45,974 nucleotides of DNA. Source: Lachnospiraceae bacterium. Lineage in GTDB: Bacteria > Bacillota > Clostridia > Lachnospirales > Lachnospiraceae. The DNA lies in the NCBI GenBank assembly GCA_017388745.1, contig JAFPHE010000033.1, forward strand, positions 1-45,974, written 5' to 3'. Position numbers and translations under genes: made by a program. The notes beneath the pieces were generated by a model, which worked only from the letters and a program-made list of their open reading frames with translations, searched no databases and was not told the DNA's origin. Shown here in pieces: positions 1-45,974 of this stretch. The first letter of the stretch is position 1; each line of letters begins with the position of its first letter.

Positions 1-486
1 ATGGGCACAAGCATCGGCAGTGAGGATTTCTTCATCTGCCCTGAAAAAAAGCGGGCTTCTGATCTTTCGTACACCAAAGCCGTCAAACGTAATTTCGTGC
101 CTTTTGAAGAACTGTTCCGGCGGGATATAAAAGTGACGGCGCTTTCGTATGCCGGTGATCTGGAGATGGAGAAGGAGATGATCGAGAGCGCCTTCCCCAT
201 GCTGGAACTGTTTTCTTTCAACGGCGGCGCAGGTGCGGACGTGGTCGAGCGGGGATTCAGCAAGGCTGAGGGCATGAAGCGGATGTGCGAGCATTTCGGC
301 GTCGACATTGCGGATACGTATGCTTTCGGCGACTCGCCCAACGACCTGGCGCTTCTGAAAGCTGCCGGCACAGGCATTGCAATGGGCAATGCGGACGAAT
401 CGGTCAAGGCTGCTGCGGACTATGTCACGGACGATATCCGCAGCGACGGCATCTACAATGCCTGCGTGCATTTCGGGATGATCTGA
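1..486 (+). CDS. HAD-superfamily Cof-type phosphatase, C-terminal part (5' end lies outside the window)
   Basis: ORF is open at the window start. The C-terminal motif FGDSPNDLALLKAAGTGIAMGNA is typical of HAD-IIB/Cof hydrolases. Stop at 484-486. Confidence 0.8.
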   Translation: MGTSIGSEDFFICPEKKRASDLSYTKAVKRNFVPFEELFRRDIKVTALSYAGDLEMEKEMIESAFPMLELFSFNGGAGADVVERGFSKAEGMKRMCEHFGVDIADTYAFGDSPNDLALLKAAGTGIAMGNADESVKAAADYVTDDIRSDGIYNACVHFGMI

Positions 487-594
487 GCTGTTCTTTGTCC
501 GGAGAATACGGCTGATGGGGTGAATGGGCTGTAAATGCTGTTGATCAGCGTTTTGCAGCCAGTCAGAAGCCGGATCTTGTTAAAATCGATAAGG

Positions 595-640
595 ATAGAT
601 GCAAACCCTCGCAAATGACGGGTATGCATCTATTTTTATT
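595..640 (+). terminator. Rho-independent terminator after the HAD gene
   Basis: Stem ATAGATGCA (595-603) pairs with TGCATCTAT (625-633), with inner ACCC/GGGT pairing, followed by TTTTATTT. Confidence 0.6.
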
Positions 641-843
641 TGTCCGGGTGATGATAAACGAAAGTTCAATGCATGGTGGTCGCTTCACGGATGAATAAGA
701 AATCTTGCGAAAATTACGGACTGGTACTAAGATGTAAAGCAGTCTATAATATACCATGTCTTCATGTGAAATACAAGTGCATTGCATAAATTATATGATT
801 ACCGGCTCATCACGAACGGTATCAGACAATGGGGGATATAAAG

Positions 844-2706
844 ATGAGAAAACAGGTCTTAAAACTGCAGCGCAAAATGCGTGAACTCGGGATCGATGTG
901 TACGTAGTCTCGGATATCGACGAGCATCTGAGCGAGTATGTCAGCGATCACTTTCATGCACTGGAGGAATACAGCGGATTTACCGGAGGCGACGGCAAGC
1001 TGGTCGTGACTGCGGGCAGCAGCGATGCTGATACCGGCAAAGACTTTGAAGGACTGGCAGCGCTTTGGACAGACGGACGTTATTTTACGCAGGCGGAAAA
1101 CCAGCTGGAGGGAAGCGGAATCGAGCTGATGCGTATGGGCGAGCCGGAAACGCCGCTCATGAACGACTGGATCTTTGAACAGCTTCCGGAAGGCGGCACG
1201 CTCGGATTTGACGGAAGCTGTACGCCGTTTAAGGAAGGCACGGTGCTTGCAGATAAAGTCAGGGCAAAAGGCGTCCGCTGCGTATACGAAAGAGACCTCT
1301 GCGGCGATCTCTGGGAGGACAGACCTGCCCAGAAGGTGACGCCGTGTTGGATCCTCAAAGAGAAATATACCGGAAAGTCCGCGGCAGATAAGATCGCGGA
1401 TCTGAAAGCCGTGATGGAAAAGGCAGGTGCTGACGCACATATACTGACGACCGTTGATGACATAGCATGGCTGCTCAATTTAAGGGCGGACGATGTTCCG
1501 AACAATCCTGTTTTCATGGCATACCTGATGATCATGCCGGACGGGCAGGTCAGGCTGTATACGGAAGAAGGGCATCTCACGGATGAGGTCTCCGTTTATC
1601 TTAAGGGATTTTGCGTGCAGGTGTTTCCGTACCATCAGATCTACGAAGATGTGAAACAGCTGGAGGCTGTGAGTAAAGGCAGCGGTGATGTTGCCGTTCT
1701 CCTTGACAAGAAGCGCTGCAACTATACGATCGTCAGCAGCATCCCCGCAGGCATCAGGATCATCGACAGGATCAATCCGGAGGCGGAAGCAAAAGCATGC
1801 AAGAATGAGACAGAACGCGCCAACATCCGTATTGCGCAGCATAAGGACAGCGTGGCCCTGGTCAAGTTCATGCACTGGTTCAAGACCGAAGGCCTGAAGA
1901 TGGAGCGGCTGACCGAGTGGACTGCAGCGGAAAAGCTGCACAGCTTCCGCGCGGAACAGCCGGGCTTCTTTGATGAAAGTTTCGGAACGATCTCCGCATA
2001 CGGGGCAAATGCTGCCATGGCACACTATGCGCCTTCGCCCGATCCGGCACTCGATACGCCGATCGAACCGCACGGGCTTTATCTGGTGGATTCCGGCGGA
2101 CAGTATCCTGAGGGAACTACGGATGTGACCAGAACCTGGAGCTGCGGACCGATCACGCCGGAGGAACGTCTCGGATACACCCTCACAGTCATCGCAAACC
2201 TTCGTCTGGGAGATGCGAGGTTCCTGGAGGGCACATCCGGTCTGGTACTGGACTATGCGGCACGCGAACCGTTCTGGCGCAGAGGCATGAACTATAATCA
2301 CGGGACAGGACACGGTGTGGGACATGTGCTGAACGTACACGAAGCTCCCGTCGGCATCCGCTATAAGATCGCTGACATTGAAGGAGCATGGCCGCTGATG
2401 GAGGGTATGTACCTTTCGGATGAACCCGGAAGCTATGTTGCCGGAAGCTACGGCGTCCGTATTGAGAACCTTGTGCTGGTCACACTTGACTATGTCAATG
2501 AATACGGCCGTTTTATGAAATTTGAAACGGTTAATTTCTGTCCGGTCGACAGGACCTGCCTGGATATAAGCCTGATGGAGGAAAGAGACATCCGCCTGCT
2601 GAACCTCTATCATAAGAGGGTCTATGAGGAACTTGCCGGCGACCTGACACCGGAAGAACGCACATGGCTTAAAGCCATGTGCGAGCCGATCGTCAGAGAA
2701 GAATAA
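844..2706 (+). CDS. Xaa-Pro aminopeptidase (aminopeptidase P family, M24B, long form with creatinase-like N-domains)
   Basis: 620-625 aa ORF. The C-terminal M24 pita-bread region has YLVDSGGQY, HGTGHGVG and SDEPG metal-ligand-type motifs. ATG 844 follows GGGGGA; an alternative in-frame ATG is at 829. Confidence 0.9.
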   Translation: MRKQVLKLQRKMRELGIDVYVVSDIDEHLSEYVSDHFHALEEYSGFTGGDGKLVVTAGSSDADTGKDFEGLAALWTDGRYFTQAENQLEGSGIELMRMGEPETPLMNDWIFEQLPEGGTLGFDGSCTPFKEGTVLADKVRAKGVRCVYERDLCGDLWEDRPAQKVTPCWILKEKYTGKSAADKIADLKAVMEKAGADAHILTTVDDIAWLLNLRADDVPNNPVFMAYLMIMPDGQVRLYTEEGHLTDEVSVYLKGFCVQVFPYHQIYEDVKQLEAVSKGSGDVAVLLDKKRCNYTIVSSIPAGIRIIDRINPEAEAKACKNETERANIRIAQHKDSVALVKFMHWFKTEGLKMERLTEWTAAEKLHSFRAEQPGFFDESFGTISAYGANAAMAHYAPSPDPALDTPIEPHGLYLVDSGGQYPEGTTDVTRTWSCGPITPEERLGYTLTVIANLRLGDARFLEGTSGLVLDYAAREPFWRRGMNYNHGTGHGVGHVLNVHEAPVGIRYKIADIEGAWPLMEGMYLSDEPGSYVAGSYGVRIENLVLVTLDYVNEYGRFMKFETVNFCPVDRTCLDISLMEERDIRLLNLYHKRVYEELAGDLTPEERTWLKAMCEPIVREE

Positions 2707-2732
2707 GCAAAAAGATACAGGAGCATTACCCG

Positions 2733-2760
2733 GACGGCACGTCAGCGTGCCGTCTTTTTT
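2733..2760 (+). terminator. Rho-independent terminator after the aminopeptidase gene
   Basis: GACGGCACG-tcag-CGTGCCGTC followed by TTTTTT. Confidence 0.8.
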
Positions 2761-2870
2761 GAACTACAGGTTTAATGCGGAACCGGACGGCAGGCATTAT
2801 AATGATCAGGCATAGATCGTAAAACGCACAATGAAAACCAGATAAGAGAGACTGTATGGAGGAAAAGCGG

Positions 2871-4166
2871 ATGGCTGAAACAAACGCGTTTGACAGGATC
2901 ATCGGTTATGAAGAAATCAAGGCTGAGTTGGAAGAGATCGCGGATGTGCTGAAAGAAACGGAGCGCTATGCGCGTCTCGGCGTCAGGCCTCCGAAGGGAC
3001 TGCTCCTCTCTGGAGTGCCCGGGATAGGCAAGACCCTGATGGCGGAATGTCTGATCCGGGCGTCGGGAAGAAGGGCGTTTACCTGCAGAAAGCACGGGAC
3101 CGGCGAAAAGTTTACCGAAGAGATCCAAAAGACCTTTGAGGAAGCTGCTGAGGCCGCGCCGTCCATCGTACTTCTGGACGACATGGATAAATATGCCAAT
3201 GATGATGAATGGCACGTCAACTCATCGGAGTACGTGACGGTACAGTCATGCATCGACGAAAACTGCCGGAAAGGGGTCTTCGTTATTGCAACGGCAAACG
3301 ATACGGATAATCTGCCGGATTCACTGATCCGCAGCGGCCGGTTCGACAGGAAGATCAGGGTCCAGAGCCCGGATCCGGCATCGGCGGAAAAGATCGTCCG
3401 GCATTATCTTAAAGGAAAAGGGACCATCGGCGAGGTCGACTGCGGTCTGATCGCGGCGATCCTCGGAGGAGCGAGCTGTGCGACCCTGGAGACGATCGTC
3501 AACGAAGCCGGTATTTACGCAGGGATCGGACACAAGTCGAAGATCGGCATGGAAGATATGATCCGTGCCTGTATCCGGGTACTGTATGATGCTCCTGCAG
3601 CGATGTCAAAGCAGCAGATGGAGCATATCGGCAGGATCGCGTGCCATGAAGCGGGACATGCGCTAGTCGCGGAAATGCAGCGTCCGGGAAGCGTGCACCT
3701 TGTGTCGGTATGCCGCGGGAGCGGAAATGTAAACGGTGTGACTTCGTCCGGAGGATACGGGTCATGGCAGACGAAAGAGGAAGCGGAAGAGCGTATACGT
3801 GTCGCTCTTGCCGGAAAAGCTGCGACGGAACTTGTCTTCGGAGATCCGGATACAGGCGCTGTCTGTGACATGAAACAGGCGTCATTTATGATCCAGGACC
3901 TGATGAGGACACTGTTTGCACTCGGAGTGGAACCGCGGGGCTTTCAGAGCTCGGAACTGTTCTCGGCAAGAAAAGAAGAGTACTTAAGCAGGGAGCTTGA
4001 ACGTTACTATCAGGAAACGAGAAAGATCCTTGCGCAAAACCGTGATAAACTTGACAGGCTCACGGAAAAACTTGAGGAAAAGCATACCCTGACCGGAAAA
4101 GAGATCAGGGATGCGATGGACGGAACAAAGCCGGAAGAGACCGGCGGCCATAAGAGTGCTGCCTGA
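2871..4166 (+). CDS. Soluble FtsH-like protein: AAA+ ATPase domain fused to an M41-type HEXXH peptidase domain, no transmembrane segment
   Basis: Walker A GVPGIGKT; Walker B-like IVLLDDMD; SRH-like ATANDTDNLPDSLIRSGRFDRK; zinc motif HEAGHALV; FtsH-like LAGKAATELVFGD. ATG 2871 is preceded by GGAGGA; an alternative ATG is at 2856. No hydrophobic N-terminus. Confidence 0.8.
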   Translation: MAETNAFDRIIGYEEIKAELEEIADVLKETERYARLGVRPPKGLLLSGVPGIGKTLMAECLIRASGRRAFTCRKHGTGEKFTEEIQKTFEEAAEAAPSIVLLDDMDKYANDDEWHVNSSEYVTVQSCIDENCRKGVFVIATANDTDNLPDSLIRSGRFDRKIRVQSPDPASAEKIVRHYLKGKGTIGEVDCGLIAAILGGASCATLETIVNEAGIYAGIGHKSKIGMEDMIRACIRVLYDAPAAMSKQQMEHIGRIACHEAGHALVAEMQRPGSVHLVSVCRGSGNVNGVTSSGGYGSWQTKEEAEERIRVALAGKAATELVFGDPDTGAVCDMKQASFMIQDLMRTLFALGVEPRGFQSSELFSARKEEYLSRELERYYQETRKILAQNRDKLDRLTEKLEEKHTLTGKEIRDAMDGTKPEETGGHKSAA

Positions 4167-4443
4167 AAAGATCTTTGACAAAATGCGGCAAATGCGAAGG
4201 GAGAGGCGGATACGCCTCTCCCTTTTCTACTAAGATATCTTCAATCGTTGTGTGAAACATGCGGGCAAGCGCCAGGCAGTTTTCCAGCTGCGGGAGGCTT
4301 TTACCGTACTCCCACCTGTAAACAGCCTGCTTATCGATCATCAGTGCGTCGCTGATCTCGGTGACCCTGATACCGCGCTCGGTCCGCATACGCCGGATGT
4401 TCTTTCCGGTCTCCCGGATGTCGATCTGCGGAACTTCCATCAT
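4105..4443 (-). CDS. XRE-family helix-turn-helix transcriptional regulator
   Basis: N-terminal ~70 aa match the Cro/C1-type HTH pattern (IRRMRTERGIRVTEISDALMIDKQAVYRWEYGKSLPQLENCLALARMF). RBS GGAGGTAA lies upstream on the minus strand. The C-terminal ~37 aa are a Pro/Ser/His/Arg-rich tail overlapping the neighbouring gene. Confidence 0.8.
   Translation of the reverse strand: MMEVPQIDIRETGKNIRRMRTERGIRVTEISDALMIDKQAVYRWEYGKSLPQLENCLALARMFHTTIEDILVEKGEAYPPLPSHLPHFVKDLFRQHSYGRRSLPALFRPSHP
4197..4227 (+). terminator. Terminator-like hairpin after the FtsH-like gene, lying inside the tail of the convergent XRE ORF
   Basis: AAGGGAGAGGCG-gata-CGCCTCTCCCTT followed by TTC. The T-tract is short. Confidence 0.5.
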
Positions 4444-4643
4444 TTACCTCCATAGGCTGAATCGGTCAATGAACGCGGTAATCATACCATAAAAAATGAA
4501 GTGAAGAAAAGAGACTGCGAAAAATCGTGCGGTAATGGTAAAGGAATCGTCAGAAATATGCCGTTTCAAATCGGAAAGGGATTGCCTTCAGCAGGGATAA
4601 GGGGGATAATGCAGTAAACGGACAAAACAGACGGGCTTCGGTA

Positions 4644-4658
4644 CCGAATAATATTCGG
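4644..4658. promoter_or_regulatory. Perfect 7-1-7 palindrome CCGAATAATATTCGG in the XRE-divergent intergenic region (candidate operator)
   Basis: Read directly from the sequence. It lies 27 nt upstream of ATG 4685 and about 200 nt from the XRE start. Confidence 0.4.
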
Positions 4659-4684
4659 ACACGGTTTTCCGGGAGGCTAAAGAC

Positions 4685-5029
4685 ATGAAATATGATATGT
4701 ACAAGCTCCGGCAGGCATTGCAGGATGAATATATGGCGGCAATGGTCGTGGGTTTTTCGGAGGATACCCCCAGTCTCACAGACCTTCAGTTTGCGTCGGA
4801 TGACTGGATCCTTACGGAGGCAGAACGCCGGGGATTTGATATGGAGGAGTTTGCGCTGAAAGAGGAGGACGGGGTTCCGGACGGGACCGGTTCAGACGAC
4901 CTTGCACAGGATAAGACGGTGCAGGCGGGGACAGGAACTGCAGATGAAAGCGGATTTCATATGGACCGGTTCTTTTATCTTGAAGAAACTGAGGATGACG
5001 ATGATATGCCTGCAGGAGGCCTGTGGTGA
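4685..5029 (+). CDS. Hypothetical small acidic protein (114 aa)
   Basis: GGGAGG RBS at 4671-4676, 8 nt before the ATG. Very Asp/Glu-rich C-terminal half. The stop overlaps the start of the next gene (TGATG). No family recognised. Confidence 0.5.
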   Translation: MKYDMYKLRQALQDEYMAAMVVGFSEDTPSLTDLQFASDDWILTEAERRGFDMEEFALKEEDGVPDGTGSDDLAQDKTVQAGTGTADESGFHMDRFFYLEETEDDDDMPAGGLW

Positions 5030-5796
5030 TGGAGATGCAGAAAGAGCTGATCATCGGCGGAAGGCGTGTTTATATCACGGGAAGATCGTACCGCACAGGT
5101 CCGGAAGAAAAAACGTACCGCGTTCCTGTTATTTTCTGGCCGGTCTCGGAAGAGCACGGGAGAAGCATCTCCGAATCGGCGGAGTATGCCGCAGCCGGGA
5201 TCAGCGCATCGACAAGGGAAACGGATGTATATCTGCTGGCGGCATTTGAAATTGAAGACTGGAACCGGGAACTGTCGCCCTGGAAGGCAGAGATCCCGGA
5301 GATAGAACAGAGCTTCGGAGGCGGGGCGGATGAAACGCTTCGATGGATCATAAACGAAATGATCCCACGGATGAAATTGACAGCAGGCGGCAGTACAGAG
5401 TTATCGTATTATGTCGCCGGGTATTCGCTTGCCGGCCTTTTTGCGCTCTGGTCTCTGACGAAAACGCCGGTGTTTTCAGGAGCTGCAGCCTGTTCGGCGA
5501 CACAATGGTTTCCCGGCTGGCTGGAATACCTCGAAATGGAAGGTGTCTGCGGCCGGGATCACCATACTGGTGATGACGACGGCAGTATCATCTATTTGAG
5601 TCTCGGAGGAAAGGAACATAAGACTTCCAATCCTTTTATTGCAACCATCCTCGAAGCGACGAAGGCCTGTGATGACCTGCTCGATAGGGACAGTACCGTG
5701 AGGCGGCATGTGCTGGAAATGAACCGGGGAGGACATTTCTCAGACCCGGACGGACGAGTGGCAAAAGGGGCAGCATGGCTCATCAGGAACGCCTGA
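5029..5796 (+). CDS. Alpha/beta-hydrolase, putative esterase family
   Basis: Nucleophile elbow GYSLAG (GxSxG). C-terminal GGHF with a possible catalytic His. ATG 5029 overlaps the upstream stop; the ORF track starts at GTG 5023. Confidence 0.75.
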   Translation: MEMQKELIIGGRRVYITGRSYRTGPEEKTYRVPVIFWPVSEEHGRSISESAEYAAAGISASTRETDVYLLAAFEIEDWNRELSPWKAEIPEIEQSFGGGADETLRWIINEMIPRMKLTAGGSTELSYYVAGYSLAGLFALWSLTKTPVFSGAAACSATQWFPGWLEYLEMEGVCGRDHHTGDDDGSIIYLSLGGKEHKTSNPFIATILEATKACDDLLDRDSTVRRHVLEMNRGGHFSDPDGRVAKGAAWLIRNA

Positions 5797-5869
5797 AAGT
5801 ACGGCTGCCGCATACGGAAAAACCAACAGGTCAACATAAAAACAATCTTGAAACAATTTTAAAATTACG

Positions 5870-5899
5870 GTTGACACTGCATAAATGTCTGTGCTATAC
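5870..5899 (+). promoter_or_regulatory. Sigma-70-type promoter for tRNA-Thr
   Basis: TTGACA (5870-5875), 18-nt spacer, extended -10 TGcTATACT (5891-5899), about 25 nt upstream of the tRNA. Confidence 0.6.
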
Positions 5900-5924
5900 T
5901 CAATGAGCTTTGAGAAAAGCACAG

Positions 5925-5997
5925 GCTGATGTAGCACAGGTGGTAGTGCGTCGCATTGGTAATGCGGAGGTCACGAGTCCGAGTCTCGTCATCAGCT
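5925..5997 (+). tRNA. tRNA-Thr (anticodon GGU)
   Basis: Hand-folded cloverleaf. Acceptor GCTGATG/CATCAGC; D arm GCAC-AGGTGGTA-GTGC; anticodon arm TCGCA-TTGGTAA-TGCGG (anticodon GGT at 5958-5960); variable loop AGGTC; T arm ACGAG-TCCGAGT-CTCGT; discriminator T. No encoded CCA (CTA follows). Confidence 0.85.
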
Positions 5998-6002
5998 CTA
6001 AG

Positions 6003-6028
6003 AAAGCCTTGTTTACAAGGCTTTTTTT
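6003..6028 (+). terminator. Rho-independent terminator after tRNA-Thr
   Basis: AAAGCCTTG-ttta-CAAGGCTTT followed by TTTT. The stop codon of the convergent CDS 6013..6417 lies in the loop. Confidence 0.75.
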
Positions 6029-6417
6029 GTTTCCTGATCTCTTGCTTCCCGTTTCTTCCTTCTCTGTTCCCTGTTATCAGCCTCGGCAGCAAAGACCTCA
6101 ACTGCAGCATCAACAAGCTCGTCCGGCCATACTTTGCCTGTGATCATGGTCTCCGCCCATGGGCAGAGTTTTTTGTAATCTGAATCCAGGATCACTGTAT
6201 AAGGCGGACCGCAGCGGTCATCCACCGACATATACAGATGGCGGCCTTCGCTGATCAGCCTGGTCGGCCATTCGACATCGGGATCATCAACGTGATCGTA
6301 TATCTCTTTCGTGATCTCATACAGATCATGATTGGGACCGCCTCCGGTCTCCGCTGTGTAGAGACCGGTATCGGGATCAAAGCAGCATCTCCAGCCGTTT
6401 CCTTTTTTAAACTCCAT
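6013..6417 (-). CDS. Hypothetical protein (134 aa) with a basic Arg/Lys-rich C-terminal tail
   Basis: Clean ORF, but only a weak purine-rich GAGG is seen upstream of the start. No family recognised. Confidence 0.55.
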   Translation of the reverse strand: MEFKKGNGWRCCFDPDTGLYTAETGGGPNHDLYEITKEIYDHVDDPDVEWPTRLISEGRHLYMSVDDRCGPPYTVILDSDYKKLCPWAETMITGKVWPDELVDAAVEVFAAEADNREQRRKKREARDQETKKAL

Positions 6418-6517
6418 GGAAGTACCTCACAATATTTGTTGTGTATTTCTGAAAGTATTCTACCATAGATCTTTCAGCGGGAACAGGCGGTATGTAAAGG
6501 AACGGAAGGGCCGATGA

Positions 6518-6546
6518 TTGACCGACATATCATGATATGAGATAAT
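6518..6546 (+). promoter_or_regulatory. Candidate promoter for the VOC gene
   Basis: TTGACC (6518-6523), 17-nt spacer containing the palindrome ATATCATGATAT, then GATAAT (6541-6546). Confidence 0.5.
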
Positions 6547-6575
6547 ACAGATACCCGTTAAAAGGAGGGATCAGT

Positions 6576-6989
6576 ATGCAGAACATGAAAGCTTTCAGCG
6601 GTATCCATCATGTAGCACTAAAGTGCGGAGGAACGGACGAATATGAAAAGGTCGTCTGCTTTTACAGAGACCTTCTCGGACTGGAGACAGTCCGTGCCTG
6701 GGGCAGCGGCGACAGCGCCGGCTGCATGCTCGGTGCCGGCAGCGATATCGTGGAGATCTTTGCCGCAGGCAAGGTCGCGGACGGAGCAGGAGGGCTTAAC
6801 CATTTTGCTTTCGAAACACAGACCGCTGAAGATGTCGATGCATGGCTTGAGAAAGCGAGAGAAGGAGGATATTCCGTGACTCAGGAAGCAAAGGATGTGA
6901 CCATCGGATCAGTTCCTCCGATGCCGATACGCTGTGCGTTTTTCTGCGGTCCTCTGGGTGAATCCATAGAGCTGTTCTACGTATACTAA
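6576..6989 (+). CDS. VOC family protein (glyoxalase/bleomycin-resistance/dioxygenase fold)
   Basis: IHHVALKCGG...FYRDLLGLE N-terminal signature and NHFAFE in the second half. RBS AAGGAGGG. Confidence 0.85.
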   Translation: MQNMKAFSGIHHVALKCGGTDEYEKVVCFYRDLLGLETVRAWGSGDSAGCMLGAGSDIVEIFAAGKVADGAGGLNHFAFETQTAEDVDAWLEKAREGGYSVTQEAKDVTIGSVPPMPIRCAFFCGPLGESIELFYVY

Positions 6990-7004
6990 AGAGCAGAAAT
7001 AAAT

Positions 7005-7796
7005 ATGTTTACACACAGTATCAAACTTAAAAAACCGGACGGCTATACTGTTTCCGCCATAGAAAAGGTCCCGGAGGATCCGCGCGGGATCGTTATTGCC
7101 GTGCACGGCTTTTCAAGCAGCAAGGAATGCCCGACATTCCAGGTGCTGCTGGACCGGCTTCCTGCCGCAGGATACGGGATGATCGGGATCGATCTGCCCG
7201 GGCACGGTACGGAAGAGTCGGCTGAGGAACCTTTACGGATCGAAGGTTGTTTAAACAGTATCCGGGCAGCGGAAGAGCATGCCCGCCGGATCTTGCCGGA
7301 CAAGGAGATCTGTTATTTTGCATCAAGCTTCGGAGCATACAACACCGCTCTTTATATCAGCCGCAGGGAACATGCAGGGCGCAGGGCCTTCTTCCGGAGC
7401 GCGGCTGTCAATATGCCGTCACTTTTCATTAAGGAGCATCCCACGGAAAAGGAATTGCAGATGATGTCGGATCTTGAGGAAAAGGGATATTTTGTCACCG
7501 GGATCGAGCTCGGAAAGCCTGTGAAGGTCACCCGTGAGATGTATCATGATCTGGAAACGACAGACCTCTTTGATGAGTTCCGGCCGCAGGCATTCGGAAG
7601 GCATCTGATCGCAATGGCACACGGCGCAGAAGATGAGATCATTGATCCCAATGAAGCACGGCGCTTTTCAGAGCGTTTTCATATCCCTGCAGTCTTCTTT
7701 GAAGGCGAGGGGCACTCATTGAGCAATGATCCGCAGACCCCGTACCGAGTGGCGGAACTTGCGGTCAGGCTGTACGGACAGCCTTTGGTACGATGA
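7005..7796 (+). CDS. Alpha/beta hydrolase (serine aminopeptidase S33 / lysophospholipase-like)
   Basis: HGFSSSKE oxyanion region; nucleophile-elbow-like ASSFGAY; C-terminal GEGHSL. Confidence 0.8.
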   Translation: MFTHSIKLKKPDGYTVSAIEKVPEDPRGIVIAVHGFSSSKECPTFQVLLDRLPAAGYGMIGIDLPGHGTEESAEEPLRIEGCLNSIRAAEEHARRILPDKEICYFASSFGAYNTALYISRREHAGRRAFFRSAAVNMPSLFIKEHPTEKELQMMSDLEEKGYFVTGIELGKPVKVTREMYHDLETTDLFDEFRPQAFGRHLIAMAHGAEDEIIDPNEARRFSERFHIPAVFFEGEGHSLSNDPQTPYRVAELAVRLYGQPLVR

Positions 7797-8041
7797 ACCG
7801 TTTTGCTTTTAATATAAGCAGAATTAAACCATATACCGGGGCTTATTATTTTTATTAATAAGGCTTCTTGAATACTTTCATCATTACAAGGAGGCCAAAA
7901 GCCTTGTATTGTCTGAAAAGAGCGTTATAATGAAGTAGCAATTCAGAATACGAGGCAGTGTGATCCGCAGCACCGGACCGCGCTGAAGGGTTTATGCCGG
8001 ATGGCATATGGTTTTATGAGATTTATCAGGAGGATACAACA

Positions 8042-8341
8042 ATGTTAAAGGTTGAGCAGTTTGAATTAAACGGAACAGCGCAGGGCGTATTTCTTCAGGC
8101 TCCCGGAGGAGAGGGACATCCGAATATGATCGTCGTGACCTGCAAGAAGGGTTATCTGATGTGCGGATATCTGAACCTTGCAGCAGCCGAGAAGTTCGGC
8201 GATGCAGCAGTTGTCGGCGGCGGCGCTGACTTCGATGCGATCCTTGCAAACCCGATCAAGGGCATGACCGCTGCAGCAGCTGAGCTGGGCGTAAAGGAAG
8301 GCATGACCGGCGCTCAGGCATGCGAAGTCCTGAACAAATAA
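8042..8341 (+). CDS. YunC-like DUF1805 domain protein
   Basis: Pattern MIVVTCKKGYLMCGYLNLAAAEKFGDAAV is typical of DUF1805. ATG 8042 is preceded by CAGGAGGA; the ORF-track start at 7994 has no RBS. Confidence 0.75.
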   Translation: MLKVEQFELNGTAQGVFLQAPGGEGHPNMIVVTCKKGYLMCGYLNLAAAEKFGDAAVVGGGADFDAILANPIKGMTAAAAELGVKEGMTGAQACEVLNK

Positions 8342-8432
8342 GGAAAAAGCTTTTATAGATCAATTGAGATCGAAGAGTCATAAACGAGCCGTGGAAGGAT
8401 CCGGGAACCATGGCACCTGATGGCTTGATAGG

Positions 8433-8467
8433 ACCCGCGGGGCATGATGCTCCGCGGGTTTTGTGTT
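8433..8467 (+). terminator. Rho-independent terminator after the DUF1805 gene
   Basis: ACCCGCGG (8433-8440) pairs with CCGCGGGT (8452-8459), then TTTTGTGTT. Confidence 0.65.
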
Positions 8468-8598
8468 CAAAGACGTCCGACATGACAGGCAGACACGGCC
8501 TTAAGACCGCCGCGTCACCTAAAGGCTTTGCGGTTGCTTTCATCCGGCACTTGGGTTATGATAGCACAAAAAGCTACAGAGAGTCAGTGTCAAAGACC

Positions 8599-8868
8599 AT
8601 GATCATACGCAGAGAATATCATTTTACAGGGATCGTACAGGGCGTGGGTTTCCGCTACAGGGCGCGTCATGCCGCAAACGGCATGGGGATCACCGGATGG
8701 GTCCGAAATGAGTGGGACGGTTCCGTTACGATGCAGGCGCAGGGAAGCGGATTTCAGCTTGACCGTCTGCTGGAGGCGGTGAACGGCGGCGACTATATCG
8801 TCATCGACGGGATAGAGTCGCGGGATCTGCCGTTAGAGGAGCATGAGTATGGGTTCCACGTCAGATAA
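8599..8868 (+). CDS. acyP: Acylphosphatase
   Basis: Signature GIVQGVGFRY...GITGWVRN...DGSV. The ORF-track extension back to 8410 lacks support. Confidence 0.85.
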   Translation: MIIRREYHFTGIVQGVGFRYRARHAANGMGITGWVRNEWDGSVTMQAQGSGFQLDRLLEAVNGGDYIVIDGIESRDLPLEEHEYGFHVR

Positions 8869-9529
8869 GGGGAATGCCGTTTTCCGTGATGCTGAAACCG
8901 GAAGAACAGCCGGTTCAGTCCGTGAGTGTATGCGGCAAATAAATGAGACAGGGTCGTCCGGTGAACTTCAGATCGAAATCATACGTTCTTCAAGAAAAAC
9001 CATTTCTCTCGAGATGAGACCGGGCGGGGTCCTCCGGGTCCGTGCACCGAAGCGGATGTCGGAAAAGGCGGTCATGGATGTGGTGGCAAAACACAGCCTC
9101 TGGATCACAAGACGGCTGAAAAAACAGCAGGAGCTCAGGGAAAAAGCCGGAGAGAGTATACAGAACGCCCTCGGTCCCGGGGAGCTTAAAGATCTCAGGA
9201 AAAAAGCACGGAAGATCTTTGCGGAACGCACGGAATACTATGCTCCGATCGTCGGAACTGATTACAAAAGCATCAGCATCCGTCTTCAGAAGTCACGCTT
9301 CGGGAGCGGTTCCGCAAAAGGCAACCTGAACTTCAACGCGGCACTTTTACTTGCGCCGCCGGAGGTGCTCGACTATGTCGTTGTACATGAGCTGTGCCAC
9401 CGTCTGGAGATGAACCACTCAGCAGAGTTCTGGCAGGAGGTGGAGAAGGTGCTTCCCGACTACCGCAGTTCAAAAAAGTGGCTGAAGGACAACGGCAGCC
9501 TGATCCTTGGACGCTGCGGCATAACATAA
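8849..9529 (+). CDS. YgjP-like metal-dependent hydrolase (DUF45 / M48-type HEXXH)
   Basis: C-terminal VVHELCHRLEMNHSAEFW zinc motif. ATG 8849 is preceded by GAGGAG and overlaps acyP by 20 nt; alternative starts are at 8843 and 8930. Confidence 0.8.
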   Translation: MGSTSDKGNAVFRDAETGRTAGSVRECMRQINETGSSGELQIEIIRSSRKTISLEMRPGGVLRVRAPKRMSEKAVMDVVAKHSLWITRRLKKQQELREKAGESIQNALGPGELKDLRKKARKIFAERTEYYAPIVGTDYKSISIRLQKSRFGSGSAKGNLNFNAALLLAPPEVLDYVVVHELCHRLEMNHSAEFWQEVEKVLPDYRSSKKWLKDNGSLILGRCGIT

Positions 9530-9877
9530 ACATTATTTACAATACTGATAACAGAAGCAATGATACTGCCTTGCATTTATCACATCACTGTGCTAAACTT
9601 AAAGGCAGTTTATTTTTAGAAGGGTTATTGCAATGAGAAAAGCGCTGTTGCTGACAGCAGAGCATAGCAGTGACGATCAGGCAGGGGAGATGCTGCTTTT
9701 CTTTTTGTATTCAACTTTTCAGTGATCTTTGGAGAGCCGGGTATTCCCCTGAGGATACTGCGGGTCTCTTTTCTTTACCTCTTTTGCCGGAAGAAAAGGC
9801 GGAAGGGGATGCAGCAGCTGCTGCCGCGGCTTAAGCCTTACGGCAGCAATTACGAATAAAAGGTAAGAAGGTAACCA

Positions 9878-10789
9878 ATGACAAGGTATATCATCAAGCG
9901 ACTGATCCTGGCGGTTCTGACAGTGTTCATCATCGCCGCCATAACGTTCTTTCTCATGCATGCGGTCCCCGGCGGTCCGTTCAACCGTGAGAAGGCGCTT
10001 TCCGAAGCGACTATCCAGGCACTTAACGAGAGATACGGTCTCGACAAGCCTCTGATCTCACAGTTTTTCCTGTATCTGCAGGGGATACTGCACGGTGATT
10101 TCGGCGTGTCCTTAAAGAACGGACGCGAGATCTCGGCGATCTTTGCCGAATCTTTCCCGATCTCCTGCAAGCTTGGTCTCATGGCGATCGCAGTGGCTCT
10201 TGTCACCGGAACGGTGCTCGGCTCTTTCGCTGCGCTTATGCGAAACAAACTGCCGGACAGGATCATTATTTTCCTGACGACCCTTCTTACTTCGATCCCG
10301 AGTTTCATCCTGGCGACATTCCTGCTGCTGATCTTCTGTATCGAGCTGGGCTGGGTGCCGGTATGGAGCGCCAATTCTAACAACTATATCCTGCCGGTCC
10401 TGGCGCTTGCGGCTTATCCAATGGCATATACGACGAGGCTTGCAAAGAGCAGTATGCTCGACGCACTCGGGCAGGACTATATCCGCACCGCGCGGGCGAA
10501 GGGCGTAAATAAGGCCATCATCATCTTCAAGCATGCGCTCCGCAACTCCCTGATCCCCGTCATCACCTATGCCGGCCCGCAGATCGCCTACATCATTACC
10601 GGATCGATGGTCATTGAACATGTTTTCACTATCGGAGGTATCGGCAGCAAGTTTGTCAGCGCCATCGGCAACCGTGACTACACGCTGATCATGGCAACGA
10701 CGATCTTCCTTGCAGTGCTCATGGTAGCGGCCACCCTGATCTGTGATATCGTTTACAAGATCGTTGACCCGAGGATCAAGTTTGACTAA
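9878..10789 (+). CDS. oppB: Peptide (Opp/Dpp family) ABC transporter permease
   Basis: N-terminus MTRYIIKRLILAV...FFLMHAVPGGPF and the EAA-loop region DYIRTARAKG are typical of OppB/DppB. Confidence 0.9.
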   Translation: MTRYIIKRLILAVLTVFIIAAITFFLMHAVPGGPFNREKALSEATIQALNERYGLDKPLISQFFLYLQGILHGDFGVSLKNGREISAIFAESFPISCKLGLMAIAVALVTGTVLGSFAALMRNKLPDRIIIFLTTLLTSIPSFILATFLLLIFCIELGWVPVWSANSNNYILPVLALAAYPMAYTTRLAKSSMLDALGQDYIRTARAKGVNKAIIIFKHALRNSLIPVITYAGPQIAYIITGSMVIEHVFTIGGIGSKFVSAIGNRDYTLIMATTIFLAVLMVAATLICDIVYKIVDPRIKFD

Positions 10790-10878
10790 ACGACAGACAG
10801 CATTTGACTTTTGAAATATCATGCCTCATCACGGCGACCTGTGCATGAGGCATACAGATAGAAGAGAGTAATCATCTT

Positions 10879-11958
10879 ATGGATAATCAGTATAATCCCA
10901 ACGAAACACCTGAAAAGCGCGCTTTCAGCATGCAGCTGGATCCGGCAATGTTCGAAAAGGCTACGGATGAGGAGAAACAGCAGCAGGAAGTCATGAGCGA
11001 GTCCACGACTTTCTTCCGTGACGGAATGCGCCGTCTGAGAAAGAATAAACTCTCCATGTTCGGCATCATCGTTCTGTTCGCGATCCTTATCGGCATCACG
11101 GCTGCTCCGCATGTCGTTCCTTACGGCTATGAGGAGATCCTTTCCGTCGAGGGCAAACGTGACAAAGGGGCGAAGAATTTAAAACCCTTCGAATACAGCA
11201 AGATGGAAAAACAGTATATCGCGAAGGGCGGTGAGAGATTTCCGCATATTTTCGGTACCGACGAGCAGTGCCGTGATTACTTCATCCGTGTCATATACGG
11301 AACCCGTGTCAGTCTGACGGTCGGCTTTTTCGCGAGCATCATCGTCCTCATCATCGGTATGCTTTACGGCAGTATCTCGGGGTATGTAGGCGGAAGGGTC
11401 GATATGATCATGATGCGTATCGTGGACGTCATATATTCGCTGCCGGATATGCTGATGGTCATCCTGCTCTCGGTCGTACTTGGCCCGCTGATCACGCTGC
11501 CCAAGGAGTCATTCCTGGGCAAGATGGGACCGAACATGCTGTCACTGTTTATCGTCTTCGGCCTGCTCTACTGGGTCGGCATGGCAAGACTGATCCGCGG
11601 CCAGATCCTTTCCATCAAGGAAAATGACTATATCCTTGCGGCACAGTCTACCGGCGCTTCCGCCGGGCGGATCATCCGAAAGCACATCATACCGAACTGC
11701 CTGTCGGTCATCATCGTTTCGACAGCGCTCCAGATCCCGTCCGCGATCTTTACGGAAAGCTATCTTTCCTTTATCGGACTCGGCGTACAGGCACCGATGC
11801 CTTCATTGGGCTCCCTTGCAAATGCAGCCCGCGGCGGTATCAGCTCGTATCCCTATAAACTTGTATTTCCGTCGATCATGATCTGTCTCATCGTGCTGAG
11901 TCTCAACCTGCTCGGCGACGGTCTCCGGGACGCCTTTGATCCGAAGCTCAGAAGATAA
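10879..11958 (+). CDS. oppC: Peptide (Opp/Dpp family) ABC transporter permease
   Basis: OppC-type N-terminal extension, hydrophobic core, and EAA-like DYILAAQSTGAS motif. Confidence 0.9.
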   Translation: MDNQYNPNETPEKRAFSMQLDPAMFEKATDEEKQQQEVMSESTTFFRDGMRRLRKNKLSMFGIIVLFAILIGITAAPHVVPYGYEEILSVEGKRDKGAKNLKPFEYSKMEKQYIAKGGERFPHIFGTDEQCRDYFIRVIYGTRVSLTVGFFASIIVLIIGMLYGSISGYVGGRVDMIMMRIVDVIYSLPDMLMVILLSVVLGPLITLPKESFLGKMGPNMLSLFIVFGLLYWVGMARLIRGQILSIKENDYILAAQSTGASAGRIIRKHIIPNCLSVIIVSTALQIPSAIFTESYLSFIGLGVQAPMPSLGSLANAARGGISSYPYKLVFPSIMICLIVLSLNLLGDGLRDAFDPKLRR

Positions 11959-11972
11959 CGGGGTGGCAGACT

Positions 11973-13004
11973 ATGAAAAAATATGAACACTTGCTCAGTG
12001 TGCATGATCTGCACACGACATTTACAACAGATAACGGCGAGGTCCATGCGGTCAACGGCGTATCATTCAATCTGGACGCCCATAAGGTGCTCGGCATCGT
12101 CGGCGAGTCGGGTTCCGGCAAGTCGGTCACGGCATATTCCGTGATGCAGATCCTGGCGGAAAACGGAAGGATCTCCGGCGGCAGCATCATTTATAAAGGA
12201 GAAGACATCTCCAAATGGGACGAAAAGAAGATGGCTGGTTTCCGCGGAAAGAACTGTTCCATCATTTTCCAGGACCCGATGACTTCACTGAATCCGGTCT
12301 TTACGGTCGGCAATCAGCTCATGGAAGCGATCACGCTCCACACCGACAAGCGCGGCGCCGCGGCAAGGGCGCGGGCGGTCGAGATGCTGGAACTGGTCGG
12401 AATCAACGAGCCGGAGAAGCGTTTAAAGCAGTATCCGTTCGAGCTTTCCGGCGGTATGCGCCAGAGAGTCATGATCGCCATGGCACTGGCCTGCGAGCCG
12501 GACATCCTGATCGCGGATGAACCGACGACGGCGCTGGATGTAACGATACAGGCACAGATCCTCGAACTGATGCTGGATATCCAGAAGAAGCTCGGAATGG
12601 CGATCATTATGGTCACCCATGATCTGGGCGTTATTGCCGAGATGTGTGACGAGATCATCGTCATGTACGGCGGCCGTGTCTGTGAGCGCGGTACGGCGGA
12701 CGAGATCTTCTATAATCCGAAACACGAATATACCAAAGGACTGCTGCATTCGATCCCGAGCGTAAAAGGCTCGAGGGAAAAGCTCCAGCCGATCGAAGGA
12801 ACTCCGATCAACATGCTGAATATGCCGAAGGGCTGCGCTTTCTGCCCGCGGTGCAAGGAAGCCATGAAGATCTGTCTTGAAGCGGTTCCGGAAGAATTGT
12901 TTATCAATCAGGATCATGCGGCGGCGTGCTGGATCAATGTCCGTGACGGGATCACGGGCGGACCTGCCGTTCAGAAAGAAGAGGAGGTGGTAACAAATGG
13001 CTGA
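11973..13004 (+). CDS. oppD: Peptide ABC transporter ATP-binding protein
   Basis: Walker A GESGSGKS; signature LSGGMRQR; Walker [13 protein letters not shown]; C-terminal oligopeptide-type Cys motif (CAFCPRC). Confidence 0.92.
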
Positions 13005-13956
13005 GCATCTGCTGGAAGTTGAACACCTCAAACAGTATTTCCCGGTCAGGGACGGATGGTTTTCAACCAAGCCTCTGAAAGCCGTTGATGACGTCTCTTT
13101 TTCGATCGATCCCGGTGAGACCCTTGGCCTTGTCGGCGAGTCCGGCTGCGGCAAGACGACTGTCGGAAGAAGTATTCTCAGACTTTATGAGCCGACAGAC
13201 GGAGTAGTCCGTTTCGAAGGCGAGGAAGTGAATTCCCGCAACATCCATCAGCTCAGGCGCAAAATGCAGATGGTGTTCCAGGATCCGTATTCATCGCTCA
13301 ACCCCCGTATGACGGTCGAGGACATCATCGGAGAGCCGCTGGATGTCCATCATCTGTATCAGGGCCGCGGCGAGCGCCGTGACAAGATCCTGGAACTGAT
13401 GGGACTCGTCGGACTGAACGCAGAACATGCGACCCGTTATGCGCATGAGTTTTCGGGAGGACAGCGCCAGCGTATCGGTATCGCGAGAGCACTCGCGGTC
13501 AATCCCAAGTTCATCGTCTGCGATGAGCCGGTGTCCGCACTGGACGTGTCCATTCAGGCACAGGTCATCAACATGTTTGAAGAACTGCAGGAGAAGCTGG
13601 GCGTGGCATACCTTTTCATTGCCCATGACCTTCTTGTCGTACGTCATATTTCCAAAAATATCGCGGTCATGTATCTCGGACATATGGTCGAGACTGCAGA
13701 GGCGAACGAACTGATGGACCATCCGATCCACCCGTATACTGAATCCCTGCTTTCCGCCGTGCCGATCCCGGATCCGAAGATCGCGAGACAGAAGAAGAGG
13801 ATCATGCTCGAAGGAAACGTACCGAGCCCCCTGAACATGCCGACCGGATGTCCTTTCCGTACCCGCTGCAATTATGCGACGGACCGCTGTGCGGAAGCGT
13901 GCCCGGAACTCACCGATCGCGGCAACGGCCATAAGGTCGCATGCTGGAACCGGTAA
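12997..13956 (+). CDS. oppF: Peptide ABC transporter ATP-binding protein
   Basis: Walker A GESGCGKT; signature FSGGQRQR; Walker [13 protein letters not shown]; C-terminal CPFRTRC motif. Overlaps oppD by 8 nt. Confidence 0.92.
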
Positions 13957-14092
13957 ACATGCTTTATTGCATGCAGATGCTTTTGCTCCGGAATAATTCG
14001 GGAGCAGAGTACTGCAGATCTAATAAAGAAAACAAATCTTCGGGCCAGTTCATGACCCGGACAAGTATTCTCAAAGGAGGAAAAGAAACACT

Positions 14093-15928
14093 ATGAAAAA
14101 GCAACTTGCACTTGTTCTTGCTGCAGTCATGGTAAGTGCTTCTCTGGCAGCCTGCGGATCAAGCGGCGGCGCAGCTGAGACCACGGCAGCTCCGGCAGCT
14201 ACCGAGGCACCTGCAGAGACCGAAGCGGCTGAGACTGAAGCGGCTGAGACTGAAGCGGCAGAGACCGAGGCTGCAGAAGCAGCTGAAGAAGCTCCCGATG
14301 CAGCAGCTCTTGTCAGCGACGCATTTATTGATCCGGTCAATGACTGGGCAAAGTATGACGAGCTGATCGCTGAGATCAAGGCGGAGACCGACATGGCTCA
14401 CCGTACTGAGCTGATGCATCAGGCAGAGGACATCCTTATGTCCAACTACGCTGTTATTCCGGTCTACTATTACAATGACCTCTACATGGAGAAGGACTAT
14501 GTCAAGGGCGTATATGCAAATGCATTCGCAACCAAGTTCTTCATGTATGCCGAGCTTGAGAACGGTTCCGACACCCTTCGTCTGAACCTTGCTTCCGAGC
14601 CGGATTACCTTGATCCTGCTCTGAACTCTTCCGTAGACGGTGCCTGCCTTGCGGCGAACTCCTTCTCCGGTCTTTATACCTATGACTCAGAAGGCAAGCC
14701 GGTTCCGGCATGCGCTGAGAGCTATGAGGTATCCGAGGACGGCCTGACCTACACCGTTAAGCTGAAGGAAGGCCTTAAGTGGTCCGACGGTTCCGATCTT
14801 ACCGCAAACGATTTTGTTTACAGCTGGAAGAGAGCTACCGATCCCAAGACCGCTGCTGACTACGAGTACATGTTCTCCGGTTTCGACGGATATGGCGACG
14901 GCAACATCAATGTTACCGCGATTGACGACACCACTCTTGAATTCGTCCTTGCTGCTCCGTGCGCATACATGGAAGACCTGATGGCATTCCCGACCTTCTA
15001 TCCGGTCAAGCAGGAAGCTGTCGAGTCCTATGCGGACTGGGAGACCACCCCGGGCGGATGGTGCCAGGAAGCAGGTTTCGTTTCCAACGGCGCATATGTC
15101 TGCACCGGCTGGAACCATGACACCTCTATGACCTATGAGAAGAACCCGTATTTCTGGGATGCTGACAATGTCAAGATCGAAAAGCTTGAGTTCATGCTTT
15201 CCGCAGATGACACCGCTATCTACTCTGCATACAATGCAGGCGACGTCGACTTTATCGACACTGTTCCGACCGACGAGGTCCAGACCCTGATCGACTCCCA
15301 GAATCCGGAGTTCAAGATCATCGACGAGCTCGGCACATACTACATCGCATTCAACGTCAACTCCAAGCTCTTCGAAGGCAAGACCCCGGAGCAGGCAGCA
15401 TGCATGCGTGAGGCTATCAACCTCCTCATCGACAGAGACTATATCGTTGAGAACATCGGCCAGACCGGACAGGTCATCGCTACCTCCTACATCCCGCTTG
15501 GCATGATGGACGGCAACGGCGGTATCTTCAAGGATGATCCGGCAGTAGGATACTATGACGCATATGCGATCAACAATGACTACGAGGGAACCATCGCAAA
15601 GGCTACCGAGCTGATGAAGGCGGCGGGCTTCGAGTTCGACGAGGACGGCACGCTTTCCGATGCTACCCCGCTTGAAATCGAGTACCTGACCAACGAGAGC
15701 TCAGGACACGTTGCGATCGCAGAGTCCCTGCAGCAGGACCTTGACGCTATCGGCATCAAGATCTCCATCCAGGTTCAGGACTGGAACGTCTTCCTTGAGG
15801 AGCGTAAGAACGGTAACTTCGATATGGCACGTGAAGGCTGGATCGCTGACTTCAACGACCCGATCAACATGCTTGAGATGTTCACCACCACTTCCGGCAA
15901 CAACGACCCGCAGTACGGCCGCAAGTGA
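14093..15928 (+). CDS. oppA: Peptide ABC transporter substrate-binding lipoprotein (SBP family 5), apparently circularly permuted
   Basis: Signal peptide plus lipobox LAAC/GS; Ala/Glu/Thr/Pro linker; family-5 core (LRLNLASEPDYLDPALNSS ... GWIADFNDPINMLEMF). See the finding on domain order. Confidence 0.9.
   Translation: MKKQLALVLAAVMVSASLAACGSSGGAAETTAAPAATEAPAETEAAETEAAETEAAETEAAEAAEEAPDAAALVSDAFIDPVNDWAKYDELIAEIKAETDMAHRTELMHQAEDILMSNYAVIPVYYYNDLYMEKDYVKGVYANAFATKFFMYAELENGSDTLRLNLASEPDYLDPALNSSVDGACLAANSFSGLYTYDSEGKPVPACAESYEVSEDGLTYTVKLKEGLKWSDGSDLTANDFVYSWKRATDPKTAADYEYMFSGFDGYGDGNINVTAIDDTTLEFVLAAPCAYMEDLMAFPTFYPVKQEAVESYADWETTPGGWCQEAGFVSNGAYVCTGWNHDTSMTYEKNPYFWDADNVKIEKLEFMLSADDTAIYSAYNAGDVDFIDTVPTDEVQTLIDSQNPEFKIIDELGTYYIAFNVNSKLFEGKTPEQAACMREAINLLIDRDYIVENIGQTGQVIATSYIPLGMMDGNGGIFKDDPAVGYYDAYAINNDYEGTIAKATELMKAAGFEFDEDGTLSDATPLEIEYLTNESSGHVAIAESLQQDLDAIGIKISIQVQDWNVFLEERKNGNFDMAREGWIADFNDPINMLEMFTTTSGNNDPQYGRK
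14216..14275 (+). repeat. 4 x 15-bp in-frame tandem repeat encoding (ETEAA)4 in the OppA lipoprotein linker
   Basis: GAGACCGAAGCGGCT / GAGACTGAAGCGGCT / GAGACTGAAGCGGCA / GAGACCGAGGCTGCA, read directly from the sequence. Confidence 0.9.
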
Positions 15929-15985
15929 TCCGGTAAGTGATGCGCATCAGAACAGATGCGCCATGATCTCAAAGATCGACAGAGT

Positions 15986-16024
15986 ACACCCGGTTATGTT
16001 TCAATGCATAACCGGGTGTTTTGT
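15986..16024 (+). terminator. Rho-independent terminator after oppA
   Basis: ACACCCGGTTATG (15986-15998) pairs with CATAACCGGGTGT (16007-16019), then TTTTGT. Confidence 0.8.
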
Positions 16025-16179
16025 ATAATCAGCAATAGCATCTTGTGCATAATGTTGGAAAGCGGAACGAAATAACGATAATGTATTAACAGATTTGCTG
16101 AAAATGTGTTATACTGTGATCGGAAATATGGATTTCGTAGAAAAATCTCATATAGCATGATCAGTAAAGGAGGAAACCC

Positions 16180-16551
16180 ATGGGCAAATTTGTTGTATCA
16201 CAGGCAAAAACAGGCATCAAGTTCAATCTGAAGGCATCAAACGGCCAGATCATCGCGACCTCACAGGTCTATAAATCCCTGAAGAGCTGTCTTGCGGGCG
16301 TACAGAGCGTGATCACCAACAGTGCGGTCGCACCGGTAGAAGACCAGACAGTCGAAGGCTTCAAAGCCGAGAAATGCCCTAAGTTCGAGGTCTATACCGA
16401 TAAAGCCGGCGAGACCCGTTTCCGCCTGAAGGCAAAGAACGGCCAGATCATTGCGACGGGCGAAGGATATAAGTCTCTGAAGTCCTGCCTGAACGGTATC
16501 GAGAGTATCCGCAAGAATGCGGCGGCGGGAGAGGTCGTACAGGATCTGTAA
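16180..16551 (+). CDS. YegP-family protein (two tandem DUF1508 repeats)
   Basis: Internal duplication: KFNLKASNGQIIATSQVYKSLKSCLAGVQSV and RFRLKAKNGQIIATGEGYKSLKSCLNGIESI. RBS AAAGGAGG. Confidence 0.85.
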   Translation: MGKFVVSQAKTGIKFNLKASNGQIIATSQVYKSLKSCLAGVQSVITNSAVAPVEDQTVEGFKAEKCPKFEVYTDKAGETRFRLKAKNGQIIATGEGYKSLKSCLNGIESIRKNAAAGEVVQDL

Positions 16552-16602
16552 TGCCGGGAGCAGCTGCTGTCTGATACGGCATGTCACTGCTGACCGGAAC
16601 AT

Positions 16603-17295
16603 TCAGTCCTGCGGCACCATCTCTGCGACTTCAAGTACATCGCCGCGGACATAGAAACGAACGTCATAATTGCAGTAATAGAATCCGTAGCGGCGTTTGC
16701 CGTCATTGTCCGCGTCATAGCGGGGACGGGGGTCCGCACGCAACACTTCATACAAAGCTTCCTGCTGCGATGAGCTCAGGGAGCTTTTTCTGATGAGTTC
16801 TTTCGGATCCGTCACGGTGAGATCCTGGAACGGTGTTTCGGCAACGAAACCGTTCCTTGCATCGGGGTGGGAATCATAAATGCTGATATAAGGTTTGATA
16901 TCGTAGACAGGGGTGCCGTCCATCATATCGATGCCTGAAACGTGAAGCACGGGGCCTTTGTCTTCTGTCATCTCGATCCTGTCAAGCCGTACGGAACTTA
17001 AGCCGATGCTGTTCGGCCGGAAAGGGGAGCGGGTCGCCCATACGCCTACGTGCGTCCTGCCTCCGAGCCTCGGCGGCTTGGACGTGGCTGACCAGTCTTC
17101 CCGGTGCGCGAGGGAAAAATCCCACAAAAGCCACAGGTGGCTGAAACCGTCAAGCCCCTTCACGCCCTCAGGGTTGCGATAATAAGGCTCAAAAACAATG
17201 CGGCCTTTCAGTCCTTCTACAAGACCGCTCTGCCTCGGCAGACCGAACTTGGTCGGAAAATCCGTATAAATATGTGCTACCGGTCTGATCTCCAT
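16603..17295 (-). CDS. trmO: tRNA (N6-threonylcarbamoyladenosine(37)-N6)-methyltransferase TrmO (TsaA family)
   Basis: N-terminus MEIRPVAHIYTDFPTKFGLPRQSG...FSHLWLLWDF matches the TsaA-like domain. ATG 17295 is preceded by GAGGAGG; the ORF track starts 48 nt further upstream. Confidence 0.85.
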   Translation of the reverse strand: MEIRPVAHIYTDFPTKFGLPRQSGLVEGLKGRIVFEPYYRNPEGVKGLDGFSHLWLLWDFSLAHREDWSATSKPPRLGGRTHVGVWATRSPFRPNSIGLSSVRLDRIEMTEDKGPVLHVSGIDMMDGTPVYDIKPYISIYDSHPDARNGFVAETPFQDLTVTDPKELIRKSSLSSSQQEALYEVLRADPRPRYDADNDGKRRYGFYYCNYDVRFYVRGDVLEVAEMVPQD

Positions 17296-17492
17296 CCGGG
17301 AACCTCCTCGAAATATTTGAAGTATGCAGTGATTCAAAAACATAGTAGAAGCTGTTAAAGACAGCGTTTACGCGCTTTGCCGTGGTTTTGCTTTTCAATG
17401 CGGCGCGGTTATGATAAAATCAGCTGTACTGATATTAGAGTCTATCATAAAGGCGGCAGGCGGTTCAAGAGCCGCCGGGAGGAGATACAGTT

Positions 17493-18239
17493 ATGTCTGT
17501 GAATGAGCAGAAGATTGAAGGACGGAACGCGGTGCTCGAGGCGCTCCGTGCAGACAGAAGCGTTGACCGGGTACTGATCCTTGACGGAGCGCATGACAAT
17601 GCGCTCGGAAGCATTATCCGCGAGGTGAAAAAACATCCCGAGACCAAGCTCGACTTTGTACAGAAAAAGAAGCTGGACGACTTAAGCGAGACCGGCAAGC
17701 ACCAGGGCGTGATCGCATTTACGGCAGCACATGACTACGCTTCCGTGGATGATATTCTTGCAAATGCGCGTGAAAAAGGCGAAGACCCGTTTATTTTCAT
17801 CCTTGACGGGATCGAGGACCCGCACAATCTCGGCGCGATCATCCGTACGGCAAACCTTTGCGGGGCGCACGGCGTCATAATTCGTCTGAACCGGGCAGTG
17901 GGCCTTACGGCCGTTGTTTCCAAGGCGTCAGCCGGCGCGCTCAACTATACGCCGGTAGCGAAGGTGACCAATATCAAAGCGACGATCGATTCCCTTAAAA
18001 AAGAAGGCCTGTGGTTCGTCTGCGCGGATATGGGCGGAGAAACGATGTACCGGATGAACCTGAAAGGTCCGGTCGGCCTCGTCATAGGAAATGAAGGAAA
18101 AGGCGTATCGGAACTTGTGAAGAAGAACTGCGACATGATCGCTTCGATCCCCATGTACGGAGATATCGACTCCCTGAACGCTTCCGTGGCGACCGGCGTT
18201 CTCGCCTGGGAGATCGTCAGGCAGAGGCATTTCACTTAA
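17493..18239 (+). CDS. rlmB: TrmH/SpoU-family 23S rRNA 2'-O-ribose methyltransferase (RlmB-like)
   Basis: N-terminal EGRNAVLEAL substrate-binding domain. SpoU motifs LDGIEDPHNLGAIIRTA, LVIGNEGKGVS and SLNASVATGV. Confidence 0.85.
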   Translation: MSVNEQKIEGRNAVLEALRADRSVDRVLILDGAHDNALGSIIREVKKHPETKLDFVQKKKLDDLSETGKHQGVIAFTAAHDYASVDDILANAREKGEDPFIFILDGIEDPHNLGAIIRTANLCGAHGVIIRLNRAVGLTAVVSKASAGALNYTPVAKVTNIKATIDSLKKEGLWFVCADMGGETMYRMNLKGPVGLVIGNEGKGVSELVKKNCDMIASIPMYGDIDSLNASVATGVLAWEIVRQRHFT

Positions 18240-18330
18240 TTAAACTGACACAAGCACGCAATAATATGGTATAATACCATTTTGATTATTAGTTATTAAA
18301 TGGTCTACGGACCGGATGAAGGAGCAGACT

Positions 18331-20043
18331 ATGGCAGATGACAAGATGAAGATGACAGGCGCAAATGCTGACGCAGCGGCAGAAAATGCCGGCGAGGTCA
18401 TTTCCAAGAACTTTATAGAGCGTGAGATCGACAAGGATCTGGCAGAGGGGGTTTACGACCATGTATGCACCCGTTTCCCGCCCGAGCCGAACGGATATCT
18501 TCATATCGGCCACGCCAAGTCGATCCTTTTGAACTACGGGCTTGCAGAAGAATACGGCGGAACCTTCCATTTCCGCTTTGATGATACCAACCCCGTCAAG
18601 GAAAAGACGGAGTTCGTCGATTCCATCGTGGCGGATGTTGAGTGGCTTGGCGCAAAGTATGTCGGCGGCGTGCTGTTCGCGTCCAATTACTTTGACGAGA
18701 TGTACGAGAAGGCCGTGCTCCTGATCAAAAAGGGCAAGGCATATGTTTCCGACCTGACGGCAGACGAGATCAGGGCGACCCGCGGCGATTTCAAAACTCC
18801 CGGCAAGGAAGATCCGGGCCGCAGCCGCAGTGTCGAGGAAAATCTCCGGCTCTTCGAGGAGATGAAGGAAGGCAGGTATGAGGACGGTTCCAAGGTTCTC
18901 CGAGCAAAGATCGACATGGCGTCCGGCAATATCAACATGAGGGATCCGGTCATCTACCGTATCGCCCGCCTGACCCACCACAATACCGGAGACAAGTGGT
19001 GCATCTATCCGATGTATGACTATGCGCATCCGATCGAGGATGCGATCGAAGGCATTACCCACAGCATCTGTACGCTTGAGTTCGAAGACCACCGTCCGCT
19101 TTACGACTGGGTCGTAAAGGAGTGCGAGTACAAAGAGCCGCCGCGCCAGATCGAGTTCGCAAAGATGTACCTGACCAATGTCGTTACCGGAAAGCGCTAT
19201 ATCAAGCGCCTTGTCGAGGACGGTATCGTGGACGGCTGGGACGATCCCCGTCTTGTCACGATCGCGGCCCTCAGACGCCGCGGCTATACGCCGGAAGCCA
19301 TCCGTAAATTCGTGGAGCTTGCGGGCGTTTCCAAGGCAGATTCCAGCTGTGAGCTCGATATGCTCGAATACTGCATCCGCGACGACCTCAAGCTCAAGAA
19401 ACCCCGTATGCTTGCAGTGCTCCACCCTGTGAAGCTTATTATCGACAATTATCCCGAAGGCGAGAGCGAACTCCTTGATATGCCGAATAATCTGGAAGTT
19501 CCGGAGATGGGCACCCGCAAGGTCAGCTTCGGCCGCAATCTCTGGATCGAACAGGATGATTTCATGGAGATTCCGCCGCACAAGTATTTCCGTATGTTCC
19601 CGGGCAATGAGGTACGCCTGATGGGGGCATACCTTGTGAAATGCACCGGCTGCGACAAGGATGCGGACGGCAATGTCATTGCCGTACACGCAACTTACGA
19701 CCCTGAGCAGAAGTCGGGTTCCGAGACACGCAAGGTCAAGGGCACGATCCACTGGGTCAATGCCGACGACTGCTTCGATGCGACGGTCCGTCTCTATGAG
19801 AACCTGGTCGATGAGGAAAAAGGCAAGCTCGACGCCAACGGAAACCTCAACCTGAACCCGAATTCACTGACCATTCTTGAAGGCTGCAAGCTGGAGCCGG
19901 CGCTGAAAGATACAAAGGCATATGACAGCTTCCAGTTCGTCCGCAACGGATACTTCTGCGTGGACAGCCATGATTCCAGGCCGGGCGTCCCGGTGTTTAA
20001 CCGTGTCGTAGGCCTGAAGAGCAGCTTCAAGATGCCGAAATAA
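18331..20043 (+). CDS. glnS: Glutamine--tRNA ligase
   Basis: [11 protein letters not shown]...[18 protein letters not shown] (HIGH motif) and GlnRS-type C-terminal beta-barrel region. ATG 18331 is preceded by GAAGGAG; the ORF-track start at 18316 contains that RBS. Confidence 0.95.
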
Positions 20044-20094
20044 GCTCCCCACATTTTTCGGGAGCACATTTACTGATCACCGAATACACAATTT

Positions 20095-22527
20095 ATGTCA
20101 GACACCAATCAACAACAATTAAAGAGCGTGATCCAGCTGGAGCATGAGCGGGCGGGCATCAACACGGACATCGGCATGATCGTCCCGGAGAGCCTGCAGC
20201 AGAAGGCTGCCGTTGTGACGGCCGATCAGGACGAGGAACAGACAGCGCTCAGGGAGTCTGTCATTCAGCCGAGGACACTGGAAGAGCCGGTGTCCACAAC
20301 GCCGGATGACCTGTTTAACGACCTGATCCGCATATTCCGGCGCTATCGTCCGGATGACGACATTACCCGCATCCGTATGGCCTATGACGTCGCACGCGAA
20401 CAGCATAAGGACCAGAAGCGCAAGTCCGGTGAGCCCTACATTATCCATCCGCTGAATGTCGCGATCATCCTGGCGGAAATGGAGATGGATCCCGAGACCC
20501 TGATCGCTGCGCTCCTGCACGATGTGGTCGAGGATACGGACATGACCCTCGACCAGGTCGAAGAGCTCTTCGGCGAAGACGTCGCAGTCATGGTCAACGG
20601 CGTCACCAAGCTGACCCAGATCAACTACAATGCGGACAAGATCGAAGTCCAGGCGGACAATCTCCGCAAGATGTTCGTGGCAATGGCCAAGGACATCCGC
20701 GTCGTCATCATCAAGCTTGCCGACCGCCTTCATAATCTCAGGACCCTGCAGTATCAGTCCAAGGCAAAACAGGAGGAGAAAGCCAGGGAGACCCTTGATA
20801 TCTACAGTCCGCTGGCGGAGCGTCTCGGTATCAGCAAGATGAAGATCGAGCTCGATGACATTTCGCTCAAATATCTGAAGCCGGACGTGTACCGGGAACT
20901 CGTTGACAAGATCGCCCTCAAGAAAGAGGAACGTGAGCAGATCATCGCCGATATCGTCAGTGAAGTCTCCGAACATCTGCAGAAGGCCGACATCAACGCG
21001 GTCATGATGGGAAGGGTCAAGCACTTCTTCAGCATTTACAAGAAGATGGTCAAACAGGGCAAGACCGTGGACCAGATCTACGATCTGTTCGCCGTGCGTA
21101 TCCTTGTGGAAAGCGTTAAGGACTGCTACGCGGCGCTGGGTGTCATCCATGAGCTCTACAAGCCCATTCCCGGCCGCTTCAAGGATTATATCGCGATGCC
21201 CAAGCCGAATATGTACCAGTCGCTTCACACGACGCTGATCGGCAGGGACGGCACGCCTTTTGAGATCCAGATCCGTACCTTCGAGATGCACCGCGTCGCG
21301 GAATTCGGTATCGCAGCTCACTGGAAGTACAAGGAGAGCGGCGGATCCACCCAGAAGGCGGACAGTGTCGATGACGAGAAGATGGCATGGCTCCGCCAGG
21401 TCCTGGAATGGCAGAAGGATACCGAGGACGGCAAGGAATTCCTGAACCTGGTCAAGTCCGATTTCGACCTTTTTAATGAGAATGTTTACTGCTTTACGCC
21501 GACCGGCGATGTCAAGAGCCTTCCGATGGGTTCGACGCCGATCGACTTCGCGTACAGCATCCACTCCGCCGTCGGCAACAAGATGGTTGGCGCCCGTGTC
21601 AACGGCCGTCTGGTCCCGATCGACTATAAACTGGAAAACGGCGACCAGATCGAGATCGTGACATCCCAGAACTCCAAGGGTCCCAGCCGCGACTGGCTTG
21701 CCATGGTCAAGTCCACCCAGGCACGAAGCAAGATCAACGCCTGGTTCAAGACTGAGAACAAGGATGAAAACATCGCGCGCGGCAAGGAAGCCATCGAGCG
21801 CTACTGCCGGCAGAAGGGATACATCTTAAGTGACCTGATGAAGCCGGAGTGTGTGGAAGCGGTCCTGCAGAGATATGCGCTGAAGGACTGGACAGCAGTA
21901 CAGGCTTCCGTAGGACACGGCGGACTCAAGGAGAGCCAGATCGTAGGCAAGCTTCATGAGACGCTCGTCAAGATGGAGAAGCGCAGCCAGACCGATGAAG
22001 ATATCTTAAAGGCACACGGGTCGGGCGAGATCCAGGATATTACGAATCCGAGCGTGAAAAAGAGCCTGAGAGGAGGCATCGTCGTCAGGGGCATCGATGA
22101 CCTGTCCGCACGCTGCGCGCACTGCTGCAATCCCGTGCCTGGAGATGAGATCGTCGGTTTTGTGACCCGCGGCAGAGGCATCACGGTACACCGCACCGAC
22201 TGCATCAATATGATCAACCTGCCGCCGGACGAGCGAAACCGCCTGATCGAAGCCGAATGGGATACTTCGATCGAGGAGAGCAACGACACTTACTCCGCGG
22301 AGATCCGCATCTACTGCAACAACAGGATCGGCCTGCTGGTCGACATTTCCCGTGTCTTTACCGAGGCTGACATAGATATCACCAGCATCAATCTGAAGAA
22401 CGCCAAGAAAGGAACCGCCACTCTGACGCTGACCTTCGATATCCACGGCAAGGACGAACTTGCGCATGTACTCGAAAAGCTCCGCTCGATCAAAGACGTT
22501 CTGGATGTCACCCGTACGACGGGGTGA
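20095..22527 (+). CDS. relA: Bifunctional (p)ppGpp synthetase/hydrolase, long RSH (Rel/RelA-SpoT)
   Basis: HD domain (RKSGEPYIIHPLNVA, LLHDVVEDT); synthetase domain (YKPIPGRFKDYIAMPKPNMYQSLHTT); TGS (VYCFTPTGD); C-terminal ACT-like domain. The start is uncertain: N-terminal extension with no clear RBS. Confidence 0.93.
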   Translation: MSDTNQQQLKSVIQLEHERAGINTDIGMIVPESLQQKAAVVTADQDEEQTALRESVIQPRTLEEPVSTTPDDLFNDLIRIFRRYRPDDDITRIRMAYDVAREQHKDQKRKSGEPYIIHPLNVAIILAEMEMDPETLIAALLHDVVEDTDMTLDQVEELFGEDVAVMVNGVTKLTQINYNADKIEVQADNLRKMFVAMAKDIRVVIIKLADRLHNLRTLQYQSKAKQEEKARETLDIYSPLAERLGISKMKIELDDISLKYLKPDVYRELVDKIALKKEEREQIIADIVSEVSEHLQKADINAVMMGRVKHFFSIYKKMVKQGKTVDQIYDLFAVRILVESVKDCYAALGVIHELYKPIPGRFKDYIAMPKPNMYQSLHTTLIGRDGTPFEIQIRTFEMHRVAEFGIAAHWKYKESGGSTQKADSVDDEKMAWLRQVLEWQKDTEDGKEFLNLVKSDFDLFNENVYCFTPTGDVKSLPMGSTPIDFAYSIHSAVGNKMVGARVNGRLVPIDYKLENGDQIEIVTSQNSKGPSRDWLAMVKSTQARSKINAWFKTENKDENIARGKEAIERYCRQKGYILSDLMKPECVEAVLQRYALKDWTAVQASVGHGGLKESQIVGKLHETLVKMEKRSQTDEDILKAHGSGEIQDITNPSVKKSLRGGIVVRGIDDLSARCAHCCNPVPGDEIVGFVTRGRGITVHRTDCINMINLPPDERNRLIEAEWDTSIEESNDTYSAEIRIYCNNRIGLLVDISRVFTEADIDITSINLKNAKKGTATLTLTFDIHGKDELAHVLEKLRSIKDVLDVTRTTG

Positions 22528-22697
22528 TAAAGAACAAACGCACCGGTGTACGTTTTACATGGGTTTTGATCTGCAGGTGGATGATGTGATGCGTTTACAG
22601 CCTTTGTTTCATCGGATGGTGGATGATAAACTTCCGTCAGATTGCATGAAACCCGTTTCTGTGTGAATCGGAGGACAAGACGATATTTAAAGAAATG

Positions 22698-22741
22698 AAA
22701 GCAGCCGGAATGTCAGATGATACATTTCCGGCTGCTTTTTT
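22698..22741 (+). terminator. Rho-independent terminator about 170 nt downstream of relA
   Basis: AAAGCAGCCGGAA (22698-22710) pairs with TTCCGGCTGCTTT (22726-22738), then TTT. Confidence 0.75.
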
Positions 22742-22765
22742 CAAAGATAAGACAGGAGGATTTCC

Positions 22766-24274
22766 GTGATCCTTGTTCGGAACCATAACTTCATTACATA
22801 TGAGAATGACATACGCGCACTGCTTCAGTCCTTTTTTCCGGGAGAGGAGATCCGCTGCTGCGGCTGCGGAGAGGAAGCTTTGATCGACGTGGATGCGATC
22901 TGTCTCAACGTCTGCCGAAGTGCAGAGCGTTTTACGGATAAAAGCGCCGTCAAGCTGGCGCTTTACCGGTATCTGCAGCAGCTTACTGGGAGGGATCTTC
23001 CATGGGGGACACTCACCGGCATCCGCCCGGTCCGGATCGTTGAGATGATGGAGGCAAAGGGTCTGGACGGTGAAGCGGCACGGAGAAAGATCCGGGAAAT
23101 GTTTGCCGTATCCGAAGAGAAACTCGATCTGATGTTTGCCATCCATGAAAGGGAGCAGGATGTGCTTGAGAGACTGGACGGATATAGAGATGGGTACAGC
23201 ATTTATATAAATATCCCGTTTTGCCCGACAAGGTGCCTGTACTGCAGTTTCACTTCCAATCCGATCGAACTGTGGGAGTCGAGAGTGGAAGAGTATATGG
23301 AAGCGATGCGCCGGGAATTGGTGCAGGTACGGGAACTTTGTTCCAAAAAGCTGCAGACGGTCTATATAGGAGGCGGTACACCGACGGCGCTCAGCGCCCA
23401 TGAGCTGGATAAACTGCTTACGATGACGGAGGAGGTCTTCGGAAAAGAGAAGACTGACGAAGAACACACCGGGACTCTTCCGAGGATCGGGGTCCGGGAG
23501 TTTACGGTCGAATCCGGCAGACCGGACAGTATCACCGCGGAAAAACTGGCTGTTATGAAAAAACACGGTGTGGACCGCATCAGCATCAACCCGCAGACCA
23601 TGCATCAGAAGACCCTTGATCTGATCGGACGCCGGCATACCGTGGAGCAGACGATCAAAGCTTACGAGCTGGCGCGCAATATGGGGTTTGACAACATCAA
23701 TATGGATCTGATCATGGGACTTCCGGGGGAGGATCTTGCAGACGTCCGTCAGACGCTTCGTGAGATCATGAGGCTCAGGCCTGACAGTCTGACAGTACAT
23801 GCCCTCGCAGTCAAGCGTTCTTCCAGACTGAGCACGGAAGGCAGAGCCTGGGGCGCAGACGGGACCGGACGCAAAGGCCAGGATGCGGAGAGCGGAGCGG
23901 AAGCGGGAGCCATGATCCGCCTCGGAGCAGAGACAGCGGCTGCGCTTGGCCTGGAGCCTTATTATCTTTACCGGCAGAAGAACATGGCGGGGAATCAGGA
24001 TAATGTCGGTTATGCGTTACCCGGAAAAGAGAGCATTTACAATATCCTTATGATGGAGGAAAAACACACGGTCATCGGTGTGGGCGCCGGGGCATCGACA
24101 AAACTGATAAGCTATGCACAGCCTGAGGAGAATACAGATGAAGAAACTGCTGCCGGCACGGGCCTGAAAAAGACTGTCCGGCGCTTCGAGAACATCAAAA
24201 ACATCGGAGATTATCTTGCGAGGATCGATGAACTGCTGGATAAAAAGAAGGCATTCCTCGGGGGAGAGAGATGA
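22766..24274 (+). CDS. hemZ: Oxygen-independent coproporphyrinogen-III oxidase-like radical SAM protein (HemZ-type)
   Basis: Radical SAM motif CPTRCLYCSF; HemN-like core (GGGTPTAL, ISINPQT); HemZ-type N-terminal extension of about 150 aa. GTG start preceded by CAGGAGGA. Confidence 0.8.
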   Translation: MILVRNHNFITYENDIRALLQSFFPGEEIRCCGCGEEALIDVDAICLNVCRSAERFTDKSAVKLALYRYLQQLTGRDLPWGTLTGIRPVRIVEMMEAKGLDGEAARRKIREMFAVSEEKLDLMFAIHEREQDVLERLDGYRDGYSIYINIPFCPTRCLYCSFTSNPIELWESRVEEYMEAMRRELVQVRELCSKKLQTVYIGGGTPTALSAHELDKLLTMTEEVFGKEKTDEEHTGTLPRIGVREFTVESGRPDSITAEKLAVMKKHGVDRISINPQTMHQKTLDLIGRRHTVEQTIKAYELARNMGFDNINMDLIMGLPGEDLADVRQTLREIMRLRPDSLTVHALAVKRSSRLSTEGRAWGADGTGRKGQDAESGAEAGAMIRLGAETAAALGLEPYYLYRQKNMAGNQDNVGYALPGKESIYNILMMEEKHTVIGVGAGASTKLISYAQPEENTDEETAAGTGLKKTVRRFENIKNIGDYLARIDELLDKKKAFLGGER

Positions 24275-24380
24275 ATGGATCCGACGCGTACAGCATTGCC
24301 GCACACGCGCCGTCCTTTCCGAACCTGTTCATGATAAAGTGCGATTGTATTTTTGTTGGCGGATTGTATTTATATTGTAT

Positions 24381-24410
24381 TTGACTATAATATCTATTAA
24401 GAATTAGTAT
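24381..24410 (+). promoter_or_regulatory. Candidate nifJ promoter in an AT-rich leader
   Basis: TTGACT (24381-24386), 18-nt spacer, TAGTAT (24405-24410). Preceded by three ATTGTATTT repeats. Other AT-rich hexamers nearby make the assignment tentative. Confidence 0.35.
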
Positions 24411-24611
24411 AAAATATAATCTATAAACAGATCCGGCGAAACAGGCGGATCCTGAAATGATATGTGTGAACACAAAACAGATTCATCGCTTTTTTCTATA
24501 GACAAATTGTATGAAAAGCAGTACACTTGTAAGGATGTTAAATTTTTAACCGGTGCACAGTAACCATACGGTTAACAGCATATATTTCACTATCTTCAGG
24601 AGGTACAACCT

Positions 24612-27600
24612 ATGGCAAGAAAAATGAAGACCATGGATGGCAACCAGGCAGCAGCTCATGCTTCCTATCCGTTTACCGAAGTTGCCGCCATGTTCCCGAT
24701 CACGCCGTCATCCGTCATGCCCGAGCATGTCGATGAGTGGGCTTCCCAGGGCAGACTCAATCTGTTCGGACAGCCGGTGCAGATCACGGAAATGCAGTCC
24801 GAGGGCGGCGCGGCAGGCGCTGTTCACGGTTCTCTGGCAGCAGGCGCTCTGACCGCGACCTATACTGCATCACAGGGTCTGCTTCTCATGATCCCCAACC
24901 TTTATAAGATCGCCGGCGAGCAGCTTCCCGGCGTGTTCCACGTATCTGCACGTGCGCTGGCTACCCATGCGCTCAGCATTTTCGGCGACCATCAGGACAT
25001 CTACGCATGCCGCCAGACCGGCTGCGCAATGCTCTGCGAGTCTTCCGTACAGGAAGTCATGGACCTGACTCCCGTAGCGCATCTTTCCGCGATCAAGGGA
25101 AAGATCCCGTTCATCAACTTCTTTGACGGTTTCCGTACCTCTCACGAGATCCAGAAGATCGAAGTCTGGGAGAATGAGGACCTTGTGGATCTTCTCGACT
25201 ATGATGCGATCAAGGATTTCAGAGATCATGCGCTCAATCCGAATCATCCGTGCGAGAAGGGCTCCGCTCAGAACCCGGATGTCTTCTTCCAGGCCCGTGA
25301 GGCATGCAACCCGTTCTACGACGCTATGCCGGCGATCGTCCAGGAGTATATGGACAAGATCAATGCCAAGATCGGTACGGATTACAAGCTGTTCAACTAT
25401 TACGGCGCTCCGGATGCAGAGCACATCATCATCGCCATGGGTTCCGTCAACGAGACCATCGAGGAGACTATCGACTACCTTGCAGCCAAGGGAGAGAAGG
25501 TCGGCCTGATCAAGGTCCGTCTGTACAGACCGTTCGATAAGGAAGCATTCCTTGCAGCGATCCCGGATACTGTCAGGCAGATCTCTGTTCTTGACCGTAC
25601 CAAAGAGCCGGGCGCACTCGGCGAGCCGCTGTATCTCGATGTCGTCGCTGCACTCAAGGAGACAAAGTTCGAAAAGATCCCGGTATTCGGCGGCCGTTAC
25701 GGCCTCGGTTCCAAGGACACCGCTCCGAACCAGATCATCGCGGTATTCCACAACACCGACAAGAAGCGCTTCACCATCGGCATCAACGATGACGTTACCT
25801 ATCTGAGCCTGCCGCTCGGCGAGGATGTCGTCACCACTCCGGAAGGCACCACCAACTGTAAGTTCTGGGGCATTGGTGCGGACGGTACCGTCGGTGCAAA
25901 TAAGAACACCGGCAAGATCATCGGCGACAATACCGACATGTACAGCCAGGCTTACTTCGATTATGACTCCAAGAAGTCCGGCGGCGTGACCATGAGCCAC
26001 CTCCGCTTCGGCAAGAAACCGATCAAGTCCACCTACCTGATCAAGAGAGCGAACTTCGTTGCCTGCCATAAGCAGGAGTACATCCGCAAGTACAACATGG
26101 TTCAGGAACTGGTCGACGGCGGCACCTTCCTTCTGAACTGCCAGTGGGATAAGGATGAGCTCGAGAAGCATCTTCCGGGCCAGGTTAAGAAGTACATCTA
26201 TGATCACAAGATCAATTTCTATACCATCGATGCAGTTAAGCTCGGCATCGAGACCGGCATGGGACCGACCCGTGTCAATACCATCCTTCAGTCCGCATTC
26301 TTCAAGCTGACCGGCATCATCCCCGAGGAGAAGGCCATCAGCCTGATGAAGGAAGCGGCAGAGAAGACCTACGGCCGTAAGGGCGAGGAAGTCGTTAAGA
26401 CCAACTGGGCAGCGATCGATGCAGGCGCTCAGCATGTAGTAAAGATCGATGTTCCGGAGTCCTGGAAGGACGGCGTCGATGAAGGACTGGATTATCCGGT
26501 AGCGGAAGGCGCAAACAAGGAAGTCGTTGATTTCGTCAACGGCGTTCAGGTCAAGGTCTCCGCACAGGAAGGCAACTCCCTTCCGGTCTCCGCATTCAAG
26601 GCGTATGTCGACGGCTCCACACCGTCCGGTTCTTCCGCATATGAGAAGCGCGGTATCGCAGTCAATGTTCCGGTATGGGATGCCGATAAGTGCGTACAGT
26701 GTAACCGCTGCTCTTATGTCTGCCCGCATGCAGTCGTCCGTCCGATCGCTATGACCGAGGAAGAGGCTGCCAAGGCACCGGCAAGCCTCGTTGTAAAGCC
26801 GATGATCGGTATGCCGGACAAGAAGTTCGCGATCGTGATCAGCACTCTGGATTGTACCGGATGCGGATCCTGCGCAAATGTCTGCCCGGGCAACAAGGAA
26901 GGCAAGGCTCTTGTCATGAAACCGCAGGCAGAGGCTGCATTCCAGCAGGAAGGCTTCACCTTCGGCATGACCGTGACCGAGAAGCAGGATGTTATCGACA
27001 AGTTCAAGATCGCTACGGTCAAGGGATCCCAGTTCCGTCAGCCGTACCTCGAGTTCTCAGGCGCATGCGCTGGCTGCGGCGAGACTCCGTATGCTAAACT
27101 GGTCACCCAGCTGTTCGGTGATCGTATGTACATCGCAAATGCTACCGGCTGTTCCTCCATCTGGGGCAACTCTTCACCGTCCACACCGTACACCTTCAAC
27201 AAGCAGGGCAGAGGCCCGGCGTGGGATAACTCCCTGTTTGAGGATAACGCGGAGTTCGGTTTCGGTATGCTGCTCGCACAGAATGCGATCCGCGACCGCC
27301 TGAAGGATAAGGTCGCAAAGCTGGCTGAGTCTACTGCCAATGAGGCAGTCAAGGCAGCTGCTAAGGAATACCTTGAGACCTTTGACATCGGCGCAAGCAA
27401 TACGGCTGCCTCCGACAAGCTCATTGCCGCTCTGGAAGCATGCGGATGCGATGAGGGCAAGGAGATCCTGATCGAGAAGGATTATCTTGCAAAGAAGAGC
27501 CAGTGGATCTACGGCGGCGACGGCTGGGCATATGATATCGGTTACGGCGGACTGGATCACGTCCTTGCAGCTAACCTGGATATCAATGTCATGGTCTTCG

Positions 27601-28142
27601 ATACCGAGGTTTATTCCAACACCGGCGGACAGTCCTCCAAGGCTACCCAGCCCGGCGCAGTGGCACAGTTCGCAGCAGCCGGCAAGGTCGTCAAGAAGAA
27701 GGATCTTGCAGCTATCGCCATGAGCTACGGATATATCTATGTTGCACAGATCTCTATGGGTGCAGATATGGCACAGGCAGTCAAGGCGATCGCCGAGGCT
27801 GAGGCTTATCCGGGTCCGTCCATTGTCATTGCTTACGCTCCGTGTATCAACCACGGCATCAAGAAAGGCATGGGCAAGTCCCAGGATGAAGAGAAACTTG
27901 CGGTCGAGTGCGGCTACTGGCAGAACTTCCGCTTCAATCCGGCTCTGGACAAACCGTTTACTCTGGACAGCAAGGCACCTGACTTCTCCAAGCATGCAGA
28001 GTTCCTGAACGGTGAAGTGCGTTACAGCTCACTTGCACTGAAGGATAAGGAGCGTGCAGCATGGCTGCAGGCAGAGAACCTGAAGAAGGCAGAAGAGCGC
28101 CGCGCTTATCTTGAGAGCCTGAACGAGGTATACAACAAATAA
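24612..28142 (+). CDS. nifJ: Pyruvate:ferredoxin (flavodoxin) oxidoreductase, single-polypeptide PFOR
   Basis: 1176 aa. N-terminus MDGNQAAAHASYPFTEVAAMFPITPSS; ferredoxin domain CVQCNRCSYVCPH / CTGCGSCANVCP; TPP domain GGDGWAYDIGYGGLDH. RBS CAGGAGG. Confidence 0.97.
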   Translation: MARKMKTMDGNQAAAHASYPFTEVAAMFPITPSSVMPEHVDEWASQGRLNLFGQPVQITEMQSEGGAAGAVHGSLAAGALTATYTASQGLLLMIPNLYKIAGEQLPGVFHVSARALATHALSIFGDHQDIYACRQTGCAMLCESSVQEVMDLTPVAHLSAIKGKIPFINFFDGFRTSHEIQKIEVWENEDLVDLLDYDAIKDFRDHALNPNHPCEKGSAQNPDVFFQAREACNPFYDAMPAIVQEYMDKINAKIGTDYKLFNYYGAPDAEHIIIAMGSVNETIEETIDYLAAKGEKVGLIKVRLYRPFDKEAFLAAIPDTVRQISVLDRTKEPGALGEPLYLDVVAALKETKFEKIPVFGGRYGLGSKDTAPNQIIAVFHNTDKKRFTIGINDDVTYLSLPLGEDVVTTPEGTTNCKFWGIGADGTVGANKNTGKIIGDNTDMYSQAYFDYDSKKSGGVTMSHLRFGKKPIKSTYLIKRANFVACHKQEYIRKYNMVQELVDGGTFLLNCQWDKDELEKHLPGQVKKYIYDHKINFYTIDAVKLGIETGMGPTRVNTILQSAFFKLTGIIPEEKAISLMKEAAEKTYGRKGEEVVKTNWAAIDAGAQHVVKIDVPESWKDGVDEGLDYPVAEGANKEVVDFVNGVQVKVSAQEGNSLPVSAFKAYVDGSTPSGSSAYEKRGIAVNVPVWDADKCVQCNRCSYVCPHAVVRPIAMTEEEAAKAPASLVVKPMIGMPDKKFAIVISTLDCTGCGSCANVCPGNKEGKALVMKPQAEAAFQQEGFTFGMTVTEKQDVIDKFKIATVKGSQFRQPYLEFSGACAGCGETPYAKLVTQLFGDRMYIANATGCSSIWGNSSPSTPYTFNKQGRGPAWDNSLFEDNAEFGFGMLLAQNAIRDRLKDKVAKLAESTANEAVKAAAKEYLETFDIGASNTAASDKLIAALEACGCDEGKEILIEKDYLAKKSQWIYGGDGWAYDIGYGGLDHVLAANLDINVMVFDTEVYSNTGGQSSKATQPGAVAQFAAAGKVVKKKDLAAIAMSYGYIYVAQISMGADMAQAVKAIAEAEAYPGPSIVIAYAPCINHGIKKGMGKSQDEEKLAVECGYWQNFRFNPALDKPFTLDSKAPDFSKHAEFLNGEVRYSSLALKDKERAAWLQAENLKKAEERRAYLESLNEVYNK

Positions 28143-28205
28143 GCATCGTCCTGCAGACCCGGACCGTCAGAGGTTCTGATGGCCGGTGACAGAACGTGAT
28201 CAAAG

Positions 28206-28252
28206 AAAAGGCCGTTGTGCTGTGGTTCAAAACCACGGCACAGCGGCCTTTT
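28206..28252. terminator. Bidirectional terminator between nifJ and the convergent ABC permease gene
   Basis: 22-bp stem AAAAGGCCGTTGTGCTGTGGTT / AACCACGGCACAGCGGCCTTTT (two G-U pairs). T-runs on both strands. Confidence 0.8.
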
Positions 28253-28293
28253 AGGGTTTCTGCAGACATCGGTCGGTGCAGAGGGAACGAGCA

Positions 28294-30915
28294 TCAATAG
28301 CTTTGCTGCGAGTTTGCTTTAATATCTGCTTCGTCAATACCGAAGTATTCGATGATAAATGCGGGGATGCGGTTCCGGTCGAGCGAAAGACTGTAGGCAT
28401 AGTATTCGATACTGCCGTCATTGTCGTACCAGTAACCATCGCTGCTGCCGGACGGGTATGTATCTGATTTCAGATCCGTATATTCCGCGACGGCAATGTC
28501 CTGCTGTCCGTTGGCAGGGACCGGTTCAGGAAAAGATGCTCCGTAAACAGGTTCATTTCCGGTTTCGTTTTTGCCTTCATCATTGCTTTCGTCTGAAGAT
28601 GCGCCGCCGGAAGCACCATCACTGCCGGAATCGGTTCCGATACCTTCGGTACGGTTGCGTACGGATACGTTCAGCCCGTTATAGACCGGACCCATGCCGT
28701 TTTGGCAGTTGAGACTTGTGATCACAGCTGCATCAAGCACTTCACGGATCTGTTCCCGGTCACTGATCACGAGCGGCGCTTTCCTTGCGGCTTCTGTTGC
28801 TTCCCAGTCGAGCCCGGGGAAATTGCGGGAGTCACTGATAACGACAGAGCCGATGTGCTCCGGTTCCAGTGCTGTATTCAGACGTATACCGTTCTGCTCC
28901 AGGATGCCGATCGTCTTTACAAAGGACGGATAGACAGGGTAGTAATCCACATCGTTCATCCAGCCGTAATAGCCGTCCTGTGTACGGATCCAGTCGGCGA
29001 TCGCCTGAAAATCCCTGCTCTTGAACTGCAGGCCGGCTACAGGCATCTCGCTGCGCCTGGTTTCTGCGGTGAGTGTGGCAAACTCGGCCTGATAAGCCTG
29101 AAGGAGGGCGGCAGCATCAGGTACTGCGCCTGAAGGATCAGAAGTTTCCGCGGCGTTTTCCGGATCAGCGAAACGAACATGTTCATAACCGCTTATGTCC
29201 TGATAGTTGGCACCGGAAAGTTCTTCCGGCTTCATACCGAGGACAGGGTAGAATCCTGCCTTATATTCCGGATCATCGTGCAGACGGTCGAGTTCCGTAC
29301 GAAGCATGCTCAGATCGGTGTTATATCTCCGTAAACAGGTACGTCCGTCCGCAAGATGCCAGCAGATGCAGACATTACCGTAGTAAGATGCTGCGTCATA
29401 CGGGACAGAGCCCGGCGTCCGCTCGGAATAGTCTGCGGCAAACAGCATGCTGCGATGACTTTTCTTCAGATCTGCGATGCAGACTTCCGCGATCCGGTAA
29501 GCGTTGTCCAGATCGTGACAGGTCATGCGGTTCATGACGGTGAGCGCAGGGTCGGGGTCGGTATCCTGTCTCACGTAGCTTGTCCCGTCGCTGTTTTTCT
29601 CGAGACGGTAGCTGCGGTTGTAATTAAATGCCTCATCAAGCGCCGGACTTGTGATGCCTACGGAACCGACGGAGACTCTTGCGGGAAGGTAAGTGTCATA
29701 ACCCATGAAGTCAAAGCGGAAGAGTGCAAAGAACACGGCGGCCAGCAGGATACAGATGACCGGATGTGCTTTGTGCGAAAGCGCCTGCCTGAAGTCGAAA
29801 CGGAAAATGATCTCCATGACCAGACAGCTGATGAGAGCGGCACTGACCAGCCCGAAAAGAGCCCATGCGTCTTCGTCCAGGATCTGGTGGAAGAGATATG
29901 CGCCGGTGACTGCGACCGGTATGCAGATCATCAGTTTGATCGGTGCTTCCGTCGCGGCAAAAGCCATTGCATGGCCGGCTGCTTCTGAGCGACGGCGGTG
30001 ATAAAGAAAGAGACTGATCAGCATGAGAACGACTGCAGCTGCCAGCGCTGTCCAGATACGGAACAGTACGGAAGCCTGAAGGCCCGCATATATCCGGCTG
30101 AGTCCGGAACCCGGAAGATTCTGAATGCCGCCGGAAGAGCTGACTCCGCCGGCAAGGTCCAGCATCCAGGCAAAGGGTGAAGTCCGCTGCAAAAGGATCA
30201 TGATGTGATCCACACTCTGATAATAGGTCCTGAAGTAGGAACCCATCAGCCCGTGTATGAGTGTAAACAGCGCTGGACCGTAAGTGAAGAATACAAAAGT
30301 ACCGAGGATCCCGACAAAAACGCTGCCGGTCAGCATCATTGCAAGCACGACCGTCATATATGCAAGCAGGAAGAAAGCCATCTGACCTGCAAAACCGGAG
30401 AGAGCCGCAACGATACAGCCCGTGATCCCTGTATTTGCCTGCACGATCAATGCGGCGGCAAGGCACATGATGAAATACGGTATACCGACGATGAGGATGC
30501 TGTTGATGTTGACAACATGGAAAAGCCGGGTGCGGCTGACCGGAAGGCTGTGGTAAAAGTCGGTCTTACGCTGGTTGTGGAGCCAGGAAAAAGCCGATAC
30601 GCCGATGACGACGGCGAGGCAGCAGAGTACGAAACTCAGGCCTCCGCTGAAGACGCCGGACCAGGAGACAAAGTCTTCAAAGACCCTTTGTGCAGCCAGG
30701 TCCCGCTGCGCAGCCGCATCGGCATAACCGGTAAAATTGCGCTCATTGAGGCGGCTCGTGATATTGGCGAGCATAGGGACCGGGAACATGAAAAAGAAGA
30801 GCAGTGCAGAAAGTGCAGCCGACCAGACTCTTCGTTTCAGGTTTTCACGGATCAGGGAAAGATAAGATGCCCCGGATCCTTCTTTGCGGTCAGAATAAGA
30901 GCTTCTTGATGTCAT
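28294..30915 (-). CDS. Large ABC-2-type transporter permease with a ~450-aa C-terminal extracytoplasmic domain (DUF6449-like architecture)
   Basis: 873 aa. The N-terminal ~420 aa have many hydrophobic helices. The C-terminal part is soluble with a Gly/Ser/Asp-rich stretch. RBS GGAGGTGA. Overlaps the upstream ATPase gene by 26 nt. Confidence 0.7.
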   Translation of the reverse strand: MTSRSSYSDRKEGSGASYLSLIRENLKRRVWSAALSALLFFFMFPVPMLANITSRLNERNFTGYADAAAQRDLAAQRVFEDFVSWSGVFSGGLSFVLCCLAVVIGVSAFSWLHNQRKTDFYHSLPVSRTRLFHVVNINSILIVGIPYFIMCLAAALIVQANTGITGCIVAALSGFAGQMAFFLLAYMTVVLAMMLTGSVFVGILGTFVFFTYGPALFTLIHGLMGSYFRTYYQSVDHIMILLQRTSPFAWMLDLAGGVSSSGGIQNLPGSGLSRIYAGLQASVLFRIWTALAAAVVLMLISLFLYHRRRSEAAGHAMAFAATEAPIKLMICIPVAVTGAYLFHQILDEDAWALFGLVSAALISCLVMEIIFRFDFRQALSHKAHPVICILLAAVFFALFRFDFMGYDTYLPARVSVGSVGITSPALDEAFNYNRSYRLEKNSDGTSYVRQDTDPDPALTVMNRMTCHDLDNAYRIAEVCIADLKKSHRSMLFAADYSERTPGSVPYDAASYYGNVCICWHLADGRTCLRRYNTDLSMLRTELDRLHDDPEYKAGFYPVLGMKPEELSGANYQDISGYEHVRFADPENAAETSDPSGAVPDAAALLQAYQAEFATLTAETRRSEMPVAGLQFKSRDFQAIADWIRTQDGYYGWMNDVDYYPVYPSFVKTIGILEQNGIRLNTALEPEHIGSVVISDSRNFPGLDWEATEAARKAPLVISDREQIREVLDAAVITSLNCQNGMGPVYNGLNVSVRNRTEGIGTDSGSDGASGGASSDESNDEGKNETGNEPVYGASFPEPVPANGQQDIAVAEYTDLKSDTYPSGSSDGYWYDNDGSIEYYAYSLSLDRNRIPAFIIEYFGIDEADIKANSQQSY

Positions 30916-31804
30916 AGCCCGTCACCTCCGTTTCACTGATAAAGATCTCCTCCAGGGAGAGCGGCACGACCTCATAAAAGACCGTGTCAAGCTGTTCCAT
31001 GCGACCGAGAAGTTCATACTCGGAACCTCGTACCGTGAGCGTAAGGATGCTGCCGCGCTGTTCGATCCTCAGGACACTTAAGGGATCGGTAAGATAAGCG
31101 GCGAGATCGTTCGCAGTCATATCCGGTTTCAGTACGCACTGGAGCTTATGAATGTTGAGTTTCATGTCGTCCAGATCTCTTGAGAAGAGGATTCCTCCCT
31201 TATGCAGGAGTCCGACATGGTCACAGATATCCTCGAGCTCACGAAGGTTGTGCGAAGTAATGACAGGGGTCAGACCGCGCTCCGTCATGTCTTCGGCGAA
31301 CAGGGATTTGACAGCCTGACGCATGACCGGGTCGAGTCCGTCAAAGGTCTCGTCACAAAGAAGATATTTTGTTCCCGCGCTTAAGCCCAGGATGATGGAC
31401 AGCTGTTTCTTCATGCCCTTTGAAAATGTATTGATCTTCCGGTTTTCCGGCAGTTCAAAGGCGCCTGCCAGCCGGCCGAAGCGGCCGCGGTCGAAATGCG
31501 GATAGATCTTCGCGAAGAAAGCCATCATTTCCCGCGGGGTGACGTTTGAAAAGAAATACTGCTCATCCGGGACGTAGAAGAACTGTTCGCGGATCCGCGG
31601 AACCGTAAAAACATCTTCGCCGTCGATGAGCACGCGTCCTTCATCAGGCTTCAGTATGCCGGTGACGAGACGCAGAAAAGTGCTTTTGCCGGCGCCGTTC
31701 GTGCCGACAAGTCCGAAAACGCTGCCTTCCGCGATCACGGCATTGACATGGTCGACGGCAGTGACTTCGTCAAATCTTTTAGTAAGATCAACAGATTCGA
31801 TCAT
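30890..31804 (-). CDS. ABC transporter ATP-binding protein
   Basis: Walker A GTNGAGKST; signature FSKGMKKQ; Walker B YLLCDETFDGLD. RBS GGAGGT. Overlaps the GntR gene by 17 nt. Confidence 0.9.
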   Translation of the reverse strand: MIESVDLTKRFDEVTAVDHVNAVIAEGSVFGLVGTNGAGKSTFLRLVTGILKPDEGRVLIDGEDVFTVPRIREQFFYVPDEQYFFSNVTPREMMAFFAKIYPHFDRGRFGRLAGAFELPENRKINTFSKGMKKQLSIILGLSAGTKYLLCDETFDGLDPVMRQAVKSLFAEDMTERGLTPVITSHNLRELEDICDHVGLLHKGGILFSRDLDDMKLNIHKLQCVLKPDMTANDLAAYLTDPLSVLRIEQRGSILTLTVRGSEYELLGRMEQLDTVFYEVVPLSLEEIFISETEVTGYDIKKLLF

Positions 31805-32219
31805 CTGCGTTACCTCCGTTAGAATAAGATCCTGTCCGGGCAGCAGCCTGCTGTGAACCGGCCGAATACAGTTTTCGCACTTCGTTCAGGAGGGCGTCTT
31901 CCGCAATACCGGCAGCGCTTGCTTTTTCCACAACAGCGTCGAATGCCGCGAGCAGATCCGCCTGTTTCTGACGCGTGATCTGATCCATACCCGCGACAAA
32001 GCTTCCTTTTCCTTTCAGCGAATAGATATAGCCCTGCCGTTCCAACTCGATGTAAGCACGCTGGACCGTATTGGGGTTGATGGAAAGATCCGCTGCCATA
32101 CTGCGGACAGAAGGAAGGGGTGTGTTTTCAGAAAGCACGCCCCGGACCATCAGGTCGGACAGTTTTTCGACGATCTGCTCATAAATAGGCCGTCTGTCCT
32201 TATAATCCAGCAGGATCAT
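31788..32219 (-). CDS. GntR-family (YtrA-subfamily) transcriptional regulator
   Basis: PIYEQIVEKL...LPSVRSMAADLSINPNTVQRAYIELERQGYIYSLKGKGSFV winged-HTH with a short C-terminal domain. ATG 32219 is preceded by AAGGAGA; the ORF-track start at 32288 is unsupported. Confidence 0.9.
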   Translation of the reverse strand: MILLDYKDRRPIYEQIVEKLSDLMVRGVLSENTPLPSVRSMAADLSINPNTVQRAYIELERQGYIYSLKGKGSFVAGMDQITRQKQADLLAAFDAVVEKASAAGIAEDALLNEVRKLYSAGSQQAAARTGSYSNGGNADDRIC

Positions 32220-32300
32220 GCTGTCTCCTTTCTTACAGTCATTACTGCGTTTTCTACGGCCGTTTACCGGAATGCGGCAAGCGGTCATATCAGACTGAAT

Positions 32301-32325
32301 ACTGTATTAATCAGCTTAATACAGT
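32301..32325. promoter_or_regulatory. Perfect inverted repeat ACTGTATTAA-N5-TTAATACAGT, candidate YtrA/GntR operator
   Basis: 10-5-10 palindrome read directly from the sequence. On the minus strand it lies immediately downstream of the candidate -10 and about 80 nt upstream of the GntR start. Confidence 0.6.
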
Positions 32326-32335
32326 TGGTATAGTC

Positions 32336-32364
32336 AGTATAGAGCAGGATACTTCCGGAAGCAA
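32336..32364 (-). promoter_or_regulatory. Candidate promoter of the GntR-ABC operon
   Basis: On the minus strand: TTGCTT (32364-32359), 17-nt spacer, TATACT (32341-32336). Confidence 0.5.
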
Positions 32365-32610
32365 TAGATATTTTCTTAAGGTTTTGTGAACGGCGAAAAG
32401 AAAAGCTCAAACAGGTGCCTGATATGGTCCGCAGAAGCTTGATATACATGGAAACGATAGCCGGTTTTCGTTTATTAATAAACGATAAAAAGCCTTTCGA
32501 ATTATTTAAGGGAAACAGGTCTTGTTTGTCTAAAAAATACAAAAAATTGTTTATTAAATATCAAACTGATGTTATACTCAGAGTGAATCTTTGCGCAGCA
32601 GAGGTACTGA

Positions 32611-34986
32611 TTGAAAAAAATAGGAATTAAAATCAAAGTCAGCGGGATTGTTCAGGGAGTTGGTTTCCGGCCATTTATCCATAAACAGATCACTGACCAT
32701 TGTTTGTGCGGATGGGTAAGGAATACCGGCACCGGTTCGGAACTGAAGCTGGAAGGCCCGGAAGATGAAGTCAGAAGATTTGTCGACGAACTTGGAACGA
32801 AGAAACCGTCACTGGCATTGATTGAAAGGATTGAGACGGAGATCTATGAACCTCTGGAAGGGTTTACGGATTTCTCTATCATTATGTCCAAAGACGGGGA
32901 GGAGCGCAACACCCTGATCTCTCCGGATGTCTGTACCTGTGATGACTGTCTGAGAGAGCTCTTTGATGAGCACGACCGCCGGTATCGTTATCCCTTTATT
33001 AACTGTACCAACTGCGGCCCCAGGTTTACGATCATCCGTGATATACCGTATGACCGGGCGAAGACGACCATGTCGTCTTTCCCGATGTGCAGAGCATGTC
33101 ACGATGAGTATACAGACATCAGCGACCGGAGATATCATGCCCAGCCGGACTGCTGCCAGGACTGCGGTCCGCGCCTGATCTTTACGGACCGAGAAGGCCG
33201 CGAGATCCCCGGAGATCAGATCGCACTTACGCTTCAAGCGCTCACGGAGGGCAGGATCGTCGCGATCAAGGGACTGGGCGGCTTTCATCTTGCCTGCCGG
33301 GCAGACCTTCCGGAACTTGCGCTGAAACTGCGCATCAGGAAACACAGGGATGAAAAACCCTTCGCTCTGATGTGTGCGGATGTGGAAGAGGCCCGGAAGT
33401 ACTGTGAGGTCAGTGAAGACGAAGAACGGATCCTCAAGTCCCACCAGAGGCCGATCGTCCTGCTTCGAAAGCGGCTTCCGGCAGACGCCGGAACGGGTGC
33501 GGAGGACCAGGATCCGTGCAGCATCCTTTCCCACCTGAGCGAAAACAGCCGGATCGGGATTATGCTGCCGTACACGCCGGTGCATTTCCTGCTTATGCAT
33601 GAGCAGCTGAAGACACTGGTCATGACAAGCGCGAACCTGTCCGACCGGCCCATCATTTACCGCAATGAAGAGGCACTTACGGAACTGAAAGGCATTGCGG
33701 ACTGTTTCCTTATGAACGACCGTGACATTCACGTTCGCTGTGATGATTCGGTGATGTGGGTGTTTGAAGGAAGGAACTATTTCGCGAGACGGTCGCGCGG
33801 TTATGTGCCGTATCCGCTGACACTGCATGATGCAGGGGGCAGGAAGTTGCAGATCCTTGCATGCGGCGCGGAACAGAAGGCGACGTTTTCTCTTAGCAAG
33901 GGAGTTCACGTCTTCTCGAGCCAGCATATCGGCGATCTGAAGAATATTGAGACTTACGATAACTTCGAGTTACAGATAAAGCACTTTGAAAAGCTGTTTG
34001 AGATCCGGCCGGAGATGCTGGTCTGCGATCTGCATCCCGACTATCTTTCCACGGGCTATGCCATGGAACGTTCGGAGAAGGAGGGGCTGCCTCTTCTTCA
34101 GGTGCAGCACCATTATGCGCACATGGCGTCCTGTATGGCGGATAACGGGCTTGAAGGCCCTGTTATCGGCATCGTCTGGGACGGTACAGGTCTCGGTACT
34201 GACAATAAGGCCTGGGGCGGTGAGTTTCTGGCCGGCGACTACAGCGGCTTTACACGCTGCGGCACTATCCGGGAGATCGCGCTTCCCGGCGGGGACAAGG
34301 CAGTACATGAGATCTGGCGTATCGCAGCGGCACTGCTCGATGATCTCGGCGTACCGGAAGAAGCTGCAGCTATGCTGAAAGGCGTTGATCAGCAGCAGCT
34401 GGACTTTGCCGGAAAACAGATCCGTTCAGGTATCAACTGCCCGCGGACAACAAGTATCGGACGGCTGTTCGACGGTGTGAGCGCGCTGCTCGGCATTCGT
34501 GAGACCGTAAGCTATGAAGGCCAGGGTGCGATCCTGCTGGAGGCGGAAGCTGAGGCAGGATGTGACGAAGCATATCCCTACAGAATAGAGGAACACCTGG
34601 AAGACGATCCTTCCGCGGGACCGAAGTACGTTTTCGATTACCGGCCTATGCTGAAGGCTATGCTGTCCGGACTATCAAAGATGCATGAAACGGCTGCGGA
34701 TCAGGATCCGGGAACACCCGTTAAGATTAAGCGCCGTATTGCAGCGATGTTCATGAACACGCTTACGGATATGGCGGCCGAAATGGCAGTTAAGATCAGC
34801 CGGGATACCGGGCTTCAGAGAGTGGTGCTTTCGGGTGGCTCATTCCAGAACATGTACATTCTGGAGCGCCTGAGCTCGAGACTTCGGGCGGAGGGCCTTC
34901 AGGTATACACACACAGCCGGGTGGCTTGCAACGACGAGGGTCTTTCGCTCGGGCAGCTGATGATCGCCCGGAAAAGAATGCAGTAA
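32611..34986 (+). CDS. hypF: [NiFe]-hydrogenase maturation carbamoyltransferase HypF
   Basis: N-terminal acylphosphatase-like domain (SGIVQGVGFRPF); two zinc-finger pairs (CDDC..CTNCGPRF, CRAC..CQDCGPRL); YrdC-like and Kae1-like domains. TTG start. Confidence 0.95.
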   Translation: MKKIGIKIKVSGIVQGVGFRPFIHKQITDHCLCGWVRNTGTGSELKLEGPEDEVRRFVDELGTKKPSLALIERIETEIYEPLEGFTDFSIIMSKDGEERNTLISPDVCTCDDCLRELFDEHDRRYRYPFINCTNCGPRFTIIRDIPYDRAKTTMSSFPMCRACHDEYTDISDRRYHAQPDCCQDCGPRLIFTDREGREIPGDQIALTLQALTEGRIVAIKGLGGFHLACRADLPELALKLRIRKHRDEKPFALMCADVEEARKYCEVSEDEERILKSHQRPIVLLRKRLPADAGTGAEDQDPCSILSHLSENSRIGIMLPYTPVHFLLMHEQLKTLVMTSANLSDRPIIYRNEEALTELKGIADCFLMNDRDIHVRCDDSVMWVFEGRNYFARRSRGYVPYPLTLHDAGGRKLQILACGAEQKATFSLSKGVHVFSSQHIGDLKNIETYDNFELQIKHFEKLFEIRPEMLVCDLHPDYLSTGYAMERSEKEGLPLLQVQHHYAHMASCMADNGLEGPVIGIVWDGTGLGTDNKAWGGEFLAGDYSGFTRCGTIREIALPGGDKAVHEIWRIAAALLDDLGVPEEAAAMLKGVDQQQLDFAGKQIRSGINCPRTTSIGRLFDGVSALLGIRETVSYEGQGAILLEAEAEAGCDEAYPYRIEEHLEDDPSAGPKYVFDYRPMLKAMLSGLSKMHETAADQDPGTPVKIKRRIAAMFMNTLTDMAAEMAVKISRDTGLQRVVLSGGSFQNMYILERLSSRLRAEGLQVYTHSRVACNDEGLSLGQLMIARKRMQ

Positions 34987-35052
34987 AGCTTTCCTGATAA
35001 GGGTCATTTCAGATCCTGAGAATTATAGATGATCACGAGGGTATAAAAGGAC

Positions 35053-35280
35053 ATGTGTCTTGCGGTACCATTGAGAATAAAGGAACTGGACGGGACGGAT
35101 GCGGTCGTCGAACGCGACGGCGTTAGCCGCAGAGTCAAGGTCAACTTCATCCGTGAGCCGAAAGTGGGCGATTACGTCATGGTGCATGCGGGCTTTGCCA
35201 TTGAGAAAGTGGACAGCCGGCAGGCAGAGGAGGATCTGGAGGCTTTTCGTGAGCTGGAACAGGTCCTGAGTACACTCTGA
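35053..35280 (+). CDS. hypC: Hydrogenase assembly chaperone HypC/HupF family
   Basis: Invariant N-terminus MCLAVP. 75 aa. The stop overlaps the hypD start. Confidence 0.9.
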   Translation: MCLAVPLRIKELDGTDAVVERDGVSRRVKVNFIREPKVGDYVMVHAGFAIEKVDSRQAEEDLEAFRELEQVLSTL

Positions 35281-36311
35281 TGGCTCTTGATAAAAGCAAA
35301 ACCTATCATCTGATGGAGGTCTGCGGGACCCATACGATGGCGATCGCAAAGTCGGGCATCCGTAATGTGCTGCCGGCTTATATACGGCTTGTCAGCGGAC
35401 CGGGCTGTCCGGTCTGTGTCACACCGCCGGAAGTGATCGATGCGGCACTCCGCCTGACGGAACGCCCAAATGTGATCATTGCCACCTATGGCGATATGAT
35501 CCGTGTACCGGGGTCAGTCAAGGGCGACAATCTTGCGAGACGCTCAGCAATGGGCGCAAAAGTACGTATCGTCTACTCGGCGATGGACGCGCTTGAGATC
35601 GCTAAGGCAGAACCCGGGAGCGAAGTCGTTTTCCTCGGCGTCGGATTTGAAACCTCGGCACCGGGCACAGCGACCTCTGTTGAGGAGGCAAAGCGTCAGT
35701 GCATCGGGAATTATTCGGTCTTTTCCATGCTGAAGATGCTGGAGCCGTCGATCCGCGCGCTGGCATCGGACCCGGAGTTTAATGTGCAGGGCTTTATCTG
35801 TCCTGGGCATGTGGCCGTCATCCTCGGCGAACAGGGGCTGAAGTTCTTTGAAGAACTGGATCTTCCTGCAGTGATCGCCGGATTTGATACGGATGACATC
35901 ATCAATGCGGTCCGTATGCTGATGGTGCAGATCGCAAAAGGAGAGGCAAGGCTTGAGAATCAGTATACCGACGTGGTGCGCCCGGAGGGCAATCCCATGG
36001 CACGGGAACTGATGGACAGGTACCTGATCCCGAGGACGGATATCTGGAGAGGCCTCGGCGTGATCCCGGAAAGCGGTTACGGGCTGAGACCCGAGTACGC
36101 CGACTGGGACGCGGAAAAAAAATTCGGTATCCGTTTCGAGGAACCGGTCATAAAAACGGCCTGCCGTTGCGGCGATGTTGTCAAGGGTAAGCTTGACCCG
36201 ACGGAATGCCCGCTTTTCGGAACGATCTGTGTTCCGGAAGATCCGGAAGGACCGTGCATGGTATCCGCCGAAGGCGCCTGTGCCGCGGCATACAAATACA
36301 GATCGTTTTGA
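35280..36311 (+). CDS. hypD: Hydrogenase maturation Fe-S protein HypD
   Basis: Motifs CGTHT, GPGCPVCV, GFETS, CPGHVA and C-terminal Cys-rich region. Confidence 0.95.
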   Translation: MALDKSKTYHLMEVCGTHTMAIAKSGIRNVLPAYIRLVSGPGCPVCVTPPEVIDAALRLTERPNVIIATYGDMIRVPGSVKGDNLARRSAMGAKVRIVYSAMDALEIAKAEPGSEVVFLGVGFETSAPGTATSVEEAKRQCIGNYSVFSMLKMLEPSIRALASDPEFNVQGFICPGHVAVILGEQGLKFFEELDLPAVIAGFDTDDIINAVRMLMVQIAKGEARLENQYTDVVRPEGNPMARELMDRYLIPRTDIWRGLGVIPESGYGLRPEYADWDAEKKFGIRFEEPVIKTACRCGDVVKGKLDPTECPLFGTICVPEDPEGPCMVSAEGACAAAYKYRSF

Positions 36312-36349
36312 TGTTTTCCGTGACATTATCCGGAAAAGAGGACATAAAA

Positions 36350-37354
36350 ATGGATAATTTCATCACGCTGGACTACGGCAGCGGCGGCAAGAAGACCTCC
36401 GCGCTGATCAGCGATATGATCCTGCCGCTTCTGAAAAACGAAGCACTGGAGGAACTGGGTGACGGAGCCGTGATCGACGGCGCAGAAAGACTCGTGTACT
36501 CCACCGACAGTTTTGTCGTAAGCCCGTATTTCTTTCCGGGCGGGGACATCGGCAAGCTTTCGGTCTGCGGCACGGTCAATGATATCAGCATGGCGGGCGG
36601 AGAACCGAAGTTTTTAAGTCTCGGCCTGATCATAGAGGAAGGCCTCCCCGTCGCGGATCTTCAGCGGATCATCGATTCGATCCGCGCGGCCGCGGACAGG
36701 GCAGGAGTCAAGGTCGTCACCGGCGACACCAAAGTGGTGGAGCGCGGCAGGGGCGACGGGATCTATATCAATACTTCCGGTATCGGCTTCTTAAGGACCC
36801 CGAGGCTCTCGCCCCGAATGATCCGGGAAGGCGACGCAGTACTTGTTTCGGGCACGGTCGGCGACCACGGAACGGCTGTCATGCTCGCAAGAAACGAGCA
36901 CCTTGTACAGGCGGATCTTGATTCCGACTGCGCACCGCTCAATGAGATGGCACTGGCGCTGGGGAAGCAGCTCGGCGCTGACTTAAGAGTCATGCGCGAC
37001 CCGACGCGAGGCGGCATTGCCACGACACTGAACGAGTTTATTGAGGACGGAAGATACGGCATCGAGATCATGGAAAAGGACATCCCGGTCCTGCCGGCTG
37101 TCAATATGGTCTCCGAGATCCTCGGACTGGATCCGTACTATACAGCCTGTGAAGGACGGATGCTTGCAGTTGTGGACGCAAAGGCAAAAGACCGGGCGCT
37201 TGAGATCCTTCACGGATTCGCGGACGGAACGGGAGCGGCGGTCATCGGCGAGGTGACAGGCGCGCATCCGGGCAAGCTCGTTATCCGGACACCCATGGGA
37301 GGGGGACGGATCGCAGCCAAACTCAGCGGAGCGCAGCTGCCGAGGATCTGCTGA
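36350..37354 (+). CDS. hypE: Hydrogenase maturation protein HypE (carbamoyl dehydratase)
   Basis: PurM-like fold. The C-terminus ends LPRIC, with the terminal Cys that carries thiocyanate. ATG 36350 follows AAGAGGA; the ORF-track start at 36206 overlaps hypD. Confidence 0.95.
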   Translation: MDNFITLDYGSGGKKTSALISDMILPLLKNEALEELGDGAVIDGAERLVYSTDSFVVSPYFFPGGDIGKLSVCGTVNDISMAGGEPKFLSLGLIIEEGLPVADLQRIIDSIRAAADRAGVKVVTGDTKVVERGRGDGIYINTSGIGFLRTPRLSPRMIREGDAVLVSGTVGDHGTAVMLARNEHLVQADLDSDCAPLNEMALALGKQLGADLRVMRDPTRGGIATTLNEFIEDGRYGIEIMEKDIPVLPAVNMVSEILGLDPYYTACEGRMLAVVDAKAKDRALEILHGFADGTGAAVIGEVTGAHPGKLVIRTPMGGGRIAAKLSGAQLPRIC

Positions 37355-37380
37355 CACGGACATCATAACTTACGGAACTG

Positions 37381-37403
37381 AAAGGCCTCTGGCCTTTGGT
37401 TTA
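37381..37403 (+). terminator. Weak terminator-like hairpin between hypE and the hydrogenase structural genes
   Basis: AAAGGCC-tct-GGCCTTT followed by GGTTTAT. Short stem and poor T-tract, so it may allow read-through. Confidence 0.35.
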
Positions 37404-37447
37404 TAAATCAAGTAGCAACCAATAATAATTAAGAAGGAGAAGGGATT

Positions 37448-37840
37448 ATGCAGGAATACAAAAGGATCAGCATCACCAAAGACGAAATCGTCCCGCTTGC
37501 TGAGAAAATGCGTAAGAACGGTGTGATCCTCGCAATGATCCACGGGTACCTCGACAAGAACGGTCTGCCGAATATCTCATATGAGTATCAGATCGATCCC
37601 GGCATCGAGTCCTACTACGTGGAAGGCGAGAAAGTCCTCCCGACGATCTCTCACATCTACGATCTGGCTGCAGAGTGGCCGGAGAGAGAGCTGAATGAGC
37701 TGATCGACATCACATTCGAGGGGCTGGACACATCCAAGAGACTTTTCATGCCCGACAGCATGCTGGAGGGCCAGGGTCAGATCTTCGTCACTCCGATGTC
37801 AGAGCTGATCGAGAAAGTACAAAAAAAGAAGGAGGACTAA
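37448..37840 (+). CDS. Group 4 [NiFe]-hydrogenase NuoC-like subunit (MbhK-type)
   Basis: AAEWPERELNELIDITFEG resembles the NuoC/HycE-N motif (W-x-ERE..D.FG). Lies immediately upstream of the large subunit. RBS GAAGGAGAAGG. Confidence 0.75.
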   Translation: MQEYKRISITKDEIVPLAEKMRKNGVILAMIHGYLDKNGLPNISYEYQIDPGIESYYVEGEKVLPTISHIYDLAAEWPERELNELIDITFEGLDTSKRLFMPDSMLEGQGQIFVTPMSELIEKVQKKKED

Positions 37841-37843
37841 CAA

Positions 37844-38926
37844 GTGAGCTATATCGTTCCAATAGGACCGTATCATCCGTCACTGGAAGAACCGGTCCAT
37901 GCGAGACTGATCACTGACGGCGAGCTCATCAGCGATGCGGAAGTATTCATCGGATACAACCACCGCGGCATTGAGAAGCTCTGCATGGAGAGAAACTTCA
38001 TTCAGACGCTGGTCCTGGTAGAGCGTGTCTGCGGCATCTGCTCGCATTCCCATGCCATGACCTATGCGATGACCCTTGAGTCTATTTCAGGCATCAAGGT
38101 CCCGAAGAAGGGCCAGTACATGCGTGTCATCACCGCCGAGCTGGAGAGGCTTCATTCCCACTATCTGTGGCTGGGCATCGCACTCCACATCATCGGCCAC
38201 GACAGCCTGTTCATGCATACCTGGGATGACCGTGAAGCGATCATGGATATCCTTGAGGATCTTACCGGCAACCGTGTTAACTACGGCATGGTCACCTACG
38301 GCGGATCAAGAAGAGACGTTTCCGTAGAGCAGAAAGACCGTATCCTGAAGATGCTTGCCAAGATCGAAGACAGCCAGAACCGTCTCACCGAGTTCCTTCT
38401 TTCCGATAAGACCGTTGCGCTGCGTACACAGGGCGTCGGCGTTCTTACCACGGAAGATGCGATCCGTATCGGTGCGATCGGACCGCACGCACGTGCTTCG
38501 AACGTGCCGGTCGATGTCCGTATCGACGCTCCGTACAGCTGCTACGACGAGTTTGAGTTCAACAAGGCCGTATTCCCGACCTGCGATGTTTTCGCAAGAG
38601 TCGTCGTCCGCTGCCTTGAGAACATTGAAAGTATCAAGATCATCCGCCAGGCACTGGACAGCATGCCGGCAGGCCCCATCAATCTGGGCAACAAGATCCC
38701 GACCATCAAGCCGGGTGAGTATATGTGCAGACATGAGGCACCGCGCGGACAGCTTTCCTACAAGGTCGTTACCAACGGCACCGATAAGAACGAGCGTGTA
38801 AGTATCCACGTTCCGACCTTCAAGAACGCGCCGACGATCCCGACCATGCTGAAGGGCAACTCCGTTGCAGACGCCGGACTGATCATCGCCTCCATCGACC
38901 CGTGCTTCAGCTGCATGGACAGATAA
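37844..38926 (+). CDS. Group 4 membrane-bound [NiFe]-hydrogenase large (catalytic) subunit, NuoD-like (MbhL/EchE-type)
   Basis: N-terminal Ni-Fe ligand motif RVCGICSHSH. C-terminal DPCFSCMDR sits at the very end of the protein. GPYHPSLEEP...IGYNHRGIEK is the NuoD-type N-terminus. GTG start preceded by GAAGGAGGA. Confidence 0.95.
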   Translation: MSYIVPIGPYHPSLEEPVHARLITDGELISDAEVFIGYNHRGIEKLCMERNFIQTLVLVERVCGICSHSHAMTYAMTLESISGIKVPKKGQYMRVITAELERLHSHYLWLGIALHIIGHDSLFMHTWDDREAIMDILEDLTGNRVNYGMVTYGGSRRDVSVEQKDRILKMLAKIEDSQNRLTEFLLSDKTVALRTQGVGVLTTEDAIRIGAIGPHARASNVPVDVRIDAPYSCYDEFEFNKAVFPTCDVFARVVVRCLENIESIKIIRQALDSMPAGPINLGNKIPTIKPGEYMCRHEAPRGQLSYKVVTNGTDKNERVSIHVPTFKNAPTIPTMLKGNSVADAGLIIASIDPCFSCMDR

Positions 38927-38934
38927 GGTAACCG

Positions 38935-39276
38935 ATGCACGAGCTGGTTATCGTCGAAGGGATCCTGGATGCAGTGATCCCGGAGGTCAAAAAGTACGAC
39001 GTTGAGAAGATCCTTTCGATCAGACTGAAGATCGGAGAGCTTTCGGGCGTGGTCCCGTCCTGTATCGAGGAGTATTTCGGGGTCGCCGCGAGAGGCACGA
39101 TCGCGGAAGGGGCGAAGATCATCATTGAGAAGACCCCCATCGAGATCGAGTGCAGGGACTGCGGATTCAAAGGCAGGATCACCAAAGGCACCTACCGGTG
39201 TCCGAAATGTCAGAGCGCAGGCTTCAGGATCGTCTCAGGCAAGGAATATTATGTGGACTCAGTCGAGGCCGAATAG
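38935..39276 (+). CDS. hypA: Hydrogenase nickel-insertion protein HypA
   Basis: N-terminal MHE nickel-binding motif. Zinc site CRDC...CPKC. 113 aa. Confidence 0.9.
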   Translation: MHELVIVEGILDAVIPEVKKYDVEKILSIRLKIGELSGVVPSCIEEYFGVAARGTIAEGAKIIIEKTPIEIECRDCGFKGRITKGTYRCPKCQSAGFRIVSGKEYYVDSVEAE

Positions 39277-39302
39277 TTAAATTAATTTCAGGAGGTACAC
39301 CT

Positions 39303-39842
39303 GTGAAGAAAGCAAGTTCATCGGCGGTGTTATCTACAGCCATCGTATGTTATATCTTCTGGCTGGTGATAACAGGACAGATCGTATCGATCTTCCAAGG
39401 CGCTCCGTCCGTCCAGGTACTGATCGCGGGACTTGTGGTGAGTTTCCTGGTTGCTTTGTTCAGCGCACGCTTCTTCATCCATGAGAAGCCGTTCTATCTG
39501 CTGGGCAAGCTTCCGAGCTATCTTTACTACTGTTTTGTGATCTTCCCGATCGAGCTGTGGAAGGCAAATGTCGACGTTGCAAAGCGCGCACTTAACCCGT
39601 CACTGCCGGTCAACCCGGGCATCGTAAAGATCCCGAGCAACATGAAGTCTGAGTATGGAAGAGCAATGCTTGCAAACTCCATTACCCTGACCCCGGGAAC
39701 CATCACGATGGATATCACCGAGGAAGAGGGCCAGACCTACTACTACATCCACTGGATCGACGTAGCATCTTCCGATCCTGAGGAAGCAGGCGAAGCCATT
39801 AAGGGCACCTTAGAGAAATGGACAGGGAGGATTTGGGAATGA
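39303..39842 (+). CDS. MrpE/MnhE-like subunit (MbhA-type)
   Basis: Two N-terminal TM helices and the MnhE signature ANSITLTPGT. GTG 39303 is preceded by CAGGAGG; the ORF-track start at 39150 overlaps hypA. Confidence 0.85.
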   Translation: MKKASSSAVLSTAIVCYIFWLVITGQIVSIFQGAPSVQVLIAGLVVSFLVALFSARFFIHEKPFYLLGKLPSYLYYCFVIFPIELWKANVDVAKRALNPSLPVNPGIVKIPSNMKSEYGRAMLANSITLTPGTITMDITEEEGQTYYYIHWIDVASSDPEEAGEAIKGTLEKWTGRIWE

Positions 39843-40099
39843 TTATGCCAGAGTTACTGTTTTTCGCAGTTTGCTTCATCGTTCTGGCTCTCTGTCTCTT
39901 ATTCAGACTGATCCAGGGCCCGAGCGTTGTGGACAGAGCCGTTACGGCGGACAGCATCGATATCCTTAGCGATATGGCGCTGATCCTGTTCGCACTTTAT
40001 TCCGGAAGATCCGTTTTCCTTGACATCGCATTTATCACCGCGATCCTCGGATTCATCGGTTCGACCATCGTTGCACGTTATCTGGAGGGAAGGCTATGA
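39839..40099 (+). CDS. MrpF/MnhF-like subunit (MbhB-type)
   Basis: About 86 aa with three hydrophobic helices, and the MnhF-like pattern IQGPSVVDRAVTADSI. ATGA overlap with the upstream gene. RBS GGGAGGA. Confidence 0.75.
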   Translation: MIMPELLFFAVCFIVLALCLLFRLIQGPSVVDRAVTADSIDILSDMALILFALYSGRSVFLDIAFITAILGFIGSTIVARYLEGRL

Positions 40100-40437
40100 G
40101 AATCGTAATAGATATTTTGATCGTCATCAGCATTTTCTTCGCATTTGCAGGCGTTGTAGGCATGCTCCGTATGCCCGATTCCTTCTGCAGAATGCAGTCC
40201 AGCACCAATATCGCCACTCTTGGCGTACTGGGAGTTATTATTGCCGGCGTACTGTATGCAGCCTTCTACCTTCATGACGGCGCGATGGCAGTGAAGCTGG
40301 TATTCATGGGTATTTTCTACATCATCACCAACCCGATCGCGGGTCATGCGATCTGCCGCGGCGGATATAAGCATGGCGTCCGTCCGACCAAGAAGTATGA
40401 GGTAGACAAATACGGAGAGGATATGGTGGAAGAATAA
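40096..40437 (+). CDS. MrpG/MnhG-like subunit (MbhC-type)
   Basis: FFAFAGVVGMLRMPDSFCRMQSSTNIATLG matches the MnhG pattern (G..G..R.PD.. R.H). ATGA overlap. Confidence 0.8.
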   Translation: MRIVIDILIVISIFFAFAGVVGMLRMPDSFCRMQSSTNIATLGVLGVIIAGVLYAAFYLHDGAMAVKLVFMGIFYIITNPIAGHAICRGGYKHGVRPTKKYEVDKYGEDMVEE

Positions 40438-40694
40438 TGAACGTCATGATCCTTTTAAATACCTTGGTCATCATCGGTATTCTCGTGACAGCCGTCTGTG
40501 CCGTCATGTTTGAGAATATCCTGTCATCGGTCATCGCACTGGGTGTGACCGGCGCGCTCATGGCGCTCGAGTTCATCCTGCTGCAGGCACCGGATGTTGC
40601 GATCGCTGAGGCAGCGGTAGGCGCAGTCCTTTCCACCGCCATCTTCGTTATCGCCGTCAAGAAGACTACGCCGAAGGAGGAGGAAGAGAAATGA
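40437..40694 (+). CDS. MbhD-like small membrane subunit (DUF4040 / MrpA-C-terminal or MrpB-related)
   Basis: 85 aa with three TM helices. Contains LQAPDVAIAEAAVGA, typical of the MbhD/MnhB N-domain. TAATG overlap. Confidence 0.7.
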   Translation: MNVMILLNTLVIIGILVTAVCAVMFENILSSVIALGVTGALMALEFILLQAPDVAIAEAAVGAVLSTAIFVIAVKKTTPKEEEEK

Positions 40695-41047
40695 AAAGAA
40701 CCCTTACAGTTATGTCTCTTCTGGTGATCCTGGTATGCGGAATCTTTGCCGGACGCTATGCGTATGACAACATTCCCGTCACCTATGACGGAAGAGAAGT
40801 GAACGTTGTAGACCTCTACAACAATCCGACCGTATATGATGAGAGCAACCCGGACGGCGTAGCCGACGTCATCGTCAAGGAAAACCTCGAAAAGACCATG
40901 GCAGCGAACAACGTTGCAGCAGTCGTCTTCGACTTCCGTGGATACGATACTCTGGGCGAGTCCTTCATCCTGCTGACCGCGATCGCCGGATCCTTCGTGA
41001 TCTTAAGCCGCGGCCACAAGAAAGAAGAGAAGGGAGGCGAAGCATAA
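40691..41047 (+). CDS. MbhE-like membrane subunit (MnhB-related)
   Basis: One N-terminal TM helix, then VVFDFRGYDTLGESFILLTAI, the MnhB-type DxRGxDTLGE motif. ATGA overlap. Confidence 0.7.
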   Translation: MKRTLTVMSLLVILVCGIFAGRYAYDNIPVTYDGREVNVVDLYNNPTVYDESNPDGVADVIVKENLEKTMAANNVAAVVFDFRGYDTLGESFILLTAIAGSFVILSRGHKKEEKGGEA

Positions 41048-41655
41048 TGAAGTTTAAGGACGGAATCAAAGAACAGAACGTCATTATCAAGTGCGGCGCC
41101 GATAAGTTCCTTCCCTTCGCACTTACCTTCGGTATCTATATCATCCTGTTCGGAACCGTATCTCCGGGCGGAGGATTCCAGGGCGGTGTCTGCGTGGCAT
41201 CCGGAGCCCTGCTCCTGTATCTCGGCTACGGCTACAACATCGCCACCAGGGCGATCAACACCGAAGTCCTTCGTATCAATGAGGCGATCGGTGCATCCCT
41301 TTATGTTATCCTTGGTCTCCTTGGTATCGCATTCGGTCTCAACTTTGCCCGCAACATATTCTTCGATATGGGCAATGTCGGCGACCTGCTTTCCGCCGGT
41401 ACCATCACTTTCATGGGCTATGCAGTAGGCTACAAGGTCCTCTGCGGCGTCGGCTTCCTGCTTCTCCTGATGCTCGGACTTCTGGCTCCGGACCCGGATG
41501 ATGCGGATGCTGTTCCCGCGCTTGAGGCGGCAGCACCGGCTGAGCTTCCCCTGGAAGAGACCGCAAATGCAGTCCTTGAGAGCGCAGCACCCGCAGCTGA
41601 GGCAGTTCCTGCAGCAGCGGAAGCTGCAGCAGCAGTAAAGGAGGAGGCAGAATGA
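41047..41655 (+). CDS. MbhF-like membrane subunit (MnhB domain) with a low-complexity Ala/Glu/Pro C-terminal tail
   Basis: PGGGFQGGV MnhB signature and four hydrophobic helices. The last ~55 aa are Ala/Glu/Pro-rich. TAATG overlap upstream, ATGA overlap downstream. Confidence 0.75.
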   Translation: MKFKDGIKEQNVIIKCGADKFLPFALTFGIYIILFGTVSPGGGFQGGVCVASGALLLYLGYGYNIATRAINTEVLRINEAIGASLYVILGLLGIAFGLNFARNIFFDMGNVGDLLSAGTITFMGYAVGYKVLCGVGFLLLLMLGLLAPDPDDADAVPALEAAAPAELPLEETANAVLESAAPAAEAVPAAAEAAAAVKEEAE

Positions 41656-42011
41656 TCATAGTAAATTATATCGCTTCTATCATACTGATCGTCCTCGGAC
41701 TGTACGCAGTATGCACCAAGAAGAACCTGATCAAAGTAGTCCTTGGCCTCGGCATCGTCGATTACGGCGTAAACATGCTGATCGTAAGCCTTGGATTTAA
41801 CGATGGCGGTACCGCTCCGATCTATCAGATGTCTGACCTTCTGAACGGCGTGGCTCCTCACTTCTTTGTAGACCCGGTGCCGCAGGCACTGACACTGACC
41901 AGCATCGTCATCGGCGCCTGCGTAGACGCTATGGCACTGTCACTGGTCATCATGATCTACAGGAAGTATAAGTCCATCAATGCAGATGACGTAAGGAGGT
42001 TGCACGGATGA
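41652..42011 (+). CDS. MrpC/NuoK-like subunit (MbhG-type)
   Basis: 119 aa with three TM helices. LIKVVLGLGIVDYGVNMLIV resembles NuoK/MnhC. Confidence 0.8.
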   Translation: MIIVNYIASIILIVLGLYAVCTKKNLIKVVLGLGIVDYGVNMLIVSLGFNDGGTAPIYQMSDLLNGVAPHFFVDPVPQALTLTSIVIGACVDAMALSLVIMIYRKYKSINADDVRRLHG

Positions 42012-43918
42012 TACAGCATTTTCCGGTATTAGCCGTTATGCTCCTGTTCCTGGGCGCGTTCTGTGTTGAGATCTTCGGATCCAACAATGCAGGCATCCGG
42101 AACACGATCGCTATGCTGGCGGCAACCATTGCACTCGTACTTATTTATGCCCTGATCAAGCCCGTTATGATCGACGGCGAGATCATCAGTTCCTGGATGG
42201 GTAACTGGGCACCCGTATCCGGCTATGCCATCGGTATCGGTTATGAAGTCGATGCGCTCAGCCTGTTCTTTGCCCTGCTGGTAGTCACCACTTTCTGGCT
42301 CAGCGGCGTTTACTCCATGAGCTATATGGCAAAGGACCATCATCTCGGACATTACTACACCCTGTACCTGATGCTTTCCGGTTCTGTACTCGGTCTTGTA
42401 ATGACGGGTGACGTCTTCAATATGTTCGTCATGGTCGAGATCATGACCTTTGCGTCTGTCGCGCTGACCGCATTCCGCAATGAGAATGAAGGCACCCTCG
42501 AGGCAGGCTTCAAGTATCTGGTCATCGGTTCCATGGGTTCATCCTTCACGCTTACCGGTATCGCCCTGATCTACGGTCAGTGCCATACCCTGAACATGGC
42601 GCAGATCAGCGCTCAGCTCTGCACCGGCATGACCCCGACCACCATCATGGCATTTGCCCTGATCGTTGCGGGCTTCGGCGTCAAGAGCTATATCGTACCG
42701 TTCCATACTCCGGCGGCTGATGCTTACATGGTCGCTCCGACCTCTGTTTCCATGATCTTCTCAGGCATGGTCAACAAGGCCGGCGTATACGGCATGATCA
42801 GAGTGCTCTACATCATTTTCAGAGCGATGGACAAGTCCTCCGTACAGATGCTCGTTGTCATCTTCGGTGCGGTCACCATGTTCATCGGCGTCACCATGGC
42901 GCTTGCACAGCATGACTTCAAACGTCTGCTTGCATTCCACTCCATTTCCCAGATCGGTTATGTTATCACTGCGATCGGTCTCGGAAGCGCGCTGGGCATC
43001 ACCGGCGGCCTGTTCCATGCCATGAACCACACCCTGTTCAAGGGTCTGCTGTTCCTGACTGCAGGCGCTGTCCTGTATGCTACCGGCACCACCAACCTTG
43101 ACAAACTCGGCGGTCTTTCCAAGAAGATGCCGAAGACCTGCATCTGCTTCCTGATCGGTGCATTCTCCATCTCGGGTCTGCCGCCGTTCAACGGATTTGT
43201 TTCCAAGTGGCTTGTTTACCAGGCGACTTATACCAAGGCAGTAGAGAGCGGAAACTTTGTTTACGCAATCGTTACAGTCGTTGCGCTGATCGTTTCCGTC
43301 ATGACCCTGGCATCCTTCATCAAGGTCACCCAGGCAGTCTTCTTCGGCCAGCTTCCCGCTGAACTCAAGAAGACCCAGGAGGCTCCGGCTTCCATGCTTG
43401 TTCCGATGTACATCATGTCTGCACTCTGCGTGCTTTGCGGCATTTTCTACCCGATCGTGAACAAGTACCTGCTTCATCCGGCTACCGAGGCCACGCTCAA
43501 TGTTACCAACTACATCGACAGGATGATGGGCGACGGCTATGCAGCTATGATGGGCGCACAGAACATCGAAGTTGCTCCGGTACAGTTCAGCTACTGGAAC
43601 CCGATCGTATGGCTGATCCTCTTCGTGGTCATCTTTATCGCGGCGTTCATCGTGATCACCGGATCAAAGAGCAGCAGAGGACAGATCCTCAATCCGGGTG
43701 TCAAGTACGATCCCAAGTACGCTACCTTCTTCTCAGGTGAAGAGGAGCTCTTCTCACAGGTCGGAGGTTCTGATCTGTTCTGGGGCTTCAAGACAGACTG
43801 GAAGGGCTACTACAAGGTCCTTGAAGGCCTTCACAGCGGTATCGTTACGGATTATGCCGGCTGGACAGTCATGGCAACTGCGATCATCACCATTTGTATG
43901 TTTATCTTTATGCGTTAA
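42008..43918 (+). CDS. MrpD/NuoL-M-N-like antiporter-type subunit (MbhH-type) with a C-terminal TM-amphipathic-TM extension
   Basis: 636 aa. Proton-conducting membrane transporter core (LMLSGSVLGLVMTGDVFNMFVMVEIMTFASV, HTPAADAY, FSGMVNKAGVYG, FHSISQIGY, HTLFKGLLFL). Confidence 0.9.
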   Translation: MIQHFPVLAVMLLFLGAFCVEIFGSNNAGIRNTIAMLAATIALVLIYALIKPVMIDGEIISSWMGNWAPVSGYAIGIGYEVDALSLFFALLVVTTFWLSGVYSMSYMAKDHHLGHYYTLYLMLSGSVLGLVMTGDVFNMFVMVEIMTFASVALTAFRNENEGTLEAGFKYLVIGSMGSSFTLTGIALIYGQCHTLNMAQISAQLCTGMTPTTIMAFALIVAGFGVKSYIVPFHTPAADAYMVAPTSVSMIFSGMVNKAGVYGMIRVLYIIFRAMDKSSVQMLVVIFGAVTMFIGVTMALAQHDFKRLLAFHSISQIGYVITAIGLGSALGITGGLFHAMNHTLFKGLLFLTAGAVLYATGTTNLDKLGGLSKKMPKTCICFLIGAFSISGLPPFNGFVSKWLVYQATYTKAVESGNFVYAIVTVVALIVSVMTLASFIKVTQAVFFGQLPAELKKTQEAPASMLVPMYIMSALCVLCGIFYPIVNKYLLHPATEATLNVTNYIDRMMGDGYAAMMGAQNIEVAPVQFSYWNPIVWLILFVVIFIAAFIVITGSKSSRGQILNPGVKYDPKYATFFSGEEELFSQVGGSDLFWGFKTDWKGYYKVLEGLHSGIVTDYAGWTVMATAIITICMFIFMR

Positions 43919-43933
43919 GGGGAGGGAAGGAAA

Positions 43934-44884
43934 ATGATTATATTGAGAAGTTTATTCTACATCCTGATTTTCCCGGGCGCACTGTTTACAGCCTGCTTCG
44001 GGCTGTTCCTCACAGGCGTTGACCGCAAGGTCGTAGCCCGCATGCAGCATCGTATCGGACCGCCGTTAAGACAGCCCATGTACGATTTCTTCAAGCTGCT
44101 CGGCAAAGAGACCATCATTCCGCACGCTGCCAACAAGATCGCATTCCTTGGCGCGCCGATCATCGGTTTCGTCAGCCTTGCCCTGATCATGCTCTTCATC
44201 CCGGTCGGCGGACTGACCGCTTTCTCCGGAAACGCGGACATGATCGTTATCCTTTACCTCATCACGATCCCGGGCGTTGCCCTGATCGTAGGCGGTTCCT
44301 CCTCAGGTTCCCCGTATGCCGGCATCGGTATCTCCCGTGAGATGGTCACCATGATGGCATATGAGCTTCCGTTCGTACTGGTCCTTCTGGCAGTTGCCAG
44401 AAAGGCAGGCGGCAGCGAGCTGGCATTCTCCATGGAAAAGGTAGCCGAATGGCAGGCAGCCAACGGCAATATGCTGTTCCAGTGGAGCATGATCCCGGCA
44501 GCGATCGCCATGCTTCTGGTCGTTCCGGCTGAAGTCGGCACCCAGCCTTTCGATGTAGCGGAAGCGGAGACAGAGATCTGTGAAGGTCCACTGATCGAGT
44601 ACAGCGGTTCTGCGCTCGGCATGTTCAAGCTGAACACTGCGATGAAGATGTTCGTCATGTCCGGACTCTTTGTCTCCCTGTTCCTGGGCGGCATCCGTAC
44701 CGGATTCGCAGTCTGCGACGTCATCGTATTCATCCTGCTCTGCATTGTCGTGACCATCATCTGTATGTCTACGACCCATGCCGTCACTGCACGTCTGAAG
44801 ATCGAACATCTGTTCAAGTTCTACTGGACATTTGTGGCAGGCATGGCGCTCTGCAGCCTGATCCTTGTATGGTGCGGCTTATAA
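43934..44884 (+). CDS. NuoH-like membrane subunit (MbhM / EchB / HycD-type)
   Basis: DRKVVARMQHRIGPP N-terminal NuoH signature and the PFDVAEAETE motif. 316 aa with about 8 TM helices. Confidence 0.9.
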   Translation: MIILRSLFYILIFPGALFTACFGLFLTGVDRKVVARMQHRIGPPLRQPMYDFFKLLGKETIIPHAANKIAFLGAPIIGFVSLALIMLFIPVGGLTAFSGNADMIVILYLITIPGVALIVGGSSSGSPYAGIGISREMVTMMAYELPFVLVLLAVARKAGGSELAFSMEKVAEWQAANGNMLFQWSMIPAAIAMLLVVPAEVGTQPFDVAEAETEICEGPLIEYSGSALGMFKLNTAMKMFVMSGLFVSLFLGGIRTGFAVCDVIVFILLCIVVTIICMSTTHAVTARLKIEHLFKFYWTFVAGMALCSLILVWCGL

Positions 44885-44902
44885 TTGAGGAGGTAAGAAA
44901 GA

Positions 44903-45349
44903 ATGTTTAATAAATTAATTAACGACAGCGCTTCGAAATCTCCCTGGCTCTACCATATCAACTCCGGCTCATGCAACGGCTGCGATATCGAGCTGGTTGC
45001 ATGCCTGACTCCCCGTTATGATGCCGAGCGTTTCGGCTTCAAGCTGGCAGGTACCCCGAGACACGCGGATATCGTTGTCGTGTCCGGTCCGGTCACTTCC
45101 CAGTCCAAGGAGAGACTGATCCGTACTCTGGCACAGGTGCCGGAACCCAAGTGTGTCGTATCCTTAGGTTCCTGCCCGAAGTCAGGCAATGTTTTCAAGG
45201 GCAGCTATTCCGTTGAAGCTCCGCTGGATGACTACTGCCATGTCGACGTATCCGTCGCTGGCTGCACCCCGAAGCCGGAAGCAATCATGGAAGGCCTTTA
45301 CAAGGCAGCCCTGATTTTGAAAGAGAAGAGGGAGGCGATGCACAAATGA
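44903..45349 (+). CDS. [NiFe]-hydrogenase small subunit, NuoB-like (MbhJ/EchC-type)
   Basis: Four Cys for the proximal 4Fe-4S cluster: GSCNGCDIE, GSCP, GCTPKPE. Confidence 0.9.
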   Translation: MFNKLINDSASKSPWLYHINSGSCNGCDIELVACLTPRYDAERFGFKLAGTPRHADIVVVSGPVTSQSKERLIRTLAQVPEPKCVVSLGSCPKSGNVFKGSYSVEAPLDDYCHVDVSVAGCTPKPEAIMEGLYKAALILKEKREAMHK

Positions 45350-45974
45350 TGTTCCCCTTTCTGAAGAAAGCTGTAACCAACGCATTCACCAAACCCAGCA
45401 CGGAAGCATTTCCATGTCCGGAAGCGGAAGGCCTCGGCAAATACCGCGGCAGGATCGCATTTGACGGCGAGAAGTGCATCGACTGCGGTATGTGCATCAA
45501 GGTCTGTGCTCCGGCAGCGATCACGCTTGACCGTGAGGACGTAGAAGGCGGCCAGAATATCTGGCGTACCTTTGATCTGACCTCCTGCACCTTCTGTGCC
45601 ACCTGCGCTGATTTCTGCGAAGAGGGCGCGATCGAGATGACCACAGACTACCACATGGTAGGAACAAAGCATGAGGATCTGCTTGTCAAGGGTGTCACCT
45701 TCAAGAAGGCCATCATGGGCAATCTTGAGTGCGATATCGACAACTGTATCTACTGCGGTCTCTGCGCACGCAACTGCCCGCAGAACGCGATCACCGTGGA
45801 TCGTACGACCAAGACCTGGGAGATCGATCACGAGAAGTGCGTCAAGTGCGGCATCTGTATCGGCAAGTGCCCGAAGAAGGTCCTGAAGTTCGGCGAGCCG
45901 AAGCCCGAAGGCGTAGTATTCGACGAGAGCAAGTGCGTATACTGCACGCTCTGCGCGAAGAAGTGCCCGGTCGG
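45346..45974 (+). CDS. Polyferredoxin-type 4Fe-4S subunit (NuoI/MbhN-like N-terminus with extra clusters), 3' end outside the window
   Basis: Not in the supplied ORF track because there is no stop in the window. My translation is MMFPFLKKAVTNAF... with five CxxCxxCxxxC motifs: CIDCGMCIKVC, CTFCATCADFC, CIYCGLCARNC, CVKCGICIGKC, CVYCTLCAKKC. ATGA overlap with the small subunit. RBS GAGGGAGG. Confidence 0.85.
   Translation, partial: MMFPFLKKAVTNAFTKPSTEAFPCPEAEGLGKYRGRIAFDGEKCIDCGMCIKVCAPAAITLDREDVEGGQNIWRTFDLTSCTFCATCADFCEEGAIEMTTDYHMVGTKHEDLLVKGVTFKKAIMGNLECDIDNCIYCGLCARNCPQNAITVDRTTKTWEIDHEKCVKCGICIGKCPKKVLKFGEPKPEGVVFDESKCVYCTLCAKKCPV

Follow-up and report, generated by a model that had tools for sequence, protein, structure and literature searches.

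A complete Mrp-linked, Mbh-architecture group 4g [NiFe]-hydrogenase operon predicted in a goat rumen Lachnospiraceae genome

The genome of an uncultured Lachnospiraceae bacterium from goat rumen is confirmed to carry a complete, undisrupted predicted operon for an Mrp-linked group 4 [NiFe]-hydrogenase with the architecture of P. furiosus Mbh. The operon probably encodes one 13-subunit membrane complex of HydDB group 4g together with an in-operon HypA, and by analogy with Mbh this complex would carry out ferredoxin-driven, ion-pumping H2 evolution.

Fourteen plus-strand ORFs, as the preliminary description had counted, run from position 37448 to the end of the window (the whole 45,974-nt stretch analysed) in the order K-L-hypA-A-B-C-D-E-F-G-HI-M-J-N (Table 1). 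The eight start/stop overlaps that it listed (39839, 40096, 40437, 40691, 41047, 41652, 42008, and 45346) are all present as 4-nt (ATGA) or 1-nt junctions. It proposed strong ribosome-binding sites throughout, and purine-rich sequences resembling such sites precede the two starts read directly, those of K (GAAGGAG) and A (AGGAGG before the GTG at 39303). A 99%-identical locus from a metagenome-assembled genome (L001) carries the complete operon, which ends intact just beyond the point where the window stops, followed 36 nt past the stop of the last gene by a terminator-like hairpin with a 13-bp stem. The hydrogenase genes are therefore not disrupted past the window. Subunit families were assigned with Pfam and NCBIfam profiles, which recovered every membrane and catalytic family claimed from the letters alone.

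Table 1. Predicted genes of the hydrogenase operon and its upstream context
Feature	Position	Strand	Supporting matches
PFOR, 1176 aa	24612..28142	+	POR_N, PFOR_II, POR, EKR, Fer4, TPP_enzyme_C domains
hypF, hypC, hypD, hypE	32611..37354	+	Pfam HypF domains, PF01455, PF01924, AIRS/AIRS_C
K, MbhK/NuoC-like, 130 aa	37448..37840	+	PF00329, 35.6 bits; sole PDB match 6cfw_K (MbhK), E=3.8e-4
L, [NiFe] large subunit, 360 aa	37844..38926	+	PF00346 + PF00374; best PDB match 6cfw_L, 278 bits; HycE 238 bits
HypA nickel metallochaperone, inside structural operon	38935..39276	+	PF01155, E=6e-31
A, MbhA/MrpE-like, 179 aa, GTG start	39303..39842	+	PF01899, E=3e-39
B, MbhB/MrpF-like, 86 aa	39839..40099	+	PF04066; 6u8y_B 51.6 bits, 6cfw_B 45.0 bits
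C, MbhC/MrpG-like, 113 aa	40096..40437	+	PF03334; 6u8y_C 70.2 bits, 6cfw_C 37.5 bits
D, MbhD-like, 85 aa	40437..40694	+	PF13244, E=5e-20; 6u8y_D 58.3 bits, 6cfw_D 53.0 bits
E, MbhE-like, 118 aa	40691..41047	+	PF20501, 27.9 bits (cut-off 27); NCBIfam MrpA C-terminal region and MrpB region
F, MbhF/MrpB-like (MnhB), 202 aa	41047..41655	+	PF04039 over residues 14-135
G, MbhG/MrpC/NuoK-like, 119 aa	41652..42011	+	PF00420; 6u8y_G 107 bits, 6cfw_G 86 bits
HI, fused MbhH + MbhI, 636 aa	42008..43918	+	PF00361, PF00662; residues 1-~510, 6cfw_H 304 bits; residues ~527-632, 6cfw_I E=3e-9
M, MbhM/NuoH-like, 316 aa	43934..44884	+	PF00146, E=1.5e-71; best PDB match 6cfw_M
J, MbhJ/NuoB-like small subunit, 148 aa	44903..45349	+	PF01058
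N, MbhN/NuoI-like domain + polyferredoxin tail	45346..45974 (cut by window end)	+	Fer4

The catalytic module was recovered with its expected families and motifs. L carries RVCGICSHSH and DPCFSCMDR, and since a stop codon directly follows the latter, it has no C-terminal extension and would need no C-terminal cleaving protease. In alignment with 6cfw_L, residues corresponding to E20/E21, H75, and the four NiFe cysteines of MbhL are conserved; J has CNGC, GSCP, and GCTPKPE motifs and carries the proximal [4Fe-4S] ligands. The NiFe(CN)2CO cofactor would be built and loaded by the products of hypFCDE and of the embedded hypA. The hypFCDE genes adjoin the operon directly upstream and hold this position in most related loci, whereas hypA is in the same place in 80/80. 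PFOR lies 9 kb upstream as context, outside the predicted cotranscribed unit, and is the likely source of reduced ferredoxin. Both parts of this context had been noted from the sequence, as had a Clostridia-like host, and all are upheld.

The preliminary description had called the enzyme Mbh-type, which holds for its architecture but not for its phylogenetic group. By sequence, the catalytic subunit is a HydDB group 4g protein: L is 69% and 60% identical to group 4g references and groups with them at 100% bootstrap, but is 43% identical to MbhL and falls outside group 4d. Identities to 4a, 4c, 4e, 4h, and 4i references are roughly equal (36-41%), and L clusters with neither FHL (4a) nor Ech (4e) enzymes. 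Group 4g enzymes of Clostridia include those of Clostridiales bacterium NK3B98 (G618DRAFT_01560), Clostridium lundense (WP_027624751.1), and Thermobrachium/Caloramator celer (WP_018661973.1, cluster TCEL_00187-00205), all of them species other than the present host. Their large subunits are likewise 360 aa long, with identical N-terminus and NiFe motifs, and end in ...DPCFSC(L/M)DR. The gene order, thought at first to be an unusual rearrangement, is a conserved family layout found without exception in 80 species-level Clostridia genomes from rumen and gut. The operon is typical of its family, which is widespread and already in the HydDB catalogue, and not a one-off rearrangement. In the cultured Lachnoclostridium sp. 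Marseille-P6806 the L-hypA-A...HI-M-J-N layout recurs, but with K last instead of first, E and F fused instead of separate, and two instead of six clusters on N.

Counterparts were found for 14/14 P. furiosus Mbh subunits (mbhA-N; PDB 6CFW; group 4d), so the full inventory proposed earlier stands, and both systems have a single antiporter-like subunit. Unlike the archaeal operon, which runs from A to N, the one described here belongs to a mesophilic bacterium, follows the order K-L-hypA-A-G-HI-M-J-N, and has H and I fused and hypA inside. The catalytic subunits are short, as had been remarked, with K at 130 aa compared with 173 aa for MbhK, and L matching the 359-360 aa of 4e/4c enzymes compared with 380 aa for the MbhL chain in the PDB entry. 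Against the Mbh paralogue Mbs/Mbx, the P. furiosus membrane-bound sulfane reductase (PDB 6U8Y), the scores of subunits B, C, D, and G are higher than against Mbh itself. In Mbs two of the four NiFe cysteines are missing, and the enzyme is not a hydrogenase (PMC8165549), whereas all four are present here and hyp genes adjoin; the antiporter-like subunits of Mbs also number two (chains H and X) rather than one. Ech enzymes (4e; e.g. Butyrivibrio fibrisolvens WP_027203889.1) are ferredoxin-linked, common in rumen Lachnospiraceae (PMC6776011), and similar in lacking a C-terminal extension, but form a separate well-supported clade at 39-41% L identity. The Eha/Ehb complexes of methanogens (4h/4i; L identity 36-39%) are also multisubunit membrane NiFe enzymes, but they occur in archaea, run in the H2-uptake direction, and differ in their membrane subunit set. 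Ech has six subunits and, to our knowledge, no MrpEFG/B/C module.

The complex most likely evolves H2 with electrons from ferredoxin and couples this to H+/Na+ translocation; for L, H, I, M, and K, Mbh is the best or only PDB relative. If P. furiosus Mbh is taken as the model at each step, N would receive electrons from reduced ferredoxin, made mainly by PFOR, and pass them through its six [4Fe-4S] clusters from the polyferredoxin tail to the NuoI-like pair, then to the single cluster of J and on to the NiFe site of L for the reduction of protons to H2. The small free energy released may be transmitted by conformational and electrostatic coupling via M and the MbhI helix to proton transfer in the single MbhH domain, followed by Na+/H+ exchange in the MrpEFG/B/C-like module (A-G), and the resulting ion gradient would serve ATP synthase. 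Such clusters have been read as Mbh-like before. In 2014 a homologous cluster of 19 genes in Caloramator celer was named MBH-like and predicted to encode a ferredoxin-dependent complex (PMC3986597), and metagenome-assembled genomes have been described as carrying "Group 4g Mbh linked to Mrp" (PMC8542988). Group 4g transcripts had RNA/DNA ratios among the highest in rumen data (PMC6776011); in 2019 the rumen group was singled out for its high expression and unresolved function, and papers of 2024-25 still described it as uncharacterised (PMC11257099, PMC11773752). No member of the family is known to have been purified. Our literature search found no report of biochemistry on bacterial relatives, and Mbh-type PDB matches were only to P. 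furiosus 6cfw and 6u8y, in keeping with the earlier remark that biochemistry and structures for this class come essentially from Thermococcales.

The final subunit had been described as a ferredoxin subunit. Its Fer4 family assignment was upheld, but N is a polyferredoxin and not a two-cluster MbhN, since in L001 it is 250 aa long with six CxxCxxCxxxC [4Fe-4S] motifs, four clusters more than P. furiosus MbhN, which has no such tail. Residues 1-115 match HycF, MbsN, MbhN, and NuoI, and residues 120-250 match the polyferredoxins FwdF, MvhB, and RnfB. The uptake-direction enzymes Eha, Ehb, and Mvh have polyferredoxins, which the N tail resembles. It is conceivable, though unlikely, that the enzyme works mainly in reverse like Eha/Ehb and Ech in methanogens, oxidizing H2 and using the H+/Na+ gradient to reduce ferredoxin, so that low-potential electrons would become available to biosynthesis or to CO2 reduction in an H2-rich gut. 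HydDB lists the direction of 4g enzymes as undetermined and Ech-type enzymes are physiologically reversible (PMC5037454); the ruminant caecum, a high-H2 site dominated by acetogenesis, is enriched in group 4g (PMC11773752). However, PFOR is nearby and the window holds no CO2 fixation pointers. Among close relatives the tail comprises anything from no extra domain to four (two to ten clusters on N), which argues against a strict mechanistic role, and in the cultured Caloramator celer, a vigorous H2 producer, the homologous enzyme is treated as the only ferredoxin-oxidizing route, re-oxidizing ferredoxin to H2 (PMC3986597).

The extra 2x[4Fe-4S] domains, giving six clusters here and up to ten in relatives, also resemble the electron wires FwdF, MvhB, and RnfB. 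Fe-S connectors of a comparable kind serve FHL and the CO-linked enzymes. The physiological donor might be an oxidoreductase docked on the variable tail rather than free ferredoxin, with PFOR, an NAD(P)H-linked module, or a formate or CO dehydrogenase from another part of the genome as candidates, which would make the enzyme a hard-wired supercomplex like FHL or 4b/4c, but we regard this as distinctly improbable. Formate dehydrogenase, CO dehydrogenase, and flavoprotein genes are absent from the window and from the region directly after the operon in L001, all related loci that reach both ends open with K or L and close with N or K, and in some relatives, the cultured Lachnoclostridium isolate among them, N has two clusters only.

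Each Mrp-related family proposed for the membrane arm of the predicted single complex was matched by profiles. The Ech-sized catalytic subunits and the matches of the small membrane subunits to PDB chains from bona fide Mrp antiporters could suggest two machines, an Ech-like hydrogenase (K, L, M, J, N) beside an independent Mrp-type cation/proton antiporter (A-HI), but this is very improbable because one PF00361 antiporter-like protein, with no homologue of the antiporter-like N-terminal MrpA part and with catalytic genes on both flanks, cannot build a canonical stand-alone Mrp, the Mrp-like genes are translationally coupled between L and M in the invariant arrangement, and H and M are closest to Mbh rather than to Mrp or Ech-type relatives. 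The H+I fusion noted earlier is real and common to all relatives, its C-terminal part matching MbhI only in the PDB.

Residues were compared with those of known role in Mbh (PMC8679088). The ion-pair and lysine residues of MbhH (E143, K225, K256, H350, K354, and K409, by alignment to 6cfw_H) are conserved in HI, as is the proton-delivery Glu of MbhL in L. Acidic residues occur at the positions of MbhG D37, MbhD E69, and MbhB D35/D59, matched by position offset, and by offset only the MbhB N38/T39 positions are apparently not conserved. Within the proposed Na+ site, Asn takes the place of MbhG His41, as it does in MbsG. Subunit F has a lineage-specific C-terminal tail rich in Ala, Glu, and Pro, the family median length being 160 aa.

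The operon consists of 14 tightly packed open reading frames on the forward strand, running from 37448 to the end of the window, with genes lettered here after the subunits of the Pyrococcus furiosus Mbh hydrogenase (see the table of features). All eight start/stop overlaps listed in the preliminary description were seen, six being ATGA-type overlaps of 4 nt (39839, 40096, 40691, 41652, 42008, and 45346) and two overlaps of 1 nt (40437 and 41047). A GAAGGAG motif lies 11 nt before the K start codon, and the MrpE-like gene has a GTG start at 39303 with AGGAGG ahead of it. Scans for internal terminators and promoters gave counts within the operon no higher than in shuffled controls. Profile searches against Pfam and NCBIfam assigned each product to a family and upheld the subunit identities first read from the sequence. 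The 13 structural genes cover all 14 Mbh subunits, with hypA in addition; seven are Mrp/Mbh-type membrane genes by Pfam, and the PF00361 antiporter-like protein is present in a single copy. The complete Mbh inventory originally proposed is therefore present (K, L, J, N, M, a single antiporter-like H, I, and the MrpE/F/G/B/C-like A–G), as are the reported lengths of the catalytic subunits K, L, and J. The MrpB-like F ends in an Ala/Glu/Pro-rich low-complexity stretch of ~55 aa (window 41490–41652; DPDDADAVPALEAAAPAELP...AAAVKEEAE), and since F has 202 aa here against a family median of 160 aa, this C-terminal tail appears lineage-specific.

Features of the hydrogenase operon and its upstream neighborhood
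Feature	Coordinates	Length	Strand	Profile match or remark
PFOR	24612-28142	1176 aa		upstream
hypF, hypC, hypD, hypE	32611-37354			upstream of operon
K		130 aa	+	Complex1_30kDa
L		360 aa	+	Complex1_49kDa + NiFeSe_Hases
hypA			+	HypA
A			+	MNHE
B			+	MrpF_PhaF
C			+	PhaG_MnhG_YufB
D			+	MbhD
E			+	MbhE
F			+	MnhB
G			+	Oxidored_q2
HI		636 aa	+	Proton_antipo_N/M
M			+	NADHdh
J		148 aa	+	Oxidored_q6
N	45346-45974 (runs past window end)		+	multi-Fer4 protein

Both PFOR and the hypFCDE genes were found where they had been reported, upstream of and near the operon. No hypB, which encodes the Ni-inserting GTPase, was found in the window, though hypF, hypC, hypD, hypE, and hypA are present (32611–39276). 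A maturation endopeptidase was likewise absent from the window, consistent with L ending at the cleavage-site Arg. Between PFOR and hypF lies a divergent unit on the minus strand (28294–32288) with genes for a regulator of the GntR family, an ABC ATPase, and a DUF6449 membrane protein of 873 aa.

The end of the operon was read from the goat-rumen MAG Lachnospiraceae bacterium RGIG3678 (locus L001), whose large subunit is 99% identical to that of the window. In L001 the complete N has 250 aa with six CxxCxxCxxxC motifs; a terminator-like hairpin (L001 18300–18329; 13-bp stem, 8 G-C pairs, T-rich tail) follows 36 nt past its stop codon and marks the operon end just outside the window, and the next gene encodes an unrelated lipoprotein. 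Disruption beyond the window, raised beforehand as a possible objection, is ruled out by this complete locus ending with N: the hydrogenase operon is intact, and N is its last gene.

The large subunit L has the NiFe motifs L1 (RxCGxCxxxH) as RVCGICSHSH and L2 (DPCxxCxxR) as DPCFSCMDR, the latter directly followed by the stop codon, and keeps all four NiFe-ligating Cys. Its PDB matches are led by Mbh (278 bits), followed by HycE (238) and MbsL (138); the PDB hits of the subunits searched included no bacterial member of this class. HydDB assigns sequences by nearest neighbors, and metagenomic surveys have used a 60% identity threshold for group 4. A published list of HydDB-classified sequences (Greening et al. 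2019, Supplementary Table S1; PMC6776011) assigns to NiFe Group 4g the large subunits, each of 360 aa, of two strains from a rumen collection, Clostridiales bacterium NK3B98 and Clostridium lundense DSM 17049; the nearest 4g references are WP_018661973.1 of Thermobrachium celere and WP_027624751.1 of C. lundense. The window L is 69% identical to the NK3B98 and 60% to the C. lundense sequence in gap-free alignments, and it formed a group with these two at 100% bootstrap in a small NJ tree of HydDB-labeled 4a, 4c, 4d, 4e, 4g, 4h, and 4i sequences, which held a single 4d reference, left out 4b, and had bootstrap values below 30 at its deep nodes. Identity and tree together place the window L, as judged from sequence, in group 4g, by HydDB's definition a class that clusters loosely, has an undetermined role, and is putatively coupled to ferredoxin (PMC5037454). 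The enzyme should therefore be labeled “group 4g with Mbh/Mrp-linked architecture,” a description already applied to Cloacimonadota and Omnitrophota MAGs (PMC8542988). The initial reading as an Mbh-type enzyme stands for the full subunit set but not for the large subunit, which is only 43% identical to MbhL (6cfw_L) and did not group with this one 4d reference of the tree; against 60–69% to the 4g references, we reject group 4d, or Mbh proper. No reports of group 4d hydrogenases in the rumen were found in the literature.

Other group 4 classes fit less well, identity being 36–41% to every non-4g, non-4d reference. The Mbs/Mbx sulfane reductases were a candidate class, as B, C, D, and G (39839–40694 and 41652–42011) score somewhat higher against the P. 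furiosus Mbs structure (6u8y) than against Mbh (6cfw), whereas L, H, I, M, and K have Mbh as their best or sole solved-structure relative. Mbs/Mbx enzymes are recognized by the loss of two NiFe-ligating Cys and by two antiporter-like subunits; here all NiFe Cys and the hyp genes are present and the PF00361 protein is single, and this assignment was rejected. The clustering with FHL (4a) or Ech (4e) enzymes that had been named as counterevidence was not seen. Ech is a six-subunit complex without an Mrp module whose large subunit groups with 4e; the window L is 39–41% identical to three 4e sequences, falls outside their clade, and is encoded with the seven Mrp/Mbh-type genes. Formate- or CO-linked enzymes (4a, 4b, and 4c) were rejected on identity, which is 39% with HycE and 41% with the 4c reference (no 4b sequence being compared), and neither the 46-kb window nor the L001 sequence past the operon has FDH or CODH genes. 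Eha/Ehb was dismissed on L identity, within the same 36–41%, and on subunit content.

The antiporter-like gene encodes a fusion of H and I, bearing out an earlier suggestion: residues 10–510 of the 636-aa protein match MbhH (304 bits), and the last ~110 residues have P. furiosus Mbh chain I as their sole match (E=3e-9). Functional residues proposed for Mbh (PMC8679088) are largely kept. MbhH E143, K225, K256, H350, K354, and K409 are retained in HI, as are MbhL E20/E21 and H75 in L, and acidic residues stand, by position offset, at the equivalents of MbhG D37, MbhD E69, and MbhB D35/D59; the MbhG H41 position is Asn, as in Mbs. A stand-alone Mrp cation/proton antiporter has two antiporter-like subunits (MrpA and MrpD) and no redox module. 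With only one antiporter-like gene, and hydrogenase genes on both sides of the Mrp-like genes, the gene content excludes the independent antiporter that the preliminary description had allowed for.

Gene order was surveyed by tblastn with the window proteins against 80 related loci, one per species-level genome, mostly from rumen, caecum, and fecal MAGs of Lachnospiraceae, Oscillospiraceae, and other Clostridia, some of them from the human gut. The order K-L-hypA-A-B-C-D-E-F-G-HI-M-J-N was found without exception as far as the contigs reach, with hypFCDE immediately upstream in most loci, H and I fused in all relatives (635–658 aa), and L always of 360–365 aa; in three of the more distant loci (L078–L080) the K homolog was undetected by tblastn. 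The order does differ from archaeal mbhA–N, as first remarked, but this genome shares it with its relatives, and a local rearrangement is rejected. The close relatives are thus one highly syntenic operon family of Mbh architecture, spread over at least 160 species-level genomes of Clostridia from rumen and gut. Cultured carriers are NK3B98 (nearest database representative of its protein, 92% identical), Caloramator celer, C. lundense, Pseudoflavonifractor sp. An176, which has close homologs, and the human isolate Lachnoclostridium sp. Marseille-P6806 (LR130580.1 10001–18720), whose L is 67% identical. The Marseille-P6806 operon, L-hypA-A-B-C-D-EF-G-HI-M-J-N-K, differs from that of the window in having K last, after N, a fused E+F of 295 aa, and a two-cluster N.

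The N subunit is variable. Its residues 1–115 match HycF, MbsN, MbhN, and NuoI, and residues 120–250 match the polyferredoxins FwdF, MvhB, and RnfB. Relatives with L 71–99% identical to that of the window have 2, 4, 6, 8, or 10 [4Fe-4S] motifs per N, six being the commonest count and the count here, and N lengths span 124–502 aa. Downstream of N the relatives’ loci have no Fe-S gene that would compensate, and no description of this variable count was found in the literature. The polyferredoxin tail is modular and rapidly evolving, these relatives having from none to four extra 2x[4Fe-4S] domains.

The sequence establishes what the complex is and that its genes are intact; electron donor, direction, and coupling ion we infer from homology and the PFOR and hyp context. 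In the best-supported model electrons would pass from ferredoxin through the six clusters of N and through J to the NiFe site, where H2 would form; M and I would couple this reaction to proton transfer within H and Na+/H+ exchange by A–G. The same conclusion was reached in 2014 for a homologous 19-gene cluster of C. celer, the sole ferredoxin-oxidizing route of that organism (PMC3986597). Reverse operation, in which H2 drives ferredoxin reduction, is an unlikely alternative that draws on the polyferredoxin tail on N and on the undetermined direction of 4g enzymes. A partner enzyme might dock on the complex, but this is unlikely, and no genetic linkage to one is seen. We think it rather unlikely that clostridial 4g complexes form a distinct mechanistic variant instead of simple bacterial copies of Mbh, with an electron antenna docking partners or tuning reversibility, or with another ion specificity or stoichiometry; the variable N tail, the small subunits slightly nearer Mbs, and the change of MbhG His41 to Asn at a putative Na+ site hint at it, and such a variant would be a major ion-motive enzyme of H2 cycling in the uncultured Clostridia of rumen and hindgut. 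Two separate complexes are very unlikely for genes packed into one operon around a single antiporter-like subunit.

Ferredoxin-driven H2 evolution that conserves energy would raise the fermentation ATP yield of carriers, give models of rumen methane formation one more H2 source, a thermodynamically sensitive one, and offer a mesophilic bacterial counterpart for testing the mechanisms put forward for archaeal Mbh and for the origin of complex I. Rumen group 4g hydrogenases have RNA/DNA ratios among the highest of any hydrogenase and were flagged as highly expressed with function unresolved (PMC6776011), the ruminant caecum is enriched in them (PMC11773752), and the group was still termed uncharacterized in 2024–25 (PMC11257099, PMC11773752); a search of the literature found them catalogued but returned no purification or genetic test. 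The class is thus already catalogued, earlier work has proposed that it is Mbh-like, and cultured representatives exist. The window is a typical further member, with no new principle or kind of system, and its value is as a pointer to a large, syntenic, experimentally tractable family with a variable polyferredoxin tail.

Elsewhere in the window, 2856–4166 encodes a short FtsH-like protein (436 aa) with AAA and M41 peptidase domains, seemingly missing the usual N-terminal membrane/extracellular region, and 8410–8868 a stand-alone acylphosphatase-domain protein of 152 aa. A five-gene Opp/Dpp/Nik-type ABC transporter at 9878–15928, comprising two permeases, two oligo_HPY ATPases, and a solute-binding protein of family 5, may be an importer of peptides or nickel.
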